Shown here: positions 1 to 35,657 of the stretch, piece after piece | How positions within the stretch are numbered: the stretch's first letter is position 1 | Layout: every line of letters begins with the position of its first letter | Source: a virus | Taxonomy: Duplodnaviria > Heunggongvirae > Uroviricota > Caudoviricetes | Virus record (IMG/VR): IMGVR_UViG_2541047892_000001 | Length of the DNA: 35,657 nt | Direction: 5' to 3' (one strand) | The notes under the pieces: generated by a model | The model's database searches: none | The model's input: the letters and a program-made list of their open reading frames with translations, nothing else | What the model was told of the DNA's origin: nothing | Program-made: the position numbers and the translations under genes

Positions 1-95
1 TTTTCTTCTGAAATGTACCCCAGGCTGGCAAAGGCTTATCCGACCAATAAATTACCGGATTTACGGGGCGAATTTATCCGTGGCTGGGATGACGG
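1..95. repeat. Inverted repeat arm (95 bp, perfect) paired with 1324..1418; truncated by window edge
   Basis: Reverse complement of 1..95 is identical to 1324..1418; first mismatch is at nt 96/1323. Confidence 0.85.
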
Positions 96-384
96 GCGAG
101 GGATTGATGCAGGACGTGCTTTATTGAGCTTTCAAACTGGGATGCTGGAAAAACACCGCCATATTGTTGTAGCTAACGATGGGTATGACACAAAGGATGA
201 ATGGGAGTTGGCCACAATTTTCAAAAAAACATATTCACAAGGCCGGGGACTTGATGCTGCAAATACAGGAGGGAGTTTGATTCCATCACCAACGCTTCAT
301 TCACGAGGAAGTATTGGTAACACTGGTGGTAGTGAAACTCGCCCCCGCAATATTGCATTTAACTATATCGTGAGGGCGGCTTAA
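1..384 (+). CDS. Alternative tail-fibre C-terminal segment, 5'-partial (frame open from window edge)
   Basis: Frame is open from nt 1; translation FSSEMYPRLAKAYPTNKLPDLRGEFIRGWDDGRGID... matches the internal sequence of the minus-strand tail fibre (1008..2003) then diverges, ending in the same TRPRNIAFNYIVRA motif. Confidence 0.6.
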   Translation, partial: FSSEMYPRLAKAYPTNKLPDLRGEFIRGWDDGRGIDAGRALLSFQTGMLEKHRHIVVANDGYDTKDEWELATIFKKTYSQGRGLDAANTGGSLIPSPTLHSRGSIGNTGGSETRPRNIAFNYIVRAA

Positions 385-390
385 TTATAC

Positions 391-1008
391 TCAACTGGCT
401 GCTGCCAGAGGCATTTCCGGCCAGTTGATATCCGGTGCAGTGCTGATGTCAGTCGCATTAAGCGCATCTATGAAATCAAGCACGGCGTTTAGTTTTTCCG
501 TCTCCTGGGGCGTCAATCGGCGTCCGGCTCGTAGTTTGAGATTAATAAGCTCAACAGATGCCATTGCCTGTTCCTCAAGTTGCTGACGATGCGCTCCGGC
601 AGCTTCCAGTTCTGCTGCGTGCTGTCGTCTCGTATCTGTCACCCAGGTCTCACCATCCCAGACATCATAGATGGTAGCTGGCTGTTTCACCGTCGTATCT
701 GAAGGGTAATCTCCCGGCTGTGTGATTTGCACAGCGTTACCATTCTCTGTGCTGTAAACCGTTTCGCCTCTGTGGTCTGGAACATATTTCCAGATGTTCT
801 GGTCGGTATCACGACAGACAGCGAAGCCGGGGCGTTTTTCTGGTGGCGCGTCAATGCATGAGTGAGCCGGAATTCCAACACCATAAGCGAGATATTCAAC
901 AGTGGCAGAGAGATATTCACGGTTTTCAGCATCGTAGTTATAAACGGTAATATCGCCTGCAGTTATAGCGATACCATTCTGATCAAGTACTGCAGCAGCA
1001 TTATTCAT
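391..1008 (-). CDS. Tail fibre assembly protein (Tfa / Mu U / P2 gpG-like)
   Basis: 205 aa; C-terminal region LTPQETEKLNAVLDFIDALNATDISTAPDINWPE is typical of tail fibre assembly chaperones; immediately downstream of the tail fibre on the same strand. Confidence 0.85.
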   Translation of the reverse strand: MNNAAAVLDQNGIAITAGDITVYNYDAENREYLSATVEYLAYGVGIPAHSCIDAPPEKRPGFAVCRDTDQNIWKYVPDHRGETVYSTENGNAVQITQPGDYPSDTTVKQPATIYDVWDGETWVTDTRRQHAAELEAAGAHRQQLEEQAMASVELINLKLRAGRRLTPQETEKLNAVLDFIDALNATDISTAPDINWPEMPLAAAS

Positions 1009-2003
1009 TAAGTAGCCCTTACAATATAGTTAAACGCAATATTACGGGGGCGGTTTTCCGTTCCTGTATTCCCTCCGTTGGCACCTAATCTATAAACACC
1101 ACGAGTGCCAATAGCACGTAGTGAAGATGGAACTTTTACACCTGACTCATCTGTTTTAACAATCCCGCCATCACCGTATGTAGCCAGTATACCAGGGTTT
1201 GTTCCTGCACGGGTGCTGTTTGCAGCAAGCCCTTCACCGGTCCATAACTCCATATAGTGAGTATGATCCATAACCGAATGTGGTTGTGCATTAAGCAAGA
1301 AACGCCCTGAATCAATTCCCCGTCCGTCATCCCAGCCACGGATAAATTCGCCCCGTAAATCCGGTAATTTATTGGTCGGATAAGCCTTTGCCAGCCTGGG
1401 GTACATTTCAGAAGAAAATGCTGCGCCGTTACATTTCAGCCACCCTGCTGGTGGTGTTGCTGAGGGCCACGGAACGGGCACACCAACGGGCAGTGCAGAG
1501 CCTTCCCCCAAACCAAGGTTTTTGACAAACAGCGCAGGATCAGGAATATCTGCGCCGTTCTGGTCTTTAGCCAGCTTTTCCGCCAGCTTGTTCAGTACCG
1601 TAGTCGCAAAGTTTGGATCATTACCGAGAGCGTCAGCCAGCTCTTTAAGCGTATCCAGTGTCTCAGGGGCGCTGCCTGCAAGCGCCGCAAGTGCTTTGGC
1701 CACAAACTCCGTCGTCGCCAGCTTTTTGCTGTTATCGCCATTTGCAGGTGTAGGTGCTGTTGGTGTGCCGGTGAATGCCGGACTGGCTTTCGGTGCATAC
1801 TGGGCATGCGGGTCTGCTGCCGCGATGTGTTTCGCAAGGTCAGCCCCGCCTTTTTCAACCTGTTGCTTCAGGTACAGCGTGCGGCTGGCCAGTTGTTTAC
1901 CCTGACGGTTAGAAATTCCGTCAGGCCCGCCCAGAACGGGGTCAGAGACCTCAATCTGGTAGATGCCGTCTTCCCACTGTGGGGTTTCAGGTAGATTTGC
2001 CAT
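1008..2003 (-). CDS. Tail fibre protein
   Basis: 331 aa; N-terminal MANLPETPQWEDGIYQIE...GKQLASRTLYLKQQV is a recognisable phage tail-fibre N-domain; followed by Tfa; contains the inverted-repeat arm. Confidence 0.85.
   Translation of the reverse strand: MANLPETPQWEDGIYQIEVSDPVLGGPDGISNRQGKQLASRTLYLKQQVEKGGADLAKHIAAADPHAQYAPKASPAFTGTPTAPTPANGDNSKKLATTEFVAKALAALAGSAPETLDTLKELADALGNDPNFATTVLNKLAEKLAKDQNGADIPDPALFVKNLGLGEGSALPVGVPVPWPSATPPAGWLKCNGAAFSSEMYPRLAKAYPTNKLPDLRGEFIRGWDDGRGIDSGRFLLNAQPHSVMDHTHYMELWTGEGLAANSTRAGTNPGILATYGDGGIVKTDESGVKVPSSLRAIGTRGVYRLGANGGNTGTENRPRNIAFNYIVRAT
1324..1418. repeat. Inverted repeat arm inside tail-fibre gene, partner of 1..95
   Basis: Direct comparison of the two strands; lies inside the 1008..2003 CDS at the point where the two fibre C-termini start to diverge. 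Confidence 0.85.
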
Positions 2004-2005
2004 AA

Positions 2006-2584
2006 TTAACTGCTCCCGTGGTTGTAACTACCGTCATAACGGGTAGTACTGTTGTATCGAATGGCGACAGACTGATATTCCAGGCTTGCCAGATGGCAGC
2101 GAGCCGGAGCAAAGGCAGCGAGCGTCTGACGTAACAGCGCTGCCTGATCATTAGTGATGGGCTGTTGAAGGATGACCCGATAGACTGCCCAGGCTTGTGC
2201 ATCGCCATGGACGAAAAGTCCGTTGTAACTGTGTTTACCGTCGTAGCCGATCTGCCCCGTACCTTCTATCAGCTCTACTTCGCCAAAGCCAAAACGGCGG
2301 ATAATTTCCCGGATTGACCACGGCGTTCCTTTATAGCGGTGTAGCTCGATAGCGGATTTGATAAGCATGCGGCGTACATCGTCCGATTCCGCCAGTTCCC
2401 AGCCATCGCCGAACAACGAGAACTGCTCGCCCAGCCATGGCAGCGCGGAACTGTCGACGATATCGACGAGACAGACCATCAGTACGCTCAGGTCGATGTT
2501 ATCCAGCCGTTCGGCCAGTCTTCCCAGCGTTTTGAGACTGATATCACCCTCAAGCGGTGGCGGTAGTCGTAGCGCCTCAGCCAT
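2006..2584 (-). CDS. Baseplate protein, P2 gpI / Mu gp48-like
   Basis: 192 aa; LPWLGEQFSLFGDGWELAE resembles the gpI family; sits between the J-like baseplate protein and the tail fibre. Confidence 0.65.
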   Translation of the reverse strand: MAEALRLPPPLEGDISLKTLGRLAERLDNIDLSVLMVCLVDIVDSSALPWLGEQFSLFGDGWELAESDDVRRMLIKSAIELHRYKGTPWSIREIIRRFGFGEVELIEGTGQIGYDGKHSYNGLFVHGDAQAWAVYRVILQQPITNDQAALLRQTLAAFAPARCHLASLEYQSVAIRYNSTTRYDGSYNHGSS

Positions 2585-3680
2585 CGGACACCCCTGTCAC
2601 GTTAAGAGTGATTGCCGTACAGTTTGCCCATTCGTTTTCTGCAACCACCCGCAGTGCCGGTGTCACCAGTTCAACCTGGTACACCCCGGAAACGGACAAT
2701 GCACTGATAATCTGGCTGGGGACAATATCGCGTCCCAGCGTGGCGGCACGTGATGCCACCCAGTTCTGTATGGCGCTGTTAGCGTTGTCCTTTACCGACA
2801 TTGCATCCTGATCACGATAGATCGTAATCCTGGCTTCAATGGTGTAATCCACCTGAACAGGTGTTTTAGCCCGCACGGTATCAGTGAGTGGTCTGACTTT
2901 TTCGTCAGAACAGAAACTCTCTACCAGAGTGAGGATACTGCTGTCTGGCAGACCAGTGCTGAGCAGTGGATACAGCTCGACAGTACCGGGAACGGGAGAA
3001 AGAACAGCGACGTCGACAATACTGGGATGCGCCCCCATGGCATGAAAACGGTATGCACCACGGCTTCCGGCATTGGTGAATGACTCCGGGGCCAGCCTGA
3101 TACGCTCCCGGAGTCGGTCATTGTCTTCCTGCTCTGAACCGCCAGTGCTGGCCGTCAGATTGGTCACCAGCAGGTCAACGTTATCAATCTCATCAAGCAG
3201 CTGACTGACCTGAGCCGGTTGCCAGCCGTTGCCAGAGGTACCCGGCTCAGTACAGGTGGCAGGGGCATTGACCAGTTGCAAACCGGCCTTCAGCACTACA
3301 TCTGTATCGGTGGCAAAAATCACGCTGTCGGAAGCGCTGACGCGGGTGCCTGCCGGGATCAGCACATCAATGGCCAGTGCCTCATCCACAGAGAACTGAA
3401 GTGTGGTGGTGGCAGGCTGCGCGGGAAGGCGGTATACACCAACCAGTTCTCCGAGGTAATCAATCATCGGCTCCCGGGAAAAGGCGACCAGATTCAGCTT
3501 CGCCGCCTCCTGTACCGCCACCCTGACCAGCATTTCGCGATAGGCCCACAGATCTATCAGCAGACGTTCTGCCTGTGCCGGGTACAACGTTTTGCCGGTA
3601 TCCGCTTCATATTTCGCAATCATTTCTGCCGTGATTTTATCGGCATCGAGTTCAATAAAATCGGGTTCTGTCAGCGCCAT
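2577..3680 (-). CDS. Baseplate J-like protein (P2 gpJ / Mu gp47)
   Basis: 367 aa; family-typical length and position downstream of the gpW-like protein. Confidence 0.85.
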   Translation of the reverse strand: MALTEPDFIELDADKITAEMIAKYEADTGKTLYPAQAERLLIDLWAYREMLVRVAVQEAAKLNLVAFSREPMIDYLGELVGVYRLPAQPATTTLQFSVDEALAIDVLIPAGTRVSASDSVIFATDTDVVLKAGLQLVNAPATCTEPGTSGNGWQPAQVSQLLDEIDNVDLLVTNLTASTGGSEQEDNDRLRERIRLAPESFTNAGSRGAYRFHAMGAHPSIVDVAVLSPVPGTVELYPLLSTGLPDSSILTLVESFCSDEKVRPLTDTVRAKTPVQVDYTIEARITIYRDQDAMSVKDNANSAIQNWVASRAATLGRDIVPSQIISALSVSGVYQVELVTPALRVVAENEWANCTAITLNVTGVSDG

Positions 3681-4018
3681 AGCAGTTCCTGAGTACGGGG
3701 TTGTCCGTCTGAGCCTTTCCAGCTCACCCGGAGCGTAAGATGTTCGCCGTCGACGGCGGGTTTAACCGACATAAGCTGGCAGCGGGGTTCCCAGCGCCTG
3801 ATGGCATCGACGGATTCGCGAACCACATGCGGAATGGCCCGGTCGACAGGCCAGTCGATATAAAGGTGCAGATTGCTGCCGAACTCTGGGCGATGCGGGT
3901 CGCTGCCGCGGGGAGTCCGCAGGATGATCTGGATGGACTGCTGGATATCATCCAGCCCCCGGACGATTTCGCCGGGAGCCTGCAGAGCCGGTTGCCAGAA
4001 TACTGAGGTCGTTTTCAT
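3671..4018 (-). CDS. Baseplate protein, gpW / gp25 lysozyme-like (Mu gp46)
   Basis: 115 aa; LDDIQQSIQIILRTPRGSDPHRPEFGS matches the GPW/gp25 family motif. Confidence 0.85.
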   Translation of the reverse strand: MKTTSVFWQPALQAPGEIVRGLDDIQQSIQIILRTPRGSDPHRPEFGSNLHLYIDWPVDRAIPHVVRESVDAIRRWEPRCQLMSVKPAVDGEHLTLRVSWKGSDGQPRTQELLWR

Positions 4019-4089
4019 GGGGGCAGTATTGCCCCAGTAAGAAAAGAACGATATTAAAGGGATTTAAAAAGGAGTTATTGATACGTTTG

Positions 4090-4965
4090 TTAAATTACGA
4101 AAACCTTGACGATAAGTTCTCCGTCTTTAGAGACTCTCTTCCCCTCAAGATCAGATTTCAGCCCCTCAGAATTAGTAATAAGCTGGTTCGGATCGTAGAT
4201 GACACACCAGAGATTTTTGCAATCAGAGTGCCGACGATAATGCTCTATATCGATAATAAGTTCATCGCCGATTTTCTTTGCATGAGAACGATCACGAACA
4301 ATTTTGGTTTCCAGTACTAATTTATGCGCAGGTAACAAAAAATCCATTCGAGTACTTGAACCAGCGTAACTTGGAGTAAACTCTTCTGGGCGGATGTCCT
4401 GAACCCATGGTCTGAGCAATGCATGGAGAAGGTCTTGCACGTCATATTCATTGCTAAAAGATAATGACTGGCTTCCTTTTCGCCTATGAGTAAGTGGATG
4501 CATTGCTCGCTGTAAGCCTTTGACCAGCCTTTCCAGTAAGTTCTCAACTTTTTCTGGCATTACTGGCTGTTGATAAGTAATTATGGTCTCTGGGTAATCC
4601 ATATTGTGTGACGGGATGTGGCCTTCAGGCAACACTCGACCAAAACGATAATATCTAAGTCCATTCTCTTGTAACACAGCTTCAATTCTGTCTCGTTTTT
4701 CCTTCCATTCTGCATATTCGGGAGTACCTTCTTTTGGAGGTAAATCCATAAACTCCTCAATTACTCCGCCCAGAACTGCCAGACTATCTGTATCTGGATC
4801 TTGCCCTGCAAGAAATAACCAGTCTTTCCATTTTGTACTATGAGATCCTGCCGGAGGGTTTCCTGGTGCTCCCGAAGTAAGAAATAACGTATCTAAAGCT
4901 GCATGAGAGCCTGAGTTAGCAATGACATCGCCAACTACTTTACATAAGGATCTTGATAACCGCAT
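4090..4965 (-). CDS. Accessory (moron) protein with predicted C-terminal PD-(D/E)xK nuclease fold; candidate defence gene
   Basis: 291 aa ORF in an AT-rich island between two conserved baseplate genes; C-terminal NEYDVQDLL...RMDFLLPAHKLVLETKIV fits the E...D...ExK pattern; GGGGA ribosome-binding site 5-9 nt upstream of ATG. Confidence 0.6.
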   Translation of the reverse strand: MRLSRSLCKVVGDVIANSGSHAALDTLFLTSGAPGNPPAGSHSTKWKDWLFLAGQDPDTDSLAVLGGVIEEFMDLPPKEGTPEYAEWKEKRDRIEAVLQENGLRYYRFGRVLPEGHIPSHNMDYPETIITYQQPVMPEKVENLLERLVKGLQRAMHPLTHRRKGSQSLSFSNEYDVQDLLHALLRPWVQDIRPEEFTPSYAGSSTRMDFLLPAHKLVLETKIVRDRSHAKKIGDELIIDIEHYRRHSDCKNLWCVIYDPNQLITNSEGLKSDLEGKRVSKDGELIVKVFVI

Positions 4966-5046
4966 TTAAGTCCCCGCCAAATTAGTGTTAATTAAAAAAT
5001 TCTATCATATCCGCGGGAGAGGAAATGGAGTCACATACTTGAAAAA

Positions 5047-5559
5047 TTAGTGAGAGTGATGATTGGAATTCTGTCCATCTGCAAATATGTTACCAGTCGC
5101 ATGGGTACTCCCTTTGATTTCAAGATTGCCGTTCACCATGATAGTGTCAGCTGTCAAATCAATGGTTTTCCCTTTCAGACTAATACCCACTGCAACCTCG
5201 ATCACCACATGCTCGATACCTCCTTTGACCGTCAGCGTATGGGTCGCGCGGTCATAACTGAACTCCGCGCCATCAGCGTACTTCGTGCCCCGGACGTTTT
5301 TATCACCGAACGGCGGTTTATCGACGTCTGAGTACACCGCGCCCAGAATAACACCATCCTCGCCGTTGGCATCGAGCAGCACCTCAACCTGCTCCCCCAC
5401 GTCAGGGAGCCAGTAATCCTTGTTATCCTGGGTATTGCGCTGCAGCACGTTAAGCCAGTTTGTGCGCAGATTATCGCATTCAGGCAGACGAACGCGGGCC
5501 TGAACCCTGTCGGCATCAACGGCACTGACCGTACCGACCTGGCGGGTGACACCAGTCAT
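5047..5559 (-). CDS. Baseplate spike / assembly protein V (P2 gpV / Mu gp45)
   Basis: 170 aa; sequence and position typical of gpV. Confidence 0.85.
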   Translation of the reverse strand: MTGVTRQVGTVSAVDADRVQARVRLPECDNLRTNWLNVLQRNTQDNKDYWLPDVGEQVEVLLDANGEDGVILGAVYSDVDKPPFGDKNVRGTKYADGAEFSYDRATHTLTVKGGIEHVVIEVAVGISLKGKTIDLTADTIMVNGNLEIKGSTHATGNIFADGQNSNHHSH

Positions 5560-6710
5560 TTTTTCTTCTCCTTAATCACCGTCGATGTACTGCCATCCGG
5601 GTGATAAACCGTGAGTTTCTGAGTTTTTTGTTTTTTCCCTCTTGTGACTGGCCCCCGTGCCACTTCCAGCTCTGTGGTGTAGCCGCTGTTACGCTCAAAC
5701 GCATGGCGGGCAGTGATTATCAGCCATGGACCGGATAATTGTCCAAAGCCCACCAGTTCAATTTTGTTGCCTGCTGTCAGTTGAGGCGTTCCCGTCAGCG
5801 TCAGGGAGCCGTTCTGCTGGTATTCGTTATGTCTGGCCAGTGCTGAATCCGCTTTAATCCGGGCACTGTCCGGGTCGCTGACGCGGCTGTTAACTTTAAG
5901 TGAGTCAGCGCTGGTAACCTTACCGCCTTTGAGCTTTTTGTCGCTTTCACGGGTACCACCATCAGCTTCGTAGACGATCAGTTTTTTACTGCTGCTTTTC
6001 TGGTGTTTTACCTTTGCAGATTTATAGACCCGGTTGATGGTGTCACGCAGGGAAAAGTGGGCCACATCCTGCGGTTTTAACTGCCTGACCGGCTCCTGAC
6101 TGCGCAATGTGGCCAGATGAGAAAAAATCAACTGGTCACTGACCACTTTCACTGCATAACCATACTCGCTGGCCAGCCGGCGCAGAAAACCCACGTCGGT
6201 TTCAGCATACTGGGTCACCCGGTCGATTCTGATGGACTCAATGCTGCCCACCAGTTTCAGCCGGTGCTTTCTGGCAATCCGACCCGCAACAGCTGCCAGC
6301 GTGGTGTTCTCAAAACCACGGCTGGATTTAGTCCGCAGAGCACTGTTAACCGAGGTGGCCACCCCACGGATAGCGACAACGGACGCGGGCGAACTCACTT
6401 CGATCTCGTCTATTGAGAATGTACCGTAGGACAGCAGTTTCTCGCCCTGATAACCCATTTTCAGCGTCAGCGTGTCACCCTTGCCCGGATACCACTTATC
6501 CAGCCAGCGGCCATCGGTGTCGTCCAGCTCCACCTCAATGGTATCGGACTCATTTTTGATGTTATCGCTCCAGACCACACGGGTGACATAAGGCGCGATA
6601 TCAGAGGTGATGTTTTTCTGCAAATACCACAGAGTGAATACCGGCGTCAGCACATCGCTGACGCCGGTTAACGCTGATGTGGCTTGCGCAGTACTGTTTA
6701 TCTCAGCCAT
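5556..6710 (-). CDS. Tail/baseplate hub protein, gpD-like (Mu gp44)
   Basis: 384 aa; late control gene D family features; stop/start overlap with neighbours. Confidence 0.75.
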   Translation of the reverse strand: MAEINSTAQATSALTGVSDVLTPVFTLWYLQKNITSDIAPYVTRVVWSDNIKNESDTIEVELDDTDGRWLDKWYPGKGDTLTLKMGYQGEKLLSYGTFSIDEIEVSSPASVVAIRGVATSVNSALRTKSSRGFENTTLAAVAGRIARKHRLKLVGSIESIRIDRVTQYAETDVGFLRRLASEYGYAVKVVSDQLIFSHLATLRSQEPVRQLKPQDVAHFSLRDTINRVYKSAKVKHQKSSSKKLIVYEADGGTRESDKKLKGGKVTSADSLKVNSRVSDPDSARIKADSALARHNEYQQNGSLTLTGTPQLTAGNKIELVGFGQLSGPWLIITARHAFERNSGYTTELEVARGPVTRGKKQKTQKLTVYHPDGSTSTVIKEKKK

Positions 6711-6910
6711 GGGGCAATATCCTCTTCTGTACGGGCATCTTCAGCCTCAATAACCGGGATCAGTAACAACAACCCGGAGGGCAGCACTGGCGTAATGGCC
6801 ACGTGCGGATTGGCTGCAATAATCCGGGGATAGCCCAGCGGGTCACCGTAGTACTGCCATGCCAGCGAATCCCAGCGCTCTCCGTCACGGGTAATATGTT
6901 CAAGAAACAT
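6698..6910 (-). CDS. Tail protein X-like (LysM-like)
   Basis: About 70 aa; ...RDGERWDSLAWQYYGD...IAANP resembles gpX; ATG at 6910 overlaps the upstream stop (ORF track start at 6913 is GTG). Confidence 0.65.
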   Translation of the reverse strand: MFLEHITRDGERWDSLAWQYYGDPLGYPRIIAANPHVAITPVLPSGLLLLIPVIEAEDARTEEDIAPWLR

Positions 6911-7794
6911 CACACACTCCTCGTCAGTATTCTGGCGACCATTGCACTTAATCCCGGAGACATGCGGTTGAATGCTGTGCCGGCGGCGTTAAGCTGCCCG
7001 GAAACGGTATCCAGAGCACCTGCAATATTTCTTTTGTCCACACCACTCAGCGCCGACTGCGCCTGCTGTACATACGTGGCTGCCTCACTGGCTGTTCTGG
7101 CCAGACTGATGGCATCGGGCATGGATTCAGAGAGTACATTAAACGCCGGAATACTTTTCCCCAGAGCGCCGGATATATTACCCAGTCCGCTCATCAGTCC
7201 CGGCACACGGGTCAGCGCGACAACGGGGTTACCCTTCATTTTCTGCGCCACCCGAACGGCACTGATGGTGGTCTGGAGTACAGACTGCGCCTGTTTCGCA
7301 TAGTTGACGCCGTTACGGACGAACTGCGCCACCCCGCAAGGCGATGGAACAGCACCAGATATGGCCCCGGCACCGGGAACCTGCCTGCGTATTGCCGGCG
7401 GTTGCAGAGGATTTTTCGGGTCACCGGTGTATTCCCGGAGAGACACGGTGGCACTGACAGCCAGCACGTTACCGGTGCTGTCTGTCTGCTCGCTGGTTGC
7501 GGTCACATCGGTAATCACGAACCAGCCGCGATAGTCACCGTTGCCGAAGACCAGCGCCAGTGCCTGATGGGCCTTCATGGCTGTTCGCACTCTCGCCAGC
7601 TCCACGTCGGGCACACAATAATGCTGATGGAAGACCAGGCTTATCTGGATTTCGTCCAGCCTGTCGCCGACGAACTGCAGGCCGGGTTTACCCTCGATGC
7701 GGGCATGCTCCGCATAATCGACGCCAAACGTGGCCTCGAAGCCGTCCCAGTAGGTAATCAGTTCAAACTCAATATCACCCAGTACGGCAAACAT
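6910..7794 (-). CDS. Tail protein, gpU / DNA-circularisation N-domain family (Mu gp43-like)
   Basis: 294 aa; N-terminal MFAVLGDIEFELITYWDG; directly downstream of the tape measure with ATGA overlap. Confidence 0.6.
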   Translation of the reverse strand: MFAVLGDIEFELITYWDGFEATFGVDYAEHARIEGKPGLQFVGDRLDEIQISLVFHQHYCVPDVELARVRTAMKAHQALALVFGNGDYRGWFVITDVTATSEQTDSTGNVLAVSATVSLREYTGDPKNPLQPPAIRRQVPGAGAISGAVPSPCGVAQFVRNGVNYAKQAQSVLQTTISAVRVAQKMKGNPVVALTRVPGLMSGLGNISGALGKSIPAFNVLSESMPDAISLARTASEAATYVQQAQSALSGVDKRNIAGALDTVSGQLNAAGTAFNRMSPGLSAMVARILTRSV

Positions 7795-10259
7795 CAGCTG
7801 TACTCCTTACGTTGTTTCTGAGCCAGCAGACGCTCCAGCATTTTTTCCAGCTCATGCAGGCTCATATTCAGGGCACCAGCCAGCCCGGCAGGCGCTGCGG
7901 TTTCCTTACCATTGAGGAAAAACTGAGGATTAAAGCTGACCTGGATACCGCCAGACGCTCCACCGCCGGTTGCAGTTGCGCCACGGCCTGAATATCCGGC
8001 AGCCATGATTTCCGGCGACGGGATACGGGGAACATCCGGTGTCATTTCAGCGGCCAGGCGCTGCCCGGCCAGTGCAGCAAGCGGAGTGGTCCGTTGCAGG
8101 CCAATGGCGGCACCCTGCGCGATATTGTCACCAAAGCCTATAAACACGCGACTCGGTGAATGGATGCCCAGCTTTTCGCTGAACCAGTCACTGATGCTGT
8201 CACCCATTCCGGTTATGCTGGTTTTCAGTGACGCCCATTTGTTTCTGATGCCATTTATCAGCCCGTCAATAAGATGACCACCGAAGTCGGTGAATTTCGC
8301 CGGCAAATCAACGCCGAGATATTTCAGCGCAGCCGCAAAGGCTTTATAAAGCAGACCTGCCGGAGACCAGTTAACCAGCAGTTTACCAATTCCCGCGATG
8401 CCGCCGTTAAAGGCTTCCTGAATGTCAGCCCAGCGCTGTTTAAACCAGCTACTGACAGCGCCCCAGTTGCGGTAGATAAGGTAAGCTGCTGCCGCGACGG
8501 CGGTGATAACGAGACCGATGGGATTCATCAGCAGCGCCCGGCCAATCCAGAGAACGGCACGCCCGGCGCTCATAATTCCGCGAACCAGCCCCCCTGAGAG
8601 CACACCCCCCAGTGTTCTGGTTCCTCTGGCGACGGCACCAAAGCCTGTCACCAGCCAGCGGAGTTTACCGCCTTCCCCCAGTGCGAGCATCAGACGAAGC
8701 CAGTTGGCCCGAAGTAAAACAGCATTTTTCCAGACGCTTACAAAGGGGGAAATAAGGAGATTCAGCCCAAACTTGAGACCGATAGTGGCCATCCTGAAAG
8801 CGAGTAATGCGCCCACAACCTTTATGGTGCTGCTGACGAGCTGCGGATTTGCCGCTATCCATTTGCCGACGCTGTCCATTAAAGGAATAAATGTTTCACC
8901 CAACTGGAGCAAAGCCGGACGCAAGGATTGCCCGATGCTGATAGCAGAATCATTAAAGCCGATCTGCATTCTGCGCCAGCGACCTTCAAGCGTATCATTC
9001 TGCTTTGCAGCATCCTTATCCAGGGTAGACATTGCAGCCGGAGCATTCATTTCCTGCTTACTGGAAAGGTATTTATCCCAGCCCTGTCGCATTGACAGTA
9101 AATGGTTGACAGTCTGAATATCGGTAAAGACCTCAGCCAGACCAAATGACTCCATGAGTTTCTGCTGACCTTCCTGATCGCCTCTTGCTCCTGCAGCTTT
9201 CCATTGCTGCAAAAACGCTTTGCCTTTACTGTCGATAAAACGGTTGGCAATCATCAGTGAAGCTTCGTACTGCGAAAAACCCTGAGCGACGTAATTCTGC
9301 ATTGACCCCTGGTAATCCACCCCGGCTTTAGCATATTTCTGGATGGTATCTCCGCGGCCCATTGCTGCCAGCCAGTTGGACATATTGGTGACCGCTTCCT
9401 CTGCAGAGCCACTACCTTTACCGACCTCCAGACTGGCAACAATCTGGGTAATCGCATCTTTTCCATAAATACCACGAGCAGCGAAGGCTTTCGCCATACC
9501 GGGTAATGCTTTTGCCATATCCTTCAGCTCAAATGACCCAAGTTTGGCTCCTGTTGCCGCAATGCCAAACGCCTGTTCAAGTTCTTTCGCATCAGTGATT
9601 CTGAGTGCATCGCTGAAGGCATAAGTCATTTTGGCAAGGTCGGTCATATCGGCTTTGGTTGCTGTAGCGGTCTTTCCAAGCATCTCTGCAAACGTTGCTG
9701 CCCGTTCGGGGGCCATACCATCAGCAACTAATTGTCCGACTCCCCCTAACAGAGACTCCTGCAGTTGGTTAACCTTCAGCGAGGCCTGTCTGATAGCCAG
9801 GCCAATTGCACGTTCCTGTTTTGCATCCAGGTCTCCTGTGACACTGATATCCCGCAACTGTGATTCAAACGAGGCATATTGTTTAACCGAGGCCATGACC
9901 GGTGCGCCCAGCGTTCTGCCAATAGCATAGGTTTCTGCACCCTGACCATAGAGCGCCAGGCGGTTAGCCTTCAACGCATCACCGGTGGCTGATACTGCTG
10001 ACAGACGGCGCTGCTGACGTTCAATTTGCTCCATGGTGCGGCTTACCCGCAGCAACTCGCTGTTGAGATGCTGCATCCGGGAAGAACCCAGTTGACCATA
10101 ACGTTCTGTTGCCCGGGTTAAGGCATTCTGGCGTTCCTGCAGACGGCGGGAGGTATCACCAAGGGAATCAAGGGCGCGTCGGGTGCCACTGACGGCTGAG
10201 CGGAAGCTGCTCCCGACAATGCCGCCAATAATGACGCCGACTGAAAATTCACTGGCCAC
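7794..10259 (-). CDS. Tail tape measure protein
   Basis: 821 aa, Ala/Gly-rich with coiled-coil N-part and hydrophobic central segments; GTG start preceded by GAGGA; position after the chaperone pair. Confidence 0.9.
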   Translation of the reverse strand: MASEFSVGVIIGGIVGSSFRSAVSGTRRALDSLGDTSRRLQERQNALTRATERYGQLGSSRMQHLNSELLRVSRTMEQIERQQRRLSAVSATGDALKANRLALYGQGAETYAIGRTLGAPVMASVKQYASFESQLRDISVTGDLDAKQERAIGLAIRQASLKVNQLQESLLGGVGQLVADGMAPERAATFAEMLGKTATATKADMTDLAKMTYAFSDALRITDAKELEQAFGIAATGAKLGSFELKDMAKALPGMAKAFAARGIYGKDAITQIVASLEVGKGSGSAEEAVTNMSNWLAAMGRGDTIQKYAKAGVDYQGSMQNYVAQGFSQYEASLMIANRFIDSKGKAFLQQWKAAGARGDQEGQQKLMESFGLAEVFTDIQTVNHLLSMRQGWDKYLSSKQEMNAPAAMSTLDKDAAKQNDTLEGRWRRMQIGFNDSAISIGQSLRPALLQLGETFIPLMDSVGKWIAANPQLVSSTIKVVGALLAFRMATIGLKFGLNLLISPFVSVWKNAVLLRANWLRLMLALGEGGKLRWLVTGFGAVARGTRTLGGVLSGGLVRGIMSAGRAVLWIGRALLMNPIGLVITAVAAAAYLIYRNWGAVSSWFKQRWADIQEAFNGGIAGIGKLLVNWSPAGLLYKAFAAALKYLGVDLPAKFTDFGGHLIDGLINGIRNKWASLKTSITGMGDSISDWFSEKLGIHSPSRVFIGFGDNIAQGAAIGLQRTTPLAALAGQRLAAEMTPDVPRIPSPEIMAAGYSGRGATATGGGASGGIQVSFNPQFFLNGKETAAPAGLAGALNMSLHELEKMLERLLAQKQRKEYS

Positions 10260-10351
10260 GGTGGCTATCCTCTGAAAGCAAAAAAACGGAAGGGAAGTGT
10301 CTGAACCCCATGCAGAACAGCCGCGACTGGCGGCTGTTAAGTGATACGTTG

Positions 10352-10609
10352 TTACTGATTGTCGCCGAACTCGCTTTTGATTTGCTCTTCAGCCTGCTCC
10401 AGCCACATCTCCAGATCGTCAGTATCGAGGGCATCAATCTCCCCCGGCTGAAACCTGAACCATCTCGCCAGCAGGCCCTGCGCCTGCATCAGTGTTTTTG
10501 TCGCTCTTGCCCAGCCCAGTGATTTTCTGAAATCGTTTCTGCAGCTCCATATAGTCGGCAAGATCCATGTTATCGAGGTCTTCCGGGAGGATACCGGTGC
10601 TACGGGCAA
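10352..10609 (-). CDS. Frameshift extension of the tail assembly chaperone (E' part of an E+E' fusion)
   Basis: Second frame opens inside the chaperone gene and extends 82 nt beyond its stop; codon positions show it is +1 (equivalently -2) relative to E; the G-run GGGGG (10441..10445) sits just before the E stop. Confidence 0.5.
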   Translation of the reverse strand: MPVAPVSSRKTSITWILPTIWSCRNDFRKSLGWARATKTLMQAQGLLARWFRFQPGEIDALDTDDLEMWLEQAEEQIKSEFGDNQ

Positions 10610-10775
10610 TCAGTGGTTCGTCCCAGTCTGCCGGGTCTTTGTTGATTTTGCGCACCTGCTTCAGGTCTTTTACTGTCAGGCGTTTCAGTTCAATCTGTTC
10701 AATTCTGGTACCTGCAGCAGTGGTGAAAGGATAAGACAGCGTAAAAGTATCGGACTGGGTCTGTGACATGATCAT
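10434..10775 (-). CDS. Tail assembly chaperone (gpE-like)
   Basis: 113 aa directly upstream of the tape measure; AAGGAG precedes the second ATG (10769); overlapped by an extension ORF in another frame. Confidence 0.7.
   Translation of the reverse strand: MIMSQTQSDTFTLSYPFTTAAGTRIEQIELKRLTVKDLKQVRKINKDPADWDEPLIARSTGILPEDLDNMDLADYMELQKRFQKITGLGKSDKNTDAGAGPAGEMVQVSAGGD
10437..10445 (-). other. Putative programmed frameshift site (G-rich run before the chaperone stop codon)
   Basis: Minus-strand ...GCC GGG GGA GAT TGA; the only homopolymeric run in the E/E' overlap close to the stop. Confidence 0.35.
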
Positions 10776-10866
10776 ACTCCTTTGTAAATTCAGAGCAGTA
10801 TGTCTGGCGGTGGACGTGACGGATATTAAAGGAGATTAAGAAGAAGGGGCCGGAGCCCCTGTGATG

Positions 10867-11148
10867 TCAGCAAGTGCGAAAACCCTTGCAGTTACGCAGG
10901 AAAGCGATGAGAAGCGCCTTTCCCTCAGATTTGCCGATGCCGGAGAACCAGTGGTCGGGCGGCTCCCATGCTTCAATCAAATCGGCCAGTTTGCGGGCCT
11001 TTGAACGTGTGCAGTCAATCGGGTCATTGGTTTTACGGGTATTAAAAAGGGTTTCCACCCCCGGAATATCAAGGAGGGTAAACCACGTACCATTTGACAT
11101 GCCCAGTGACGCACATCGCCCTCCTTTGTCAGTCAGTTCAACACTCAC
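10867..11148 (-). CDS. Hypothetical small Cys-containing protein between tail tube and chaperone
   Basis: 93 aa ORF with GTG start 2 nt after the tube stop; no recognisable family; not AT-rich. Confidence 0.35.
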   Translation of the reverse strand: MSVELTDKGGRCASLGMSNGTWFTLLDIPGVETLFNTRKTNDPIDCTRSKARKLADLIEAWEPPDHWFSGIGKSEGKALLIAFLRNCKGFRTC

Positions 11149-11150
11149 CG

Positions 11151-11672
11151 TCAGCCCCCGATATTGATCCGATAGTCAGTCAGTTGATCAACGCCACCGA
11201 CGCGGAAGATGTTGGCCAGATAGTCCAGTTGCAGCAACTCTTCACCATCCAGTACCTGTCTGATATACGTGCAGGTGAAGCTACTGGAGAACTCGGCGTT
11301 CTCGTGCTGTTTAAACGTCCCCAGCGGGTTCTTCTTGAACATAATTGTCAGGAAGGTGACCAGCGGGATTTCGTCGATCAGCCCCTGCGAGCTGTAGCGC
11401 TGGACGCTGGAGCGACACTGCAGCGCCAGCGACTTGTACGGGTTCGCGGCAGACAGCATCGCATCGCGGTAAAAGCTGTTCCATTTGATTTCGCCTTCCA
11501 GTTTGTCAAAACCAGCCGGGAGTTCCACCTTACCCACCATCCCCAGTGCCTTGTGTTCCTGCATAATCATGGAGACATCGGGGAGTTTAACCTCCTCAGC
11601 CCGTCCCAGCAGGTTAGTACCATCCAGATAGATGTTGGCATTCGTGATTCGGTTTATCTCAATCTTTGACAT
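11151..11672 (-). CDS. Major tail tube protein (P2 FII / Mu M-like)
   Basis: 173 aa; N-terminal MSKIEINRITNANIYLDGTNLLGRAEEVKLP is typical of contractile-tail tube proteins; immediately follows the sheath. Confidence 0.9.
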   Translation of the reverse strand: MSKIEINRITNANIYLDGTNLLGRAEEVKLPDVSMIMQEHKALGMVGKVELPAGFDKLEGEIKWNSFYRDAMLSAANPYKSLALQCRSSVQRYSSQGLIDEIPLVTFLTIMFKKNPLGTFKQHENAEFSSSFTCTYIRQVLDGEELLQLDYLANIFRVGGVDQLTDYRINIGG

Positions 11673-13099
11673 CAGTTGCCCCCTTTCAGGGTTAACAGGT
11701 ATTCCGAGGTGATCTCAGTCTCAAACGTCAGTCGCTCCAGCGGCGGTGGTGGCGTATATTTGTAGCTCAGCAACAGGTGCCCGGCGGCCAGCTCCGTTTC
11801 CGGATTGCGGGCCGGATCAAACCAGCAACGGAAGCCCAGTACCGCGCCATCACCAGTCATTTTGCGACCGTAGGCGTTGACCGACTCCGTCAGTGCATCA
11901 ATCAGCGCCTGAGTAATCGGCATGTCGATGTACTGCTGGCTGAAGTAACGAATGGACTCATTGATCACATCACCGGTGCGGCGAACGTTCTCAAAGTTAC
12001 GCATATGGGTGACCGTTGGCCATGCTGCCGTCCGGTTACCCCACAGACGAAGGCCGCTGCCGTAACTGCTGAATACCGTGGTGATCCCCTGTTCGTTAAG
12101 CAGGTTCACCTCGCTCTGCGGATCGTCAATCATTGCCGACAGCTGGCGCTCCACGCCGGTGATCCCCAGAATTTCCTGATTTGAGGATGACCACCAGTAC
12201 CCTTTGTCCAGGTCGACTTTGGCACGCAGGCCCGCCGCACGCTGGCTCAGTGGCTCCAGACGTTCCGTGTTCGTCACCGGGTCATATACCTTCACATGCG
12301 GGTAGCACAGGCGGACACGGTCAGAGCTGGTATTAAAGTTAATGGTGCCTTCCGGGCCTCGTCCCGCCAGAGCCTGCGCAAAAGTGGTACCAACCGGCGC
12401 ATCAATATAGGTTACTGCTCCCAGTTTCTCAGCCATGGCGATAAGCTCAACCGAGACGCTGTTCTGGGTGCAGAATACCGGAGCAATCAGGATTTTGGCG
12501 AAGTAGCCAAACAGGTTAAAACTGTCGTTAAGCAGCTTCATGCCGGTACGGTTGCCTGCAGCGTTAACGGTACCGATGATATCAGCCGGGGTGACTTTGG
12601 TCGGATCAGCATAGTTATAGCTGGCCTTCACCGTTGCATCTGCAGCAATGCTTTTACCCAGGTTAGTAATCACCCCGGTCTGTGCATCAAGCGAGTAGTC
12701 CTGACCTTCAACATAAGGCTGACCGTCGCTGTCCGGTTTCAGTACCAGCTGCGCGACCACCGGATTAGCCAGCCGGGCTCTGCCTGTCGCCTTGTCGAAC
12801 GACACATTCTCACTGACCACAGCGGTTTTATGCACAGACGGATCGAGTACGTTAATGACCAGAACGGTGCCTGCACCATGGTCATAAATCGCATCCAGCG
12901 CCTGTGGAATGGTAAAGCCGGTGAACTGGCTGCCAAATGCCGCAGCGTCTTTCTCAGACAGGCACTGTACCAGCGTATTGACATCCCCCATTGGTGCGGT
13001 ACCAATCAGGCCAATAACGGCAGATTTCACCGTTTTAACCGGGCGGGCACCGTTTTCCACTTCAATGGTTTCCGGACCATGCAGATAGTTAGCTGACAT
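11672..13099 (-). CDS. Tail sheath protein (P2 FI / Mu L-like)
   Basis: 475 aa; typical sheath length and sequence; followed by the tube gene. Confidence 0.9.
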   Translation of the reverse strand: MSANYLHGPETIEVENGARPVKTVKSAVIGLIGTAPMGDVNTLVQCLSEKDAAAFGSQFTGFTIPQALDAIYDHGAGTVLVINVLDPSVHKTAVVSENVSFDKATGRARLANPVVAQLVLKPDSDGQPYVEGQDYSLDAQTGVITNLGKSIAADATVKASYNYADPTKVTPADIIGTVNAAGNRTGMKLLNDSFNLFGYFAKILIAPVFCTQNSVSVELIAMAEKLGAVTYIDAPVGTTFAQALAGRGPEGTINFNTSSDRVRLCYPHVKVYDPVTNTERLEPLSQRAAGLRAKVDLDKGYWWSSSNQEILGITGVERQLSAMIDDPQSEVNLLNEQGITTVFSSYGSGLRLWGNRTAAWPTVTHMRNFENVRRTGDVINESIRYFSQQYIDMPITQALIDALTESVNAYGRKMTGDGAVLGFRCWFDPARNPETELAAGHLLLSYKYTPPPPLERLTFETEITSEYLLTLKGGN

Positions 13100-13340
13100 G
13101 GGCGTCCTCCGTTTTCACCTCGCTGTCACCGCCGTTCCTGCGCTTTGGTGACTGCACAGCCGGTGTGCCGGCGGGTTTAATTTCTTCAGATACCGGCGTC
13201 AGATGCTTCAGCGCCACCAGTACCTTCACGTAGTCATGCTCCTCCGGCAGGGAAACAGTCTTCCCCGGCCAGAGCAGGATTTCGGTTCCGTCCGACAGCG
13301 TGACGCCGCTGGCCGGGCCGGAATAGCGGTATTCTTTCAT
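13089..13340 (-). CDS. Small conserved Mu-like protein upstream of the sheath (function unknown)
   Basis: About 83 aa; ATG at 13340 overlaps the upstream stop; coupled to the sheath gene. Confidence 0.5.
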   Translation of the reverse strand: MKEYRYSGPASGVTLSDGTEILLWPGKTVSLPEEHDYVKVLVALKHLTPVSEEIKPAGTPAVQSPKRRNGGDSEVKTEDAHVS

Positions 13341-13804
13341 CACTCGCTTTCCTCATAGTTCACTTCAGTTAACAGCGGGCCGGACGGTAAATCGCTGTCT
13401 TCGATAAAGACGCTTTCAGTCGCGAAGTCGAGGGCGTACTGCCACAGCCCCCTGACTTCACCGATAAACACCTCGCGGGTCAGCCAGATACGGCGGCGGC
13501 ACCCGGGCGGGGTGTAGCCACCAAGAATGCGGCGGACAGCATCCAGGACATTAATCGCCCCTTTTTTACCGTTGAGCTGTCGGAAGACCACCGTGACGCA
13601 GAGCTGGATAGTCTGAGGCTGGATCACCGCACCGGTATCATCCGGCCTGTCGAAACGCGATCCTGCATAGCTCAGCAGCAACGCCCCGACAGAATGATTG
13701 AGGCGGTATTCGGACGGCTTTTCCGGGAAGTACTCAACCTGCAGCTGAGGCAGCTTCTCGCGCAACCGGGCCAGCACCGCATCAAGGACGGGCAGAACAT
13801 TCAT
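13340..13804 (-). CDS. Mu gp37-like head-tail joining / tail completion protein
   Basis: 154 aa; position between head genes and sheath; start/stop overlaps with neighbours. Confidence 0.55.
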   Translation of the reverse strand: MNVLPVLDAVLARLREKLPQLQVEYFPEKPSEYRLNHSVGALLLSYAGSRFDRPDDTGAVIQPQTIQLCVTVVFRQLNGKKGAINVLDAVRRILGGYTPPGCRRRIWLTREVFIGEVRGLWQYALDFATESVFIEDSDLPSGPLLTEVNYEESE

Positions 13805-14250
13805 CAGTATTTCTCCAGTAAGCCGTCACGACCGCCGAAAGTGGCCGGGCGGCTGCGTACACGAAACTCTCCTGGCTCAGGCATATCTTTCTGAGTGGAC
13901 GGCAGCCCCAGCGTAAGCCTGTTATCACGTAACTCCTTCAGTTGCCGCAGCGCTTCTTTGTGGTCATCCTTCACCGTATCCGGGAGGTCACCTTCCGGGC
14001 GGCGGGCGTAGAGCCGGTAACGGACCAGCGTGATGGCAATGTCCCGCAGAACGGTCGGTATCTCCGCCAGCGGCAGGATATAGCGTCCGCGCAGATGGGC
14101 ATCAATCAGCTCGTCGGCATAGCGGATACAGCTCTCCACCACACGGGTATTCACTGTCGCAGGCGAGTCGAAGTCCATCTCTTCACTGGTGAGCTCGATC
14201 AGCGTTCGTTCCGGCACCTGCTCAAGCAAATCCTCCAGGGTGCAGTACAT
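13804..14250 (-). CDS. Mu gp36-like protein (head-tail connector family)
   Basis: Likely start is the ATG at 14250 (MYCTLEDLLEQ...), 1 nt after the upstream stop; the longer ORF-track start overlaps the upstream gene. Confidence 0.55.
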   Translation of the reverse strand: MYCTLEDLLEQVPERTLIELTSEEMDFDSPATVNTRVVESCIRYADELIDAHLRGRYILPLAEIPTVLRDIAITLVRYRLYARRPEGDLPDTVKDDHKEALRQLKELRDNRLTLGLPSTQKDMPEPGEFRVRSRPATFGGRDGLLEKY

Positions 14251-14251
14251 G

Positions 14252-14590
14252 TCACACCCCGCGCAGGATACGAATGACGTCGCCTTCACCCCCGGCTTCA
14301 TCAAGTGCAATACCACAGGATTTACCGTCGCCGGACTGCGGCACGGCTCTGGCCTGAGCATCTGACTGAACAGCCACACCACGGCTGACCGCAGCACCGG
14401 CCTCAACAGCAATAATGCCCAGAACGCTCACCGGCGTGCTGTCGCCGGTAACAGCATCCACTTCGGCAACCCCGAGCGCTGCGGCACCGGCTTTACAGGG
14501 GGTATTATCTGCCCCGACAAAACGCTGCTGTGCCAGTTCTGCCCCTGCCGTTACGGTTGTAATCAGAATGACCTGCTGAGTGGTTCCCAT
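14252..14590 (-). CDS. Small Ala/Gly/Val-rich capsid-associated protein (possible head decoration)
   Basis: 112 aa immediately downstream of the major capsid gene; low-complexity A/G/V composition. Confidence 0.45.
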   Translation of the reverse strand: MGTTQQVILITTVTAGAELAQQRFVGADNTPCKAGAAALGVAEVDAVTGDSTPVSVLGIIAVEAGAAVSRGVAVQSDAQARAVPQSGDGKSCGIALDEAGGEGDVIRILRGV

Positions 14591-14599
14591 AACGCCTCC

Positions 14600-15553
14600 T
14601 TATTTACTGATACCGGTGATGAGATACCCGGCATCGCCACCAACCACGGCGACTTTGTAGATATCGGTATAACGGCAGTACTTCACCTTGCCACCGGCAC
14701 CGTCGTATTTGTCTGCAACAGGCATCCCCTTACGGCGCAGGGTGTAGCCGAAGGACGGCTCGTTCTCGTCCGCGCTGTCCGCCCCCGGCTGCGGCTTGCC
14801 GACGTAGTGCAGCATCAGGTTGTCTCCCCAGATATCCGCCGGCACGCTGTCCCTATCCATTGCCGCTTTCATGGATGGCAGGGAGACAGGGGCACCGATG
14901 ACGATCTCTTCGATCTGAAAGAGGTCCTGCAGGATCTCCGTAGTGATGCGCTTGCGTTCGTTGGCTCCGATGGCAGCCTGAATCGCCGGGTGGAACTTCA
15001 GCAGCGCCATCACGCTGGCACCCATGGTCATCAGGTTAGGACGCAGCCCCGTGGCCGTACGGACCGCTTCCATACCGGCTTCAATCACCCCGATGGGGTC
15101 CCCCTTACCACCGGCCCAGCGATCACTGGCTGTCAGTTTTTTAACGTGCCCGGTACGGTAGACCTTTTCATCCTGAGCCAGACGGGCGGCGATAAGTTCA
15201 CGGCGCAGATTCACGCCATTCGTGGCGCGACGGATGGCCTTGCTCTCCTCGTTAAACATGGACTCCGCCTGCTCGCGATAGTCCACCGGCGCAGCCAGAT
15301 CGTGCTCACCCAGCACCAGATCAAGCGTGCCGGTTTTCTCACGGACCAGAACATTGCTGTCCGCCCCGACGGCACGCTCAGTGTCATATTCCACAAAGGC
15401 GGTTTTCCCGAAGGTCGGCACACGCACGCCTTCCTTGTCCGTCAGCACGACGGGGAAAATACGTTCGCCAATGAATGCGGCATTTTTATAGCCTCGGGCG
15501 ATACTGGTCAGTACCGGATCAACGACACGTTTACCTTTTAAGTAATCAGACAT
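14600..15553 (-). CDS. Major capsid protein (Mu gpT family)
   Basis: 317 aa; length, sequence and position after the protease/scaffold match the Mu major head subunit family. Confidence 0.88.
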   Translation of the reverse strand: MSDYLKGKRVVDPVLTSIARGYKNAAFIGERIFPVVLTDKEGVRVPTFGKTAFVEYDTERAVGADSNVLVREKTGTLDLVLGEHDLAAPVDYREQAESMFNEESKAIRRATNGVNLRRELIAARLAQDEKVYRTGHVKKLTASDRWAGGKGDPIGVIEAGMEAVRTATGLRPNLMTMGASVMALLKFHPAIQAAIGANERKRITTEILQDLFQIEEIVIGAPVSLPSMKAAMDRDSVPADIWGDNLMLHYVGKPQPGADSADENEPSFGYTLRRKGMPVADKYDGAGGKVKYCRYTDIYKVAVVGGDAGYLITGISK

Positions 15554-15567
15554 GATTTCTCCTTAAA

Positions 15568-16683
15568 TTACAGGCAGCGTGCGACAGCAGCCTCATAGCT
15601 GATGCCTTCTTTTTTGGACAGGGCCACTGCTTTCTGATGCAGGGCCAGACGCTCAGGATCGGCTTCCGCAAACTCCGCCACATCCACCTTCACCGTGTCG
15701 CCGACACGCTCCTTTGTGGCCTGTTCGGCGAAATTCATCACCGGCTCCCCGTCGGAGAGCAATGAACGGAAGGCGGTGGCCAGCGGCGTGCGGCTTTCCC
15801 CCTCAGCAAACTCCACCGGCTTGTCGCCACCGGCGACGGCATCCAGCAGGGCAACCACCACGGAGGAGGCGCGGGGAGCCAGACGCCCCTCTGCGACCAG
15901 TTTTTCTGCAAAGGCCACATTGTCCTTATGCAGTTGCTCCTGTCTGGCCTGTGCATCACGCGCATCGCGATCAGCAGCCTGCTGCTTCAGGCGGCGGTTC
16001 TCCTCCTGAAGGGCTTCAATCTCTTCTTTTGTCATCGATGATTCCTCGTTACTTGCGGAAGACGGCACCTGGCCTGTCTCACTGAATTGTGCACCTGCTG
16101 CATCCTGCGACGGTGTGTCGCGGTACGCCTCTTCGCGCAGATTGTTGAGCTGCCATTCCGGCAGGACTTTTTCTGCTTCGTCCAGACTGAAGCGGGCGAT
16201 CAGAAAATCGCGCAGCTTTCCCCACAGGGAGGCATTCGTGATGGCCTGCCAGTCGGCGAACTCCACCACACCTTCTTCCTGCTCACTGAAGGACACCTGT
16301 TTCAGCCCCTTGACGGAAGGTGGCTGTGCCCCGAGAAAGCCCACATGGCGCAGGTAGAGCACGCCGGGCTTCGGATTGGACGGTGAATCCGGGAGGTAGA
16401 AAGAGGCGGACACTTTTTTGAATCGTCCGTCGGTGACCATCTCAGCAAACTGCGGGTCCAACTGGGCAGGCTCTGCCATCAGATCGACGCCGCTGAGCGA
16501 CAGGGCTTTCACCCAGCCCCACGCCGGGTCTTCCGTTCTGGGATGACCAATCACGAGTGGTGCTTCATGGACGGACGGGTCATAGGCTTTCACGCAGGCG
16601 GCAAGATCGTCTGGCGTGAACGGCAGTTTTTTGCCGTGCATATCGGTATGAGTACCGGCTTTAAAAATGTGAATGGCTGACAT
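15568..16683 (-). CDS. Head maturation protease / scaffold (Mu gpI family)
   Basis: 371 aa; acidic coiled-coil middle (EEIEALQEENRRLKQQAADRDARDAQ) and gpI-like N-terminus. Confidence 0.82.
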   Translation of the reverse strand: MSAIHIFKAGTHTDMHGKKLPFTPDDLAACVKAYDPSVHEAPLVIGHPRTEDPAWGWVKALSLSGVDLMAEPAQLDPQFAEMVTDGRFKKVSASFYLPDSPSNPKPGVLYLRHVGFLGAQPPSVKGLKQVSFSEQEEGVVEFADWQAITNASLWGKLRDFLIARFSLDEAEKVLPEWQLNNLREEAYRDTPSQDAAGAQFSETGQVPSSASNEESSMTKEEIEALQEENRRLKQQAADRDARDAQARQEQLHKDNVAFAEKLVAEGRLAPRASSVVVALLDAVAGGDKPVEFAEGESRTPLATAFRSLLSDGEPVMNFAEQATKERVGDTVKVDVAEFAEADPERLALHQKAVALSKKEGISYEAAVARCL

Positions 16684-16897
16684 TTTGCTGTCCCGCGTTA
16701 TGTTGTCGGAGACAGTTTGTGAGAAATGCAGGCCCGGCGATTTTAATCTGCTTTAGAAAACATCAGGGGAGAAGGACAGGGAAAGCAATGCGGTGAACCG
16801 GAAGCGGTTATAAAACAGAGGCTGTAAAGCCTTTATAAAGGTAATACAGCCCCTCATTCGCTGGCAATGATAAATCACCCGCCTGAAGAGAGAAAAC

Positions 16898-17356
16898 TCA
16901 GCGACGGGCCGCTGATTCAAGATGGCGGACAATGGTATCGAGGATGGGGATTACCACTTCAGGCTGTAGTTCTCCATCCCCCGTCACCGGCAGGAACGGG
17001 CGGGCCGGAAGTTCAACAGACTCATTACGCCCCGTTTTACCCCCGAACTGGTGAATGGCACCGTAAACAACGTTGGTCCCCACAACAGCCTGCCGGTCGT
17101 CATGGTCGGTTGATACTGACCCCATCAGACGCCCGGTATCCTGCAGTGTCTGCCCGTCACGTTCTTCCGCTGCCAGCGAGGGCATCCACCCCGGACGCCC
17201 CTCATCAAGAAAGTTAAACTGTGTTTCCGCCAGCAGGGTTCCGGCGATTTTGCGCATCGCGGGCTCCAGGTCTGTGGCAGCAAGATCCAGCGCACGGAGG
17301 CTCCGGCGCAGGGATTTATCGTTAATGGTGATACTGACCAGGTTATCGGAAGCCAT
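16898..17356 (-). CDS. Virion morphogenesis protein (Mu gpG family)
   Basis: 152 aa; family-typical sequence, downstream of the F-like gene. Confidence 0.78.
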   Translation of the reverse strand: MASDNLVSITINDKSLRRSLRALDLAATDLEPAMRKIAGTLLAETQFNFLDEGRPGWMPSLAAEERDGQTLQDTGRLMGSVSTDHDDRQAVVGTNVVYGAIHQFGGKTGRNESVELPARPFLPVTGDGELQPEVVIPILDTIVRHLESAARR

Positions 17357-17358
17357 TG

Positions 17359-18180
17359 TTATCCTCTCAGTTCCTGTTGTGCCAGTGGCTGAAACGTACC
17401 CTGATAGCGGGCCAGGTCGGGACGGTATGCTGCCCCCGGTGCATAAGACCAGCCGACGTCGGTGGTCACCTTCGTGGTGCCGGTATTAAAGGTGGCCACG
17501 TTCCGCATTTCGCCGGTTTTCTCTGAGACCAGTTTCAGTTCCTGGCCCATGACAGAGCCGGAGCTGATAACCTTCAGGCCACGGGCACGTACATCCGCCG
17601 CACTCAGGGCAATCACACTACAGCGGCAGCGCCAGCCGTTCGGCGGGTAAAATGCCTGCCAGAACGGGTCATCCCAGCGCAGCACCAGACCATGCAGCGC
17701 CAGATGGCTCCTGCGGGTATGGCTGTCGTTGATGCCGGTATACATCCAGTACGGCCTGTCGTCGACGTTTTCCATCTGCTCCGCCCAACGACCGGCGCTG
17801 TAGAGTACGGACATATTGGTGCGAAAGATGGTATCGAGCCGCCACGGACTGCCCTGCTGAATGGTGACCGGCTCACCCGTTACCGGGTCAGTCGTGTCAC
17901 GTGGTCCCCACCATCCCTTACGCTTCAGCACCGGCTCCAGCGCCTGCCGGAACCAGCGATCGGTTTTTCCTTCATCGACAGCCTGCTGCAGTGCCCCGCG
18001 AATATCTTCCAGGATATCCAGGCGGGTCACTTTAGCGACGGTAAAGGCGCGGGCATGGGCTTCCTGCCACATCTCCTCCCAGTCCCAGGTAATCTGATAC
18101 CCTTTGGACTTCAGGTAGCTGACTGCCCGCTTCGGGGGAAGCGTCATGCAGTACGCCAGTTCAGCCGTTGTCACGCTCAT
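17359..18180 (-). CDS. Head morphogenesis / minor head protein (Mu gpF family)
   Basis: ATG at 18180 preceded by a GGGGG ribosome-binding site; the ORF-track start at 18207 is TTG; overlaps the portal 3' end. Confidence 0.8.
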   Translation of the reverse strand: MSVTTAELAYCMTLPPKRAVSYLKSKGYQITWDWEEMWQEAHARAFTVAKVTRLDILEDIRGALQQAVDEGKTDRWFRQALEPVLKRKGWWGPRDTTDPVTGEPVTIQQGSPWRLDTIFRTNMSVLYSAGRWAEQMENVDDRPYWMYTGINDSHTRRSHLALHGLVLRWDDPFWQAFYPPNGWRCRCSVIALSAADVRARGLKVISSGSVMGQELKLVSEKTGEMRNVATFNTGTTKVTTDVGWSYAPGAAYRPDLARYQGTFQPLAQQELRG

Positions 18181-19654
18181 GCAGACGCCCCCAGATATTT
18201 GCCACAAAGAGAATGCGGGCCAGCCGCTCCTGCAGATCGTCCGTGTTCATCTGAGGGTAGAGCTCCGCCAGTTCGCCCAGCAGCTCAGACGGGTTAACCC
18301 CGTTTTCGACCCGCCTGAACAGAGGTGCCAGGACGGGTTCCAGCGTGCCATTTAACACACCTCCGTTCATCAGAATGTCCAGCGCGTCGTCAAGCTGCTG
18401 TTGTGCATCATGATCGGCGCTTATCGCCTCGGCAAACTCCGCAGGCACTGCCCCGTCCGCAACCGGTGCATCAGAGAGGTCAATATCCCCCTCCTGCAGC
18501 TGGTACTCCCGCATGAAGTACTGCGGGGTCAGGCGTAGTCCCGCGCGGGTGAGTTTTTCGTCGCGGGTGGCACGGGTGTCATCAATGGCCTCCTGTTCCC
18601 ACATGGCCCAGACCGGACACGGCACATCGCCGAAGTTCAGGGTGACCACCGTTCTGATGACCTGATTCACTGCCGCCTGAATGATGTCCGCATCCGCATC
18701 GCGGATATCAGCCGTCACCTCCAGCCCGGCCTGTGCAGAGGCCTTGTTACTGTTCGCTTCCGTGGTCTGATTCTGACCGAGTAATGCAATGGAGATCTCA
18801 CTGCGTGACAGCGTGATCAGCTCGCGGAATACCTCGCTGCTGTCCGCCTTGCCATCCGCGGCTTTGAGTTCAATGCTGCTGTCATCGGGGATGGCGGCCA
18901 CAGCGTCCTCCACCATCTGCTCCATGGAGTCCAGCAGTTTTTCAATCTCTGCATCATTTGCACCCCTCGGGTGCTTACCGATCACCCACGGGGAGCCAAA
19001 CTTTTCGGCAAAGCGGAGCCAGAATTTCATCCCGCCTTTCTTGAAGGCGACCGGCCAGAAGCACATGGACAGGTCCGGGAAACCGTAAGGATTGTCATAC
19101 GAGGCATCCTGTGCCGGCACCACGAATTTTGACGGTGACAGCAGCTCACCCTCCACACCCGCATCACGCGCCCGGAAGCGCAGGCAGTTGTCCGTATCAA
19201 ACTGAAACCACTCAGGCGGTTTGCCGACAATATCCGTCACCGCCCACGCCCTGACCGAACGGCCCCACATGATTTCACAGGGCTGATACCCGTAGAGCAC
19301 GGCATCGCTCATCTCACCGATGATGCGGGACAGATCCAGATCGTCGAGCATGTCGCGGATGAAACGGAAGACCCGGGCAGAAGCGTGACCGCGCTCCAGT
19401 CCACGCTCCAGCGATTTGAGCGCTGCTTTACGTCTGCGGATACAGCCTCCGACCAGCGGGTCGGTGCGCAGTTCGCGGTAGATACGGATATCCCGTCCCT
19501 GAGCCTTGAGAATGGGATCAGGATTGGGCAGATACATGCCCAGTCCGTAAAAGTCGATCGCGCGGCTGCGGGAGGCAATCTGCGCGGTCAGTGATTTCTG
19601 AGGCTCAGAAAAAGCAACAAATTCATCGGGTGAAACCCAGATACCCCTCGCCAT
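18161..19654 (-). CDS. Portal protein (Mu gpH family)
   Basis: 497 aa; directly downstream of the large terminase with overlapping stop/start. Confidence 0.88.
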   Translation of the reverse strand: MARGIWVSPDEFVAFSEPQKSLTAQIASRSRAIDFYGLGMYLPNPDPILKAQGRDIRIYRELRTDPLVGGCIRRRKAALKSLERGLERGHASARVFRFIRDMLDDLDLSRIIGEMSDAVLYGYQPCEIMWGRSVRAWAVTDIVGKPPEWFQFDTDNCLRFRARDAGVEGELLSPSKFVVPAQDASYDNPYGFPDLSMCFWPVAFKKGGMKFWLRFAEKFGSPWVIGKHPRGANDAEIEKLLDSMEQMVEDAVAAIPDDSSIELKAADGKADSSEVFRELITLSRSEISIALLGQNQTTEANSNKASAQAGLEVTADIRDADADIIQAAVNQVIRTVVTLNFGDVPCPVWAMWEQEAIDDTRATRDEKLTRAGLRLTPQYFMREYQLQEGDIDLSDAPVADGAVPAEFAEAISADHDAQQQLDDALDILMNGGVLNGTLEPVLAPLFRRVENGVNPSELLGELAELYPQMNTDDLQERLARILFVANIWGRLHERDNG

Positions 19655-21249
19655 CAGAATCCCTCCAGCATACGGGCCGCCTGACGACGACGGCGTGAGC
19701 TTGCCTTCACCGGCCCTTTGTTAATTTCACGGCTGGCGAAATACGCCAGCGCCAGTGCGATGGCTGAATCCCCGTGGCGTTTACCACCGTCAGCCTTTGC
19801 TTTTGAGCGTTGCTCCGGTACGCGGGGGACACCGTTCACCACCTGAACGGCCCGCAGGTCATCCAGTGTGTCTTCATCCTTTGGTAAGTCCACCAGGTTA
19901 CCGTCTTCCAGTGCAGCTTTGACCGGAGGCATATGCTCCCTGTACCAGCCTTCGGTTGGCATCACCTGCTGAATCCGGCTGGAGCCGTAGCGCTGCATGG
20001 CGTATTCAGCCAGATAGGCACCATTACCACGGGCATCAAACGCTGCACCCAGCAGACCGGGCAGGCCATCCATCAGATACCAGGTGATTTGCTCCTGCTG
20101 TCTGAACGGCACGTTACGCAGCTCCAGTACGAATGGCACGCGTCGTACCAGGTTCTTCTCCTGCAGCAGGGGATAGTCCACCGACAAATCACCGCTACGG
20201 CCAAAGTCGCGCCCCAGGAAAGAGCGGGCATCAGTGGGGAGTGCCTCCAGCAATGGTTTCAGATACTCATCAAGCCAGTCCTGCGTCTCGCGGAAGCGAA
20301 CCTCATCAGACAGCAGTTCATAACCTTCCTTGCAGGTCAGACGCAATACCGGCGTATCAGCGGACATGCGGGACTCTATCAGGGCACGGGACAGCCAGGC
20401 ACCGCCACCGTTGGCCGGAATACAGTCAAGCTCTTCGGATGCGCCGGCACCGTAGAATTTGTACACCGATGCCATCCAGGCCTGCTCGGAGGCCTCCGAC
20501 CATTCCTTCCCGGTGCGCAGACAGACGCGCCGGAACAGCCCCTCAGATACGGCTTCCCGGAAAGTGATGCGATGTATGCTGCCTCCCTGACGTCCGGCAC
20601 GGATATCCCCGATAAGCGTATTGAACGGATTGTCGTCACCGTTATGGGTGGAGATAACGTGTACCTTCCCCCCCCAGATAAGCATCGCCAGCGCCGCTTT
20701 CAGCAGTTCGTCCAGTTGCTCATGGAACGCCGCTTCGTCGATAACAATAATACCCTGACGGCCACGCAGGTTAGACGGGCGGCTGGAGAGCGCAACAATA
20801 CGAAAGCCGGAGTCAGGAAATTTGATGGTGTAAGTCCTGATGTGTTTGTCGTCGTCGTCCTCTTCCCAGAATCCTTCTTCAATTTCACTGGCCGCATAGT
20901 TGAATGCCCGTGCCCACATCGCACACGCCTGAATGTATTCGACGGTCATGTCCTGGTTATAAGCGATGTAATACACATTCATCCCGCCTGCTGGCGCAGA
21001 AGAGGCGGCGGTCAGTACGTTATCGGATGCCTCAGCCCATGTAATACCGGTACGACGGCTCTTTTCTATCACCTTAAGCGGAGAGGTGTCTGCCACCCAG
21101 CGCTGCTGGTAAGGCAACAGAACGGGAGGGGCATCCAGCGCCGAGGTATCAGGCAAAACGGGAGCAAGGTTATTCCTCCCGTCCATGGGACTCATCCCTT
21201 CGGGGCCGCCGCCAGCGGCGTTTAAAATCACTCCGGATGATTTTGTCAT
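19654..21249 (-). CDS. Terminase large subunit
   Basis: 531 aa with ATPase and nuclease-type regions (IVIDEAAFHEQ...); followed by the portal. Confidence 0.9.
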   Translation of the reverse strand: MTKSSGVILNAAGGGPEGMSPMDGRNNLAPVLPDTSALDAPPVLLPYQQRWVADTSPLKVIEKSRRTGITWAEASDNVLTAASSAPAGGMNVYYIAYNQDMTVEYIQACAMWARAFNYAASEIEEGFWEEDDDDKHIRTYTIKFPDSGFRIVALSSRPSNLRGRQGIIVIDEAAFHEQLDELLKAALAMLIWGGKVHVISTHNGDDNPFNTLIGDIRAGRQGGSIHRITFREAVSEGLFRRVCLRTGKEWSEASEQAWMASVYKFYGAGASEELDCIPANGGGAWLSRALIESRMSADTPVLRLTCKEGYELLSDEVRFRETQDWLDEYLKPLLEALPTDARSFLGRDFGRSGDLSVDYPLLQEKNLVRRVPFVLELRNVPFRQQEQITWYLMDGLPGLLGAAFDARGNGAYLAEYAMQRYGSSRIQQVMPTEGWYREHMPPVKAALEDGNLVDLPKDEDTLDDLRAVQVVNGVPRVPEQRSKAKADGGKRHGDSAIALALAYFASREINKGPVKASSRRRRQAARMLEGF

Positions 21250-21791
21250 GTGGCAATCCCCAGAATCTCGCGACGAAGCGCCTGTACTGCGTCGCTTGAC
21301 AGTCCGCCCTTACGGGCAATTTTCTCTGCGTTGCTGGCTGCCTGCTGCGCTCTGGCCCGCACTTCAGACTGGAACTTTTTGAGGTTGACGGACGCGCGTG
21401 ACAGCGTAGCCACATTCTTCGCCACCTTCGACAGCAGGGCCACGCGTTCTTTAGGATCGACTTCGCCTTCTTCCGCCTCCTGCAACTGGACAATACTCTC
21501 GAACAGCTCGGTCTGAATAAGGGCTATCACAGCCTCCGAACGCGCATCCTGATCGTCTGCTGCGCCTTCGGTCAGCATGCGGGCCGCTTCTGTCGCCGCA
21601 CGGATAGCACCATAGCGGCGCTCAATCTTCTGTCCATAGCGATGGATAGCGGATTTGCTGATGACGTATCCCCGCTCACGCAGCAGGGACTCCAGCTCGT
21701 TATACCCGCTGAAGCCGGATTCAGTCAGCGCCCGTTCAAGCCAGCGGCGCACGTCTTCCGGCAGCTTTTCTATTGTGCTGCGTCTGGCCAT
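21246..21791 (-). CDS. Putative terminase small subunit (Mu gp27-like)
   Basis: 181 aa helical protein immediately upstream of the large terminase with ATGA overlap. Confidence 0.65.
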   Translation of the reverse strand: MARRSTIEKLPEDVRRWLERALTESGFSGYNELESLLRERGYVISKSAIHRYGQKIERRYGAIRAATEAARMLTEGAADDQDARSEAVIALIQTELFESIVQLQEAEEGEVDPKERVALLSKVAKNVATLSRASVNLKKFQSEVRARAQQAASNAEKIARKGGLSSDAVQALRREILGIAT

Positions 21792-22102
21792 TATTCACTC
21801 CAGTACTTTTCCGGGCGGGCAATACCCGGACCACATTCCACGGTGTATTCCACCAGGTCTACGCCGAGGCGGGTCAGGTCAGCAAACCAGTCACCAGAAG
21901 GTTTTTTCTCCAGCTCAACCATTTTACGGTCAGCCAGATAATCCAGTTCGCGGCGCAGCTCCAGCGGTGTGGTGTCCGGGTAGATGGCACGGGACACATC
22001 CAGCAGCAGCGTCTCGCTGGCGGTGTAAGGGCGGGTCTTGTTCAGGGCAACCAGCAGACTCCAGCGCAGGGATTCGCGGCGTACTCGGGTAATATCGACC
22101 AT
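21791..22102 (-). CDS. Conserved Mu-like late protein (function unknown)
   Basis: 103 aa; coupled to the neighbouring genes. Confidence 0.5.
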   Translation of the reverse strand: MVDITRVRRESLRWSLLVALNKTRPYTASETLLLDVSRAIYPDTTPLELRRELDYLADRKMVELEKKPSGDWFADLTRLGVDLVEYTVECGPGIARPEKYWSE

Positions 22103-22428
22103 TATTGACCTCCGGTATTGCGGTACTGCTGTACCACTTCCAGTTTGTTATAAAGCGCGTCCAGTTTGGCCTCAATGACTGTCTGGCCACGGATATAATC
22201 CTCTCGACGGACATAATTCAGCGGTAAATCCGCTTTAAATCGCATAAATTCTTTTTCCAGCTCGCCCCAGTTGGAGGCGGATTGTTGCAGGGCCTGTTCA
22301 AGGGAGGCGAATCGTGCCGCCTGGCGTTCTTCTGTTTTACTGAACAACCATTTGGCGAGCCCTCCCACAAACCCCATGAAGGTGAGCAGAAAACTCACCA
22401 CCGTCCAGAATTCAACCTGCAGTGTCAT
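22102..22428 (-). CDS. Small membrane protein with N-terminal TM helix and coiled coil (Mu gp25-like)
   Basis: 108 aa; hydrophobic N-terminus FWTVVSFLLTFMGFVGGLA followed by a helical region; adjacent to the lysis genes. Confidence 0.5.
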   Translation of the reverse strand: MTLQVEFWTVVSFLLTFMGFVGGLAKWLFSKTEERQAARFASLEQALQQSASNWGELEKEFMRFKADLPLNYVRREDYIRGQTVIEAKLDALYNKLEVVQQYRNTGGQ

Positions 22429-23075
22429 TTCTGTAATCCTTCCCGTTCATCCAGCAGCGCGTTTATCTGGTTCCGCCAGCGACGACATTGCCATGCGTTG
22501 TCGATGATGTTGGCGAGAACGTCACGCTGGGAGACACCCGAATCGCGTAACCGGGTGTCAGTGGTTTCAGGTTGCCCGGTCGCTGTGCCAGAGCGGGTGC
22601 CAGTGGCGGCAACTGAGTCTGAATGACCGGTGTCGACGGATGCGTTGTCATATCCGAGTGCGGCGTTGTACTGGCGCACGAAACCGCGAGTAAACACGCA
22701 CTCAATGGGATGACTCTTACCTTTTTCATCAATCCAGCGCTGTGTGACATCGTTAATTTGCCCCTGTAGTTGTTTGTTCCGGCTCTCCAGTTGAGCAATC
22801 TGCTCAAGATAACCGGCTTCAGCCCGCTGCCCGGCGGCCACCTGCTCCTGATACCGTCTGGCCCAAGCCCGCAGCGCAGCATTCTCAAGCGTTGCCTGCG
22901 CCGTTTTGTACGCGTCAAATGCTGACTGCAACTGACTGAGCGCGGTATTACCGTCACGCTTTGCAGAGTCATGACCACTTCTGTATCCCATGGCATACAG
23001 GCCGATCAGAAAGGCATTGATAAGAATGGCCAGCAGAATGCCGCGCCACGGCAGCTTTTTAACCAGATGCCACAC
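22425..23075 (-). CDS. i-spanin (Rz-like)
   Basis: N-terminal TM (WRGILLAILINAFLIGLYAMGY) then a Q/A-rich coiled coil; likely GTG start at 23075 preceded by GGGGAGG with 8-nt spacing; the ORF-track start at 23177 would overlap the endolysin by about 120 nt. Confidence 0.6.
   Translation of the reverse strand: MWHLVKKLPWRGILLAILINAFLIGLYAMGYRSGHDSAKRDGNTALSQLQSAFDAYKTAQATLENAALRAWARRYQEQVAAGQRAEAGYLEQIAQLESRNKQLQGQINDVTQRWIDEKGKSHPIECVFTRGFVRQYNAALGYDNASVDTGHSDSVAATGTRSGTATGQPETTDTRLRDSGVSQRDVLANIIDNAWQCRRWRNQINALLDEREGLQK
22463..22729 (-). CDS. o-spanin (Rz1-like lipoprotein) embedded in the i-spanin gene in another frame
   Basis: ATG at 22729 gives MKKVRVIPLSACLLAVSCAST... with a lipobox (LAVSC) and a Pro-rich mature part; lies entirely inside the i-spanin CDS. 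Confidence 0.6.
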   Translation of the reverse strand: MKKVRVIPLSACLLAVSCASTTPHSDMTTHPSTPVIQTQLPPLAPALAQRPGNLKPLTPGYAIRVSPSVTFSPTSSTTHGNVVAGGTR

Positions 23076-23793
23076 AACTGCTGCCTCCCCATGTGAGATA
23101 TCGCGGTGCCAGTTCGCGCAGGATGCGCTGCGGATAATGGCGGTTCTCCCGCCAGCTGGCCGCATTGCGTCCGGCATTCACCGTGGCGACATGTCCGAAC
23201 CAGCGGGTGCTGTCCAGACCTTTCTGTGATGCAAGCCGCCTGTCCCGTTGTACCCAGCCCAGACCACCGTTATAGCCTGACAGTGTCATGGCCATACGCT
23301 CGCAGTCGTTGGCGGCGCTGACGCGCTGCCACAGCCAGCGGTCATAGCTGACCAGCGCCCGGATGGCCCATGCCGGATTAAACGGCTCACGGCTGTTAAG
23401 TCCCGGCATCAGCTGACTTATCCAGTCGGCAGTGGCAGGCATGAACTGCGCCAGTCCCTGAGCACCAGCCGGCGAGACCGCATCAGGTCGCCAGCCGCTT
23501 TCCTGATGCAGTTGCGCGGCGAAATCTGCCACCGGCGCAGACAGTCCCCATTCAAGCCGGGCATTACGGATCACATCATCGCGATACTGCAGCGCAGCCT
23601 GCGGAGGCTGCGCTGCGCGGGCCTGACTGAAGAAGCCACCACACCAGAGCAGCCAGACAATCACCAGGTTGCCAGCAAGCTGCCACCAGAAGCTGTATTT
23701 ATCGTTACGTGGTTCGCCGTGTCTGATGGCGGTTACGCCCAGACCAAAGGCGAACAGAATAATGAGGGTGATTTGAGGCCAGTTCATGGTCAC
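23059..23793 (-). CDS. Endolysin, lytic transglycosylase (SLT domain) with hydrophobic N-terminal segments
   Basis: 244 aa; SLT catalytic region QLHQESGWRPDAVSPAGAQGLAQFMPATADW; two hydrophobic stretches in the first 60 aa; start overlaps the holin stop (ATGA). Confidence 0.82.
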   Translation of the reverse strand: MTMNWPQITLIILFAFGLGVTAIRHGEPRNDKYSFWWQLAGNLVIVWLLWCGGFFSQARAAQPPQAALQYRDDVIRNARLEWGLSAPVADFAAQLHQESGWRPDAVSPAGAQGLAQFMPATADWISQLMPGLNSREPFNPAWAIRALVSYDRWLWQRVSAANDCERMAMTLSGYNGGLGWVQRDRRLASQKGLDSTRWFGHVATVNAGRNAASWRENRHYPQRILRELAPRYLTWGGSSCVASG

Positions 23794-24140
23794 AGTCCTG
23801 TTGCCACAGCCAGACAGACCGCTGCAACAATCAGTGCACGGCGGATTAACGCAGCAGAAAATACAAGGTGAAGGCCGGTCTGCACAGGGAAACGCCCTTC
23901 AGCCATCAGCCTGTCTTCATGTTTCAGGTACTGACCGGGACGGGCTTTGGGGAAGAGCGAACGGTCAAGCCAGTAACCCAGCACTGCTGCCAGCGTGATG
24001 AGTGCCAGCTTGTAGATCACAACAGGCAACTGCTGTGGCGAGACCAGAGCGATGGTGCCCAGCAACAGCACTGAGGTCAGCAGCCAGCCGCTGAGGCGAG
24101 GTTTTTTAACAGGGGGAATGAATTTTTTCAGGCTTTTCAT
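23790..24140 (-). CDS. Putative holin (three predicted TM segments)
   Basis: Three hydrophobic helices; AAGGAG 6 nt upstream of the ATG at 24140 (alternative ATG at 24170); first gene of the lysis cassette. Confidence 0.55.
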   Translation of the reverse strand: MKSLKKFIPPVKKPRLSGWLLTSVLLLGTIALVSPQQLPVVIYKLALITLAAVLGYWLDRSLFPKARPGQYLKHEDRLMAEGRFPVQTGLHLVFSAALIRRALIVAAVCLAVATGL

Positions 24141-24203
24141 GTGTGTCTCCTTGTTTGGTGGAGACAGCATCACAAATGTGGCGGGATACGGATTTTAAAG
24201 CGC

Positions 24204-24243
24204 GTTATAAGTGTTCGCAGAGGGAAGCGACCAGAATGGTCGC
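24204..24243 (-). promoter_or_regulatory. Candidate activator-dependent late promoter for the lysis operon
   Basis: Minus-strand TATAAC (24209..24204) lies 17 nt downstream of a perfect dyad GCGACC-n5-GGTCGC (24227..24243) occupying the -35 position, about 65 nt upstream of the holin start. Confidence 0.4.
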
Positions 24244-24270
24244 ACACAAAACATAGGGGAGGCAAGCACA

Positions 24271-24594
24271 ATGACTGAACCGAAACAGTCTGGTATTAAA
24301 AAAGGGTTCCTCTTTGGGAGCAGAATCGGAGAGCAGAATAAAACTTACACGCTAAGCTTGGATGCATGTTGTCCAACCGAAGCGATTATAGAGCTGAAAA
24401 ACGTTCTGGTTGCACTTGAAGAGAGAAGAAGTCATTTCGCCAGCGGAGAAAACAACGTCATGCTAATTGGCGATGTGGCGGCGACATCACGATATAAAAC
24501 CGCACCTAATCCTGCGATTCAGTTATCCTTCGACCAACGAATACTGGAAGCGGAATCAGCAGTTCCCAGAACGGTTCGTCCTCACCAGTCTTAA
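24271..24594 (+). CDS. Hypothetical small protein (107 aa), divergent from the lysis operon
   Basis: ATG at 24271 preceded by GGGGAGG with 8-nt spacing; 3' end overlaps the convergent 191-aa gene by 89 nt, so one of the two may be miscalled. Confidence 0.3.
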   Translation: MTEPKQSGIKKGFLFGSRIGEQNKTYTLSLDACCPTEAIIELKNVLVALEERRSHFASGENNVMLIGDVAATSRYKTAPNPAIQLSFDQRILEAESAVPRTVRPHQS

Positions 24595-25081
24595 CTGGGG
24601 CTGCTTCACCCGACCAGTAAAGCCAAGCACGGTGATACAGTTCCAGCACCGGGCAATCACTGTTCAATAACCTCATATCTCCGCGATGCACCTGCTCATT
24701 TGTGATGACTTCATATATCGGTGCCGTTCTTATTTCGTCTTCGCCTCTCTCATCAGCCAGTAATTCCCTGAACTTCCTGACTTCACTCAGATGCTGACAG
24801 GCAAACAGTGACTGATAGCGGGAAGGTTTATCAGGAAAATGGCTACGGCGAACTAACTCAAACACCAGACCGACCAGCAGACTTCTGCTGATTCCACTGT
24901 CATCTTCCATTTTAGGGCCGGGGTTATAGAGATAGTTATACCCGTGACTCGAAAGGCCATTGGGATACATCTGATGAAGAAAAGCGGCCAGTTCTGGCAT
25001 TTCAGGCTCGTATTTTCCGGTAATTACATGACAAGGCGAAGGCAGACGACTAGCGGAATCAAGTGTGTAATACGTTCCCAT
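24506..25081 (-). CDS. Hypothetical accessory protein (191 aa), no recognisable family
   Basis: ORF in the accessory region between lysis genes and repressor; separated from the upstream cassette by a 409-nt non-coding gap. Confidence 0.5.
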   Translation of the reverse strand: MGTYYTLDSASRLPSPCHVITGKYEPEMPELAAFLHQMYPNGLSSHGYNYLYNPGPKMEDDSGISRSLLVGLVFELVRRSHFPDKPSRYQSLFACQHLSEVRKFRELLADERGEDEIRTAPIYEVITNEQVHRGDMRLLNSDCPVLELYHRAWLYWSGEAAPVKTGEDEPFWELLIPLPVFVGRRITESQD

Positions 25082-25196
25082 TCAGAAAACAATCCTTATC
25101 GAACAAACACTGCACGTAGGTAATGCATCCAGTAAATCGCGTTAATAGAAATCATGTATCTCAAAACTTCACTCTGAACTCTGACAGTGAAAGAAC

Positions 25197-25228
25197 GACC
25201 AGCCCGGTACCCGAACTCCGGGCTGGTC
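25197..25228 (-). terminator. Perfect 11-bp stem / 10-nt loop hairpin; possible terminator of the repressor-linked cassette
   Basis: GACCAGCCCGG-tacccgaact-CCGGGCTGGTC; on the minus strand it is followed by GUUCUUUCA, a weak U-tract. Confidence 0.35.
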
Positions 25229-25490
25229 ATCGCCCCACAGGAATGCACTGTGAGCCGACCGAGGTTCAGTCAGTCTCGCGAGACCAGACTAGCCTGCCAT
25301 ATTTTTTATAATTATAAAAGGGTTACAGATTATGAAAATGCAGACATTCCCCATCGCTCCATGGATTGGTTGTAAACGCCGCCATGCCAGACATATTCTG
25401 GCCGATGTTTCCTAGCACGCACGAATATGAGGCAACTGACGAGAATAAATGATGCGTCAGAATGAACCGTCGACACCGTGATTTCAGGTT

Positions 25491-26102
25491 TCAAAAATCT
25501 GGAGAAGGTATATCTATCTGACCGACGTTTCGTAACCACATCTCTTGCTTTGTTTCTTTATTGGTTCGGGCGATATCATTAGCATTGTATCTGCATGTTT
25601 TAACCGCAACCTCACGAACTCGTGCTATAGGAGTATTTGTGTAGAATTTAAGATCTTCCTCTACCGCTCGTATGGCGATAAGCCCTCCACTCTGAAAACC
25701 GCTGGTTACTTTTAAAAGATCAACTCCTTGGTTATAAACGGCATTACATACGTTAGGGAACTCATCTTCTACAGTTTTGGGGATCATCAGCATATCAGGA
25801 AGACCCTGTAACACGTTATCTTCCTTTGGCCTCCATGCCCTTCCCAAAAAAGCTGTTATAGGTTGTGGTGTAGAAAGAAATGCCAATTCTATATAAAACA
25901 AACCACTGTAGTGATCGCGTAACGAATAGACTAGTAAATGATCTTTTCCAGTTTTACTTGCATTGCTAAGTTTTATATCAAATGGTTTTTTCTGGTACTT
26001 AAGCAATCCATCAACTCCCGCATAATAATGCTTTGAAACAGCAACAGAAAGTTGATGTACTTGGTTCGGATAATCTGTTCTATATCGTTTAATTAGCCCC
26101 AT
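25491..26102 (-). CDS. Hypothetical accessory protein (203 aa), third gene of the repressor-linked cassette
   Basis: AT-rich (about 36-40% GC by eye); GAGG ribosome-binding site 6 nt upstream of ATG; 20 nt downstream of the 328-aa gene. Confidence 0.6.
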   Translation of the reverse strand: MGLIKRYRTDYPNQVHQLSVAVSKHYYAGVDGLLKYQKKPFDIKLSNASKTGKDHLLVYSLRDHYSGLFYIELAFLSTPQPITAFLGRAWRPKEDNVLQGLPDMLMIPKTVEDEFPNVCNAVYNQGVDLLKVTSGFQSGGLIAIRAVEEDLKFYTNTPIARVREVAVKTCRYNANDIARTNKETKQEMWLRNVGQIDIPSPDF

Positions 26103-26122
26103 AATAGCCTCGCAGTTATTTT

Positions 26123-27109
26123 CTATTTCAAAATATAACGATATTTACTATCTGGAGTGTTTTGTTGGTCAAGTAATAGAGCTCTACATGGGGCGGTCAA
26201 AACACGGGCATAACGACCATCGGGGTTTATGTTGATGTAACAAGTTTTCCCTTTAACACCATAAGATTCAGGTATTATTGCCTGTGTAGACACCGTGAAT
26301 TTAAGGGTATGCCAGCCCGATTTTTGCTTGTAGCTTGAAACCGAATGGAAATCATCTGAGTACTTATTTAACCCTGGAAACATGCTGCGTAATGCTGGGA
26401 TGGAATCTTCTATTATTTTGTCGTTGGTTTTAATGTTAAAAACGCTGGTTTCAGTAGATGCTACTGCTTTAGCATTTCCCCATTTACCAGCGAACACAAT
26501 CATTCCCACGAAAAATATTGCGACAAGAACTAACGCTCCCCCCAACACTACTACATGAGGCTTCCGGCTTCTGGTTGGTACAGTCGCGACTGATTTTGCC
26601 CCGCTGTCCGATGGAGGTGATAGAGTTTTACTCTCATCACGAATATTCAGCAGATCATCAAAATAACCAAACACAGCCTGCAACTGCTCTTTGTCCAGGC
26701 CTTTAAGATGGGTTGTACCGAAATGCTTCAGACAGTATCTGTCACGGTCAAGACGATACCTAGGGTCAGTAAGCACCATTATTTTGCTGACCAGAAGATT
26801 ACAGTCCTTCATATTCTGGATCTGTTGTGCATATCTCTGGAGGATCTCAACCGCACCATGATAATCAGCCGCAGTCATTTCATTAACTGTTTTGGTATTA
26901 AGTTTCGTGTGGATCGTCATCCATAGTTCGCGCTTACTTTCCCCCAGATCAACCAATTCATCCATCAATCTGTGTAAATCGCGTTTTTGCAGCAACGAAA
27001 TTGGTTGCTGGGCAGAGGGAAGTATGTCAGCAGAATAGTTATGAATGGTAACATCACCGCTGACAACGTTACCCACATCTCCGTTAACTGTTTGCTTCTC
27101 TTTACTCAT
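26123..27109 (-). CDS. Hypothetical bitopic membrane protein (328 aa): N-terminal Gly-rich motif, about 190-aa cytoplasmic domain, one TM, about 110-aa C-terminal domain
   Basis: TM helix HVVVLGGALVLVAIFFVGMIVFAG; start codon overlaps the repressor stop (ATGA); AT-rich. Confidence 0.65.
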   Translation of the reverse strand: MSKEKQTVNGDVGNVVSGDVTIHNYSADILPSAQQPISLLQKRDLHRLMDELVDLGESKRELWMTIHTKLNTKTVNEMTAADYHGAVEILQRYAQQIQNMKDCNLLVSKIMVLTDPRYRLDRDRYCLKHFGTTHLKGLDKEQLQAVFGYFDDLLNIRDESKTLSPPSDSGAKSVATVPTRSRKPHVVVLGGALVLVAIFFVGMIVFAGKWGNAKAVASTETSVFNIKTNDKIIEDSIPALRSMFPGLNKYSDDFHSVSSYKQKSGWHTLKFTVSTQAIIPESYGVKGKTCYININPDGRYARVLTAPCRALLLDQQNTPDSKYRYILK

Positions 27110-27567
27110 TTTCTCTTTGTATTTTTGTTCATTATTCCACCTGTTCCTATGGTTACGTTACCTTTGATAACATTCCCCAGAACATCTCCATGAATAACCT
27201 GTTCCGCCCGTTCTCTGGAGGAGCCAGTCGTCAATGCCGACAAAACTGAACCTTTGACTTGTAACGGTGCTTGCCGGTAGTGCTGAAGTAACTCCATTTC
27301 ATCACGTGATAAAGTTATACCTGATGATTCCCCAGTAAGAATGAACTGTACGTTGGCCCCAATTCTTGCAAAGGCTGCAAGTAACTCACCTCCGGGAACT
27401 GCAACCCCTCGTTCATATTTCCCCCACATTTCTCTTGAAACGCCACAAAGGGCTGCTACTTCAGCCTGCTTGAGTGATAACCGCGAACGCTCAGCTTTGA
27501 ACCGCGACGCGCAAAGAGAATCAAAATTCACATAAACCTCATTGACAATGAGAACAATGGTTCTCAT
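27106..27567 (-). CDS. XRE-family HTH transcriptional repressor (putative prophage repressor)
   Basis: HTH_XRE signature LKQAEVAALCGVSREMWGKYERG; divergent from the early operon; alternative GTG start at 27531 with a GAGG site would leave the operator and early promoter outside the coding region. Confidence 0.8.
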   Translation of the reverse strand: MRTIVLIVNEVYVNFDSLCASRFKAERSRLSLKQAEVAALCGVSREMWGKYERGVAVPGGELLAAFARIGANVQFILTGESSGITLSRDEMELLQHYRQAPLQVKGSVLSALTTGSSRERAEQVIHGDVLGNVIKGNVTIGTGGIMNKNTKRK

Positions 27568-27570
27568 AAT
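27542..27570 (+). promoter_or_regulatory. Early promoter: -35 TTGACA, 17-bp spacer, -10 CATAAT, with an operator-like inverted repeat in the spacer
   Basis: TTGACA at 27542..27547 and CATAAT at 27565..27570; spacer contains ATGAGAAC-aatg-GTTCTCAT (27548..27567); 48 nt upstream of the first early gene. Confidence 0.55.
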
Positions 27571-27617
27571 CTATCACATATAAAACAAACATCATTGCAT
27601 CAACAAAGGAGACAACA

Positions 27618-27806
27618 ATGACTTCCGAACAAGTTAAAACTCTCTTCCGTCAGCGTGGTATCACGTTTACCCGCTGGGCCGAAGAACACGGCTACAGCCG
27701 CAATGAGGTCTATCGTGTTCTCAATGGACAGACCAAAGCTCGTTACGGCAAAGCCCATGAAATTGCCGTAAAGCTGGGATTAAAACCCACGTCAAATGCG
27801 GCATAA
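27618..27806 (+). CDS. Small Ner/Cro-like HTH DNA-binding protein (first early gene)
   Basis: 62 aa; AAGGAG 6 nt upstream; layout resembles Ner/Nlp-type regulators (weak, from memory). Confidence 0.65.
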   Translation: MTSEQVKTLFRQRGITFTRWAEEHGYSRNEVYRVLNGQTKARYGKAHEIAVKLGLKPTSNAA

Positions 27807-27858
27807 ATTTTCCATATATGCAACAGGTTATCACATATTGCAAAAATGGAAATGTGAC

Positions 27859-28167
27859 ATGAGTAAAGTAAATATCTCCAGTTCCGGGACCCGCATCCTA
27901 CGTGTACTCAAAGCTCTACGCGGTCACTCTCTGAACGGTGTTTCTAACGGTGAACTGGCATCAGCCCTAGATGAGTCCCCGGCGAACATCAATCGAGCAC
28001 TCAATACCCTTATCGAAGAGGGACTAGCCCTGAAACTGGAAAACGGGCGTTTCGCACCAGGCATCCAGTTGCTGCAGATCGCCATGGCCCACAGTAACGA
28101 GATGGCACGTGCACAGGATCGCATTAACGAAATCAACCAACGTGTTATTTCAGGTAGTCGTTTGTAA
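27859..28167 (+). CDS. Winged-helix DNA-binding protein
   Basis: ILRVLKALRGH...GVSNGELASALDESPANINRALNTLIEEGL is HTH-like; start uncertain (ATG 27859, or 27796 overlapping the previous gene). Confidence 0.55.
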   Translation: MSKVNISSSGTRILRVLKALRGHSLNGVSNGELASALDESPANINRALNTLIEEGLALKLENGRFAPGIQLLQIAMAHSNEMARAQDRINEINQRVISGSRL

Positions 28168-28177
28168 GGAGTAATCA

Positions 28178-29089
28178 ATGGGACGCACCAAATCACCGGT
28201 TAGCACTGAACTGAACGTCGAGGTACCGCTGTCGGATGATCTCAATGTCAGTCTAAACGCCATGACACAGCATCGCATGGAAATCATGCAACAGTTCGGC
28301 GATGGTCTGCCCTATGAGCGCGATCGTGTTGTCCATGAGGCACGCTTTTATATGGCACAGAGCGCTGAGGCCATGCTGGAGGCAGGTAAGCGGCTGATAA
28401 TCCTTAAGGAAAATGAACCACACGGGGAGTTTATAAAGATTCTTGAAAGTGAGTTGGGGCTGGCATACCGGACATCTGTGAGAATGATGCAAGCATCGAC
28501 AAAATACTTATCCCCGGCGCTGAAACCAAATGTGCCAACGTTGGCACATTTGGGAAAAGCCAAACTTTTCGAATTAATGACAGAAGACGACGAAGAGCTT
28601 GCCGAACTGGCCGACGGCGGCACAGTTGCCGGCATGACGCTTGACGATGTTGATCGCATGTCAGTACGTGAATTGCGTCAGGCCCTGCGTGAAGCGCGCG
28701 AAACCAACGCAGCACAACAGCGTGTTCTCGCCGATAAAAATGAAAAAATAGACTCACTCTCCACCAGACTGGAGAAGAAATCCCGTATTCAGCCACCTGA
28801 GCCTGATGAAGAGGTGAAGAAACTGCGGGCGGAAGTGACCGCGTTAGCGGTTGAGGCGGAATCTGCCATCGCCGTTCGACTGTCCAGCGCTTTTGAGACA
28901 CTGTGCGCATATTGTGCTGAAAACATGATTGATACCCCCAGAGACTTCATGGCAGGCCTGGTCTGTCAACTGGAAAGCACAGCGCGTAGCCTGCGCTCCA
29001 CATTTGACCTGCCGGACGAGCCAACAGGCGATGTCGCGCCTTCATGGCTGACTGAGCCGACGCCACAGATTAACGGGCTGGAGGCATAA
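28178..29089 (+). CDS. Hypothetical early protein (303 aa) with central coiled coil
   Basis: AAGGAG 6 nt upstream of ATG; lies between the regulators and the transposase; no family recognised. Confidence 0.6.
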   Translation: MGRTKSPVSTELNVEVPLSDDLNVSLNAMTQHRMEIMQQFGDGLPYERDRVVHEARFYMAQSAEAMLEAGKRLIILKENEPHGEFIKILESELGLAYRTSVRMMQASTKYLSPALKPNVPTLAHLGKAKLFELMTEDDEELAELADGGTVAGMTLDDVDRMSVRELRQALREARETNAAQQRVLADKNEKIDSLSTRLEKKSRIQPPEPDEEVKKLRAEVTALAVEAESAIAVRLSSAFETLCAYCAENMIDTPRDFMAGLVCQLESTARSLRSTFDLPDEPTGDVAPSWLTEPTPQINGLEA

Positions 29090-29092
29090 CCA

Positions 29093-30862
29093 ATGAATGC
29101 TGCCCTGACTGAACGACTGGTTTATGTCGCCCGCGCGGCACGTGACGCGGGGCATGGTAAACGCGGTGCAATATACGACGCTGCCTGTGCTGAACTTGGC
29201 ATGTCCCGCGCCACTCTGCTGCGCAGGCTGAAGGAGGTATCTGTGACTGATAAACGCAAAAAACGCGCCGATGCCGGGCGCAGCGCCCTGACCCGCGACG
29301 AAGCCGCGCTGATATCTGCCACACTGCGTGAGGCCACCCGCAAGAACGGTAAGCGTCTCTATTCCATCGCAGATGCAGTGGAAACCCTGCGGGCTAACGG
29401 CTTTATCTCCGCAGGCAGAACAGATGAAACCACCGGTGAGTTTTTCCCGTTGTCCGAAGATGCCATCAGTCGTGCCTTGCGTAACTATGGCCTGCACCCG
29501 GAACAACTGGATGCCCCTGCGCCGCATACCGAAGTGGCCAGTCTGCATCCCAATCACGTCTGGCAGATTGATGCCTCGCTCTGCACGCTTTACTACCTGA
29601 GCAATGGACACAAAGGGCTGCAGGTGATGGACAGCGCGAAGTTCTACAAGAATAAACCCGCTAACCTTGCCCGTATCGCCAGTGACCGCGTGTGGAGTTA
29701 CGAGATTACCGACCATGCCAGCGGCTGGATTTACGTTGAGTATGTGACGGGTGCGGAATCCGGTGAGAACCTGTGTTCTGTGCTTATCAACGCCATGCAG
29801 GAGCGTGGCGGCGCAGACGTGCTGCACGGCGTGCCGAAAATACTCTATCTCGACCCCGGCTCGGCAAACACCGCGGGTATGACGAAAAACATGTGCCGCT
29901 CACTGGGCATCGACCTGATAGCGCACAAGCCGCATAACGCCCGCGCCACCGGACAGGTGGAAAAGGCGCGTGACATTATCGAACGCAAGCTGGAGCCGGG
30001 TCTGAAATTCCGGCCGGTTCACAGTCTGGAAGAACTCAACGCGCTGGCCGCGAAATGGCGTAGCCACTTTAACGCAACAGCTGTTCACAGCCGCCACGGT
30101 AAAACCCGCACGGATATCTGGCTGAAGATTACTGCTGAGCAGCTGAAAAAAGCGCCTTCCGTTGAGGTATGCCGTGAACTGGCTGTGGCGACACCAGAAC
30201 TCCGCAAAGTCACGCCAAAACTTCGTGTCTCGTTCCGGGGCACTGAATTTGACGTATCAACGGTACCGGGCGTACTGGTTGGTGAAAAACTGATGATTAC
30301 CCGTAACCCATGGCGCAGCGATGTGGCACAGGTGGTTCTGACCGGTGAGGACGGCCACGAGACGTTCTTCCTGGTCGAAGAGGTCAGAAAGAACGAGTTT
30401 GGCTTTGCTGAAGGCGCGGCGGTATTTGGCGAAAGTTACAAAGCCCTGCCGGAAACACCGGCACAGACGGCGGCAAAAGAAACCGAAGCGCTGGTCACCG
30501 GTACAGACAACGCCGCAGATGCAGCTGCCGCACGCAAGGCGAAGGCGCTGCCGTTCGGCGGGCGGCTTGACCCGTATAAACATATTGATGACGCCACACT
30601 TCCGGCCTGTATACCGAAGCGCGGTCAGGTCTCTGATGTACGCAGACCGCGCACTGAACAACGTCCCATGACTCATGTGGAGGCCGCGAAAGCCCTGCGC
30701 GATAAGTTCAGCGCCGACGGCCTTACCTGGACGCCGGAACATTACCGCCAGTTAACGGCACAGTACCCGGACGGCGTACCGGAAGCCGCACTGGATGAAG
30801 TAATGGCCACGCTGACCACGCCGGCCCGCAGCAGCGTTATCAGCATTGTTAACGGCAACTGA
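29093..30862 (+). CDS. DDE (rve/integrase-core type) transposase
   Basis: 589 aa; candidate catalytic residues in HVWQIDAS, LYLDPGSANT and a downstream Glu; GGAGG 8 nt upstream; followed by an AAA+ ATPase; no resemblance to the MuA N-terminus. Confidence 0.8.
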   Translation: MNAALTERLVYVARAARDAGHGKRGAIYDAACAELGMSRATLLRRLKEVSVTDKRKKRADAGRSALTRDEAALISATLREATRKNGKRLYSIADAVETLRANGFISAGRTDETTGEFFPLSEDAISRALRNYGLHPEQLDAPAPHTEVASLHPNHVWQIDASLCTLYYLSNGHKGLQVMDSAKFYKNKPANLARIASDRVWSYEITDHASGWIYVEYVTGAESGENLCSVLINAMQERGGADVLHGVPKILYLDPGSANTAGMTKNMCRSLGIDLIAHKPHNARATGQVEKARDIIERKLEPGLKFRPVHSLEELNALAAKWRSHFNATAVHSRHGKTRTDIWLKITAEQLKKAPSVEVCRELAVATPELRKVTPKLRVSFRGTEFDVSTVPGVLVGEKLMITRNPWRSDVAQVVLTGEDGHETFFLVEEVRKNEFGFAEGAAVFGESYKALPETPAQTAAKETEALVTGTDNAADAAAARKAKALPFGGRLDPYKHIDDATLPACIPKRGQVSDVRRPRTEQRPMTHVEAAKALRDKFSADGLTWTPEHYRQLTAQYPDGVPEAALDEVMATLTTPARSSVISIVNGN

Positions 30863-30872
30863 GGAGGGAAAC

Positions 30873-32039
30873 ATGCTGGTACTGAAGCAGCAACTGAAAG
30901 AGGCCCGTATTCCACAGGCGGTGGTGGCGAGAGCTGTCGATGTTTCTGAGGCCACGCTGGCCCAGATTGTGAATCATAACGCGTGGCCCCGCACCAGCCC
31001 CGGAGAAGTGCGCCGGCGTCTTGCGTCCTGGTTGGAAAGTCAGGGGATTGATACAGCGAAGAGTTTTGATGCTGTACAGGGCGCGGCCACTCCCCGTACA
31101 GCGGGTACCACAGATAAAACGAGCCTCAGTGAGGAAGAGAATATGTTACTCAAAAAACAGGTGTTATTCCCGGCAACCAAAAAAGCGTTTGGTCTTTTCC
31201 GTGACCCGTTCGCCGACGAAGCCATGCAGGGTTCTGATGATGTGTTCACCACCCCGGACATTCGCTACGTGCGTGAGGCGTTGTACCAGACAGCCCGTCA
31301 TGGTGGGTTTATGGCCGTCATCGGTGAGTCCGGTGCGGGTAAATCCACGCTGCGCCGCGACCTGACTGAACGTATCAACCGCGAGAATGCGCCGGTAATT
31401 GTTATCGAGCCATACATCATCGCTATGGAAGACAACGATGTGAAAGGGAAAACCCTGAAGGCAGCAGCTATTGCCGAAGCCATTATCAGTACCATCGCAC
31501 CACTGGAAAGCATCAGACGCAGTCAGGACGCCCGCTTTCGCCAGTTGCATCGCGTCCTGAAAGACAGCAGCCAGGCGGGGTTCAGCCACGTTCTGGTGAT
31601 TGAGGAGGCCCACAGTCTGCCCATTCCGACACTGAAACACCTCAAACGCTTTTTTGAGCTGGAGTCCGGTTTCAAAAAACTGCTGTCCATCGTGCTGATT
31701 GGCCAGCCGGAACTGGCGACAAAACTGTCTGAACGCAATATGGAAGTCCGTGAAGTCGTTCAGCGCTGTGAGGTGGTCGAACTTCTGCCTCTGGACAATA
31801 ACCTTGAAGAGTTTCTGACGTTCAAACTGCAACGGGCAGGTAAACAACTGACGGACATTATGGACGCCAGTGCAGTGGATGCCATACGTGCCCGCCTGAG
31901 CAATCCGGGAAGTCATCGTAAAAATATGGTCAGCCTGTTGTATCCGCTGGCCGTCAGTAACCTGGTGATAGCCGCCATGAATCTGGCCGCTGAAATCGGG
32001 GTTCCACAGGTCAACGCTGACGTTGTCAAAGGGGTTTAA
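30873..32039 (+). CDS. Transposition AAA+ ATPase (MuB / TniB / ExeA-like)
   Basis: Walker A VIGESGAGKST and Walker B VLVIEEAH; N-terminal HTH-like segment; GAGGAGGG ribosome-binding site; start 10 nt after the transposase stop. Confidence 0.85.
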   Translation: MLVLKQQLKEARIPQAVVARAVDVSEATLAQIVNHNAWPRTSPGEVRRRLASWLESQGIDTAKSFDAVQGAATPRTAGTTDKTSLSEEENMLLKKQVLFPATKKAFGLFRDPFADEAMQGSDDVFTTPDIRYVREALYQTARHGGFMAVIGESGAGKSTLRRDLTERINRENAPVIVIEPYIIAMEDNDVKGKTLKAAAIAEAIISTIAPLESIRRSQDARFRQLHRVLKDSSQAGFSHVLVIEEAHSLPIPTLKHLKRFFELESGFKKLLSIVLIGQPELATKLSERNMEVREVVQRCEVVELLPLDNNLEEFLTFKLQRAGKQLTDIMDASAVDAIRARLSNPGSHRKNMVSLLYPLAVSNLVIAAMNLAAEIGVPQVNADVVKGV

Positions 32040-32041
32040 TA

Positions 32042-32311
32042 ATGAAATCCACCACAGGTATCAACCAGCAAATCAGCAAAGTGCAGTCAGCCATTATGGC
32101 GCTTAAGGCGACGAACACGGATGTACAAAGCATCACCATCAGGGGTAACAAACCTGTCATCCGCGTTTCCCGGAGTGCGCATTGCATGCGCATGCTTGAG
32201 CAGGGAAAGGCCTGTTATCTGTATACCGGACATGACCACAGGGGATATTTCCGTCAGGGCGTTTTCGAACTGCACGGCTGTCGCGTCGTGTGGCCGGAAT
32301 CTTTGTGGTAA
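32042..32311 (+). CDS. Hypothetical early protein (89 aa)
   Basis: Starts 2 nt after the ATPase stop; no family recognised. Confidence 0.45.
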   Translation: MKSTTGINQQISKVQSAIMALKATNTDVQSITIRGNKPVIRVSRSAHCMRMLEQGKACYLYTGHDHRGYFRQGVFELHGCRVVWPESLW

Positions 32312-32338
32312 TCAGCACAACTGGAGAAATCATAAGAT

Positions 32339-32869
32339 ATGGCAAAAAGTACAAAAGGGGCAAAACGTATCAAGTCCGCAGCGGCACTCTGGGTACCGGG
32401 GACACGCGAAGAGGTCATTGAGGGAATCAGACTGCTCGGTGACGCACAACGTGAACTGGTCAGGGCTGAAACAGAAATGAATGACGCCATTGGCGATATC
32501 ACCGCACGTTATGCCCCGCTCACCGAGAGCCTAAAAAAACGCATGGCCGAACTGCAGTCCGGTATTCAGACATGGTGTGAGGCACACCGTGATGAACTGA
32601 CCGGCAACGGGAAGGTGAAGTTCGCTAACCTCACCACCGGCGAGGTGCAGTGGCGAAACCGTCCGCCATCAGTCAGTATCCGTGGAGCGGATAATGTTAT
32701 TGAACTACTGAGACGTCTGGGGCTTGAGCGCTTTATTCGTGTAAAAGAGGAAATAAATAAAGATGCCATTCTGAATGAAAAAGAGGCCGTGAAAAATATT
32801 CCCGGTATTACCATAAAAAGTGATATTGAGGATTTTTCAATAATTCCTTTTGAGCAGGATGTGCAGTAA
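32339..32869 (+). CDS. gam: Host-nuclease inhibitor Gam (Mu Gam family)
   Basis: 176 aa; KRIKSAAA...GDxQRE...ETEMNDAI...VSIRG...ERFIR...EDFSIIPFEQ closely parallels Mu Gam as recalled from memory. Confidence 0.88.
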   Translation: MAKSTKGAKRIKSAAALWVPGTREEVIEGIRLLGDAQRELVRAETEMNDAIGDITARYAPLTESLKKRMAELQSGIQTWCEAHRDELTGNGKVKFANLTTGEVQWRNRPPSVSIRGADNVIELLRRLGLERFIRVKEEINKDAILNEKEAVKNIPGITIKSDIEDFSIIPFEQDVQ

Positions 32870-32966
32870 ACACACCACGTTAATTATTTAATAAAAACAT
32901 TTTCTTTTTTATTCCGGCGTCAGCGCCGTGGGCTTCTGCACGCCGGAAACAGAGGAGAATTAAATT

Positions 32967-33161
32967 ATGATATTTAAATGTATTCAGTGCGAGAGGGATA
33001 TAACAGCCCTGCGTTTTCACAGCGCCATCGCCGTGATGTCCGGTAAGTACCACGTACCTGCAGTACGTGTCACCCTGGTCTGTCCGTACTGCAGCCAGCA
33101 TTTTTCGGCGGACGTGCCCGTCATGGAATTCTTCCGCCCTGACAGGGAGGACGCGCAATGA
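32967..33161 (+). CDS. Small zinc-ribbon-like protein (CxxC...CxxC)
   Basis: 64 aa with Cys pairs C5/C8 and C39/C42; GAGGAG 9 nt upstream. Confidence 0.5.
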   Translation: MIFKCIQCERDITALRFHSAIAVMSGKYHVPAVRVTLVCPYCSQHFSADVPVMEFFRPDREDAQ

Positions 33162-33430
33162 TTACCCCACAGGACGCAGAAAAACGGACCCGCGAAATTG
33201 TCGCGGAATATATCCGTGAATGTGGTTGTAAAACCCCCAACCATATCCGGCTGGTATTAACCAAATTAATCAGCATGGCCGCGCAGGCTATTGTGGCGAC
33301 CAACGGAAAGGAGGCTGCCCTGCAGGTACTGGTGAACACACTCACCCACACGGCAGAGCATGAGGTGCCGTACCGGATGGAAACTACTGCAGAAGGCGGC
33401 CTGCACATCACCGTCGACCGGAAGCACTGA
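33158..33430 (+). CDS. Hypothetical early protein (90 aa)
   Basis: ATGA overlap with the previous gene. Confidence 0.45.
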   Translation: MITPQDAEKRTREIVAEYIRECGCKTPNHIRLVLTKLISMAAQAIVATNGKEAALQVLVNTLTHTAEHEVPYRMETTAEGGLHITVDRKH

Positions 33431-33439
33431 GGGCGCGAC

Positions 33440-33745
33440 ATGACACGAAACACCGAACTCACCCGCACCGCCCTCTACCGTCTGGCTCTGCAGCGTTTCG
33501 GGCCGGATGCACAGGCCCTGAAACTGACAGAAGAGGCCGCCGAACTGGCGGCCAGTGCCGCCCGCAACCTGAACGGACAGGGCAGCGAAAGTGACCTCGC
33601 GGCAGAGCTGGCAGACGTGGAAATCATGACAGAGCAGCTGCGCCTTCAGGGGATGGACCGGCTGATTGACTTCCACAAACAGAAAAAACTGGAACGCCTT
33701 GCCGCACGGCTGGGCGTCATGTACACCGGAGATACTGAACAATGA
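33440..33745 (+). CDS. Small MazG-like nucleotide pyrophosphohydrolase (tentative)
   Basis: 101 aa; TEEAAELAAS and AAELADVEIMTEQL resemble the MazG/HisE EExxE...E..D motifs. Confidence 0.4.
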   Translation: MTRNTELTRTALYRLALQRFGPDAQALKLTEEAAELAASAARNLNGQGSESDLAAELADVEIMTEQLRLQGMDRLIDFHKQKKLERLAARLGVMYTGDTEQ

Positions 33746-34422
33746 CAGACCAGGATAAACACATTGAGAAACTGAAAAAGTTGCTGGCGCTGGCCGCATC
33801 CGGCAACCCTCACGAGGCCGCTCTGGCACTGCGCCGTGCCCGTAAACTGATGGATGTTCACGGCATCACACATTCCGACATCGCCATGAGTGATATTGAT
33901 GAAACCATCAGTCACTACTGGCCGACAGGCAGCCTCCGTCCACCGCGCTACATGCTGGGCCTGATGAACATCATCCGCGAGGCATTTGGTGTTAACTCCA
34001 TCATTCACCCCGGCACATATCCGGGTGTGGGGTTCTACGGCAACCGGGAACGGGCTGCACTGGCTGCGTACACCTGGGAAGTGCTGGCCCGCCAGCTGAA
34101 AAAGGCGCGTCAGCAATATATCAGCGCACAGAACAAAAGAATAAAAACTGCCACCCGTACCAGCCGTGGTGACCAGTTTGCTGAAGGCTGGGTGCTGGCC
34201 GTTATCAGTGAAATACAGTCCTTCGCCCTGACCGATGACGAACGTGAACTGATGCAGCAGTGGCTGGAACATAAATACCCGCAAACGCAAACCACCAGGG
34301 CGCGTAAAGGAAGAAGCCGCAATGGCGGCGCCTCGCGCTATGCGGGGTTTCGTGAAGGGCAGAACGTCAGACTGCACCGCCCGGTCAGTGGGCAGGAACA
34401 ACAGAAACTGGAGGCCAGATGA
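33742..34422 (+). CDS. Early protein with N-terminal DUF2786-like domain
   Basis: 226 aa; IEKLKKLLALAASGNPHEAALALRRARKLMDVHGIT; overlaps the previous gene by 4 nt. Confidence 0.55.
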   Translation: MTDQDKHIEKLKKLLALAASGNPHEAALALRRARKLMDVHGITHSDIAMSDIDETISHYWPTGSLRPPRYMLGLMNIIREAFGVNSIIHPGTYPGVGFYGNRERAALAAYTWEVLARQLKKARQQYISAQNKRIKTATRTSRGDQFAEGWVLAVISEIQSFALTDDERELMQQWLEHKYPQTQTTRARKGRSRNGGASRYAGFREGQNVRLHRPVSGQEQQKLEAR

Positions 34423-34649
34423 TTACGCTATCAGGTAACAGCCGGAAATTAAAAGCCTGCCGAATATCTGCCAGATACCTTTTTGCCCGCGCCTTTTTTA
34501 AGAACGTCAGGCCGGGGATCACAATTGGTGTTATTGCCGGACGCGAACAGGTTGAAAAATACATGTCAGGTGCATGGTGGAATAACGACCCTGTCATTGC
34601 TGCCCGTAATATTCATATCAGTTGGGGGGATATTCAGAATGACTGCTGA
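34419..34649 (+). CDS. Hypothetical small early protein (76 aa)
   Basis: ATGA coupling with the upstream gene; no family recognised. Confidence 0.35.
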   Translation: MITLSGNSRKLKACRISARYLFARAFFKNVRPGITIGVIAGREQVEKYMSGAWWNNDPVIAARNIHISWGDIQNDC

Positions 34650-34854
34650 ATCTGTTGTATGTGCCATGTTCTGGTATTGTTTTGTCGGTTGGTGTACTGC
34701 TGAACTGCACCGCCGTTCAGGGTTTTATTCACGTTACAGTGGTGCCGGCTACTGGATTAGCTGGTCGGTGATGTTCCTGTGCTGGCCTGTGGCGCTTCCT
34801 TTATATGTCGATTATATCGGTGGCGCAGGTAAAAGGAGCAACGATGATGACTAA
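34639..34854 (+). CDS. Small membrane protein (two predicted TM helices)
   Basis: ATG at 34639 preceded by a G-run; VVCAMFWYCFVGW and WISWSVMFLCWPVALPLYV hydrophobic segments; the longer ORF-track start would overlap the previous gene. Confidence 0.4.
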   Translation: MTAESVVCAMFWYCFVGWCTAELHRRSGFYSRYSGAGYWISWSVMFLCWPVALPLYVDYIGGAGKRSNDDD

Positions 34855-35296
34855 ACAACGTCTTATCCAGCTCATTCATATTGCCCGTAATGAACTGGGT
34901 ATGGATGAAGACACCTACCGCCAGATGTTACAGGGGCTGACCGGTAAAGCCTCAACCAAAGGAATGGATACCACACAACTAAACTGCGTGCTGGAATCCA
35001 TGAAAAGGAAAGGCTTTCGCGTTAAGCCTGCCGGAAAAGCCAGCTCCGGTTTACCGCTGGATAACCATCCGCAGTCCAGGAAAATCCGTGCGCTATGGAT
35101 TGAAATGGCTGCTGCCGGCATTGTTCGTGACCGTTCAGAAAATGCATTAGCGCGGTGGATCAAGCGGGAAACGGGCATCAGCGCCCTGCGCTGGCTCAAT
35201 ACTGAACAGGCAAGCAGTGTTATTGAGAAACTGAAGAAGTGGCAGCGCAGAGCTGCGGGAGTAAAACATGAGCGACCTGAATCAGTTTCGAAGTAA
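34844..35296 (+). CDS. GemA / Mu gp16-like protein
   Basis: LIQLIHIARNELGMDEDTYRQMLQGLTGKASTKGM matches the GemA-type N-terminus; AAGGAG 5 nt upstream of ATG 34844. Confidence 0.7.
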   Translation: MMTKQRLIQLIHIARNELGMDEDTYRQMLQGLTGKASTKGMDTTQLNCVLESMKRKGFRVKPAGKASSGLPLDNHPQSRKIRALWIEMAAAGIVRDRSENALARWIKRETGISALRWLNTEQASSVIEKLKKWQRRAAGVKHERPESVSK

Positions 35297-35657
35297 AGGG
35301 CCGGAACTCCTGGTGGAACTGGCACAGCATACCTCTGAGACCGTTCGCGAGATTATTGATATTGAGCCCGCAATTGCCGACCAGATTGGTCAGGCTGTCG
35401 CGAACCGAATGATGCAGGTCTGGGGCGGGCAAAACGTTTATTTCCCAATGGGCATGGTATGGAAGGTCAGTCAGCGCGACCGGGAAATCTTCAGGGAGTT
35501 TAACGGACGCAACCACCACGAACTGGCCCGCAAATTTGGTGTTTCGCTTCAGTGGGTCTACAGCGTGGTTAAGCGGGTAAGAAAAGAAGAACTGGATCGG
35601 ATGCAGGGCAAGCTATTTGCTGATGAACCCGATGCAGATACGGAGAAAAAAGAGTAA
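35268..35657 (+). CDS. mor: Mor/C-family transcriptional activator of late or middle genes
   Basis: 129 aa; GGQNVYFPMG...FNGRNHHELARKFGVSLQWVYSVVKR is the Mor/C HTH region; GGGAG ribosome-binding site; stop codon is the last 3 nt of the window. Confidence 0.85.
   Translation: MSDLNQFRSKGPELLVELAQHTSETVREIIDIEPAIADQIGQAVANRMMQVWGGQNVYFPMGMVWKVSQRDREIFREFNGRNHHELARKFGVSLQWVYSVVKRVRKEELDRMQGKLFADEPDADTEKKE

Follow-up and report, generated by a model that had tools for sequence, protein, structure and literature searches.

A window of 35,657 nucleotides from a tailed virus (IMG/VR record IMGVR_UViG_2541047892_000001; Caudoviricetes) opens with a sequence that recurs, in inverted orientation, inside a tail-fibre gene. 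This raises the question of whether the repeat delimits a segment whose inversion changes the receptor-binding end of the fibre, in the manner of the G segment of Mu or the C segment of P1, as a sequence-only reading of the window had proposed. Our analysis of the window, of its source scaffold and of related prophages upheld this proposal through an adjacent Gin-family invertase, crossover sites and natural isomers. The inverted repeat is very probably one edge of a Gin/Min-type inversion switch of the Din family, by which a Mu-type transposable prophage alters the receptor-binding tip of its tail fibre; the repeat is real and the switch probably active.

Extent of the inverted repeat

A check of sequence and register confirmed that nucleotides 1-95 of the window are the exact reverse complement of nucleotides 1324-1418, and hence that the perfect 95-bp inverted repeat first noticed inside the tail-fibre gene is present as described. 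A repeat search lengthened the arms to 1-117 and 1302-1418 at 96% complementarity, and this pair was the sole repeat of at least 30 nt in the entire 35.7-kb window; a chance origin of a 95-nt perfect inverted repeat in 36 kb can be excluded. The left arm belongs to the conserved Collar-domain coding part of a cassette designated B, which is cut here by the edge of the contig and of the window, and the right arm to the same conserved coding part of a cassette designated C. In agreement with the initial reading, both arms lead into divergent coding sequence that closes with a common terminal motif, RPRNIAFNYIVRA, and because this motif is present in both cassettes a second, weaker inverted repeat is found at 334-385 and 1007-1058.

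The length of 95 bp is an artefact, because the window begins at a contig edge. Its position 1 corresponds to position 8003 of the source scaffold (L007; scaffold KE701522.1 of GCA_000460135.1), which matches the window at 100% identity across 7 kb, and the adjacent base of the scaffold opens a gap of 147 N. In L003, an intact sister prophage in which cassette B matches window positions 1-384 at every base, the exact repeat measures 128 bp (equivalent to window 1324-1451) and is nested in an imperfect repeat of ~213 bp that starts at the core of the crossover site described below; in intact relatives, the homology of the right arm extends to this core, at 1515-1516. The ~213-bp inverted repeat is conserved Collar-domain coding sequence lying just within each site, and the strand exchange takes place elsewhere.

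Organization of the fibre locus

The expressed tail-fibre gene (1008-2003, minus strand) comes after the gpI and gpJ baseplate genes and encodes a protein of 331 aa in which a constant 5' part is fused in frame to cassette C. A Pfam Collar domain occupies residues 174-221 of this protein, which is present without change on 10-12 public contigs. The constant part, Sc (1517-2003, minus strand; ~163 aa), is never displaced and terminates with the tail-type half-site GGTTTTTGACAA; it is identical in all the isomers considered here and collinear with a sister locus (L001, from 9214 onwards) for any attached cassette. Alignment of four cassettes and segment mapping placed the currently fused variable 3' part, cassette C, at 1008-1514 (minus strand; ~168 codons), and in this cassette a head half-site leads into ~78 residues that are conserved, beyond which the sequence is hypervariable until the invariant end RPRNIAFNYIVRAT is reached.

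The stop codon of cassette C is overlapped by the start of tfa (391-1008, minus strand), a tail-fibre assembly (chaperone) gene of 205 aa with a Pfam Caudo_TAP match (2e-26) and an annotation as tail fiber assembly protein (WP_001057644.1), which constantly accompanies cassettes C and B within one segment of 1610 bp. Convergent with tfa is cassette B (1-384, plus strand), a silent cassette that is promoterless and has no start of its own. The window contains the 3' 384 nt of its 477 nt, the first 93 nt and the crossover site lying beyond the window edge, and in sister loci the full cassette comprises 158 codons. A distance of 6 nt separates the end of cassette B from the stop codon of tfa, and no second tfa follows the cassette, which agrees with the earlier remark that only a single assembly gene accompanies the alternative C-terminus. 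A search for promoters proper to tfa or to the silent cassettes returned one weak sigma-70-like match, against 5.0 expected by chance, and hence no usable candidate. The possibility of a complete, independent second fibre gene upstream, which the sequence-only reading had itself set against inversion, was rejected: these ORFs begin at the crossover site, have no 163-aa constant part and represent 5'-truncated cassettes.

Crossover site and adjacent invertase

At the outer end of the repeat there is a 26-bp crossover site of the gix/hix type, TTCCCCCAAACC-AA-GGTTTTTGACAA (1503-1528, core AA at 1515-1516), which is unique in the window and was found in none of 100 shuffles; further copies of the repeat were likewise not found in the window. 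In the sister loci, this site recurs at each cassette boundary, with the half-site TTCCCCCAAACC and the AA core always present (13 loci), and intact relatives have three or four such sites. It resembles the gix site of D108, the published Din-family consensus and the site of prophage Phi2 of EC958 (PMC4134206). Its partner lies ~85-110 nt left of the window, and the inverting unit is the 1610-bp segment that runs from window position 1514 leftwards beyond the edge. The breakpoints of the public isomers fall at 1503-1528, and cassette-specific SNPs are never mixed, which bounds the crossover to an interval of 22-25 bp including the core. Exchange between the 95-bp arms, with inversion of 96-1323, had originally been envisaged; the data place it instead at the 2-bp core of the 26-bp site and of its partner left of the window.

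The site-specific invertase had been expected outside the window, and leftward extension along the source scaffold revealed it. Past the 147-N gap, L007 has a terminal site in inverted orientation (L007 8159-8184) and then a gene with Resolvase (4e-51) and HTH_7 (1e-13) Pfam domains, which encodes a 190-aa Gin-family serine invertase (L007 8239-8811) and is the last gene of the Mu-type transposable prophage. As scaffolded, this gene starts ~235 nt left of position 1. Its product matches the Mu Gin structures 4m6f and 3uj3 (E 6e-90, alignable residues 1-183), conserves the context of the catalytic Ser9 (YIRVSTNDQ) and shares 74% identity with D108 Gin (tblastn), 93% with an invertase from a P1-like phage and 95% with invertases encoded on ~90-kb E. 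coli plasmids. The enzyme has the size, the N-terminal catalytic domain with active-site serine and the C-terminal HTH of the Din family, and the window site and the L007 terminal site are, as in that family, imperfectly symmetric 26-bp sequences with a 2-bp core in inverted orientation. The invertase ORF of the source scaffold is intact, and its length and domains are identical to those of the invertases in rearranging relatives.

In the Gin, Hin and Cin systems, the Fis-bound recombinational enhancer lies in cis in the 5' end of the invertase gene. When the invertase gene was compared with D108 gin, third codon positions agreed at 9-11 of 15 within codons 1-45 and at 4-6 of 15 further along, and one Fis-like 15-mer, a match to a degenerate motif, had gene coordinate 71 in each of the two; no such raised identity in codons 1-45 was seen against Klebsiella phage KP12. 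These observations are suggestive only, a hint that codons 1-45 may contain a Fis enhancer, and inversion in this prophage would presumably depend on Fis and on such an enhancer.

Predicted and natural arrangements

In the mechanism that we propose, the fixed 5' part of the fibre gene ends in the 26-bp crossover site, and downstream of it come two to four 3' cassettes without promoters (C, B, D and A), each opening with the half-site TTCCCCCAAACC and then the core AA. The serine invertase encoded just past the cassettes acts on sites in inverse orientation and exchanges strands at their 2-bp core; the DNA between the sites is thereby flipped, and the constant part acquires another cassette in frame. 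A cassette "head" half and a "tail" half are paired at each site, and inversion preserves this pairing, so that for three segments (C-tfa-B, D and A) 3! x 2 = 12 arrangements are possible, with four resulting fibre isoforms of 331, 322, 317 and 306 aa, each presumably with a distinct receptor specificity.

The sister prophages, in which one tfa accompanies two to four Collar-domain cassettes (C, B, D and A) that lack promoters, agree with these predictions. Seven distinct arrangements were seen among the 12 permitted by the site logic, and all seven obey the head/tail rule, which admits 12 of the 48 conceivable combinations of order and orientation. Precise inversion at the cores accounts for the differences among the seven isomers, whose segments are 100% identical, as expected of conservative inversion. 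In strains 3-72, FEA3, DEF2 and 8178 of a mouse E. coli lineage, the prophage is inserted at the same yehQ site and shows four arrangements. The flank comparison covered 3-72, FEA3 and 8178 and gave no mismatches in 2.9 + 3.5 kb, and the arrangements of these three strains are linked by single inversions; DEF2, outside that flank comparison, was included on its shared site annotation and 100%-identical segments. Three isolates of 8178 have one common arrangement, which speaks against extremely fast switching unless the assemblies give the majority form.

At the protein level, all four predicted in-frame fusions were found residue for residue among public proteins, on 10, 28, 20 and 224 contigs, the 28 corresponding to the 322-aa Sc-B fusion. 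When the Sc-B and Sc-A loci were sought with synthetic junction DNA against E. coli genomes, both fusions were also present in complete genomes. Taken together, these loci combine one constant 5' part with several alternative in-frame 3' cassettes, as in systems of the Min type.

Alternative explanations and number of cassettes

Rearrangement of the locus could also be attributed to RecA-dependent homologous recombination between the ~213-bp inverted repeats with the invertase uninvolved, given that these repeats are long (128 bp exact), 95-97% identical and sufficient for occasional homologous exchange. Every isomer, however, retains the private SNPs of its cassettes to ~20 nt from the core, and the segments between cores are 100% identical, which confines the exchange to the 22-25-bp interval centred on the Din-type site; moreover, the invertase gene is always adjacent, and the head/tail site rule is always obeyed even though D and A have heads of equal length. 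Homologous recombination was rejected as the mechanism on this SNP phasing, and we regard it as scarcely credible. It is also quite unlikely that the locus is a frozen relic, in which duplicated fibre fragments stem from past recombination and inversion has ceased in the source genome. Some relatives have indeed lost cassettes (three-site and possibly two-site versions), in the P1-like phage vB_EcoM-673R5 the annotation splits the invertase into two ORFs, and the activity ascribed to the source strain derives from relatives and not from reads. The sites and the invertase ORF of the source scaffold are nevertheless intact, and near-clonal strains differ by precise inversions alone. From these relatives we infer that the Gin/Min-type switch also operates in the source genome.

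The number of cassettes in the source genome (two, three or four) is hidden in the assembly gap. A minimal two-cassette switch, in which one 1610-bp C-tfa-B segment lies between two sites, is a serious contender that falls a little short of being the probable solution. The scaffold has 147 N where two sites would require 76 missing nucleotides, three sites 515 or 548 and four sites 987, and Klebsiella phage KP12 has exactly this two-site, one-tfa layout; the cassette count also varies within the lineage, since relatives with the same fibre protein have three or four sites. On the other hand, gap sizes in short-read scaffolds are rough estimates that are unreliable inside repeats, and three or four sites occur in each of the five other loci that have this same fibre protein and reach far enough to be counted. 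The suggestion that the repeat could be part of a multi-segment arrangement thus holds for the family, as the sister prophages with three or four sites show, whereas for the source genome itself the gap size fits two sites best.

Comparison with known inversion systems

Across the family, the switch is a Min-like multiple-inversion host-range system, and this type of mechanism has been known since Mu, P1 and p15B; its sole odd feature is the single assembly gene, convergent with cassette B. The Min system of plasmid p15B was described by Sandmeier, Iida and Arber in 1990-1992 (cited in PMC5903667 and PMC6906374). As in p15B, a Din-family serine invertase is found beside a cluster of overlapping invertible segments, with one constant 5' fibre part, several alternative 3' cassettes and 26-bp sites with a 2-bp core. 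The host element is, in contrast, a Mu-type transposable prophage and not a P1-like plasmid, and at its fullest it has four sites, three segments and 12 isomers where p15B has six sites. For p15B, 240 isomers are reportedly formed, a count equal to that given by the head/tail rule (n! x 2) for five segments. The likeness to Min is indirect, as the nearest relatives of the invertase (93-95% identity) are found on P1-like phages and plasmids with at least five near-identical sites.

The G segment of Mu and D108 is similar in that a transposable myovirus has its invertase at the genome end beside the fibre genes, and the sites are alike (TTATCCAAAACG-TC-GGTTTACAGGAA in D108 versus TTGTCAAAAACC-TT-GGTTTGGGGGAA in the prophage). 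Mu, however, combines two sites and 34-bp repeats with a mirror-image layout of two cassettes and two assembly genes (U and U'), whereas in the prophage there are up to four cassettes, the repeats measure ~213 bp, the core is AA/TT in place of TC/GA, a single assembly gene is present, and com/mom are absent after the invertase. The Mu G-type layout (Sv-U / U'-S'v), in which each cassette has its cognate assembly gene, was accordingly not found in the prophage, with its one tfa, while D108 has both U and U'.

Inversion of the same architecture has been demonstrated experimentally. Prophage Phi2 of E. coli EC958 (Forde et al. 2014, PMC4134206) resembles the present locus in the position of its 26-bp sites, which lie outermost in an imperfect inverted repeat of 227 bp (96% identity), and in its Collar-domain 3' cassettes, TT core and half-site GGTTTGGGGGAA; both orientations were observed in PacBio reads. 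In the P2-like prophage of EPEC E2348/69, inversion at a "shufflon" with three repeats was shown by PCR, which confirmed four variants (Goldberg et al. 2014, PMC4272514). The EC958 and EPEC prophages are P2-like, the former with mirror-image cognate assembly genes and the latter with three sites, in contrast to the Mu-like family described here, with up to four sites and a single assembly gene. In the Enterobacter phage FRphi, long reads and deletion of gin showed Gin-dependent shuffling of three C-terminal fibre isoforms, all of which were present in prophage and virion DNA, although only one infected the tested host (PMC13418256); FRphi, likened here by its published description, is a phage with lambda-like regulation and comes from another host. 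The R64 shufflon is also similar in selecting one of several C-terminal ends of an adhesin by multiple inversion, but it relies on a tyrosine recombinase (Rci) and on different sites (sfx), and its target is a conjugative pilus protein. The recombinase of the present locus is a serine resolvase/invertase, and the term "shufflon" fits the prophage element only loosely.

Inversion explains why short-read assemblies break at the fibre gene of this prophage, the window itself starting at such a break, and why annotations of the same prophage list three to five variously ordered "phage tail protein" fragments. Because the rule of one head half and one tail half (n! x 2) predicts all arrangements and the four isoforms, it is useful for host-range prediction and annotation curation, if with modest practical value, and the system adds a further example of host-range bet-hedging by temperate phages.

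Role of the single assembly gene

The one tfa is antisense in half of the isomers, an arrangement that is hard to reconcile with the function of every isoform. One chaperone might serve up to four cassettes through their invariant 13-residue C-terminus, with inversion toggling the co-expression of the chaperone, tfa being convergent with B; we consider this explanation rather doubtful. If it were true, the Sc-B fibre, and the D or A fibres when the C-tfa-B segment is flipped, would be made without co-transcribed Tfa, and either these isoforms would fold without Tfa or inversion would also decide whether infective virions or non-infective (or chaperone-borrowing) ones are produced. The single-chaperone layout could serve as a natural system for learning what Tfa recognises.

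The inverted repeat and its truncation at an assembly gap

Nucleotides 1-95 of the window are, as the sequence-only reading had stated, the exact reverse complement of nucleotides 1324-1418, and the arms reach 1-117 and 1302-1418 when a few mismatches are allowed. The 35.7-kb window contains no other repeat of at least 30 nt, so that a chance origin need not be considered. The right arm is contained in the tail-fibre gene (331 aa; 1008-2003, minus strand), the next gene being tfa, a tail-fibre assembly gene of 205 aa (391-1008, minus strand). An ORF on the plus strand, which begins with the left arm and extends past the window edge, has its stop at 384, 6 nt from that of tfa, and RPRNIAFNYIVRA is the shared terminus of both fibre ends.

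The length of 95 bp previously ascribed to the repeat turned out to be an artefact of the window edge. The exact fibre protein is present on about a dozen public contigs, and over 7 kb the window shows 100% identity with one of these, the source scaffold L007 (GCA_000460135.1, scaffold KE701522.1). Window position 1 corresponds to L007 8003 and adjoins a gap of 147 N (L007 8004-8150); the window thus starts where the assembly is interrupted, and the 95 bp are a truncated length. An intact sister prophage, L003, carries the same cassette as window 1-384; its exact repeat measures 128 bp (equivalent to window 1324-1451) and is nested within an imperfect one of about 213 bp. We infer that a K=96 de Bruijn assembler would end a contig at just this point, 95 nt into a perfect repeat. 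The size of the gap in the source genome fits two cassettes best. Further short-read contigs of this prophage likewise stop within cassette repeats (L009 at 8068; L010, just 2.5 kb long). The invertible region systematically breaks short-read assemblies.

Crossover sites and invertase

The sequence TTCCCCCAAACC-AA-GGTTTTTGACAA occurs once in the window, at 1503-1528 (none in 100 shuffles), where the constant part of the fibre gene meets the variable part, 85 nt past the right repeat arm. In related loci, every cassette start carries the half-site TTCCCCCAAACC and the AA core. The second half-site depends on position: the constant part has GGTTTTTGACAA, the site beside the invertase has CGTTTTCGTCTT, and cassettes D and A are followed by CGTTTCTATGCC and CGTTTTCATGCT, respectively. 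Across the gap, L007 reads GCAGAGCC-TTCCCCCAAACC-AA-CGTTTTCGTCTT, followed by the invertase ORF. The pattern agrees with that of D108 gix (TTATCCAAAACG-TC-GGTTTACAGGAA) and also with the published consensus for the Mu, P1, e14, p15B and S. boydii sites and with the EC958 Phi2 site, which has GGTTTGGGGGAA in common with the sites described here and terminates a 227-bp repeat of 96% identity (PMC4134206). The earlier proposal of an invertible segment is supported in its substance, but the crossover is placed at the 26-bp site 1503-1528 and not in the 95-bp arms. The long inverted repeat is conserved Collar-domain coding sequence directly inside each crossover site, and the partner site of the left arm would lie 85-110 nt to the left of window position 1.

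Past the gap, at L007 8239-8811, an ORF of 190 aa whose product has Resolvase and HTH_7 domains encodes the recombinase that had been expected outside the window. The protein matches Mu Gin crystal structures over residues 1-183 (E 6e-90) with a conserved active-site serine context. Its identity is 74% with D108 Gin, 80% with the invertase of phage pro483, 95% with invertases of E. coli plasmids of about 90 kb and 93% with that of a P1-like phage with at least five near-identical sites in its fibre region. These identities suggest that the invertase lies nearest the Min lineage of P1/p15B-like elements. In the P1-like phage, vB_EcoM-673R5 (ON470615.2; region 2945-6572), the sites are nearly identical to those of the prophage, and the invertase is annotated as two ORFs (Hin2/Hin1), which reflects either a frameshift or a sequencing error. 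Along codons 1-45 of the prophage invertase gene (L007 8239-8375), third codon positions agree with those of D108 gin about twice as often as in the rest of the gene, with no rise in amino-acid identity; a Fis-like 15-mer is also common to both genes. These data suggest that a cis-acting enhancer may be embedded in the 5' coding sequence.

The prophage codes for an rve transposase (589 aa), an AAA+ MuB-like ATPase (397 aa), a Mu-type portal and an HTH repressor-like gene product (window 18161-19654 and 27106-32039); the transposase, the MuB-like protein and the portal identify it as a Mu-type transposable myovirus. The invertase is its terminal gene, the position that gin holds in Mu and D108. 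Unlike those phages, in which a com/mom module follows the invertase, this prophage lacks com/mom there and ends sharply (…GGCGCATCA) 78 nt past the invertase stop codon (L007 8812-8889). Host DNA beyond this end differs in each locus, the chromosomal insertion site being different per genome.

Arrangements of the invertible segments

Segment CB (1610 bp between cores) comprises cassette C, tfa and the oppositely directed cassette B and has heads at both ends, and segments D (470 bp between cores) and A (437 bp) have one head and one tail each. Core exchange between inverted sites always restores head-plus-tail sites, so that only beyond CB can D and A be directed away from the constant part's side, and no more than 12 (3! 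x 2) of the 48 conceivable arrangements are allowed. All seven arrangements seen in public loci fit this rule: with a prime denoting a segment directed back towards the constant part, these are [CB+]D'A' (L003), [CB+]A'D' (L005), D[CB+]A' (strain 3-72), DA[CB+] (FEA3), DA[CB-] (8178, three isolates), [CB-]D'A' (CFIAFB20190167) and A[CB+]D' (DEF2). Three sister prophages (L004, L006 and L008) have three sites, without cassette A and with the D head joined straight to the terminal tail half-site. This structure is what a rare site-specific deletion between direct sites would leave, and cassette loss may be invertase-mediated too. Klebsiella phage KP12 has a two-site version.

Four arrangements occur among strains 3-72, FEA3, DEF2 and 8178, which were all isolated from mice and carry the prophage in yehQ. 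The 2.9-kb and 3.5-kb flanks, compared among 3-72, FEA3 and 8178, contain no mismatches, and single inversions connect the arrangements of these three strains; DEF2 has the same insertion-site annotation and 100%-identical segments. Differences between the four cassette heads number 16-37 in the first 230 nt, and no chimeric heads were seen among them. On one side of the core, the first distinguishing base is 20-23 nt inward, and on the other it directly adjoins the core. This limits the exchange to 22-25 bp and excludes general homologous recombination along the repeat. When core exchange was carried out in silico, four in-frame fibres of 331, 322, 317 and 306 aa were obtained, all of them present residue for residue in public protein sets (10, 28, 20 and 224 contigs, respectively).

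Switching of the fibre C-terminus by an invertase is textbook knowledge for Mu, P1, e14 and p15B. In its full form, as in sister prophages, the element is a Min-like system with four sites and three segments carried by a Mu-type prophage; its mechanism is already known, and the repeat is ordinary and well explained. Such switching has also been observed directly: in E. coli, EC958 shows the inverted orientation in about 50% of PacBio reads (PMC4134206) and an EPEC prophage has three repeats and four PCR-confirmed variants (PMC4272514), and FRphi has three gin-dependent isoforms (PMC13418256). In systematic surveys, tail-fibre and assembly genes are some of the most frequent targets of programmed inversion (PMC9881135).

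A single tfa for up to four cassettes

One feature of the system is still odd: a single tfa, convergent with cassette B, accompanies up to four cassettes. It is antisense to the late operon in isomers with the constant part fused to cassette B (L017) and in the 8178 arrangement, and no independent promoter for tfa was found. Isoforms without a sense tfa may fold independently of Tfa, or Tfa may be supplied from elsewhere. Such isomers may also yield non-infective particles, a reading with a parallel in FRphi, in which only one of three isoforms was infective on the tested Enterobacter host (PMC13418256). As summarized in PMC9608196, citing North et al. 2019, Tfa proteins bind the fibre through a variable N-terminal domain and drive trimerisation through a conserved C-terminal one. 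The 13-residue end is invariant in all four cassettes and is plausibly a common docking element for Tfa.

A possible nuclease gene among the baseplate genes

Between the baseplate genes gpV (5047-5559) and gpW (3671-4018), a gene at 4090-4965 (minus strand) encodes a 291-aa protein with a DpnII-MboI restriction-endonuclease domain (Pfam 4e-47) that also matches the PADLOC model Aga_Helical-REase Class II (1.8e-30). No counterpart is present at the same position in Klebsiella phage KP12. The GC content of the gene is 0.40-0.43, against about 0.55 in its surroundings. The gene looks like a moron, possibly one for a defence or exclusion nuclease.

Follow-up and report, generated by a model that had tools for sequence, protein, structure and literature searches.

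Abortive infection systems of the AbiJ type, known from Lactococcus AbiJ and recognized by the Abi_C domain (Pfam PF14355) and the PADLOC AbiJ model, are encoded by a single gene for about 280 aa and have a two-part layout, in which the effector is a HEPN RNase. The mechanism of AbiJ itself is still unknown (PMC13064643). A model in which an Abi N-terminal domain is combined with a toxin was put forward by Anantharaman et al. 2013 (PMC3710099). A second system of relevance is that of the long-B Argonautes (BPAN), with the effector EcbAgaN (bAgaN; PDB 23wq). It has been shown that mutating its catalytic residues, which align with those of the protein described here, abolishes non-specific DNase activity and the degradation of genomic DNA (PMC10620215), and furthermore that the C-terminal domain alone is toxic, that the N-terminal domain keeps the nuclease inactive and that activity requires oligomerisation (PMC13535254). 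In some Detocs operons, a nuclease domain of the Pfam family PF18742 (REase_DpnII-MboI) stands where the others have a PNP effector; domains like it also occur in 263-aa proteins (for example WP_052921319.1 on IncX1 plasmids) that are widespread on conjugative plasmids and whose gene adjoins one for an 'Abi family protein'.

In this study, we analysed a stretch of 35,657 nt, referred to as the window, from a Mu-like E. coli prophage in which a gene for a 291-aa protein is inserted between two baseplate genes. This protein shares the two-part, single-gene layout of the AbiJ-type systems; however, by sequence comparison it consists of a helical N-terminal domain of about 115 aa, a flexible linker and a PD-(D/E)xK DNase domain of the PF18742 clade instead of a HEPN RNase, and it has no Abi_C or PADLOC AbiJ match. 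No published study of the protein or of a full-length homologue was found in the literature. We consider it probable that the insert is a self-contained mobile one-gene cassette, carried as a moron by the Mu-like prophage, and that its product is an AbiJ-like single-polypeptide abortive-infection or defence nuclease.

Results

A foreign insert between the gpV and gpW genes

The edges of the insert were set by blastn and by alignment against three empty sites, those of E. coli 12089, phage KP12 and phage PhiKM (Table 1). The fit is exact, with the gpV stop codon on one side and the gpV–gpW spacer on the other. An earlier reading made from the sequence only had taken positions 4019–5046 as inserted; the insert is real, but 54 nt of this span are the native gpV–gpW spacer. 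The G+C content is 0.417 in the insert versus 0.538 in the window, and the GC3 value of the inserted gene is 0.34 versus 0.58–0.68 in gpD, gpV, gpW, gpJ and gpI, which bears out the earlier remark that the 291-aa ORF is lower in GC than its neighbours. Windows of the size of the insert with a GC content as low make up 2.5% and correspond to the insert itself and one other region. Terminal inverted repeats, flanking direct repeats and a target duplication were looked for at the insert and none was present. A transposon reading was rejected, as there are no terminal repeats, no target duplication and no match to a transposase family in Pfam or NCBIfam.

Table 1. Positions in the window of the insert, its neighbouring genes and the features of the inserted gene
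Feature	Position	Strand	Basis or remark
Low-GC insert (moron cassette), 974 bp	4073..5046	.	bounded via empty sites
gpV-like baseplate spike gene, upstream flank	5047..5559	-	Pfam Phage_base_V
gpW/gp25-like baseplate wedge gene, downstream flank	3671..4018	-	Pfam GPW_gp25, PHROG 43
291-aa ORF, ATG start	4090..4965	-	RefSeq WP_001371051.1, 'PD-(D/E)XK nuclease domain-containing protein'
Possible extended -10 promoter element TGATAGAAT	4999..5007	-	string present
Shine-Dalgarno-like GGGGA, 5 nt 5' of ATG	4971..4975	-	sequence
N-terminal domain, aa 1-115, five helices + beta-hairpin	4621..4965	-	predicted sensor/regulatory (autoinhibitory) module
Variable linker, predicted disordered, aa 116-135	4561..4620	-	identity and pLDDT
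PF18742 REase_DpnII-MboI (PD-(D/E)xK) nuclease domain, C-terminal, aa 136-291	4093..4560	-	Pfam
E173 codon, first acidic residue of NEYD motif	4447..4449	-	invariant; pairs with EcbAgaN E263
D208 codon, D of PD	4342..4344	-	invariant; pairs with catalytic EcbAgaN D298
E219-T220-K221 codons, ExK	4303..4311	-	E and K invariant; pairs with EcbAgaN E309-V310-K311

That the gpV and gpW genes are normally adjacent, as the earlier reading had assumed, was found for 74 of 77 related viral contigs, in which the junction is empty and only 50–100 nt long. A long insert is present in two related contigs and is the same gene in both. The idea that the junction is a general hotspot for cargo was therefore rejected, the sole cargo being this gene, which is once interrupted by an IS element. 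The right junction of the insert is identical in the Yersinia and Pectobacterium copies and in a further copy (L025). In the window, the final ~180 nt of gpV (5047–5226) form a locally diverged mosaic tract with 65–80% identity to the closest empty prophage, versus 97–100% beyond position 5226. Across the relatives as a whole, both the length and the sequence of the gpV C-terminus vary.

Distribution and genomic contexts

The full stretch is found in 16 of the 637 E. coli genomes that have the flanks, which puts the frequency of the gene among related prophages at about 2.5%; some 97% of sister prophages lack it. Seven of the 18 E. coli copies are broken by IS elements, and such disrupted copies persist in prophages that are otherwise retained. 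Because of this low frequency and the IS disruption, the insert is read as non-structural; it is foreign and sporadic, its homologues are not conserved virion components and it is far from being present in all related phages.

Homologues were found at the gpV/gpW site also in Yersinia and Pectobacterium prophages, and elsewhere in a satellite-like element, a P1-like element, plasmids and chromosomal islands. The gene was also seen in a phage of another kind with the portal and terminase genes on its two sides, adjoining a gene for a Schlafen-domain protein; in the unrelated phage L026 it lies within the structural operon. The family has about 3,400 homologues. Most of its members are encoded outside phages, on chromosomal islands and plasmids, and none of 50,697 sequenced phage records contained a full-length homologue. 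Homologues of 61–91% identity occupy many unrelated sites. The gene is associated with mobile elements and defence islands, where its neighbours include Shedu SduA, a type I restriction-modification system with a reverse transcriptase (RT), a TIR protein with a DUF4365-TPR protein and a YobI-ATPase. Many of the homologues bear the name 'transposase' at NCBI.

The gene stands alone at these loci. Within 4 kb on either side, at 78 species-level loci, no neighbour recurred in more than one genome. A conserved small downstream partner was considered and rejected, the ~100-aa genes in Pseudomonas, Pantoea and L026 being mutually unrelated; a Bflower gene is common only to the Pantoea and P1-like copies. 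A CARD-like domain shared with a trypsin-like protease or a 234-aa neighbour in Pseudomonas was likewise rejected, as neither is similar in sequence to the N-terminal domain. A profile scan of six-frame ORFs (E≤10) over 0.93 Mb, comprising the window and the context loci L001–L110 with 5–6 kb around each gene, gave one copy of the N-terminal domain per locus and no second one. The absence of a conserved partner and of a second domain copy is the reason why we read the gene as a single-gene factor, as had been suggested from the sequence alone. Neither the window nor any of the annotated contexts has a methyltransferase beside the gene, apart from an unrelated type I restriction-modification system in Alishewanella; this includes the full-length homologues in Pseudomonas, Burkholderiales, Acidobacteriota, Planctomycetota and Myxococcota. 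A gene for the catalytically inactive long-B Argonaute of BPAN systems is neither annotated in the identical RefSeq prophage stretch, which covers late genes, nor present in the other contexts, and the early region of the window has no ORF of more than 589 aa. With no Argonaute nearby, the activator of the protein must differ from a guide-loaded pAgo.

The C-terminal nuclease domain

With 160 bits (E=4e-47), the match to PF18742 is far above the cut-off of 27 bits, and it covers aa 143–286 and profile positions 2–147 of 150; beyond this core, no other Pfam family matched the 291-aa protein at E≤0.1. The motifs NEYDVQDLL, RMDFLL and LVLETK, which had been proposed to form the E...D...ExK arrangement of a restriction-endonuclease-fold nuclease, were all found, and none of the residues E173, D208, E219 and K221 varies among 45 homologues, so that the catalytic residues are intact. 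The predicted structure contains the alpha/beta restriction-endonuclease core fold, although the AlphaFold2 model of this core is confident in part only (pLDDT <50 for aa 159–172 and 192–205); a Foldseek search with the full model against the PDB returned nothing below E=0.1.

The closest characterised homologue of the domain is EcbAgaN (phmmer E=2e-5; PADLOC Aga_Helical-REase E=1.8e-30), with the D and ExK residues aligned. A non-specific DNase activity would be expected from this homology. In both proteins the nuclease is joined by a flexible linker to an N-terminal domain; however, the N-terminal helical domain of bAgaN is unrelated, since alignments to Aga_Helical-REase were obtained only at model positions 224–362, 212–338 and 270–360, and the match to the PDB entry is limited to chain residues 230–344. 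In PADLOC, no system was matched by the whole protein and the match is through the nuclease domain only. The nuclease domain of the plasmid-encoded 263-aa proteins is 48% identical (E=6e-39), whereas their N-terminal half is unrelated to that of the window protein. A restriction-endonuclease-fold catalytic core is also shared with the DpnII/MboI type II endonucleases, in the Pfam clade of that name, but here the likeness is confined to the core domain and the window protein has no methyltransferase partner.

The N-terminal domain and the linker

The sequence-only reading had found no recognizable family in the N-terminal 150 aa. This holds for Pfam (scan of aa 1–142), including its AbiJ_NTD models, as well as for NCBIfam and PADLOC; however, aa 1–115 form a conserved, shuffled Abi-type domain with 324 representative relatives, in which H21, W49 and Y105 are invariant. 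Among 40 longer relatives, the domain is followed by Abi_C/HEPN in 22, TIR_2 in four, a CAP12/Pycsar TIR in two, PNP in three and PF18742 in three, and it always lies directly upstream of the effector. In these proteins, effectors are swapped behind a common N-terminal domain in a modular manner, in agreement with the model of Anantharaman et al. The domain of the window protein and the one found ahead of Abi_C/HEPN are homologous, and several of these HEPN proteins are AbiJ by PADLOC (five of the ten scanned). One relative has the domain downstream of AbiJ_NTD3, which marks it as a distinct module, and a P2-like E. coli phage encodes a fusion of the domain with Abi_C, adjoining its integrase. 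AbiJ-NTD5 of the 2013 paper resembles the domain by description only (about 115 aa, helical, AbiJ and TIR fusions, an E. coli representative). A profile built from 31 diverse N-terminal domains and compared with the PDB, death-fold entries included, gave a single spurious match (E=1.6).

The mean identity is 72% and 80% in the domains on either side of the linker but 23% in the linker itself, which has a pLDDT below 50.

Expression signals

The ORF leaves 81 nt of the insert on its 5' side and 17 nt on its 3' side. The gene has its own ribosome-binding site, as had been noted before. The extended -10 element that had been proposed upstream of it is a consensus match and as such a possible promoter: the string is there, at 5007..4999, the Yersinia copy has it at the conserved position and the satellite-borne E. 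coli copy has a perfect TGATATAAT at the equivalent place, but the pattern occurs in the window at chance frequency (15 matches with at most one mismatch versus 15.9 expected) and a standard promoter scan gave no call at TGATAGAAT and no -35 element. The gene lies in sense orientation within the late tail operon, and the standard scan gave no intrinsic terminator in or beside the insert, hence none between gpV, the insert and gpW. Expression mainly in lytic growth is therefore conceivable, and this may equally suit a function that benefits the phage.

Discussion

In this study, we describe a one-gene insert whose relatives and neighbours are typical of defence and abortive-infection genes, and from these we infer that the product acts in defence, as the sequence-only reading had suspected. 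According to the mechanism that we propose, a low level of protein would be present in the lysogen, with transcription starting at a promoter of the gene itself, reading through from outside, or both, and the N-terminal domain would hold the nuclease inactive. A cue associated with infection would then act on the N-terminal domain and relieve this inhibition, probably together with self-association into an oligomer, and the freed nuclease would degrade phage and host DNA non-specifically, by which the infection would be aborted. The family is 51–78% identical across phyla, which is unusually high for a putative phage sensor and agrees poorly with the idea of an arms race in which the phage proteins vary.

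One idea on how such a cue could work, which we regard as unlikely, is that the N-terminal domain is a divergent death-fold (CARD/DD-like) domain common to much of the AbiJ family, which on receiving the cue would self-polymerise, as in the model provided by inflammasome adaptors, and activate the tethered effector (a DNase here; HEPN, TIR or PNP in relatives) by induced proximity without an NLR or protease partner. If this idea were true, few minimal immune modules would be as widespread as 'death-fold plus effector' single polypeptides, which phages, satellites and plasmids would carry in more than ten phyla, and it would account for the mechanism of AbiJ. Compared with the bacterial CARD/death-like effectors (the gasdermin-type CARD-protease systems and bDLD/EAD), the protein has no profile link, no paired copy and no NLR/STAND partner, and its domain is predicted to have five helices and a hairpin, the canonical form being a six-helix bundle.

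A related proposal would make the protein one part, the effector, of a multi-gene system whose genes are dispersed, its N-terminal domain serving as a homotypic death-fold/EAD adaptor that docks to a sensor (an NTPase or protease) with the same domain encoded elsewhere in the host genome. This seems quite unlikely: the profile scan gave no second copy of the domain in the 35.6-kb prophage or within 5–6 kb at the context loci, the 150 best relatives are all of 648 aa or less and none has an NTPase, the domain resembles neither the Pseudomonas protease nor the 234-aa protein beside it in sequence, no neighbour recurs at the 78 loci and the profile has no link to solved structures, those of death folds included.

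The position of the gene in the late operon, in sense orientation and without a terminator, and the homologue within the structural operon of phage L026 would also be consistent with a lytic nuclease that is co-transcribed with the tail genes and serves the phage by degrading the DNA of the host or of competitors (scavenging, superinfection exclusion or an anti-plasmid function) without suicidal abortion. We give this little probability, as the majority of the family is found on chromosomal islands and plasmids, the same N-terminal domain is fused to the suicide effectors HEPN, TIR and PNP, the sequenced phage records hold no full-length homologue and nearly all sister prophages do without the gene.

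A free-standing homing endonuclease, or another selfish nuclease, that cuts insert-free gpV/gpW junctions would account for the precise intergenic insertion between conserved genes, for the sporadic distribution and for the use of the same junctions in E. coli, Yersinia and Pectobacterium, whose Mu-like prophages have diverged; the locally diverged flank beside the insert could be a trace of co-conversion. However, the gpV C-terminus is variable among relatives at large, no DNA-targeting domain is recognized, the N-terminal domain is common to RNase, NADase and nucleosidase effectors, which are incapable of homing, and the many unrelated sites taken by homologues of 61–91% identity are hard to square with a conserved target, so that homing appears very unlikely.

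The toxicity of the isolated homologous nuclease domain and the fact that the gene is always found on mobile elements or islands might suggest an addiction toxin, which stabilises its carrier element by post-segregational killing. This is highly improbable, as an antitoxin gene would not fit into the 81 nt and 17 nt of the 974-bp insert that lie outside the ORF, no repeats point to an RNA antitoxin, and prophages with IS-disrupted copies are retained.

E. coli is Dam-positive. An orphan type II enzyme with the specificity of DpnII/MboI, which would cleave GATC in its unmethylated form, as the Pfam family name might suggest, would need no cognate methylase in such a host, whose Dam methylation would provide self-protection, but we find this hardly credible, as the Pfam match is confined to the 150-position PF18742 core, the closest characterised relative EcbAgaN is non-specific, the insert itself contains six GATC sites, and homologues stand without an adjacent methyltransferase in many lineages, most of which (among Pseudomonas, Burkholderiales, Acidobacteriota, Planctomycetota and Myxococcota) are not known to have Dam/GATC methylation.

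An AbiJ-like defence nuclease encoded by a single mobile gene is thus the explanation that we favour. If active, the 291-aa protein would be a very compact anti-phage module, consisting of one gene with neither a methylase nor a partner, and it would bring a new kind of effector into the AbiJ-type class, the mechanism of which is unknown after some 30 years. It would also mean that defence cargo can occupy the late tail operon of Mu-like phages, far from the usual hotspots at prophage ends. The separable domains and the three-residue catalytic triad should make clean experiments easy, and as the N-terminal domain drives at least four effector chemistries, finding its cue would explain many systems at once.

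Prophage setting of the insert

The minus strand of the window carries the late (tail) genes of a transposable, Mu-like E. coli prophage, and RefSeq E. coli genomes with an identical stretch carry the same annotation, in which the ORF under study is a 'PD-(D/E)XK nuclease domain-containing protein' (WP_001371051.1). Alignment against three insert-free relatives delimits the foreign DNA to 974 bp (4073-5046), from directly past the gpV stop codon to 54 nt short of the gpW start. This bears out the sequence-only reading of a low-GC gene inserted between the gpV-like and gpW-like genes: GC is 0.417 in the insert versus 0.538 in the window, and GC3 is 0.34 in the ORF versus 0.58-0.68 in neighbouring genes. 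Over the final ~180 nt of gpV, identity to the closest prophage with an empty site is down to 65-80%, and the spacer reaches 79%, compared with 97-100% away from these tracts; the insert therefore lies at a mosaic boundary. Searches for terminal repeats, a target duplication or a terminator at the insert found none. The gpV tract (5047-5226) comprises the last ~60 codons of the gene, the rest being 97-100% identical, and gpV length differs among relatives (170, 175, 198 and 200 aa).

Features of the prophage discussed here
Feature	Coordinates	Strand	Remark
Tape measure	7794-10259	-	first in listed late-gene order
gp43-like, then tail protein X		-	between tape measure and gpD-like hub
gpD-like hub	5556-6710	-	
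gpV-like spike	5047-5559	-	
ORF under study	4090-4965	-	between gpV-like spike and gpW/gp25
gpW/gp25	3671-4018	-	
gpJ	2577-3680	-	followed by gpI and tail fibres
Tail-fibre ORF	1008-2003	-	
123-aa ORF	13-384	+	left edge
DUF2441 protein	24506-25081	-	second low-GC region
ORF without family	25491-26102	-	second low-GC region
ORF without family	26123-27109	-	second low-GC region
HTH_31/HTH_3 repressor-like ORF	27106-27567	-	second low-GC region

The 291-aa ORF starts with ATG, and the ribosome-binding site ascribed to it earlier is present as a Shine-Dalgarno-like GGGGA 5 nt upstream. The candidate extended -10 element TGATAGAAT (5007-4999) is likewise there and conserved in position, but it is statistically unremarkable. 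The ORF lies in sense orientation within the late operon, with no terminator in or beside the insert; it may also be expressed in the lysogen.

Elsewhere in the prophage, the 123-aa left-edge ORF duplicates, on the opposite strand, the C-terminal portion of the tail-fibre ORF (shared sequence MYPRLAKAYPTNKLPDLRGEFIRGWDDGRGI...RPRNIAFNYIVRA), and just past it the identical prophage in RefSeq encodes a 'recombinase family protein'; the pair looks like an invertible host-range switch of the Mu G-segment type. A second low-GC region (~24500-27600, minimum 0.39) separates the lysis genes from the early region and may represent additional accessory cargo; PADLOC gave weak HTH matches only.

A rare and dispensable cargo gene

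The complete stretch occurs in 16 of the 637 complete E. coli genomes that have the flanks, and the gene in 22 of 5,426 complete E. coli genomes. Among 77 IMG/VR contigs with close gpV and gpW genes, 74 have an empty junction of 50-100 nt, a further contig shows a gap of 163 nt and a diverged gpV end, and an insert is present in the remaining two, in both cases the nuclease gene (IS-interrupted in one). Because the stretch is so infrequent, most junctions are empty and both inserts are the same gene, we regard it as a specific, rare cargo and reject the junction as a general cargo hotspot. IS elements split 7 of 18 prophage-borne, near-identical E. coli copies; the gene is therefore dispensable for the phage, and the proposal of a sporadic, non-structural insert stands.

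The interrupted gene is found in several ETEC genomes (B7A, TW10573, ATCC 43896, 503025, 503440, 504211 and 503829). A ~1.3 kb insertion, annotated as IS2 in strain B7A, follows codon 238/239 (locus L022, 5001-7209), and some of these genomes have IS100 as a second element. As the ETEC strains may be clonally related, the disruptions could represent few events.

Diverged prophages of the Mu-like type in Yersinia and Pectobacterium share these insert junctions. One chromosome, that of Pectobacterium colocasium CSR2, holds three diverged Mu-like prophage copies (L111-L113), all of which bear the nuclease gene between gpV and gpW; this Mu-like element has evidently transposed or multiplied inside this genome.

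The C-terminal nuclease domain

Residues 143-286 match Pfam PF18742 (REase_DpnII-MboI; E=4e-47). PADLOC matches the ORF to Argonaute-associated 'Aga_Helical-REase' effectors in their REase part only, the PHROG match (29450) is to a family of unknown function, and an NCBIfam search of the ORF gave no match. The E...D...ExK motifs first picked out by eye are E173, D208, E219 and K221, all invariant across 45 homologues. The sole solved structure with a sequence relationship to the ORF (E=2e-5) is EcbAgaN (PDB 23wq), the nuclease effector of a long-B Argonaute system, whose D298/E309/K311, aligned with D208/E219/K221, are needed for non-specific DNase activity and genomic DNA degradation (PMC10620215). 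The EcbAgaN C-domain is toxic when isolated and is autoinhibited by the N-domain, the protein being active only upon oligomerisation (PMC13535254). In some Detocs operons PF18742 takes the place of the PNP effector.

An N-terminal domain shared among effectors

That the N-terminus has no recognisable family held in so far as models from Pfam, NCBIfam and PADLOC all leave aa 1-142 uncovered, but an exhaustive phmmer search returned 324 representative relatives of this region. Among 40 longer relatives, the effectors recorded behind the N-domain are Abi_C (AbiJ-type HEPN; 22), TIR_2 (4), PNP_UDP_1 (3), PF18742 (3) and CAP12/Pycsar TIR (2), the N-domain always being the immediate upstream neighbour of the effector, and some relatives have an extra domain before it (AbiJ_NTD3 or an Hsp70 substrate-binding-like part). 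PADLOC calls the HEPN versions AbiJ, and the TIR and PNP versions match CBASS/Pycsar-type effector models. Shuffling is seen directly in two proteins: a P2-like E. coli phage encodes, adjoining its integrase, the N-domain with Abi_C (32% identity over aa 2-111, E=2e-12), and the IncX1 plasmid pE1-TEM (L109, 2686-3477; one record examined) encodes a 263-aa protein with an unrelated N-terminus and a nuclease domain 48% identical to ours. For 319 plasmid records, chiefly conjugative plasmids of Klebsiella and E. coli, the match is limited to the PF18742 part of the query. The pE1-TEM gene adjoins an 'Abi family protein' gene, and plasmid PF18742-type genes are frequently annotated 'malate dehydrogenase'. 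The ORF thus has the 'Abi-NTD + toxin domain' architecture proposed by Anantharaman et al. (2013), in whose model the toxin is kept in check by the NTD unless the latter senses a viral component (PMC3710099).

A death-like fold is possible for the N-domain. Structural scores for this likeness are modest and no sequence-profile support was found, and we treat the resemblance as a structural lead, short of a claim of membership. Death-like/EAD adaptors occur as a rule in pairs, whereas an N-domain profile (151 diverse sequences) found exactly one copy per locus across the whole window and the context loci L001-L110. A dispersed, adaptor-dependent system would suit the resemblance, but neither a partner nor a second copy was found at these loci.

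Homologues and their genomic contexts

Full-length homologues number in the thousands, with 67-91% identity in Enterobacterales, Pseudomonas and Burkholderiales and 51-78% across Acidobacteriota, Planctomycetota, Verrucomicrobiota, Cyanobacteria, Chloroflexota and Myxococcota. Mean identity is 72% and 80% in the two domains and 23% in the linker; such extreme conservation across phyla is unusual for a supposed phage sensor. Two short contigs (2-3 kb) binned to Nanoarchaeota and Methanobacteriota MAGs carry full-length homologues (63-64% identity), which could reflect real transfer or a binning error.

Consistent with the single-gene reading, no neighbouring ORF within 4 kb on each side recurred in more than one genome among 78 species-level loci. 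The gene occupies the same gpV/gpW site in a Yersinia prophage. Its other settings are a satellite-like E. coli element (integrase, AlpA, Rep), P. aeruginosa islands and ICE-associated sites, two plasmids, a P1-like element and a lambda-like phage, there between portal and terminase genes with a Schlafen-domain gene alongside. It adjoins Shedu SduA in Permianibacter, genes for a TIR and a DUF4365-TPR protein in Salmonella, a YobI-ATPase in Enterobacter, and a type I R-M system and reverse transcriptase in Alishewanella.

In P. aeruginosa (L007, L009 and L010, 3516-7304) the homologue belongs to a fixed four-gene block (234-aa unknown, 483-aa trypsin-like protease, REase gene, 104-aa unknown) that recurs in three or more distinct chromosomal or ICE settings. 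PADLOC RT-Protease models match the protease weakly; no sequence link between it and the N-domain was found. Downstream of the homologue in Pantoea (L011, 7130-7429) and in a P1-like viral contig (L023, 5923-6222) comes a 99-aa 'beta-flower' protein (PF21784) that contains a collagen-like GNPGN repeat. Its two copies share 92% identity, and neither the window nor the other contexts contain it.

Interpretation

On the best-supported reading, the ORF is a one-gene system whose product is a nuclease for abortive infection or defence, with AbiJ-like architecture. A nuclease of the lytic cycle would suit the position in the late operon, but the family is distributed mainly outside phages. A homing endonuclease would account for an insertion that is precise and sporadic, yet close homologues sit at many unrelated sites and the N-domain is common to RNase, NADase and nucleosidase effectors. 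An orphan DpnII-like enzyme shielded by Dam is disfavoured, since the family occurs without a methylase in many host lineages believed to lack Dam and the activity of its closest relative is non-specific. Against an addiction toxin, the insert leaves no space for an antitoxin gene.

For the defence nuclease, we propose that the N-domain would hold the DNase in check; an infection cue acting on this domain, probably together with self-association of the protein, would release the nuclease to degrade DNA indiscriminately. The analysis establishes which domains are present, that the catalytic site is conserved, that effectors are swapped as modules, that no partner gene accompanies the ORF and that the family sits on mobile elements and in defence islands; enzymatic activity and its specificity, autoinhibition, oligomerisation, the trigger and expression in the lysogen are inferred. 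Annotation at the domain level is already available in RefSeq, and a 2013 prediction covers the architectural class. Since we found no named defence system for the protein, no PADLOC model covering all of it and no paper on the family, it represents a new effector variant, hitherto uncharacterised, within the AbiJ-type single-protein class.

Follow-up and report, generated by a model that had tools for sequence, protein, structure and literature searches.

Conserved UUU_C upstream of a G-run as the likely +1 frameshift site in the tail assembly chaperone genes of a BcepMu-like prophage

Frameshifts in the tail assembly chaperone genes of phages are a textbook example of recoding and, to our knowledge, nearly all of those that have been characterised run in the −1 direction. 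In phage lambda, where gpG and gpGT share a common N-terminus, the shift is a −1 event at G_GGA_AAG, and the order tail tube, chaperone, tape measure is the canonical one for such genes. In phage Mu, by contrast, Xu, Hendrix and Duda are said to have described, in 2004, a −2 frameshift on CGG_GGG_CGA that links gp41 to Mu_56. The Mu record (AF083977, Mu_56), which carries the sequence GAA CGG GGG CGA, annotates the −2 shift as verified and cites PMID 15469818, and a review places Mu among the −2 cases (PMC5009743), in line with the original prediction for the locus studied here, which had considered +1/−2 shifts less common than −1 among characterised pairs. The P2 pair gpE/gpE+E' (AF063097) is annotated as a −1 shift on the heptamer T_TTT_TTG, and its E+E' product scores PF10109 at 1.3e-12. 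Among +1 sites, UUU_Ynn has been singled out as especially shift-prone in bacteria, even when no stop codon is involved, with an apparent example in the YopN-TyeA site of Yersinia (PMC5009743), while the +1 site of influenza PA-X, UCC_UUU_CGU, has been proven by mass spectrometry (PMC3498833).

The locus that we set beside these systems lies in a stretch of viral DNA of 35,657 nucleotides, here called the window. We take the window, on its matches, to be a BcepMu-like transposable prophage of Escherichia coli with a P2-type tail module, because its nearest phage records (Klebsiella phage KP12, Escherichia phage Phi06_2974 B and Escherichia phage PhiKM) include a member of Bcepmuvirus, PhiKM, and because its tail block matches E. 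coli prophages. Prophages in several complete E. coli genomes carry this 5.3-kb tail block with 100% identity, and strains ATCC 43896 and WS3294A are examples with an identical region. When used as a query, the block found some match in 643 of 5,426 complete E. coli genomes, mostly at 80–90% identity, with at least 80% of its length covered in 52 of them. Within the block, the chaperone and its overlapping ORF sit between the tail tube and tape measure genes, all of them on the same strand (Table 1).

Table 1. Positions in the window of the tail genes and of the elements of the chaperone overlap.
Feature	Coordinates	Strand	Basis
Tail sheath gene	11672-13099	minus	PF04984 + PF17482
Tail tube gene (P2 FII-like)	11151-11672	minus	PF04985, E=2.1e-53
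Small ORF, 93 aa	10867-11148	minus	ORF list
Chaperone ORF, frame 0, 113 aa	10434-10775	minus	PF10109 Phage_TAC_7, E=1.5e-22
Overlapping +1-frame ORF, 85 aa	10352-10609	minus	ORF list
Candidate slip site CGA_UUU_CAG	10527-10535	minus	TTT_C conservation in relatives
+1-frame segment after the proposed shift, 58 aa, E'-like domain	10352-10528	minus	translation, selection, hhalign, PHROG 8286
GGGGG run, not a conserved slip site	10441-10445	minus	within CCG GGG GAG of the +1 frame
Tape measure gene, 821 aa	7794-10259	minus	PF10145, E=2.2e-15; RefSeq name 'phage tail tape measure protein'

The chaperone matches a single Pfam family, PF10109, over residues 10–84 and with 79.8 bits against a cut-off of 25. 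Its ORF, read from ATG 10775, encodes 113 aa, while the RefSeq CDS WP_000084227.1 begins at ATG 10769 and encodes 111 aa; the latter is likely to be the true start, with AAGGAG 7 nt upstream. RefSeq annotates only this 111-aa 'phage tail assembly protein' and leaves 10352–10433 without annotation. The second ORF, which runs from 10609 to 10352 and overlaps the chaperone ORF by 176 nt, has codons that begin one base 3' of the chaperone codons, and is thus in the +1 (equivalently −2) frame. Where the chaperone ends, as ...GCC GGG GGA GAT TGA with its stop at 10436..10434, the +1 frame reads ...CAG CCG GGG GAG ATT GAT... and continues to a stop at 10354..10352. The original prediction had described a tail assembly chaperone with an extension in the +1/−2 rather than the −1 frame, and a GGGGG run shortly before the chaperone stop. 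All of this is borne out: the profile match, the canonical gene position and the selection on the extension described below agree with the assignment, and the run stands two codons upstream of TGA. The step from there to the G-run as slip site fares differently, as set out below.

For the comparative analysis, relatives were collected from IMG/VR (78 + 18 + 17 loci), from GTDB genomes (41 loci) and from phage records, together with the window itself. These yielded 108 unique chaperone/extension junctions, with the extension lying in the +1 frame in 101 and in the −1 frame in 4, while in the remaining 3 the two parts are fused in one frame.

Frame-specific selection was then measured by Nei-Gojobori counts among 58 unique close relatives. 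Over the 14 codons 5' of the G-run (10481–10440), the +1 frame has pS=0.315 and pN=0.003 (pN/pS 0.01), whereas the same stretch read in frame 0 has pS=0.000 and pN=0.114, every change being non-synonymous. Because the core of the extension is conserved in the +1 frame and shows the reverse pattern in frame 0, the +1 ORF is a real coding sequence and not a chance ORF. In three successive segments of the extension after the proposed shift, the +1-frame pN/pS is 0.42, 0.01 and 0.38. Upstream of the TTT that is discussed below, the pattern is reversed, with pN/pS of 0.21 in frame 0 against 1.45 in the +1 frame; upstream of 10528 the +1 frame is open by chance and free of +1-frame selection. Per-codon counts, in which p is the 0-based offset from ATG 10775, show frame-0 coding behaviour up to about p=258 (for example, an ACN position with four codons and one amino acid) and +1-frame coding behaviour from about p=259 (~10517–10516), and place the switch from frame 0 to +1 coding behaviour at p~255–262, or about 10520–10513 in the window. 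Beyond about 10515, frame 0 of the chaperone is an unconstrained tail among the close relatives. The length of the chaperone varies, with stops of its frame at 90, 104/106 or 111/113 aa: KP12 and many prophages of E. coli, Salmonella and Klebsiella read ...GAG GTG GTT TAG ATT TCA GCC GGG GGA and encode a chaperone of 104/106 aa, and in another common E. coli variant the chaperone frame ends at 90 aa.

The extension can also be placed by homology. A profile built from 13 extensions aligned by hhalign to P2 E' with a probability of 94.8% (E=4.9e-8) over 35 columns, the aligned stretch being QAQGLLARWFRFQPGEIDALDTDDLEMWLEQAEEQ, with the G-run (QPGE) in the middle of the domain. PF06528 (Phage_P2_GpE), searched with the single sequence, matched residues 102–134 of the fusion below threshold (17.4 bits against 23); it is by the profile comparison that the extension is assigned to the P2 E' domain. 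PHROG 8286 matches the extension at E=3e-32 and is entered in PHROGs as a separate family of unknown function. When the extension profile was compared with the Mu extension, no homology was found (probability 0.6%).

These data bear directly on the G-run. In a model built on the run to which the original prediction pointed, tRNA-Gly would slip by −2 or +1 on GGGGG (GGG_GGA, 10445..10440), close to the end of the chaperone frame and in the manner of Mu, and the junction peptide would read ...VSAG(G)EIDALDTDDLEMW.... The Mu precedent makes this a reasonable first guess: Mu, like the window, is a transposable myovirus whose chaperone extension is read in +1/−2, both genes contain a G5 run, and on that of Mu a verified −2 shift leads into the frame that the window extension also occupies. 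The run in the window is real, lies within the overlap two codons from the chaperone stop, and would allow tRNA-Gly to re-pair. Against this, only 39 of 99 unique relatives have GGGGG at the Pro-x-Glu codons and 60 lack it, with CCT or CCA GGGGAG in its place in close relatives and CCG AGT GAG in most other clades, and these substitutions are either silent or conservative when read in the +1 frame. Furthermore, in 31 of the 99, KP12 included, frame 0 ends upstream of the run, and so frame-0 ribosomes would never reach it. The selection on the 14 codons that precede the run is selection in the +1 frame, and a shift at the run would remove the front half of the E'-homologous domain. Nor is the protein context that of Mu, since Mu gp41 matches PF23746 (Gp41_Mu) at 9e-35, a family to which the window chaperone does not belong, and the two extensions are unrelated. 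We therefore regard slippage on the G-run as very improbable. While the G-run is the slip site in Mu, in the window it is an unconserved by-product of the codons CCG GGG GAG, which in the +1 frame encode Pro-Gly-Glu of the E'-like domain. Taken together, conservation, frame-0 stops, selection and domain homology argue that ribosomes are in the +1 frame well before the run, and the shift very probably takes place upstream of 10481. The comparison of homologues that had been proposed as a check thus upheld the frame of the extension and spoke against its proposed slip site.

The original prediction had called the G-run the only obvious slippery element. To the eye this is true, but about 30 codons further upstream, at the end of the PF10109 domain, the chaperone frame contains UUU_C (10532..10529), known as a tetranucleotide prone to +1 shifts, and it is this element that relatives conserve. 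All 101 of the unique +1-type loci have a single in-frame TTT_C, placed at the homologous position, a count which, like the others given here, comes from phylogenetically related loci and is not one of independent events. Among the 58 close relatives, CGATTTCA is the only fully invariant block of the overlap, its equivalent in the window being CGA_TTT_CAG (10535..10527). The limits of the overlap close in on this block from both sides: the point at which the +1 frame opens varies among relatives, being in 20 unique loci (of Ralstonia, Pandoraea, Undibacterium, Verminephrobacter and Pseudomonas) only 8 nt 5' of the TTT, and frame 0 stops 9–11 codons 3' of the TTT in some relatives, namely the E. 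coli variant of 90 aa and L147. Between these bounds, no nucleotides other than the TTT and its C are universal.

The conservation of this site goes beyond what the protein needs. Phe is itself conserved as an amino acid at the junction, where it is encoded as TTT_C in 79 of 80 cases, the single exception being a hard-wired fusion; at three further conserved Phe positions in these genes, used as controls, the TTT/TTC counts are 11/68, 34/32 and 59/4. TTT is kept at the junction in loci of about 60% GC in which the share of TTT among Phe codons is 0–0.22. The codon that follows varies (CAG, CTG, CGG, CAA, CGC, CTT and CAT, for Gln, Leu, Arg and His), and yet its first base is always C. Since TTT_C is so uniform beside the mixed controls, is retained in high-GC loci and is followed by an invariant C, the constraint on UUU_C is, by these comparisons, one at the nucleotide level. 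One of the two patterns used in the GTDB scan, which was made by alignment of 3 sequences, ended in 'RF' and may have biased the collection towards Phe, though not towards TTT over TTC. In addition, CGA, a rare codon read by I:A wobble, precedes the TTT in 86 of the 101 +1-type relatives, while it accounts for 6% of Arg codons in the long ORFs of the window and for 0–1 of 33–36 in several relatives. This codon may act as a conserved 5' stimulator, either through a weak E-site tRNA or by allowing Phe-tRNA to bind out of frame with CGA in the P site.

How finely the site can be placed is limited by the four +1 codons that immediately follow the TTC (10528 to 10517), which are under no visible constraint, and the comparative data bound the shift to about 10535–10516, an interval wider than one codon. 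This leaves room for a real +1 shift at a phage-specific site a few codons downstream, either at AAA_A (10526..10523), where the window and a few relatives read CAG AAA ATC and tRNA-Lys could slip +1 on A4, or at GGG_C (10517..10514). Neither of these is present across clades in the manner of TTT_C: most close relatives have CAG CAA GTC or CAG CTC ATC in place of AAAA, and GGG is GGC in one of them (L081). A shift at such a site is accordingly unlikely. We consider it probable that +1 ribosomal slippage at UUU_C itself gives rise to the long form of the chaperone.

In such a scheme, most ribosomes would stay in frame 0 and produce the 111/113-aa chaperone, while a minority would shift by +1 at CGA_UUU_CAG, where peptidyl-tRNA-Phe (anticodon GAA) would move from UUU (10532..10530) to UUC (10531..10529) and decoding would continue with AGA AAA UCA... 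as far as the +1-frame stop. In a variant that would yield the same protein, CGA would occupy the P site and Phe-tRNA would bind UUC directly out of frame. A −2 event at UUU_C is disfavoured because it would allow no re-pairing, the codons two bases back being GAU, UGU or CCU. The shifted product is predicted to be M...LQKRF followed by RKSLGWARATKTLMQAQGLLARWFRFQPGEIDALDTDDLEMWLEQAEEQIKSEFGDNQ, 140 aa long when started at ATG 10775 and 138 aa when started at ATG 10769. This fusion would join a PF10109 chaperone domain to an E'-like domain of 58 aa as the counterpart of P2 gpE+E' and lambda gpGT and, by analogy with these, would link tube subunit and tape measure protein while the tail is being assembled. 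We infer that the event would be ribosomal, at UUU_C, in the +1 direction and of low efficiency, with a product that would act in assembly.

A search for elements that might enhance the shift gave little. RNAalifold, run on 18 diverse junctions, returned only 3 pairs and no covariation, and hence no conserved downstream RNA structure; the RNA fold of the window is unremarkable (z=−0.59); Rfam has no match at the junction; and no consistent Shine-Dalgarno-like sequence was seen by eye upstream of the site in the aligned junctions. Moreover, the frame-0 A-site codon of the E. coli version, CAG, is not rare. With no stimulator found and no rare A-site codon, a low efficiency of shifting is to be expected. 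A low yield would fit the small amount of long form that lambda needs, at a G:GT ratio of about 30:1 (PMC5009743).

Two further routes to the extension were weighed against a shift. The first is that the extension is translated separately from an internal start codon and that no fusion is made. Gene callers and PHROGs do treat it as a small gene of its own (PHROG 8286; gp42 of BcepMu), and the +1 ORF of the window contains TTG at 10609 as well as ATG at 'TLMQ'. Across relatives, however, no ATG, GTG or TTG position of the +1 frame is common to more than 28 of 74 unique loci, in 20 loci the +1 frame begins just 8 nt ahead of the TTT, and the homologous P2 E' is annotated as part of a −1 frameshift fusion. 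We judge independent initiation to be highly improbable. The second is that the long form arises through transcriptional slippage or homopolymer DNA variation and not through a ribosomal frameshift, a reading for which public assemblies appear to provide examples, in that they hold 138-aa 'fused' genes with G4 in place of G5. The contigs in question also have truncated tape measure genes, of 122–579 aa against 821, and we read the G4 alleles, which were examined as candidates for natural G-run fusions, as G5-to-G4 contractions due to read errors. Runs of T3 and G5 are much shorter than those known to support slippage by RNA polymerase, and the arguments against the G-run as a slip site apply equally to homopolymer slippage; this second route is thus exceedingly improbable. 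Other 'fusions' in the databases (P0015, P0068 and P0102) switch frame at scattered positions and were likewise set aside.

The few homologues with a −1 extension offer a point of reference within the family. They lack TTT_C and instead carry canonical −1 heptamers at the junction: the lambda-type G_GGA_AAG is found there in three Pasteurellaceae loci of the chaperone family, T_TTT_TTC in another relative (L164), and T_TTT_TTG in P2, whose −1 site is annotated. As an internal control, they show that the comparative approach finds the right signal where the answer is known, and they indicate that the chaperone family has exchanged its slip signals and direction at essentially one position. A wider reading, that an unannotated +1 shift at NNN_UUU_C operates throughout a clade of phages and prophages with P2-type tails, BcepMu-like elements of Escherichia, Salmonella, Klebsiella, Pectobacterium, Burkholderia, Ralstonia and Pseudomonas among them, with CGA as the 5' stimulator and with −1 and +1 signals swapped at essentially one codon, is one that we put forward as doubtful though conceivable.

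Set against the described systems, the locus is closest to P2 in its proteins. The two share gene position, an N-terminal PF10109 domain and a homologous extension domain, and in both the place of the shift (annotated in P2, proposed in the window) is a Phe codon in a U-tract, where PF10109 comes to its C-terminal end. They differ in that the P2 site is a −1 heptamer, whereas that of the window would be a +1 tetranucleotide, UUU_C, with no tract of U6–7, and in that the window has a long frame-0 tail of about 29 codons which is evolutionarily free and stops at three positions among relatives. The window pair is thus, as judged from these alignments, homologous to P2 gpE/E' at the level of protein and would use a different recoding mechanism. 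With lambda gpG/gpGT it shares the general arrangement: two predicted products with a common N-terminus, a gene pair ahead of the tape measure gene, an overlap with a conserved slippery sequence and an extension that lacks a conserved start. No sequence relationship of the window pair to lambda G or T was found, and direction and site differ, the site not being of the form X_XXY_YYZ. In its proposed mechanism the locus resembles instead the bacterial UUU_Y sites (YopN-TyeA and a rhizobial ICE with shift codon UUU) and PA-X, in all of which an in-frame UUU is followed by a pyrimidine, and for which tRNA-Phe is described as moving from UUU to UUC, with a fusion product made at low level, as we propose here. 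It departs from them in its phage tail chaperone context, in that the E. coli version has neither a rare A-site codon nor a known stimulator, and in the rare CGA before UUU, which is not a feature of YopN-TyeA, the rhizobial ICE or PA-X.

RefSeq and the phage records examined reflect none of this. No joined CDS is present in the KP12, PhiKM and BcepMu records, and the feature names of other matches point to separate genes only. The BcepMu record, which calls the +1 ORF (gp42) the 'G' protein, has it continue into gp43 by a proposed slippage; both the conserved TTT_C and the pattern of selection among the close relatives of the window suggest that gp41 would instead pass into gp42 by a +1 shift. 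In the open-access literature, we found no description of a +1 site in BcepMu-like chaperones. The event proposed for the window would thus be of a known class, the tail chaperone frameshift, and of a less common form within it: a +1 shift at UUU_C that is unannotated and family-wide.

If so, annotation pipelines and frameshift predictors should allow for UUU_C +1 sites in PF10109 chaperones. The locus also illustrates that the slip site need not be the conspicuous homopolymer of an overlap, and that a comparison of frame-specific selection can place such a site within a few codons without experiments. For the phages themselves, the finding would mean that the long chaperone form essential to a widespread family of prophages is made through a +1 shift at a minimal UUU_C, one that has been missed by gene callers and sequence readers alike. 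Since homologues with −1 heptamers at the same position exist, the family may be useful for the study of how frameshift signals are exchanged in evolution. Should the more tentative clade-wide reading prove true, these chaperones would provide a natural system for the evolution of frameshift direction and, with the site of BcepMu itself reading UCC_UUU_CGC, a bacterial counterpart of the influenza PA-X cassette UCC_UUU_CGN.

The nucleotides that surround the proposed +1 slip site, TTT_C, were compared among relatives of the window in which the extension ORF lies in the +1 frame with respect to the chaperone. The codon immediately 5' of the UUU was found to be CGA in 86 of the 101 unique +1-type relatives and CGG in just one. 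Since CGA is a rare arginine codon in the genomes of these relatives, this bias suggests, on sequence grounds, that the tRNA-Arg reading it by I:A wobble would have a part in the frameshift.

Coordinates of the features discussed
Feature	Record	Position	Strand
ORF of 93 aa between the tube and chaperone genes	window	10867-11148	minus
Chaperone start region	window	10769-10790	minus
CGA codon 5' of UUU	window	10535-10533	minus
Region of the hairpin 3' of UUU	L085	1732-1751	
BcepMu locus	L088 (AY539836)	4603-5364	
BcepMu candidate slip site	L088 (AY539836)	4819-4827	
Single chaperone-extension ORF	L089 (CP138906)	about 1201-1627	
Chaperone-extension overlap	L147 (IMG/VR 2645727892_000010)	about 1149-1241	

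On the 3' side, a clade of Salmonella, Superficieibacter and Dryocola prophages (loci L085, L114 and L118) carries a hairpin with a perfect 7-bp stem (GCCATGC-TTA-GCATGGC), beginning 3 nt 3' of the UUU. In L114 the variant GCCATGC-TTG-GCGTGGC retains the pairing through G:U. The E. coli clade is without this hairpin, and its distance from the P site, where it does occur, may be too short for it to stimulate the shift. In a distant relative, L147, the usual TTT_C is followed four codons on by a G-run, given as eight G, within CGG_GGG_GAT (TGC TTT CGC AAG ATG CGG GGG GAT GAC AAC TAA). This run recalls the -2 site of Mu, and in L147 either the TTT_C or the G-run could yield the +1 frame.

At one locus (L089, in Apirhabdus apintestini) chaperone and extension form one single ORF, so that the long form is hard-wired. 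The fusion is caused by a 1-nt deletion five codons 5' of the TTT (GAC TAT CTG G-GC TGC AGA CCC GAT TTC), and the join falls almost exactly at the proposed position of the +1 shift. Its origin may lie in true variation, in decay of the prophage or in a misassembly. Some proteins in the databases (P0011, in Logan contigs L165-L170, together with P0010, P0015, P0068 and P0102), 138 aa in length, also resemble natural fusions. Those that were checked have GGGG in place of GGGGG, and the tape measure genes in the same contigs are truncated; they therefore probably reflect homopolymer read errors. In other apparent fusion proteins the frame switches at scattered positions.

The chaperone start is placed at ATG 10775 in the ORF list versus ATG 10769 in RefSeq. 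An AAGGAG Shine-Dalgarno sequence lies 7 nt from ATG 10769 and only 1 nt from ATG 10775, and the chaperone is probably 111 aa long and the fusion 138 aa. The 93-aa ORF matches DUF7739 weakly (25.7 bits, below the cut-off of 27) and is conserved in KP12, PhiKM and RefSeq prophages, where it is labelled 'hypothetical protein'. The P2 record has no annotated gene between FII and E.

The GenBank record of BcepMu calls the +1 ORF, gp42, the analogue of 'lambda G' and takes gp43 to arise from it by slippage. Taken with the pattern of selection in E. coli-clade relatives, conservation of the in-frame TTT_C instead suggests a +1 shift from gp41 into gp42 at UCC_UUU_CGC, a candidate site almost the same in sequence as the influenza PA-X cassette, UCC_UUU_CGU (PMC3498833).

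Follow-up and report, generated by a model that had tools for sequence, protein, structure and literature searches.

A 214-nt gap between the G-like and I-like genes of a BcepMu-like E. coli prophage as a probable boundary of two late transcription units

The 214-nt non-coding gap between the G-like and I-like genes of this Escherichia coli prophage is probably the boundary of two late transcription units, laid out like the G-I region of phage Mu. The original prediction had placed a transcript boundary here, with a terminator and a second late promoter of the Mor/C type, and comparative sequence evidence supports that view, although both of the clues first cited for it have been replaced by others. 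Those others are a long two-tier hairpin followed by a U-rich run, and a 20-bp box that stands at a fixed distance from a -10-like hexamer at four late gene junctions. The same stretch of DNA may carry further functions, and we weigh these alongside the evidence for the boundary.

The gap and its prophage setting

The window analysed here, meaning the whole stretch of 35,657 nt, derives from a BcepMu-like transposable (Mu-like) E. coli prophage. The ends of the prophage were mapped against the empty K-12 site, which gives an element of ~36.9 kb with the gap at 48.6% of its length. The prophage family is present in 637 of 5426 complete E. coli genomes (~12%) and has relatives in Klebsiella, Salmonella and Burkholderia. 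Three genes frame the argument:

16898..17356, minus strand: G-like virion morphogenesis gene, which closes the lysis-to-G block ('Mup31, G' in the PhiKM annotation; Pfam PF05069 Phage_tail_S, E 4.9e-23)
15568..16683, minus strand: I-like head maturation protease/scaffold gene, which opens the next late block (PHROG 976 'head maturation protease', E 6e-163)
35268..35657, plus strand: Mor-family transcription activator gene (Pfam PF08765 Mor, E 1.3e-43; RefSeq 'Mor transcription activator family protein')

The I-like protein is 49% identical to BcepMu gp32, described as the 'Mu I equivalent'. From the coordinates of the two flanking open reading frames, both on the minus strand, the spacing is exactly 214 nt (16684..16897), as originally given, and it is the longest non-coding stretch of the late region. 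The accompanying statement that most late genes are coupled also holds, since the other junctions from the holin to the baseplate genes overlap or span at most 14 nt, with five exceptions of 50, 214, 97, 174 and 81 nt. The 174-nt junction, between the chaperone and the tape measure, probably contains a frameshifted chaperone. A gap of 190-240 nt is found at the same place as ours in every relative compared. Searching the gap with the covariance models of Rfam 15 returned chance-level matches only (E at least 2.3, far under the gathering scores), and 10-mers of the gap are repeated elsewhere in the window about as often as expected (18 shared against ~16).

In the Mu record (AF083977), lys and I are each preceded by a C-dependent late promoter, and the G-I gap contains a terminator (Margolin, Rao and Howe 1989, PMID 2522923, as annotated there). 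This agrees with the statement, in the original prediction, that the lysis-to-G and I-onward genes of Mu form separate late units. The flanking genes are the same in both phages, G-like and I-like, and the gap measures 196 nt in Mu against 214 nt here.

Predicted promoter and terminator at the boundary

A composite element recurs at the late gene junctions, and the copy in the gap, together with its three sisters, is as follows:

16739..16758, minus strand: 20-bp late-promoter box TTCTAAAGCAGATTAAAATC (P2), where the Mor-family activator is proposed to bind
16714..16719, minus strand: -10-like hexamer CAAACT, 19 nt 3′ of the P2 box
16706..16707, minus strand: predicted transcription start, inferred at 7-8 nt 3′ of the hexamer
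24166..24210, minus strand: sister promoter P1, before the holin gene (box TTATAACGCGCTTTAAAATC at 24210..24191, 19 nt, GATGCT at 24171..24166; kept in relatives)
10797..10841, minus strand: sister promoter P3, upstream of the gene for the tail assembly chaperone (box TCTTAATCTCCTTTAATATC, 19 nt, CATACT; same site in KP12 and BcepMu)
4025..4069, minus strand: sister promoter P4, upstream of the W-like baseplate gene (box TTTTAAATCCCTTTAATATC, 19 nt, AATACT, 6 nt, ATG, leaderless-like; same site in KP12 and BcepMu)

The element common to all four consists of a 20-bp box TTNTAANNNNNNTTAAAATC, 19 nt, and a -10-like NANNCT, always on the late strand, and it precedes the holin, protease, tail chaperone and baseplate W genes, that is, four of the five spaced late junctions. 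Shuffled sequences contain the composite 0.09 times on average and never more than once (n=200). The P2 and lysis-promoter boxes both match TTNTAANGCNNNTTAAAATC, and this box alone, allowing up to 3 mismatches, has 6 matches where 0.6 are expected, a number reached in 0 of 100 shuffles; TTAAAATC-N23-CTGTCTCC likewise occurs with identical spacing before the holin and protease genes. Because the box was defined from two of its four sites, the independent support comes from the other two sites in the window and from those of KP12 and BcepMu. In Klebsiella phage KP12 the same four sites are present with diverged spacers and the 19-nt spacing kept, and in Burkholderia phage BcepMu the same four sites carry the hexamers CAAGAT, GATGAT, GACAAT and CAACAT. 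The P2 box is unique in the window and invariant across relatives; BcepMu reads TCGTAAAGCCGATTAAAAGA at the same place, and the identical 15-mer stands upstream of the BcepMu holin. The dyad symmetry of the box is partial, with the lysis box also matching on the other strand at 3 mismatches.

Two other candidates for shared upstream elements were set aside. The dyad GCGACCAttcTGGTCGC upstream of the holin gene, considered as an activator site, is not kept in relatives and resembles the terminator of the upstream gene. A local alignment between the lysis-upstream region and the gap (CTCCCCT(G)ATGTTTT, p 0.012) was judged coincidental; in the lysis region the matching stretch is the reverse of the ribosome-binding site of a divergent gene.

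The hexamer of the protease promoter reads CAAACT, CAGACT, CACACT or GACACT in relatives. Across eight relatives only its positions 1 and 3 vary, with 2, 4, 5 and 6 constant, and no indels fall between box and hexamer. As -10 elements such hexamers are poor: T is missing at -12, and in the E. coli phage position -8 is a C. CAAACT matches TATAAT at 3 of 6 positions, weak in the same way as Mu PI. A sigma-70 scan of the gap on the late strand yielded no -35/-10 pair. On the opposite strand the scan gave a single weak match, at 16677..16704. The 7-8 nt assumed between hexamer and transcription start is supported by four start codons (window P4, KP12 P4, BcepMu gpW and BcepMu gp32) that sit 6-7 nt 3′ of their hexamers, as they would for the -10 of a leaderless mRNA. 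Relative to the start placed in this way, the P2 box is centred at about -41.5 to -42.5 and overlaps the -35 region. The TAAAAT within the box was also considered as a -10 and dropped in favour of the box as activator site, because the distance from box to hexamer is fixed at 19 nt, start codons follow the hexamer by 6-7 nt, and the arrangement aligns with Mu PI.

Mu late promoters have a -10 but no -35, with the C dyad site centred at -43.5 (PMC2582627), and Mu's four late promoters share CCATAACCCC ~24 nt upstream of TAGACT, CAAACT, TATCCT and TAAGAT. The likeness is therefore one of architecture: an identical -10 at PI, no -35, a shared upstream box around -42 to -43.5, four late promoters of this kind in each genome, and an activator of the Mor/C family, predicted here from its sequence. 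The box itself, TTNTAA-N6-TTAAAATC, is unrelated to Mu's CCATAACCCC. The Mor-family protein is presumed to activate the four late promoters, its specificity for the box being assumed, since the box bears no sequence resemblance to Mu C or Mor sites.

Upstream of the promoter, the gap contains a candidate terminator, two blocks of unusually conserved sequence and a poorly conserved spacer:

16898..16915, minus strand: weak hairpin TCAGCG-gcccgt-CGCTGA, sharing bases with the G stop codon and followed by GUUUUCUCUCUU (terminator scan)
16868..16883, minus strand: conserved block A, GGCGGGTGATTTATCA, invariant or nearly so in the window, KP12, L098 and L100-L105
16817..16854, minus strand: long two-tier hairpin AGGGGCUGUA-uua-CCUU-uaua-AAGG-cuu-UACAGCCUCU (38 nt), the main terminator candidate
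16824..16839, minus strand: conserved 16-mer TTTATAAAGGCTTTAC, shared by all enterobacterial relatives and by Burkholderia phage BcepMu
16808..16816, minus strand: U-rich tail GUUUUAUAA, directly 3′ of the long hairpin, with 5 U in 9 nt
16761..16790, minus strand: pyrimidine-rich spacer CATTGCTTTCCCTGTCCTTCTCCCCTGATG between terminator and promoter, poorly conserved and diverged between clades

At -19.6 kcal/mol (z -4.5), a stability matched by 0 of 200 shuffles, the long hairpin is the dominant local structure when the whole gap is folded. It has the make-up of an intrinsic phage late-operon terminator, a stable GC-containing hairpin with an immediate U-rich run downstream of a stop codon. 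In Mu the G-I terminator annotated by TransTermHP has the same two-tier shape and position (-19.8 kcal/mol), its tail GUUUUAUCUU stands in the same place (GUUUUAU after the hairpin), and a pyrimidine-rich spacer is found in both gaps, the one at 16761..16790 aligning with the CT-rich tract of the Mu gap at p 0.07. The weak hairpin over the G stop codon (-8.8 kcal/mol, z -1.75, equalled by 9 of 200 shuffles) is a possible minor first terminator and is not kept in the L100 clade.

A hairpin of some kind is found at this place in all relatives. Counterparts of the long hairpin fold at -20.9 kcal/mol in KP12, -32.2 in L101 and -19.6 in L007, while BcepMu has a 9-bp hairpin CCCGTAAAG...CTTTACGGG followed by TTTGG. 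The terminator is nevertheless not simply conserved, because phages of the KP12 clade have a degenerate U-tract (the tail of KP12 itself, CGCUUUGC, is weak) and the L100 clade carries a different hairpin, before the conserved block, in place of the lower stem. The apical 16 nt behave differently. They are conserved in sequence from E. coli to Burkholderia phages, which sets this hairpin apart from ordinary intrinsic terminators, as do the clade-dependent U-tract and the exchanged lower stem. In BcepMu the 16-mer TTTATAAAGGCTTTAC can be aligned and the rest of the gap cannot. It is unique in the window and holds most of a perfect palindrome, CCTTTATAAAGG (16830..16841), likewise unique there, and since it is kept far more strictly than a terminator needs, a further role at the DNA level is hinted at.

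Taken together, transcripts from the lysis promoter would run through G, and a large share of them would end at the hairpin 16854..16817 with its tail GUUUUAUAA. Some 60 nt further on, the Mor-family activator would bind the box at 16758..16739 (centre near -42, in overlap with the -35 region) and recruit host sigma-70 RNA polymerase to the weak -10 CAAACT (16719..16714), so that transcription of the protease/scaffold-capsid operon would start near 16707. The termination, the activator binding and the start point are all inferred. The resemblance to Mu also has its limits. One Mor/C-family gene is seen here, whereas Mu uses a cascade of Mor and then C; the other internal promoters lie before the tail chaperone and baseplate W genes, whereas those of Mu lie inside N (PP) and before com/mom; the early operon runs opposite to the late genes; and the promoter and terminator of the present gap are sequence predictions.

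A central gyrase site as a possible further function

The conservation of the 5′ half of the gap invites another reading, in which ~16817..16900 is mainly an element like the central strong gyrase site of Mu. By binding this element, gyrase would draw the prophage into a supercoiled loop and so aid synapsis of the ends for replicative transposition, as the Mu site does, and the hairpin would in part be a by-product of phased, bendable DNA. Such an element could coexist with the terminator and promoter. We regard it as the main role of this half with some doubt; it is possible, if on balance unlikely.

In Mu and FluMu the gyrase site lies between G and I (PMC2628397), and Mu-like prophages are described as having sites of this type (PMC3820752). 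Loss of the Mu site set replication back by ~100 min (PMC10052514). In the Mu record the cut falls 20 nt past the G stop. Like the strong gyrase site of Mu (Pato, Howe and Higgins 1990; Oram and Pato 2004), the gap is found between G and I, just past the G stop and 48-49% of the way along the genome, and its DNA shows strong A/T phasing at 10-11 bp, in overlap with the terminator hairpin. The central location is general (48.6% here, 48.7% in Mu, ~48% in KP12 and 51% in BcepMu), but it is not independent evidence, because a conserved gene order entails a central position. By A/T phasing the gap falls in the top 0.11% of 105-bp windows, the KP12 gap ranks first in its genome and the Mu site region is in the top 0.42%, although such phasing is also common upstream of promoters and is not specific to gyrase. 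In Mu, the predicted G-I terminator presumably lies within the right arm of the gyrase site. Blocks A and B are conserved beyond the needs of a terminator, and the best position for the gyrase motif in the gap, 16873/16874, is inside block A, 24-25 nt past the G stop.

The motif itself speaks against a strong site. We rebuilt the 130-bp gyrase position weight matrix, in two models, from 404 published cleavage sites and the W3110 sequence; the reconstruction is imperfect, with a cross-validated r of 0.81-0.87 against published scores and a score of 9.7 for the Mu site, published as 14.3. By this measure the gap scores 4.4-4.7 and ranks ~850-1100 of 35.5k positions, and KP12 scores 6.8 (rank 288), whereas the Mu site ranks 6th of 36.6k in the better of the two models. 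Known strong gyrase sites score highest in their replicon (Sutormin 2018), and with the E. coli gyrase motif the gap has no outstanding match. Similarity to the Mu core GCGG(G/C)TGATTT (GCGGCTGATTT) is at chance level (p 0.34), and the likeness in block A is on the opposite strand. Oram and Pato reportedly observed gyrase cleavage at the central site of the related S. Typhi prophage, but that site could not replace the one of Mu. From its sequence, then, the gap as a gyrase site is possible but unproven.

Read-through RNA and the weaker readings

A second structured element lies at the downstream edge of the gap:

16688..16715, minus strand: inverted repeat CTGTCTC...GGGACAG, whose 3′ arm carries the Shine-Dalgarno-like GGGA (16694..16691)

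This hairpin folds at -10.7 kcal/mol (z -2.5), and all 56 of 56 cells pair across eight relatives, with 4 of the 7 pairs varying only by G-U wobble. Transcripts begun at the predicted start would lack the 5′ arm, which lies before it, so the hairpin is expected in read-through RNA alone. Similar GC-rich inverted repeats surround or abut the -10 hexamer and reach the Shine-Dalgarno sequence or start codon at each internal late promoter of BcepMu-like phages, for example GGGGC[AATACT]GCCCC-c-ATG in the window, and CGCCC[GATGAT]GGGCG-cc-ATG and ATGCCGTC[CAAGAT]GACGGCAT in BcepMu. These repeats suggest that hairpins confined to read-through RNA could mask initiation regions, so that read-through RNA would be blocked while transcripts begun at the promoter, several of them leaderless, would stay translatable. 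If true, the opening gene of every late operon would be translated according to the origin of its transcript. The joint proposal, that such masking operates and that the 16-mer TTTATAAAGGCTTTAC, in phased central DNA, is the gyrase site of the family, strikes us as doubtful.

The same structures could instead serve one long late transcript with no internal promoter, the hairpins of the gap only tuning translation of the protease gene or RNA stability. The hairpin before the protease ATG keeps its pairing in all relatives, and the sequences from hexamer to start codon are more structured than shuffles at eight predicted promoters (Fisher p 1.4e-6). This account leaves unexplained both the recurrence of the 20-bp box, 19 nt and hexamer at four gaps in three lineages and the start codons 6-7 nt past the hexamer, and we consider it improbable.

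Taken literally, the original prediction had a 5-bp stem as terminator and a promoter just upstream of the I-like start, marked by an octamer ATAACGCG said to be shared with the -10 region of the lysis promoter. The stem is as described:

16819..16832, minus strand: 5-bp hairpin AGGCU-uuac-AGCCU followed by CTGTTTTATAA, competing with the 3′ half of the long hairpin

The stem (AGGCT-TTAC-AGCCT in DNA, at 16832..16819) and its U-rich run exist, and as a terminator the stem is too weak: alone it folds at -5.6 to -5.9 kcal/mol (z -1.5, with 17 of 200 shuffles folding equally well), it is a sub-structure of the -19.6 kcal/mol hairpin at 16854..16817 and is outcompeted by it, and a terminator scan finds four sites of this type in 1.6 kb against 1.5 expected. 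The octamer was found at both places, 1-2 nt from the positions first given (16694..16701 and 24201..24208), with a third copy at 30976..30983 on the plus strand, but three matches against 0.86 expected are reached in 6 of 100 shuffles. As a shared promoter element it was rejected, being at chance level and not kept in KP12, where the gap copy reads GTAACGCG. Before the holin gene it belongs to the upstream box rather than to the -10, and in the gap it is a chance match in the predicted 5′ leader rather than marking the I promoter, where a -10 at 16701..16696 would give a leader of ~6 nt without a Shine-Dalgarno sequence. This version of the boundary is very improbable.

Least credible of all is a 41-codon small protein (GTG 16877 to TAA 16753; hypothetical protein KP12_270 in the KP12 annotation), whose reading frame runs uninterrupted to the same terminal TAA in the window, KP12 and L101, but which we rejected because the start codon is not conserved (GCG in L100, L105 and L005, with in-frame stops upstream), no spaced Shine-Dalgarno sequence precedes it, the C-terminal half is wholly diverged between the window and KP12, neither RefSeq nor PhiKM annotates it, and the shared TAA is explained by its position within the conserved promoter box.

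Our preferred reading, a boundary between two late units, does not change the understanding of such systems, and the gyrase-site and read-through-masking ideas are the more interesting ones, though unproven. What the boundary provides is a testable map of late transcription, with four promoters (each a 20-bp box, fixed spacing and a -10) and a terminator, which would be useful for annotating prophages, predicting the targets of Mor-family activators and designing induction reporters. For the family, it suggests that the regulatory layout of Mu, with its terminator, promoter and perhaps central gyrase site, persists even though the activator would recognise an unrelated sequence.

The prophage and the spacing of its late genes

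The window is a Mu-like transposable prophage of the BcepMu type, laid out as follows:

∼24140 down to 1, minus strand: late genes (lysis, head, tail)
∼27600 to 35657, plus strand: early operon (regulators, transposase, Gam, GemA)
35268..35657, plus strand: Mor-family activator gene, last of the early operon

The nearest phage record is Escherichia phage PhiKM (99% identical to the window; Bcepmuvirus per its record), followed by Phi06_2974 B and Klebsiella phage KP12, each ∼84% identical. Of 5426 complete E. coli genomes, 637 carry the same prophage. Its ends were located against the empty ppiD-ybaV site in K-12, with a target duplication seen as a 6-bp overlap and a prophage length of ∼36.9 kb; the window lacks the outermost ∼1 kb on the left and 163 bp on the right. 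At the left end (window 1..1500), the sequence is unlike the prophage of strain 503025 (NZ_CP025892.1 278311..281356), which is elsewhere 99.9% identical and here carries a serine recombinase (invertase) with alternative tail-fibre and assembly genes, suggesting an invertible host-range segment like the G segment of Mu. The 503025 copy also has IS100 and IS2 insertions in its baseplate region. The KP12 sequence (OM835952.1, “Klebsiella phage KP12 clone KP12_2”) has a taxonomy line of Vequintavirinae and is a complete-looking, 34.9-kb BcepMu-like transposable phage with an invertase, P2-like tail, Mu-like head, transposase and a gene of the Mor family (“rdgB”); rather than being part of KP12, it is probably a co-induced prophage.

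With the G-like gene (PF05069) ending at 16898 and the start of the protease/I-like gene (PHROG 976) at 16683, the 214-nt gap of the original prediction is confirmed at exactly 16684..16897. Its view that the late genes are otherwise tightly coupled also stands: based on RefSeq gene calls of strain 503025 transferred to the window, junctions from holin to baseplate are ≤14 nt or overlapping, with five exceptions of 50, 214, 97, 174, and 81 nt, the G-I gap being the largest. The 174-nt junction, from chaperone to tape measure, probably contains a frameshifted tail chaperone. In an Enterobacter asburiae sequence (NZ_VRKN01000022.1, 2321..3130), the gap and the protease N-terminus have been lost by deletion, leaving one 269-aa ORF in which the G-like gene is fused to 159 C-terminal protease residues; the prophage is probably decaying.

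A predicted terminator in the G-I gap

A terminator had been proposed at the stem AGGCT-TTAC-AGCCT (16832..16819, minus strand), which is followed by CTGTTTTATAA. Stem and tail are both present, but the 5-bp stem is weak when folded alone (−5.6 to −5.9 kcal/mol, z −1.5; equalled by 17 of 200 shuffles), and a fold of the whole gap places it within the 3′ half of a far larger hairpin:

16854..16817, minus strand: long hairpin AGGGGCUGUA-uua-CCUU-uaua-AAGG-cuu-UACAGCCUCU

This hairpin reaches −19.6 kcal/mol (z −4.5), equalled by none of 200 shuffles, and is directly followed on its 3′ side by GUUUUAUAA. Strong hairpins occupy the same place in KP12 (−20.9 kcal/mol) and in relatives L101 (−32.2) and L007 (−19.6), while BcepMu has CCCGTAAAG...CTTTACGGG and then TTTGG. 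Termination at the predicted long hairpin is likely but not secure, as the KP12 clade has a weak U-tract and the L100 clade a different lower stem. In the Mu record (AF083977), the G-I gap is 196 nt long and is annotated with a gyrase cut site (20 nt past the G stop), a terminator called by TransTermHP and PI, a C-dependent late promoter; this terminator has the same two-tier shape as the window hairpin (−19.8 kcal/mol, z −4.0), with GUUUUAUCUU after it. The 16-mer TTTATAAAGGCTTTAC (16839..16824) is identical across E. coli, Klebsiella, and Burkholderia phages, while the gap around it is not alignable between them and its stem partners are altered. Such exact conservation exceeds the needs of a terminator.

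Since the strong gyrase site of Mu sits in the same G-I gap, we examined whether the window gap could be a gyrase site. The gap lies at 48.6% of the ∼36.9-kb prophage, compared to 48.7% for the Mu site, and for 10–11 bp A/T phasing it falls within the top 0.11% of all 105-bp windows (the KP12 gap ranks first; the value for the Mu site region is the top 0.42%). However, a symmetric 130-bp gyrase motif, rebuilt from 404 published cleavage sites and the W3110 sequence (cross-validated correlation with published scores of 0.81–0.87), gives the window gap only 4.4–4.7 at 16873/16874 (rank ∼850–1100 of 35.5k) and the KP12 gap 6.8 (rank 288), while among 36.6k positions in Mu the better of two models places the Mu site 6th. 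A conserved stretch of the gap, GCGGGTGATTT (16868..16883, minus strand), resembles the Mu core GCGGCTGATTT (opposite strand) no more than expected by chance (p = 0.34). A gyrase site here would be possible but less likely than not.

Predicted late promoters and a proposed activator box

An octamer, ATAACGCG, had been put forward as common to the lysis promoter and the I-like start. It is present at both (24201..24208 and 16694..16701), yet a third copy lies at 30976..30983, and three matches (0.86 expected in the window) are attained by 6 of 100 shuffles. With a chance-level count and an altered KP12 counterpart (GTAACGCG in the gap), the octamer was rejected as a shared promoter element.

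Alignments of the gap from eight relatives and of the region upstream of holin from seven each contain an invariant AT-rich block, and the two blocks agree in a 20-bp box, the proposed site of the Mor-family activator:

24210..24191, minus strand: lysis box TTATAACGCGCTTTAAAATC
16758..16739, minus strand: gap box TTCTAAAGCAGATTAAAATC

Both regions have TTAAAATC and CTGTCTCC, in this order and with exactly 23 nt between them. A search of the window with the box consensus gave six matches at ≤3 mismatches (0.6 expected; six attained in 0 of 100 shuffles), including additional minus-strand sites. The box with the hexamer NANNCT 19 nt later occurs at exactly four sites, all on the late strand, compared to a mean of 0.09 and a maximum of one in 200 dinucleotide-preserving shuffles of the window. 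These occupy four of the five spaced late junctions, the exception being the 174-nt junction.

Predicted late promoters of the window
P1, before holin: hexamer GATGCT
P2, before protease, in the G-I gap: hexamer CAAACT, 16719..16714
P3, before tail assembly chaperone, 10797..10841, minus strand: box, 19 nt, CATACT; kept in KP12 and BcepMu
P4, before the baseplate W-like gene, 4025..4069, minus strand: box, 19 nt, AATACT; kept in KP12 and BcepMu

All four sites are present in KP12, with diverged spacers and unchanged 19-nt spacing. Across eight relatives, the P2 hexamer is CAAACT, CAGACT, CACACT or GACACT (positions 2, 4, 5, and 6 constant), and the stretch from box to hexamer is free of indels. 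In BcepMu, with 49% identity in the protease, box-N19-hexamer recurs at the four corresponding gaps (CAAGAT, GATGAT, GACAAT, CAACAT), and the 15-mer GCCGATTAAAAGACC is identical in its holin-upstream region and G-I gap. This conservation supports the predicted promoter model.

Transcription would start 7–8 nt past the hexamer, at ∼16707 in the gap, placing the box centre at ∼−42 and overlapping the −35 region. Late promoters of Mu have a −10 and no −35, and their dyad C site has its centre at −43.5 (PMC2582627); the predicted window architecture of −10-like hexamer and upstream box is the same. The four Mu promoters share CCATAACCCC upstream of TAGACT, CAAACT, TATCCT, and TAAGAT, and CGCAAACTGACTGCTCAC of PI resembles CACAAACTGTCTCCGAC of the window. 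The start codon lies 6–7 nt after the hexamer at P4 of the window (6 nt) and of KP12 and at BcepMu gpW and gp32, as predicted for the −10 element of a leaderless mRNA; the P4 ATG would thus imply a leaderless transcript. In BcepMu (AY539836, 18850..18864), the annotated gp32 ATG at 18850 overlaps the predicted hexamer GATGAT, and the ATG at 18862, 7 nt past the hexamer, gives the homologous start (MNAKPLHIF). The annotation probably includes four codons too many, and the mRNA is probably leaderless.

A hairpin with a T-run (24214..24240, minus strand; GCGACCA-ttc-TGGTCGC then TTCCCTCT) immediately precedes the lysis box and probably serves as terminator for the accessory (“moron”) gene before it; its counterpart in relatives (L098, ∼2440..2480) is GACCAGCCTGGTG...CACCGGGCTGGTC then GTTCTTTC. 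Divergent from the holin promoter region, an ORF at 24270..24594 (plus strand) has a strong ribosome-binding site (GGGGAGG, 8 nt, ATG), extends into the 3′ end of the minus-strand DUF2441 gene (24506..25081) and is without RefSeq annotation in strain 503025.

Inverted repeats at the hexamers and the likeness to Mu

At eight predicted promoters, the regions from hexamer to start codon have more structure than shuffles (Fisher p = 1.4e-6). GC-rich inverted repeats enclose or adjoin the −10 hexamers and extend to the Shine-Dalgarno sequence or start codon, as in GGGGC[AATACT]GCCCC and ATGCCGTC[CAAGAT]GACGGCAT:

Window: 24141..24171, 16684..16719, 10770..10802, 4018..4035
BcepMu: 11510..11560, 18835..18870, 30800..30830

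In the gap, CTGTCTC pairs with GGGACAG, which contains the Shine-Dalgarno-like GGGA, and 56 of 56 cells are paired across eight relatives, with variation via G-U wobble only. With their 5′ arms upstream of the predicted starts, these hairpins would be present only in read-through RNA, where, speculatively, they could mask translation. The G-I gaps of distant, GC-rich Xanthomonadales-like relatives (L116, L010, L058) contain a perfect 14-bp palindrome, CGCGTTATAACGCG, whose TTATAA core is reminiscent of CCTTTATAAAGG in the window and TTATAACGCG in the lysis box. A hairpin in the same gaps directly adjoins the ATG, with two compensatory pair changes between L116 (GGCCCG/CGGGCC) and L058 (GGGTCG/CGACCC).

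The Mu-like transcript boundary of the original prediction is right in substance, although the terminator and promoter sequences it pointed to were the wrong ones. The gap would be a boundary of the Mu G-I type, with a predicted terminator and second late promoter, and the chief addition over the known Mu layout is the newly defined, proposed activator box.

Follow-up and report, generated by a model that had tools for sequence, protein, structure and literature searches.

A two-helix leader on the endolysin and an RNA hairpin at the holin start in the lysis cassette of a BcepMu-type Escherichia coli prophage

SAR endolysins such as P1 Lyz, phage 21 R and Mu gp22 carry an N-terminal hydrophobic segment and are exported by Sec independently of the holin (PMC9239132). 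Signal-peptide endolysins, exemplified by Lys44 of the Oenococcus phage fOg44, also leave the cytoplasm by Sec before lysis begins; they lose the signal and are kept inactive until the membrane potential is dissipated by the holin (PMC6116005). A signal peptide has likewise been predicted for the KS10 homologue of the enzyme described here (PMC2628397). The window, that is, the entire 35,657-nucleotide stretch of viral DNA that was analyzed (IMG/VR record IMGVR_UViG_2541047892_000001), encodes an SLT-domain endolysin with a leader of two predicted helices, next to a holin gene with a predicted RNA hairpin over its start.

The locus is the lysis cassette of a BcepMu-type (Mu-like) transposable E. 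coli prophage and comprises a holin, an SLT endolysin, a nested spanin pair and a small membrane protein (Table 1). A Holin_2-3 holin, an SLT enzyme, Rz/Rz1, a phrog_462 protein, gp26 and gp27 are common to the window and to BcepMu and KS10 (Bcepmuvirus), and BcepMu gp22 and KS10 gp9 belong to a homologous SLT catalytic family (PMC2628397). From a profile match and translation, the spanins form a two-component system in which a lipoprotein o-spanin is embedded in the i-spanin gene. The BcepMu annotation also has an embedded Rz1 equivalent. A cI/Cro-type HTH gene (27567..27106) and three further genes are oriented toward the holin, a layout also seen in BcepMu, where gp17–gp20 are followed by the holin. 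The cassette is common: of 5426 complete E. coli genomes, 631 contain the holin region, and the fused endolysin is also present in Salmonella, Pectobacterium, Serratia, Pantoea, Dickeya and Morganella. Despite this distribution, the only annotation is "SLT domain protein".

The 108-aa membrane protein has the same position as Mu gp25 and the same architecture of an N-terminal transmembrane helix with further helical structure; sequence relatedness is undetectable. No Pfam match to DUF2730 was seen at E ≤ 10, a BLASTP comparison with Mu gp25 was negative, and hhalign returned a probability of 0.6%. With all three negative, its identification as a Mu gp25-type releasin was rejected.

Table 1. 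Features of the lysis cassette and of the region preceding the holin gene (positions in the window).
Feature	Position	Strand	Basis or remarks
108-aa protein with N-terminal TM helix	22102..22428	-	phrog_462, 1.6e-36
i-spanin (Rz-like)	22425..23075	-	GTG start overlapping the endolysin gene end; phrog_1403 "Rz-like spanin", 6.4e-91
o-spanin (Rz1-like), 88 aa, embedded	22463..22729	-	lipobox LAVSC, Pro-rich mature part/tail; translation
Endolysin precursor, 242 aa	ATG 23787..23059	-	stop codon 23061-23059; enclosing ORF 23059..23793
Leader, residues 1-58 (phrog_5479 module)	23614..23787	-	profile match, homologue alignment, AlphaFold2 helices, conservation in alignment A3
Helix 1, residues 3-21	23781-23725	-	
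Basic loop between helices, R22-S32			basic residues R22, R27, K30
Helix 2, F33-F53	23691-23629	-	near-invariant LLW(C)GGFF, then S54-Q55-A56-R57-A58
Predicted signal peptidase I site, A56-R57-A58	23614..23622	-	cut between 23614 and 23613; mature N-terminus AQPPQAALQYRDD
Predicted mature SLT lytic transglycosylase domain, residues 59-242	23062..23613	-	Pfam SLT, Slt70 alignment
Catalytic E96	23502-23500	-	Slt70 alignment
Holin, 116 aa, Holin_2-3	23790..24140	-	Pfam PF13272, E = 1.1e-40, 138.6 bits against a cut-off of 27; phrog_1528 "holin", 1.1e-53
RNA hairpin over holin SD and AUG	24136..24176	-	fold, leader comparison
Hairpin core	24166-24160, 24159-24151, 24150-24144		5' arm UGUCUCC, loop, 3' arm GGAGACA (holds SD GGAG)
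Hairpin outer pairs	24176-24168 with 24143-24136		holds AUG 24140-24138
Conserved, partly palindromic motif TTATAACGCGCTTTAAAATCC	24190..24210	-	comparison of 50 leaders
Candidate extended -10 element TGTGATGCT	24166..24174	-	spacing only

A preliminary description, made from the letters of this DNA, had proposed an SLT-domain endolysin, and the reading frame is indeed present with matches to Pfam SLT (PF01464; residues 93–189, E = 8.5e-15, 54.8 bits against a cut-off of 21.3) and phrog_669 "endolysin" (2.6e-70). The ATG at 23787 is the likely start: an AGGA precedes it by 8 nt, and the TGA stop of the holin gene (23792-23790) ends 2 nt before it; the RefSeq annotation has an identical start. 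E96, within the sequence HQES, aligns with RQES in the catalytic Glu region of E. coli Slt70 (chain 1sly_A). HQES/E96 is invariant in two alignments (A2 and A3), and within the SLT domain the alignment columns of C162 and C238 are also invariant.

The two hydrophobic stretches noted earlier ahead of the catalytic domain were found at I6–I21 and L37–A58, and the A-x-A-like site is present after the second helix as A56-R57-A58. An AlphaFold2 model from a 44-sequence alignment placed helices at residues 3–21 and 33–49; it is poor overall (mean pLDDT 57.5) and was used for helix positions only. The earlier term "Gly-rich" overstates the nature of the second stretch, as there are three glycines in about 20 residues of helix 2. 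Only 4 of 20 residues in this helix (WWQLAGNLVIVWLLWCGGFF) are Gly, Ala, Ser or Thr (~20%), and it is rich in Trp, Leu and Phe. By our own count, these four small residues make up 53–63% of the P1 and phage 21 SAR domains and ~55% of that of Mu gp22. SAR domains and ordinary helices could not be told apart by a crude hydropathy sum, and residue composition was used instead. Thus, in place of the single, weakly hydrophobic, Gly/Ala/Ser/Thr-rich N-terminal segment of a SAR endolysin, the window enzyme has helices at 3–21 and 33–53 and an aromatic second helix. As in a signal peptide, a hydrophobic core is followed by small residues at −3 and −1; a signal at the extreme N-terminus with a basic n-region is not seen, as helix 1 comes first and the basic residues lie in the loop between the helices. 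The layout of two helices and A-x-A is not due to chance, since it recurs in 80 IMG/VR loci with 137 distinct leaders, and the WPQ and LLW(C)GGFF sequences are strongly conserved. An activating cysteine of the P1 Lyz type was also considered; C49 is replaced by Ser or Trp in relatives and in free-standing proteins and is not required. The 63-aa leader, used by itself as a protein query, matched fragments only, and no account of a two-helix endolysin leader was found in the literature.

The leader has relatives that are not endolysins. Residues 1–54 match positions 1–53 of the 53-position phrog_5479 profile (E = 8.6e-14), to which the free-standing members of JBD18 and FoX1 score 2.4e-31 and 3e-17. 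The free-standing homologues of the leader, collected by tblastn and aligned, are phage membrane proteins of ~55 aa; they were found in JBD18/B3-like phages (26 loci), FoX1-5, Mica, BcepB1A and a Rhizobium phage. JBD18 gp22, FoX1 gp46, Mica gp63 and BcepB1A gp72 share WPQI, LGLG, HG.PR..K and LLWWGGFF with the leader, and these two-TM proteins have the same length and the same predicted topology. All free-standing proteins end at GGFFG or GGFFSQP, exactly before the A-x-A region of the fused leader. In the Pseudomonas B3-like phages the protein is encoded by a separate gene between the holin and the endolysin; several other free genes sit in replication or early regions, whereas the window module is fused to the enzyme. 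By these alignments, a small phage membrane protein known in free-standing form has here been fused in frame to an enzyme as its leader, a relationship missed in the preliminary description. In the window it is not an independent ~55-aa gene product and, as an in-frame fusion with the SLT domain, could become independent only via proteolysis. No description of phrog_5479 was found in the literature, and the cassette provides a first functional context for this uncharacterized family.

Relatives of the enzyme carry a variety of leaders. Among the 150 best representatives of the SLT family, nearly all complete N-termini bear a signal peptide, a lipobox or a TM segment. Plain signal peptides ending ...DSDA↓AQPP are found in relatives of ~78% identity, whose cassette is the same in other respects and contains no separate gene for the module. 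Two others (P0275 and P0214) have leaders collapsed to one helix, and the signal peptide of P0085, with the junction ...ATASHA↓AQPPRASLQYRNDL, is a textbook example. Canonical signals are found at the matching junction in P0279, P0276, P0274, P0085, P0032 and BcepMu gp22, and the lipobox cysteine of JBD18 aligns adjacent to it. The N-terminus of BcepMu gp22 (MRVLIAFVVALLGAAAPVAA↓QVP) is a short classical one-helix signal, in contrast to the 58-residue two-helix module of the window enzyme. Across the 137 distinct fused leaders, the junction consensus is [A/V/S]-x-A↓A-[Q/E]-P-P. Position −3 is Ala, Val or Ser, and −1 is Ala, or Ser in two cases, while −2 varies among R, N, H, C, D, S, Q, A and Y. 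In E. coli, a second kind of leader (type B, as in PhiKM) is the commonest, with 572 genomes against 67 for the type of the window (type A). The first helix of type B is charged and amphipathic, and the two-helix topology may therefore not be general. Type B as a frameshifted type A was rejected because no type-A-like peptide was found in any frame. The DNA of the two types cannot be aligned between ~23767 and 23640; judged from this comparison, the type B leader is a replaced segment.

The analysis supports an enzyme with an export or membrane-insertion leader in place of a cytoplasmic endolysin delivered by the holin. To this extent the earlier proposal of a SAR or otherwise membrane-tethered enzyme holds. 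The SAR assignment is not supported: given the two helices, the low Gly/Ala/Ser/Thr content, the A-x-A conserved at −3/−1 and its alignment with the cleavage sites and lipobox of relatives, an enzyme cleaved and soluble in the periplasm is no less likely than one that is permanently tethered. From sequence comparison, the endolysin is most likely a Sec-exported precursor cut by signal peptidase I. Its first 58 residues would form a membrane hairpin in which the short N-terminus faces outward, the loop with the basic residues R22..K30 is cytoplasmic and helix 2 crosses from inside to outside. Helix 2 with S-Q-A-R-A would serve as an internal signal peptide for export of the catalytic domain by Sec, and signal peptidase I would cut after A58. 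The products would be a soluble periplasmic lytic transglycosylase beginning AQPP and a two-helix peptide of ~58 aa left in the membrane, of the same family and length as the free-standing phrog_5479 proteins. By analogy with the literature on exported endolysins, the enzyme would be harmless until the holin depolarizes the membrane (PMC6116005).

The main rival, somewhat doubtful but deserving attention, is that the leader remains uncut and its two-helix hairpin keeps the endolysin in the inner membrane, inactive or spatially restricted until the holin collapses the membrane potential, which would make it functionally SAR-like or tethered; the 108-aa membrane protein might assist it. Cleaved signals have shorter h-regions, and the run of ~21 hydrophobic residues at F33–F53 is closer to a signal anchor. 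The conservation of WPQ and LLW(C)GGFF also favors a tether; it goes far beyond what an ordinary signal peptide needs, and suggests for the leader a separate function that might depend on its remaining attached. A protein with an N-terminal TM segment is found at the position of the Mu releasin gp25, and Pseudomonas Mu-like transglycosylases were classed as SAR endolysins by Chamblee et al. (PMC9239132). However, the 108-aa protein has no similarity to DUF2730, helix 2 does not have the composition of a SAR domain, near relatives carry ordinary cleavable signal peptides or lipoboxes in the same cassette, and the A-x-A is conserved around a variable −2 residue. An artefact, in which a frameshift or the merging of a small membrane protein gene with an endolysin gene produced the long reading frame, is suggested by the two separate genes of the B3-like phages but is effectively refuted. 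The in-frame fusion is seen in 80 of 80 IMG/VR loci, in many genera of the Enterobacterales and in the RefSeq annotation; the mature domain has no start codon and signal peptide of its own, and type B is not a frameshifted type A.

Upstream of the endolysin, a 6-bp stem GTCTCC-n9-GGAGAC partly containing the holin ribosome-binding site had been pointed out. It is present (24165-24160 and 24150-24145, with a 9-nt loop) and belongs to a longer, conserved hairpin that covers both the SD and the AUG. In the predicted fold, the 7-bp core (UGUCUCC/GGAGACA) has −9.1 kcal/mol and the fold over 66 nt has −14.5 kcal/mol (z = −2.76), with 1 of 200 shuffles folding as well. Opening the region from SD to AUG costs 11.2 kcal/mol compared to 5.2 ± 2.0 with shuffled flanks (1.3% of shuffles reach 11.2). 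In each of the 50 distinct leaders from relatives, the minimum-energy fold pairs the SD, and 96.7% of the cells of alignment A4 are paired. The stem barely varies and no two-sided covariation was found in this alignment, in which one row, L090, is misaligned. With that row set aside, all one-sided changes are G-U compatible except a U to C in L017. L090 pairs ACCACCUC with GAGGUGGU over its own SD, and BcepMu buries GGGAGG in a structure of −30 kcal/mol (z = −5.8); the window family, L090 and BcepMu thus reach the same outcome with three unrelated sequences. The JBD18 holin leader is not significantly structured. A dual-start holin of the λ S type was rejected, as the upstream GTG-ATG (24173/24170) lacks an SD and, in KP12 and F1022, does not share the holin frame as it does in the window. 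Structure at the ribosome-binding site controls translation in the sdi stem-loop of λ S and in the fold-back inhibition of IS10 transposase, and the conserved hairpin would similarly lower or condition translation of the holin.

Whether it gates translation depends on where the mRNA starts. Opening the hairpin takes 10–13 kcal/mol in any RNA that has the 5' arm; the late transcript may start downstream of this arm, and the late mRNA would then not fold in this way. The motif preceding the hairpin is conserved in the 50 leaders, recognizable in BcepMu as CTAAAGCCGATTAAAAG, and matches in both orientations in the window. Homology among the E. coli prophages starts at the motif, at ~24207. It is probably a late-gene activator binding site or a promoter element. 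A σ70 scan found no consensus promoter. The spacing, with the center of the motif ~42 bp upstream of 24159, points to the candidate −10 element, which would put the late transcript start near 24159 inside the hairpin loop. Its [G/C/A]ATGCT sequence is kept in 48 of 50 leaders, the exceptions being L049 (CATTCT) and L090 (unrelated sequence).

Two other views of the hairpin were weighed. That the GTCTCC/GGAGAC complementarity has no RNA function, the block being promoter or operator DNA in which the match to the SD is incidental, is improbable. The near-invariance of the stem without compensatory changes and its position beside the promoter-like motif fit this view, but the one-sided changes are nearly all G-U compatible, the unrelated leaders of L090 and BcepMu also pair their SD, and by our own estimate a 7-nt complement to the SD would arise within 40 nt by chance in roughly 0.2% of cases. 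Tentatively, and with less weight than a direct effect on translation, the hairpin may instead act as an insulator and not as a throttle. A late promoter composed of the activator site (24210-24190) and the extended −10 (24174-24166) would yield mRNA that lacks the 5' arm and is freely translated, while read-through from the repressor operon would carry the arm and make no lethal holin, an IS10-like fold-back. The opening energy does fall from 10–13 to ~4.2–4.8 kcal/mol with 5' ends at 24163-24156. The HTH gene and its three neighbors are co-directional with the holin, as in BcepMu, and no strong terminator was found between DUF2441 and the holin. In L083, L089 and BcepMu the TAAAAT-like portion of the motif reads TAAAAG or TAAAGG, a better fit to a protein-binding site than to a −10. 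Against this, the promoter was assigned from spacing arguments, and a CATAAT box in L090 would place the whole hairpin inside the mRNA.

When the two parts are combined, a two-helix Sec-exported precursor cut by signal peptidase I with a hairpin that buries the ribosome-binding site and affects holin translation is the preferred reading and is given about an even chance. An unlikely variant would make the precursor "two-in-one", releasing the transglycosylase together with equal amounts of a functional ~58-aa phrog_5479-family protein, with a fold-back hairpin that insulates the holin from the repressor operon and is bypassed by a late promoter starting inside it. The small two-helix protein could then modulate holin triggering or membrane integrity.

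Under the preferred reading, the two-helix leader would be a third kind of export signal for endolysins of Gram-negative phages, beside SAR domains and plain signal peptides. The free small gene with a lipoprotein enzyme, the two-helix fusion, the collapsed one-helix signal and the plain signal peptide offer a natural series for testing the role of the leader in lysis timing. If late transcription begins within the hairpin, the structure would silence nothing but transcripts reading through from the co-directional repressor operon, and such a fold-back would show how a transposable prophage silences a lethal gene beside a constitutively transcribed immunity operon.

Compared to known systems, the hairpin resembles λ S sdi and IS10 in placing RNA structure at the ribosome-binding site of a lethal or tightly dosed protein. 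It differs from λ S in that the window holin has no conserved dual start, and from IS10, where the transcript starts inside the structure, in that a start inside the hairpin is a candidate. The endolysin shares with the SAR enzymes an N-terminal hydrophobic segment, a predicted holin-independent export of the catalytic domain by Sec, and a Mu-like context with spanins and a downstream small TM protein; it differs from them in having two helices instead of one, an aromatic and Leu-rich rather than Gly/Ala-rich helix 2 and a conserved A-x-A, and in that no DUF2730 releasin was found. With Lys44 it would share the Sec export of a muralytic enzyme before lysis (PMC6116005). Unlike Lys44, the window enzyme serves a phage of a Gram-negative host, has an extra helix and a cytoplasmic loop before a signal whose cleavage is predicted, and carries a leader homologous to an independent small membrane protein.

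The endolysin most likely starts at ATG 23787 rather than GTG 23793, because AGGA lies 8 nt upstream of this ATG, the holin stop codon falls 2 nt before it, and RefSeq annotates an identical 242-aa product. The preliminary description had placed two hydrophobic stretches before the SLT domain, the second Gly-rich and ending in an AxA-like site, and both stretches and the site were found in the sequence, although "Gly-rich" overstates the second. A low-confidence AlphaFold model (pLDDT = 57.5) has helices at residues 3-21 and 33-49. The Pfam SLT domain covers residues 93-189, and its catalytic E96 lines up with the E-S motif in Slt70. Two cysteines, C162 (nt 23304-23302) and C238 (nt 23076-23074), do not vary among the enterobacterial proteins and recur in JBD18 and BcepMu gp22; a disulfide between them in the periplasm is possible.

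Features of the lysis cassette, the endolysin leader and related loci
Feature	Location	Strand	Remarks
rve transposase and early genes	from ~27.8 kb	+	
cI/Cro-type HTH gene	27567..27106	-	followed by three accessory genes, lysis cassette, head and tail genes
Holin	24140..23790	-	Pfam Holin_2-3
SLT endolysin	23787..23059	-	242-aa product
Endolysin hydrophobic segments	residues 3-21 and 33-53		
Endolysin inter-helix loop	R22-H-G-E-P-R-N-D-K-Y-S32		carries basic residues
Endolysin stretch after helix 2	S54-Q-A-R-A58		
i-spanin	23075..22425	-	
o-spanin	22729..22463	-	embedded in i-spanin gene
108-aa protein	22428..22102	-	N-terminal TM helix; phrog_462
Mu gp26-position protein		-	phrog_436; part of the cassette
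Mu gp27-family protein		-	Pfam Phage_Mu_Gp27; part of the cassette
Free-standing phrog_5479 genes (Mica, BcepB1A, Rhizobium phage)	L092 1995-2165; L093 2495-2662; L094 2001-2165		

Residues 1-54 of the endolysin match phrog_5479, a PHROG of 53-aa proteins, over the whole length of the profile (E = 8.6e-14). In Pseudomonas phage JBD18 and 26 B3-like IMG/VR loci, this module (MGAPQIIWIV...VWWGGFFG, then stop) has a gene to itself, flanked by those of the Holin_2-3 holin and the SLT protein, and the SLT protein has its own lipoprotein signal, MKRLLTLGLLGLLSAC. Free-standing members are also encoded by Xanthomonas phages FoX1-5, Burkholderia phages Mica and BcepB1A, and a Rhizobium phage. When aligned, all of the free-standing proteins end at GGFFG or GGFFSQP, where the fused proteins go on with S-Q-A-x-A. 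The window gene therefore joins a small membrane protein of two helices in frame to a mature SLT domain. An artefact was ruled out by the presence of the fusion in 80 of the 80 closest IMG/VR loci, with identities as low as 69%, and in many genera (E. coli, Salmonella, Pectobacterium, Serratia, Pantoea, Dickeya, Arsenophonus and Morganella). New here are the leader of two helices and the finding that it corresponds to a family of free-standing proteins; literature searches returned no description of either.

The free-standing genes of Mica, BcepB1A and the Rhizobium phage are found in or just after replication/early regions, outside lysis cassettes, with primase/helicase, DNA polymerase B, DUF669 and sliding clamp genes as neighbors. 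The module's own function may therefore be unrelated to lysis.

The leader interior (window 23640-23767; 1940-2080 in locus L002) is swapped wholesale between prophages that are otherwise ~97% identical. The leader type of the window (type A) occurs in 67 of 5426 complete E. coli genomes and that of PhiKM (type B) in 572. Helix 1 of type B has K, E and R spaced as in an amphipathic helix; an origin of type B as a frameshifted type A was rejected. At least six unalignable types of interior exist, one of which, that of the related SLT protein P0235, has two helices without GGFF. The SLT genes of two IMG/VR loci (L134 and L138) begin with M-A-HG(Q/K)..K and retain just the loop plus helix 2 (…LLLWGGFFSPPANA, then S) as a one-helix signal, a form that seems to stand midway between the two-helix leader and an ordinary signal peptide.

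Whether the leader is cut or serves as a tether was judged by comparison with the leader sequences of relatives. The junction in 137 distinct leaders reads (A/V/S)-x-A followed by A-(Q/E/G/S)-P-P, with R, N, H, C, D, S, Q, A or Y at position -2; conserved -3 and -1 positions with such a pattern are typical of signal peptidase I. Among the best 150 SLT family representatives, complete N-termini almost always bear a signal peptide of the classical kind, a lipobox (roughly two dozen cases by simple pattern matching) or a transmembrane segment; the family as a whole is exported. BcepMu gp22 begins with MRVLIAFVVALLGAAAPVAA followed by QVP, and the KS10 homologue has a signal peptide predicted by its authors (PMC2628397). 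Relatives of ~78% identity have ordinary signal peptides ending at the same junction, e.g., MANRIRNNDPGTGLLLLLFILLLVGALDSDA before AQPP, and a Pectobacterium cassette with a plain signal peptide is otherwise identical, the separate module gene being absent. In collapsed leaders, helix 1 is joined directly to the end of helix 2, e.g., MTMRWTQITLIVLLWCSGFLTQAHA before AQP, and the lipobox Cys of JBD18 aligns adjacent to the junction. By these comparisons, the mature domain functions as a periplasmic enzyme, and the A-x-A occupies a position that is a processing site in relatives. Cleavage of the leader at the predicted signal peptidase I site is somewhat probable. A permanent tether, in which both helices remain uncut, is rather unlikely. 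Three features speak against cleavage: a hydrophobic run in helix 2 that is long for a cleaved signal (~21 residues), a conservation of WPQ and LLW(C)GGFF that far exceeds the needs of a signal peptide, and the mosaic leader interior. The signal-anchor-release (SAR) domain suggested as one option in the preliminary description was not borne out: the leader is unlikely to be one because it has two helices and not one, helix 2 is low in Gly/Ala/Ser/Thr (~20%), and A-x-A follows it. The SAR domain of Mu gp22, whose sequence was examined, has >50% of these residues, as do those of P1 and P21. A P1-type disulfide switch was dropped as a requirement since the leader Cys is not conserved.

The stem previously noticed over the holin Shine-Dalgarno (SD), GTCTCC (24165-24160) with GGAGAC (24150-24145), is present as reported, and its core extends to UGUCUCC/GGAGACA (-9.1 kcal/mol) with outer pairs that take in the AUG. 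RNA folding upheld its stability (-14.5 kcal/mol over 66 nt, z = -2.76), and opening SD to AUG costs 11.2 kcal/mol compared to 5.2 ± 2.0 kcal/mol with shuffled flanks. The SD is paired in the minimum-energy fold of all 50 distinct leaders from relatives. Pairing in the stem alignment is 96.7%; a formal test found no two-sided covariation in the stem because it hardly varies, and one-sided changes are G-U compatible except for one U-to-C (locus L017) and a misaligned row (L090). In the L090 leader, the SD is covered by a 9-bp stem with the core ACCACCUC/GAGGUGGU. The BcepMu leader (L178 2060-2122) folds into a nested structure of great stability (-30 kcal/mol, z = -5.8), which buries the SD GGGAGG by pairing it with a segment beginning 2 nt past the conserved TTAAAAG motif. 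The stronger argument is that three unrelated sequences, those of the window type, L090 and BcepMu, reach the same SD burial. The JBD18 holin leader has no significant structure. A hairpin without any role as RNA is improbable. A lambda S-type dual start was rejected because the upstream ATG is not conserved in frame.

The role of the hairpin is decided by where the mRNA starts. Among the prophages, homology sets in at the motif TTATAACGCGCTTTAAAATCC (24210-24190), which is palindromic in part and recognizable in BcepMu too. Some relatives have TAAAAG or TAAAGG for its TAAAAT-like part, a variation that fits an activator site more readily than a -10 box. If such a site were centered near -42, TGTGATGCT (24174-24166) would be a candidate extended -10 and late RNA would start at ~24159, in the hairpin loop, in which case the opening energy falls to ~4.2-4.8 kcal/mol. 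A cI/Cro-type repressor operon lies upstream and is directed straight toward the holin, as it is in BcepMu, and no convincing terminator was found between the two. A 7-bp GC-rich hairpin, GCGACCA-UUC-UGGUCGC (24243-24227, - strand, -11.1 kcal/mol), sits just upstream of the holin promoter block, followed by UUCCCUCU with no U tract, and might weakly terminate transcripts of the repressor operon. With a late start in the loop, the SD hairpin would block holin translation only on transcripts from upstream, a fold-back insulation comparable to the arrangement in IS10; the idea is attractive, but its basis is spacing and we regard it as doubtful. That the hairpin is a plain translational throttle has close to an even chance.

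A partial copy of the palindromic motif, TTAACGCGATTTA, occurs at 25130-25145 on the - strand, preceding the start of the DUF2441 gene by ~50-65 nt, and could bind the same regulator as a second site. An antisense ORF (24273-24594, + strand, within ORF 24211..24594) located between DUF2441 and the holin has a strong SD, GGGGAGG, 7 nt before its ATG; its product (MTEPKQ...) has no Pfam or PHROG match. The RefSeq numbering of the identical prophage in E. coli 503025 passes over a locus tag (RS01530) here.

A complete prophage of the BcepMu type (Mu-like, transposable) makes up the window. The phage records closest to it are those of Klebsiella 'KP12' clone 2, Escherichia PhiKM, which is classified as Bcepmuvirus, and Phi06_2974 B; the holin region is present in 631 of the 5426 complete E. 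coli genomes. The record OM835952.1 (L001, 'Klebsiella phage KP12 clone KP12_2') is labelled Vequintavirinae but has a Mu-like, BcepMu-type genome, and is probably a co-purified induced prophage. The phrog_462 protein, annotated as 'lipoprotein' or 'membrane protein', has a conserved YVRREDYIRGQ motif, and its conservation extends from E. coli as far as Pseudomonas B3-like phages and BcepMu gp25. Similarity of this protein to DUF2730 was not detectable; it shares its position and its N-terminal-TM and helical build with Mu gp25, which is a releasin (PMC9239132). Gene order is identical to that of BcepMu from gp17 to gp27, and the window enzyme, to which the SLT endolysins BcepMu gp22 and KS10 gp9 are homologous, functionally groups with the exported endolysins (PMC6116005).

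Follow-up and report, generated by a model that had tools for sequence, protein, structure and literature searches.

The window analysed here, a stretch of 35,657 nucleotides, represents an E. coli prophage of the transposable, BcepMu-like kind (genus Bcepmuvirus). Prophages identical to it across the 2.6 kb compared are carried by E. coli B7A and by other strains, and Klebsiella phage KP12 is about 90% identical. The late genes lie on the minus strand, from the holin gene (ATG at 24140) down to the tail genes, and the early genes lie on the plus strand, beginning at about 27.6 kb and ending with a Mor-family gene that is also the final gene of the prophage. The encoded Mor-family protein shares 31% identity with Mu Mor, 37% with Mu C and 54% with BcepMu gp01, and its recognition helix is nearly identical to that of gp01. 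Its C-terminus has a clamp-type QGKLF motif. No paralogue was found in the whole window, so that the prophage has a single Mor/C homologue. Upstream of the holin interval, a DUF2441 gene on the same (minus) strand ends at 24506.

23790..24140, minus strand: holin gene, first of the lysis/late operon (PF13272, E=1.1e-40; "putative holin" in the E. coli B7A annotation)
24227..24243, no strand: inverted repeat GCGACC-AGAAT-GGTCGC, in full a 7+3+7 palindrome, GCGACCA-GAA-TGGTCGC
27106..27567 and 27796..28167, strand not given: genes for HTH regulators
35268..35657, plus strand: Mor-family activator gene, the last early gene (PF08765, E=1.3e-43)

A preliminary description of this DNA had placed a candidate activator-dependent late promoter upstream of the lysis cassette, with the inverted repeat as the Mor site in place of a -35 element, TATAAC as the -10 and, by position, a start near 24197. 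The elements exist as claimed: on the minus strand GCGACC-ATTCT-GGTCGC (24243..24227) is followed by a 17-nt spacer (TTCCCTCTGCGAACACT, 24226..24210) and TATAAC (24209..24204), all within the gap upstream of the holin gene, and the gene at 35268..35657 does belong to the Mor family. The dyad by itself, however, is unremarkable and within chance expectation. Perfect inverted repeats of the 6+5+6 type occur 23 times in the window, and the count rises to 110 if loops of 3–9 nt are allowed; a -10-like hexamer (5/6 positions) lies 16–18 nt away in only 2 of these 110. No further copy with up to two mismatches was found elsewhere in the window, and matches with three mismatches occur at the level of chance (22, against 19.5 expected), so the dyad was rejected as a shared activator or operator site. 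A sigma-70 consensus scan of 23700..25300 returned no full promoter, the dyad was not called as a terminator, and comparison with the Rfam families was negative, both for the entire window at gathering score and for 24000..24700 at E<=1.

Relatives of the holin are encoded at about 120 loci that were drawn from viral contigs and from one genome per species, and the upstream regions of these loci were oriented and compared. Upstream of about 24211 they fall into approximately 27 mutually unrelated sequence classes, some of which share a short core around the mirror hexamer described below and are thus partly dependent; the lack of relationship among them indicates a mosaic junction at this point. 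Across these classes the perfect dyad is confined to the window's own sublineage. Even the nearest relatives, KP12 and its kin at about 90% identity, show GCCACC...GGCCGC, in which two positions have changed without compensation; GTACC...GGCCGA or CTATC...GACCGG stands in other classes, and in a PhiKM-type lineage the dyad is wholly missing. Its core, CCATTCTG, is invariant inside the window's lineage and its arms differ among relatives, which argues that the arms are not the recognised element. The dyad is missing, too, from the phage's other late promoters (at least three, see below). The proposed -10, TATAAC, fares no better: its second base, A, persists in only 3 of the approximately 27 classes and is replaced by T, G or C in most, where the counterpart reads ATTAAC, CTTAAC, CGTAAC or TCTAAC. 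The dyad also has the reverse composition to the Mor and C sites of Mu, with G/C-rich arms of 6–7 bp around an A/T spacer, and with TATAAC as the -10 its centre would fall at about -38 rather than -43.5. What survives of the preliminary description is the kind of promoter, a probable Mor-dependent promoter of the -35-less type upstream of the lysis cassette; its anatomy was misplaced.

The sole upstream block conserved among these otherwise unrelated classes is a box of which the supposed TATAAC -10 forms the left arm. Approximately 95 distinct holin-upstream regions, unrelated to each other farther upstream, share CACTn-[T/A]TAAC-GCnn-TTTAAAATCC, which corresponds to 24213..24190 of the window. 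The block is kept in every class from E. coli to Pectobacterium, Dickeya, Xenorhabdus and Serratia, and a variant is found in Burkholderia and Pandoraea. An 18-nt box block and a further 20 nt of variable sequence precede a hexamer of the type nAnnnT+G, which lies 22 bp past the 16-bp site, at the same offset in the E. coli, Pectobacterium, Xenorhabdus and Burkholderia/Pandoraea relatives. The versions of the hexamer among relatives are GATGCT, CATGCT, AAAACT, AATGAT, CACACT, GATCAT and CAAGAT, and A2, T6 and the G after the hexamer never vary among the 33 distinct sequences aligned. These proposed -10 hexamers match TATAAT at only 3–4 of 6 positions. A reading by eye of the conserved upstream core as an IHF site was dropped, the window version being off consensus.

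24194..24209, sequence given for the minus strand: putative Mor box of promoter P1 (lysis), TATAA-CGCGCT-TTAAA, an imperfect dyad of 16 bp whose 5-bp arms are rich in A/T and whose 6-bp spacer is rich in G/C
24166..24171, minus strand: GATGCT, the candidate -10 of the late promoter, flanked by TGT on its 5' side (extended -10) and by G on its 3' side, 22 bp downstream of the box
24159, minus strand: predicted late transcription start (A, +/- 1–2 nt, from the position of the hexamer), 19 nt upstream of the holin ATG

It is likely that this interval upstream of the holin gene is an activator-dependent switch for the lysis genes of this Mu-like prophage, built on the box rather than on the palindrome, whose arms would not be a recognition element. 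The single Mor-family protein would bind the 16-bp box at 24209..24194, and sigma-70 RNA polymerase would then use the weak -10 GATGCT and start at about A24159, a position that puts the centre of the box at about -43, where it would replace a -35 element. The occurrence of one box in phages of both E. coli and Burkholderia is consistent with the nearly identical recognition helices of the window's Mor protein and gp01.

This arrangement has a close parallel in the middle promoter of Mu. In the Mu literature, the Mor site in Pm consists of two 5-bp inverted repeats and a G/C-rich 6-bp spacer, a 16-bp element from -51 to -36 (centre -43.5) that takes the place of a -35; the C sites at the Mu late promoters are described as related and are likewise centred at -43.5. 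Bases -57 to -52 of Pm are GTAAAC (PMC4390567, Table 3), which fixes +1 in the Mu sequence and therefore the Mor site as AGTAA-AGCCGG-TTAAT. In that register the site is followed, after 22 bp, by TATCCT+G. The window's P1 thus resembles Pm in having a Mor-family activator encoded by the same phage, a 16-bp dyad with A/T arms and a G/C spacer (TATAA-CGCGCT-TTAAA here, cTAAA-GCCGAT-TAAAa in BcepMu), no -35, and 22 bp to a weak nAnnnT+G -10. Identity to the Pm site in that register is 12/16 for the BcepMu box, 11/16 for the window's P2 and 9/16 for P1. At 9–11/16 the likeness of the E. coli-type boxes to the Pm site is modest, and binding of Mor to them is proposed from sequence. The likeness to Mu seen in these alignments concerns design, spacing and the BcepMu-type core, and does not extend to the sequence as a whole.

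To look for further sites, a weight matrix built solely from the boxes of other lineages was scanned on the window. The matches carrying the hexamer at the required offset were the following.

24209..24192, minus strand: P1, ahead of the holin gene; 25.3 bits, the top match, with GATGCT+G
16757..16740, minus strand: P2, ahead of the head protease gene; 20.2 bits, with CAAACT+G
4068..4051, minus strand: P3, ahead of the baseplate wedge gene; 16.1 bits, with AATACT+G
24194..24211, plus strand: the P1 box in reverse; 15.0 bits, with CAGAAT+G
10840..10823, minus strand: P4, ahead of the tail assembly gene; 13.3 bits, with CATACT+G

All five of these top matches have nAnnnT+G at the required offset, where nAnnnTG would occur by chance once in 64, and the four minus-strand sites all lie in gaps heading blocks of late genes. 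Two other window matches of at least 12 bits, and the weaker ones listed, have no nAnnnT+G at the offset. In the Mu genome, used as a real-sequence control, five matches reach 12 bits and none has the hexamer; the Mor site of Mu Pm itself scores only 4.7 bits, and the top Mu matches lie inside genes. This cross-validation shows the matrix to be group-specific and simple shuffles to understate the background, and the criterion relied on was the box and hexamer jointly, with the Mu genome as control. KP12 carries the same five sites. The 22-bp gap between box and hexamer is the same at all five window promoters as in Mu Pm, which with the predicted +1 puts the centre at about -43.5, and the predicted +1 is a purine in each case.

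16742..16757, minus strand: second Mor box (P2), TCTAAAGCAGATTAAA, upstream of the head protease gene (ATG 16683), in the position of Mu P_I; hexamer CAAACT+G at 16719..16714
16707, minus strand: predicted start of P2 (G)
10825..10840, minus strand: fourth Mor box (P4), CTTAATCTCCTTTAAT, upstream of the tail assembly gene (ATG 10775), also found in KP12; hexamer CATACT+G at 10802..10797, with a predicted start at about 10790
4053..4068, minus strand: third Mor box (P3), TTTAAATCCCTTTAAT, upstream of the baseplate wedge gene; hexamer AATACT+G at 4030..4025

At P2 and at P3 the box and hexamer are kept in relatives despite diverging flanks, and a box identical in type to that of P2 lies upstream of BcepMu gp32. 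On the late strand of BcepMu the 16-mer TAAAGCCGATTAAAAG occurs twice, against 0.06 expected by chance; one copy lies before gp21, the holin gene, and the second before gp32, which corresponds to Mu I. A third BcepMu box precedes gp49, and the three BcepMu hexamers (CAAGAT, GATGAT, CAACAT) stand at a common offset. No paper describing Mor-dependent promoters in BcepMu-like phages was found. The dRNA-seq tables for B. cenocepacia J2315, which cover the BcepMu prophage, list no start at the late boxes, as expected in a lysogen; the BcepMu starts in that map are confined to the early region and to two positions ahead of gp20 (11243 and 11210 in phage coordinates), and, being derived from a lysogen, the map is uninformative on late promoters.

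The comparison with Mu can be extended to its late genes. Like the C-activated promoters Plys, P_I, P_P and Pmom, the window has several predicted late promoters that share one activator site, have recognisable -10s and lack a -35, and their positions are equivalent, in front of lysis genes, head protease (Mu I) and baseplate genes. The Mu C site (TTAT-GCCCCA-ATAA in Pmom), however, differs in sequence from the window box. In Mu, moreover, Mor has one target, Pm, which leads to gene C and through it to the late promoters, whereas in the window the box of the single Mor/C homologue stands directly at the heads of four late operons, suggesting two stages rather than three. A further departure from Pm is that the box at P1 apparently serves two divergent promoters.

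Evidence for the second of these promoters lies on the far side of the box, at the centre of the palindrome of the preliminary description.

24232..24237, plus strand: proposed divergent -10, CAGAAT (+G), 22 bp from the box and an exact mirror of the late -10
24244, plus strand: predicted divergent start (A), from the position of the hexamer
24271..24594, plus strand: unannotated open reading frame of 107 codons (ORF107) with a strong Shine-Dalgarno sequence, GGGGAGG; proposed product of the divergent promoter

Of the 27 lineage classes, 18 have CAnnAT at this mirrored site, with an offset of 0 or -1, where chance would give about 0.8% per class. The versions are CATGAT, CAGTAT, CAGGAT, CAAGAT and CAGAAT, and their flanks are otherwise unrelated. 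In at least 8 of the 18 hexamer-bearing classes a divergent gene with a good Shine-Dalgarno sequence begins at +37 to +42 from the mirror hexamer. These genes are mutually unrelated: they encode a P-loop protein, small proteins or, here, ORF107, and in at least seven lineages other than the window's such an unrelated gene begins at the same distance. In other hexamer-bearing classes a Dam methylase gene lies farther on, and the nine classes without the mirror hexamer, BcepMu among them, have no such divergent gene. ORF107 is open and of equal length in eight variants at 88–93% nucleotide identity and has no Pfam or PHROG match; relative to KP12 it shows about 21 amino-acid changes for 37 nucleotide changes, from which purifying selection is not clear. 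The mirror hexamer is absent at P2 and P4, and P3 in reverse has only TAAATT without a following G. The simplest reading, we infer, is that the box also serves a second Mor-dependent promoter, which points the other way and expresses late cargo genes; here the same box would fire the plus strand via CAGAAT, with a start at about A24244 and expression of ORF107. A DNA-modification gene under late control would then be common to both groups: in Mu it is mom, which has its own promoter at the genome end, and in many relatives of the window it is a divergently placed Dam methylase gene. Here, transcription of the cargo or methylase gene would begin on the other flank of the same activator site.

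The predicted start sites also bear on translation. Downstream of the late hexamer of P1 lie two complementary arms.

24144..24166, minus strand: TGTCTCC (24166..24160) and GGAGACA (24150..24144), the 3' arm containing the holin Shine-Dalgarno sequence

The predicted start, A24159, falls just beyond the 5' arm. In folding calculations the read-through RNA reaches -14.5 kcal/mol with the Shine-Dalgarno sequence paired, whereas RNA beginning at A24159 is unstructured (-0.5). Across relatives, 85% of cells are paired, against 37–60% with the partner slid; compensatory changes are few, so that by covariation the structure is weakly supported. P2 has the same hairpin layout, and the Burkholderia-type promoters have different hairpins with the same effect. 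P3 is arranged otherwise. Its hexamer is embedded in GGGGC...GCCCC, and the A of the start codon (ATG 4018) is the seventh nucleotide after the hexamer, with no Shine-Dalgarno sequence. In 43 variants of P3 the ATG stands 7 nt after the hexamer, once 8 nt; the 7-nt spacing is found at BcepMu P3 (gp49) as well, and at BcepMu P_I and one distant relative of P_I the start codon begins at the eighth nucleotide, in all these cases with no Shine-Dalgarno sequence. Start codons on the predicted +1 are what leaderless mRNAs need, which supports the register, and P3 is predicted to yield a leaderless mRNA starting with the A of the ATG at 4018. At P1, a late start past the 5' arm of the hairpin would allow the holin to be translated only from transcripts of its own promoter, while read-through transcripts would keep its Shine-Dalgarno sequence sequestered. 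Such gating of the holin by the start site is plausible. The transposase genes of IS10 and IS50 are known to be shielded against read-through expression by fold-back RNA. The likeness is that a hairpin pairs the ribosome-binding site in transcripts from outside and the gene's own promoter starts inside or past the 5' arm; the differences are that the protected gene here would be the holin (the head protease at P2), and that P3 would use a leaderless start instead.

An alternative register for the same box is unlikely but deserves consideration. In it, TAAAAT (24197..24192), at the right end of the conserved box, would be the -10, with a start near 24185, the upstream palindrome core (centre about -50) would be the activator site, and nAnnnT+G would be, say, a pause or RNA element. 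TAAAAT, or TAATAT at P3 and P4, does match TATAAT at 5/6 positions at four window boxes, the upstream core CCAnnnTGG is conserved in position, and a start at 24185 would retain the Shine-Dalgarno hairpin in the late mRNA. Several lineages, however, including both BcepMu boxes, have TAAAAG and so have lost the critical last T, and P2 and P4 are without an upstream palindrome and P3 is ambiguous, though all retain box and hexamer. This register also leaves unexplained the start codons without Shine-Dalgarno sequences 7–8 nt past the hexamer and the correlation with divergent genes, and gives no account of the agreement with Mu Pm, whose geometry is anchored by experiment.

The dyad itself can be read in other ways. 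On the holin strand it might be a small intrinsic terminator or pause hairpin against read-through from the DUF2441 gene, a role compatible with a divergent -10. The minus-strand RNA does form a 7-bp hairpin (-11.1 kcal/mol), the palindromes of other lineages at the same position are followed by T-rich runs (e.g., CGCCATACTGGCG-TTTCCCCTTGTTTTG), and the gene end at 24506 lies upstream on the same strand. Yet the tail here is UUCCCUCU, with no U-run, the terminator scan made no call, and many lineages have a separate, stronger terminator just upstream; the conservation of the loop or core (CAnnAT) and not of the stem is the opposite of what is expected of a terminator. We regard this function as improbable. 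Inverted repeats of at least 5 bp flank the -10 hexamer in 8 of 30 promoter instances, compared with about 1% in shuffles, and the palindrome at 24227..24243 is one of these. Within a single phage the arms of different repeats have no sequence relationship, and this favours a structural role over a protein site. If DNA that is supercoiled, or single-stranded for a time during replication, formed such a hairpin or cruciform, the -10 might be exposed or hidden by it, and a design with a Mor-type -10 in the loop of an extrudable G/C-rich hairpin could tie late transcription to replication; this idea is doubtful. Mu C has reportedly been found to require the beta sliding clamp. It is very unlikely that the dyad is an operator through which a repressor (a phage c/Ner-type HTH protein or a host factor) silences the divergent or late promoter in the lysogen: a perfect palindrome overlaps the candidate -10 and the phage encodes HTH regulators, but no related half-site occurs elsewhere in the window, the early control region included, the arms differ among close relatives with near-identical regulators, and the palindromes at other -10s of one phage have unrelated arms. 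The original assignment of the dyad as Mor site with TATAAC as -10, for all its correct 17-nt spacing, the rarity of a -10-like hexamer so placed (2 of 110 inverted repeats) and the presence of a Mor-family gene, is close to refuted by the very test it proposed, the absence of the dyad from homologous promoters, and has a very slim chance of being right.

In summary, the region is best read as a bidirectional, Pm-type Mor-dependent promoter within a late regulon of four promoters under one activator. The whole model, joining Mor box, late promoter, divergent promoter and translation gating, is somewhat more likely than not to be right. If it is correct, the late regulon of Bcepmuvirus-type phages would follow a simple sequence rule, a 16-bp box with A/T arms, 22 bp and nAnnnT+G, in prophages that are common in E. 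coli, Salmonella, plant-pathogenic enterobacteria and Burkholderia. These phages would run a two-stage cascade under a single Mor/C-family activator, in place of the relay from Mor to C in Mu. One activator site would work in both directions, and its far side would be a slot for late cargo, filled according to lineage by a Dam methylase, a P-loop protein or small unknown proteins. Finally, the late promoters may couple translation of the first gene of each operon to the site of initiation, which would amount to a safety device for a lethal holin, acting by way of hairpins at P1 and P2 and, at P3, of a leaderless start.

The late genes of the window carry proposed Mor activator sites (boxes), each followed 22 bp downstream by a proposed -10 hexamer, at the heads of three further gene blocks, and a terminator-like hairpin separates the virion morphogenesis gene from the box of P2, the proposed promoter ahead of the head protease gene:

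16810-16851, minus strand: terminator-like hairpin GGCTGTA...TACAGCC, then TCTGTTTTAT
16714-16757, minus strand: box-plus-hexamer unit, head of the head protease gene block
10797-10840, minus strand: box-plus-hexamer unit, head of the tail assembly gene block
4025-4068, minus strand: box-plus-hexamer unit, head of the baseplate gene block

With these three extra units, the late region looks like four transcription units instead of a single long operon, similar to the division of the Mu late region among Plys, P_I and P_P. BcepMu has an equivalent hairpin in the matching position (18731-18766 in its own coordinates). The proposed activator, Mor, has near its C-terminus a motif resembling one recently reported as a clamp-binding motif needed for Mu C activity (PMC12867686): QGKLF (residues 113-117; 35604-35618, plus strand), where Mu C has QPDLF and the BcepMu counterpart, gp01, has QRDLF.

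At three promoters, window 4016-4036 (minus strand) and BcepMu 30806-30825 and 18844-18864, the predicted +1 is the first base of the start codon and there is no Shine-Dalgarno (SD) sequence; by this arrangement, their mRNAs are probably leaderless. The annotated start of BcepMu gp32 at 18850 is probably wrong; the ATG at 18862 agrees with the N-terminus of the window homologue. Short G/C-rich palindromes enclose the -10 hexamer in 8 of 30 promoter instances, compared to about 1% in shuffles, and their arms differ in sequence from promoter to promoter within one phage:

4019-4036 and 24227-24243, window: -10 hexamer within palindrome
11512-11533 and 18844-18859, BcepMu: -10 hexamer within palindrome

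At 24144-24166 and at 16687-16714 (both minus strand), the bases from the -10 to +1 (TGTCTCC at the former) can pair with those around the first gene's SD. Such pairing would leave the SD free only in transcripts begun at the promoter; it is kept across relatives, although covariation is weak.

Beyond the proposed divergent -10 lie an unannotated reading frame and a decayed copy of the box:

24271-24594, plus strand: ORF107, 107 codons, strong SD, not annotated in either RefSeq or KP12
25131-25148 and 25201-25217, minus strand: decayed box copy (CTATTAACGCGATTTACT) and terminator-like hairpin

ORF107 and the convergent DUF2441 gene share 89 nt, at the 3' end of the latter. Its frame is open in 8/8 relatives, with many amino-acid changes, and a search for a family match found none. 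The decayed box closely follows the hairpin, which in other lineages adjoins the holin promoter, directly upstream. Together they look like what remains of an event in which inserted cargo (the DUF2441 gene and ORF107) duplicated the promoter region.

Many relatives (holin loci L009, L064, L078, L110, L119) have a Dam-type adenine methylase gene across the box from the holin gene, on its upstream side. The leader of these divergent genes is about 60-145 nt and contains a hairpin in several classes. The methylase gene would be a late-expressed DNA-modification gene, paralleling Mu mom in its timing.

Follow-up and report, generated by a model that had tools for sequence, protein, structure and literature searches.

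A convergent accessory gene pair in a Mu-like Escherichia coli prophage: a predicted ADP-ribosyltransferase-fold DUF2441 protein and an undescribed small protein family

Our analysis of a 35,657-nucleotide stretch of viral DNA (the window, taken at its full length) revealed that two convergent genes form a compact accessory cassette of a Mu-like E. coli prophage, located where a variable stretch of low GC content separates the late (holin) operon from the repressor gene. The explanation that we consider probable on balance is that of a mobile two-gene accessory cassette, in which a putative effector of the ADP-ribosyltransferase (ART) fold, belonging to the DUF2441 family, is accompanied by a dedicated small partner protein, the overlap of the two genes being incidental. 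The evidence comes from the coding signature of the small gene, the predicted fold of the DUF2441 product, the recurrence of the pair in several phage backbones, and the pattern of constraint within the overlap.

Position of the pair in the prophage

The initial, sequence-only reading had described a 107-aa plus-strand frame preceded by GGGGAGG and overlapping by 89 nt a 191-aa minus-strand frame, and the coordinates of the following features confirm this arrangement.

23790..24140, minus strand: holin (Holin_2-3; Pfam PF13272, E 1.5e-40; RefSeq coordinates)
24141..24270: divergent control region from the holin start to the small gene (sequence and five-lineage alignment)
24141..27567: variable segment from the holin to the HTH repressor gene, with the pair at its edge
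24211..24594, plus strand: whole open frame of the small-gene ORF; a GTG at 24211 would give 127 aa
24256..24262, plus strand: Shine-Dalgarno motif GGGGAGG, 8 nt 5' of the ATG at 24271..24273
24271..24594, plus strand: small gene, 107 codons from the ATG at 24271 (ORF list)
24271..24501, plus strand: constrained core of the small gene, codons 1-77
24502..24594, plus strand: unconstrained read-through tail of the small gene, codons 78-107 and the stop, antisense to the DUF2441 C-terminus
24506..24594: 3'-3' coding overlap, 89 nt common to both ORFs
24506..25081, minus strand: DUF2441 (BC2332-like) gene, 191 aa (ORF list)
25197..25228, minus strand: perfect 11-bp GC-rich hairpin, upstream of DUF2441 on its strand

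A prophage 100% identical to the window is carried by E. coli 503025, B7A and about 30 further complete genomes. Its minus strand contains Mu-type head and lysis genes (holin, SLT transglycosylase, DUF3486, DUF935, head morphogenesis), while Ner-like, DUF3102, DDE transposase and ExeA-type genes are annotated on the plus strand; given this gene content (Mu-type head and lysis genes, DDE transposase, ExeA-type gene), the element was read as a Mu-like transposable prophage. Its layout was compared with that of BcepMu. The holin, whose start lies at 24140 with an alternative GTG at 24173, is the first gene of the late/lysis operon and marks the backbone edge of the accessory region. The placement of the pair at the edge of this region, proposed from the sequence alone, agrees with its position at the border of the variable segment beside the holin, where the GC content, 55-63% in the late genes, drops to 46-50% across the pair and to 36-44% further in. 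GC skew changes sign between the small gene and DUF2441, as expected for opposite coding strands. The same site is occupied by other genes in sister prophages (the strain 83972 prophage and loci L009 and L036), and the pair has the attributes of a moron or accessory cassette, being missing from collinear sister phages and deviating in base composition.

Several candidate control elements were found upstream of the small gene. The motif TTTTAAAGCGCGTTA at 24193-24207 is conserved in all relatives in the five-lineage alignment of the control region; a -10-like TATAAG at 24206-24211 is a candidate promoter element, and a 7-bp inverted repeat is present at 24227-24233 and 24237-24243. A compensatory change in this repeat in Klebsiella phage KP12 was considered and rejected, as inspection by eye showed the pairing to be broken, not preserved. 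From these elements we infer a promoter within 24141..24270. Consensus scanning found no canonical sigma-70 site in this region; in the scan for sigma-70 sites and terminators matches were weak and not more numerous than in shuffled sequence, and no convincing intrinsic terminator was found between or just beyond the two genes. The hairpin upstream of DUF2441 lies within 143 nt that are conserved across 555 E. coli genomes; it is a candidate terminator-like element for the upstream accessory genes or, alternatively, a 5'-leader structure.

The small gene: coding evidence and family

ORFs of 90 aa or more number 97 in the window, and many of these run antisense to obvious genes, so that the length of the plus-strand frame is by itself within chance and its significance derives from comparative evidence. 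The comparison with phage KP12 (91% nucleotide identity) is ambiguous: the frame is intact and amino acid identity is 80%, but the substitutions are spread over the codon positions without bias (11/8/11), and more distant loci were therefore needed. Between the window and the L019 group, codons 1-77 are 61% identical in nucleotides and 64% in amino acids, differences fall on the three codon positions as 19/18/51 (chi-square p = 6e-6), and pN is 0.24 at a pS of 0.88. Against locus L006, omega is 0.34 (uncorrected) in the small-ORF frame, which contains no stops, and 0.5-1.8 in the other five frames, which contain many. Among close relatives the signal is weaker (omega about 0.4-0.56). Moreover, indels involve whole codons only, and a purine-rich Shine-Dalgarno-like motif is located 6-10 nt 5' of the ATG in every lineage despite unrelated upstream DNA.

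Sequence comparison thus shows that the plus-strand ORF is a genuine protein-coding gene. That it is a spurious open frame in the intergenic region between DUF2441 and the holin would agree with its omission by the PGAP annotation, the absence of a family match and the unbiased KP12 comparison taken alone; this is nevertheless very improbable in view of the third-position bias, the pN far below pS, the zero stops and the in-frame indels in the deep comparisons, of the recurrence of the domain fused within larger ORFs, and of the Shine-Dalgarno motif kept in every lineage. The initial reading had left it open that one of the two ORFs was spurious and had named conservation of each frame in related prophages as one check. 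Both frames are in fact kept across distant lineages and carry independent signatures of coding selection, which refutes the idea of a spurious frame on either strand. The refuting condition named in that reading, disruption of one frame in relatives at an otherwise conserved locus, yields a mixed picture: each gene has decayed in a few lineages beside an intact counterpart.

Of the 33 complete E. coli genomes carrying the gene, 32 lack it in their PGAP/RefSeq annotation; the lone annotated copy is WP_024160641.1, in a single genome. In CP025892, one number is missing from the locus-tag series at the position of the small gene.

The product represents an undescribed protein family of about 77 aa with the consensus ..GFLFG..GEKNKTYTLSVDA..P.EAI..LK.AL.ALE...SHFAEGENNVMMIGNVAATSRYK. 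It matched no family in Pfam, PHROG, NCBIfam or PADLOC and has no relative among PDB sequences. The family is rare: among 5.8e9 proteins a search detected 16 homologues, the most distant at about 50% identity, and among 1.8e9 only 19 cluster representatives. Searching at the locus level brought in further relatives, in other genera and on viral and metagenomic contigs. The A4 alignment, a mixed and distant one, proved too diverged for this purpose, and scans of viral contigs with P0057 and P0045 gave no matches. Stand-alone homologues end at 71-85 aa, that is, at the end of the core. In a Salmonella prophage (L028), a domain of about 65 residues corresponding to the small gene stands at the C-terminal end of a 243-aa protein, and elsewhere the domain occurs with other N- or C-terminal extensions.

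The AlphaFold2 model of the small protein, built from a 17-sequence alignment, is of low confidence (pLDDT 54). The predicted core consists of a beta-hairpin (residues 12-31) and a helix (residues 35-51) followed by the motif SHFA.GENN..IG.V.ATSRYK. Foldseek comparison of this model with the PDB gave no match with E < 0.9. An antitoxin fold of the HicB/DUF1902-like or AbrB-like type was considered for the small protein and dropped, given the lack of Foldseek support and the pLDDT of 54.

The DUF2441 gene and its inheritance with the small gene

The 191-aa product of the minus strand matches Pfam PF10386 (DUF2441) over residues 71-158 (31.8 bits against a cut-off of 25, E 1.7e-7) and phrog_5663 end to end (E 2e-65), and it is annotated as DUF2441 in RefSeq; PF10386 is carried by all 27 DUF2441 homologues collected. 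The earlier impression that neither product belongs to a recognised family consequently stands for the small protein, and is superseded for the 191-aa protein. DUF2441 has been placed by Pfam in the ART clan (PMC7955679), and SCOP lists "BC2332-like" proteins within the ADP-ribosylation superfamily as d.166.1.6 (PMC3000352). The pocket of BC2332 was matched to the active site of diphtheria toxin in a ProFunc structure-template analysis (PMC3024214). Our AlphaFold2 model of the window protein (pLDDT 89.4, 25-sequence alignment) has both the BC2332 (2AUA) fold and the ART core fold, its structural neighbours include the toxin-antitoxin (TA) toxins DarT, MbcT, RES and ParT, and the family profile detects the 2AUA sequence with E 1e-11. 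Within the subfamily, S44, H46, G47, R88, D135, E173 and the C-terminal LIPLP do not vary, while Y50 and E124 are almost invariant; these residues may include a catalytic H-Y-E (or R-S-E) set of the NAD+ pocket. On these grounds, the minus-strand gene encodes a predicted ADP-ribosyltransferase-fold protein. The window subfamily occurs in phages and shares only about 20% identity with BC2332; it differs from the BC2332-like family (PF10386; 2AUA) in this phage setting and in the convergent small partner. A literature search on DUF2441, PF10386, BC2332 and the RefSeq accessions returned fold and clan assignments only, and no functional study of any member. To our knowledge, a dedicated convergent small partner gene has not been described previously for the DUF2441 family.

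DUF2441 is adjacent and convergent in 41 of the 46 loci containing a small-ORF homologue, many of which are redundant representatives of one phage lineage, so that the independent observations number about five or six. The pair stands next to the holin in the window, in L002-5 and in L029, and likewise in L033, where an extra HTH gene intervenes; in L006/7 it directly follows gemA-mor of a classical Mu-type early operon (Pfam GemA, Mor); in L019-25 it lies near a CI/S24 repressor in another phage type; and in the Salmonella prophage L028 the small-gene domain belongs to the 243-aa fusion. Identities of the small ORF and of DUF2441 to their relatives co-vary (100/100, about 85/94, 66/68, 63/64, 62/60, 48/63 and 36/53%). 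These comparisons show that the genes are co-inherited and co-diverging, and that they abut tail to tail in several unrelated phage backbones. The cassette was seen in either orientation relative to the repressor gene, hence each gene must have its own promoter.

The association is not absolute. In Erwinia tracheiphila (L005) an IS element splits DUF2441 while the small gene is intact, and in L036/37 an intact small ORF is accompanied by a 250-aa gene in place of DUF2441. Conversely, in Limnobaculum parvum (L040) the small gene is reduced to frameshifted fragments (KIYTLSV, NHFAEGKG and MMIGNVA) just past an intact DUF2441, and in Salmonella L038/39 the fused partner is cut to 98 aa, with the remnant IRIMLIGDVRAS, beside an intact DUF2441; in both cases full-length DUF2441 retains all invariant residues. 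Among the DUF2441 homologues examined, the two most divergent (35-37% identity) are without the small partner; their abutting convergent neighbour is an unrelated 70-aa gene (phrog_6581), or there is none. Finally, the small-ORF variants P0016, P0051 and P0055, which do not possess SHFA.GENN, adjoin an unrelated 258-aa gene and not DUF2441. P0016 of Enterobacter cloacae keeps the beta-hairpin and helix, and the SHFA.GENN...ATSRYK half is absent. The adjacency of such variants to unrelated cargo points to the C-terminal half as the portion specific for DUF2441.

The same data bear on the possibility that two unrelated small genes merely hitch-hike side by side, the small gene belonging to an insertion-site or promoter module and not to DUF2441. 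The 5' region and the first 30 or so codons of the small gene are common to L009, P0052 and P0059, which have another C-terminal half and other cargo, and, as described, each gene occurs without the other (L036/37; L026, L031) and either can decay alone. Such an explanation is less easily reconciled with the same orientation and abutting stops in backbones that have no common flanking DNA (after mor, near CI/S24, in the fusion), or with the SHFA.GENN-type half tracking DUF2441 and the co-divergence of the two proteins, and we regard it as rather unlikely.

A classical type II TA module, in which DUF2441 would be a lethal ART toxin neutralised continuously by a small labile antitoxin, has to be weighed against the same losses. 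The TA toxins among the neighbours of the DUF2441 model are in line with it, as are a small partner with a folded N-terminal and a poorly predicted C-terminal part, the mobility of the cassette, and the orphan small genes that outlast DUF2441 (L005, L036), as expected for antitoxins. However, the genes are convergent in every locus, and are thus not co-transcribed as an operon; in two independent lineages (L040 and L038/39) the DUF2441 ORF is intact although its partner is frameshifted or truncated; and searches of PADLOC, Pfam and NCBIfam matched the pair to no TA or defence model. In PADLOC-DB 2.0, no HMM matched either protein or the two neighbouring accessory genes at E <= 1. Since each gene is lost alone in some lineages, strict toxin-antitoxin dependency is unlikely, and the type II module as a whole seems to us improbable.

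The overlap, a possible mechanism and related systems

The geometry of the 3' ends varies among relatives from overlaps of 107, 89, 80 and 77 nt to gaps of 4, 8 and 9 nt. Overlaps (77, 80, 89 or 107 nt) characterise enterobacterial Mu-like lineages, while the stops are separated by 4 nt in L019-25, L034 and L050-52, by 8 nt in L033 and by 9 nt in L028. In the overlapping lineages the small-gene frame runs to the first available stop on the DUF2441 antisense; the 89-nt overlap arises because the window lineage has no stop codon after ...SRYK, and about 30 codons are read into the antisense of the DUF2441 3' end. Within the overlap, the DUF2441 frame is constrained (omega 0.07-0.6) and encodes the invariant FWELLIPLP end of the protein, including E173, L175 and P177-P179, whereas omega in the small-ORF frame is at least 1. 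Residues 58-96 and 105-107 of the small protein, which include most of the tail, have AlphaFold2 pLDDT below 50, and the tail is missing in lineages L019-25, L033, L028, L036 and L009. Judged by these patterns, the overlap is a derived, lineage-specific read-through tail of the small gene, which is not under selection in the small-gene frame. As an ordinary by-product of a missing stop, it gives on its own no basis for reading the overlap as a regulatory device.

The antisense-regulated module proposed in the initial reading would involve convergent transcription and 3'-overlapping mRNAs, the expression of one gene repressing the other through transcriptional interference or RNase III-sensitive duplexes. 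Transcripts overlapping at their 3' ends are plausible, as the convergent stops abut or overlap in every lineage (from 9 nt apart to 107 nt of overlap) and no terminator is predicted on the plus strand after the small gene; on the minus strand only a weak one is predicted at 24290-24273, which would let the DUF2441 mRNA span the whole small gene. The need for a promoter per gene, following from the two cassette orientations relative to the repressor, fits as well. Nevertheless, the length of the coding overlap varies and its constraint is confined to the DUF2441 frame, the strand opposite the small gene has no significant structure (folding z = 0.39), and purifying selection acts on the protein sequence of the small gene, a constraint that control by RNA alone would not call for. 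An Rfam search (E <= 1) of the small-gene antisense found no family and returned only one chance snoRNA match. Antisense control as the explanation of the pair is therefore fairly unlikely; as an added layer it is compatible with the partner-protein model and possible, and nothing in the sequence requires it.

Under the preferred explanation of an effector with a dedicated partner, the small protein would act at the protein level as a modulator of the ART-fold enzyme, either inhibitor- or immunity-like, or as an adaptor or regulator. Its SHFA.GENN...ATSRYK half would be specific for DUF2441, and the N-terminal beta-beta-alpha module would be reused with other C-termini and other cargo. Since the genes are convergent, each would have its own promoter and the partner could be expressed independently of the enzyme. 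As no space is left for an intergenic terminator, the 3' ends of the two transcripts probably overlap in every lineage, with antisense damping as a possible secondary consequence. The cassette would most likely serve in conflict between phage and host or between phages, whether as exclusion, defence or modification of the host, by NAD+-dependent ADP-ribosylation. A more specific version, namely a two-component conflict system of temperate phages in which a diphtheria-toxin-like ART (DUF2441) is gated by a small protein of a new family with its own promoter, with 3' antisense as a second layer, serving superinfection exclusion, abortive defence or host take-over, is conceivable, but we hold it with clearly less confidence.

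Known ART-based TA systems (DarT-DarG, ParT-ParS, Xre-RES and MbcT-MbcA) are co-directional operons, unlike the convergent window pair. Their antitoxins have a macro domain, an Xre HTH or the MbcA fold, and the window partner matches none of these families; it also differs in that it may decay while DUF2441 stays intact. In arrangement, the pair resembles pore-forming colicins, whose small immunity genes face the effector gene tail to tail from the other strand and have their own promoter. The layout is the same, and as in the colicins, expression of the small gene would be uncoupled from that of the effector. However, colicin immunity proteins reside in the membrane and counter secreted pore formers, whereas the window small protein, whose protective role is putative, has no predicted membrane segment.

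Convergent, 3'-overlapping transcription units are found in the type I TA loci txpA/RatA and bsrG/SR4 of Bacillus prophages, where a non-coding RNA serves as antitoxin to a small hydrophobic peptide. The window pair is likewise prophage-borne and convergent, but both of its proteins are under purifying selection and its overlap is not conserved; in particular, selection on the plus-strand gene acts on the protein, in contrast to a non-coding antisense RNA antitoxin. Finally, like the morons of Mu-like prophages, the pair has a GC content below that of the backbone, lies between conserved modules and is swapped in sister prophages; in contrast to the single promoter-gene-terminator moron, it is a two-gene convergent unit recurring in several unrelated backbones.

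The analysis corrects an annotation gap by adding a real gene that is absent from the annotation of nearly all complete E. coli RefSeq genomes carrying it. DUF2441, a family whose structure was solved in 2005 with no function assigned, gains a conserved genetic partner and a phage-accessory context, which together make it experimentally approachable. Should the pair prove to be an effector with its modulator, ART-based conflict systems would be known in a convergent, immunity-style layout as well.

Conserved sequences at the variable site

One unannotated segment of the window has the following features.

25188-25330: unannotated segment of about 143 nt
25197-25228: perfect 11-bp GC-rich hairpin, inside this segment
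25338-25311, minus strand: promoter-like site TTTTCA-16-TATAAT, assigned to this segment

The segment was found in 555 of the 5426 complete E. coli genomes, at an identity of about 92%, and in sister prophages whose cassettes differ it is adjoined by a Dam methylase gene. Most likely the segment is a regulatory or terminator element of the backbone, flanking the variable site. Near the holin gene, the motif TTTTAAAGCGCGTTA at 24193-24207, which precedes the holin start by 50-70 nt, shows almost no variation across all related prophages, loci L053, L028, L033 and L009 included, even in those with a different neighbouring cassette. This motif may serve as a late promoter or activator site, or else as a shared divergent promoter.

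Accessory genes and the small-gene locus

Two more accessory genes, with a GC content of 36-44%, are located downstream of the repressor.

25491-26102, minus strand: 203-aa protein, no family
26123-27109, minus strand: 328-aa protein, phrog_10002

No family match to the 203-aa protein was found in any library searched. The N-terminus of the 328-aa protein has a weak similarity to the flagellar regulator Flk, with an NCBIfam match (E 1.6e-11) that falls far short of the cut-off.

In E. coli NZ_CP025892, the locus tags pass from CXX03_RS01525 (holin) to RS01535 (DUF2441), a number being skipped at the position of the small ORF, which suggests that a gene model was once assigned there and later withdrawn. 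In Erwinia tracheiphila (L005, 4455-5550), an IS element lies within the 3' part of the DUF2441 gene, leaving 157 aa; the small gene beside it, including its tail (codons 78-107 in the window), is intact.

The small-ORF domain in larger proteins

The small-ORF domain is also found within larger proteins. In a Salmonella prophage (L028), a 243-aa protein (3577-4308) combines it with a phrog_3787-type N-terminal domain containing the Walker-A-like motif GPTGSGKS; the fusion gene is convergent with DUF2441, the gap being 9 nt. Its counterpart in L038/39 is shortened to 98 aa. In P0046, a metagenomic representative of 189 aa, the domain is joined to the C-terminal portion of an O-like replication-initiation / primosomal protein, matched to phrog_678 at E 1.4e-26. 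P0046 could be a genuine fusion, or else an assembly or deletion artefact.

Convergent genes in other prophages

A distant DUF2441 gene (37% identity) was found in an Enterobacter hormaechei lambdoid prophage (L026, 3001-4386), between the terminase and lysis genes. It is convergent with an unrelated 70-aa gene (phrog_6581), the two stop codons directly abutting, and the gene that follows encodes a protein of 184 aa, which gave a weak HEPN-like match.

The 146-aa gene of Limnobaculum (L040, 2001-2441), located directly upstream of DUF2441, is possibly related, judging from sequence, to a 134-aa gene of the E. coli 83972 prophage (L053); a Pfam search yielded no family for either protein. Inspection by eye revealed the pattern F..I.G.I...L ... 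T[IL].WL...[GS]YI ... LT.K.L..LNATP in both proteins.

In the widespread sister prophage of E. coli 83972, the site of the window's pair is occupied by a different convergent overlapping pair (L053 1118-2241).

L053, plus strand: 247-aa gene, phrog_3787-type N-terminus with the motif GPxGSGKS
L053 1837-2241, minus strand: 134-aa gene, convergent with the 247-aa gene, overlap 25 nt

At this variable-site hot spot, convergent gene pairs appear to be the norm.
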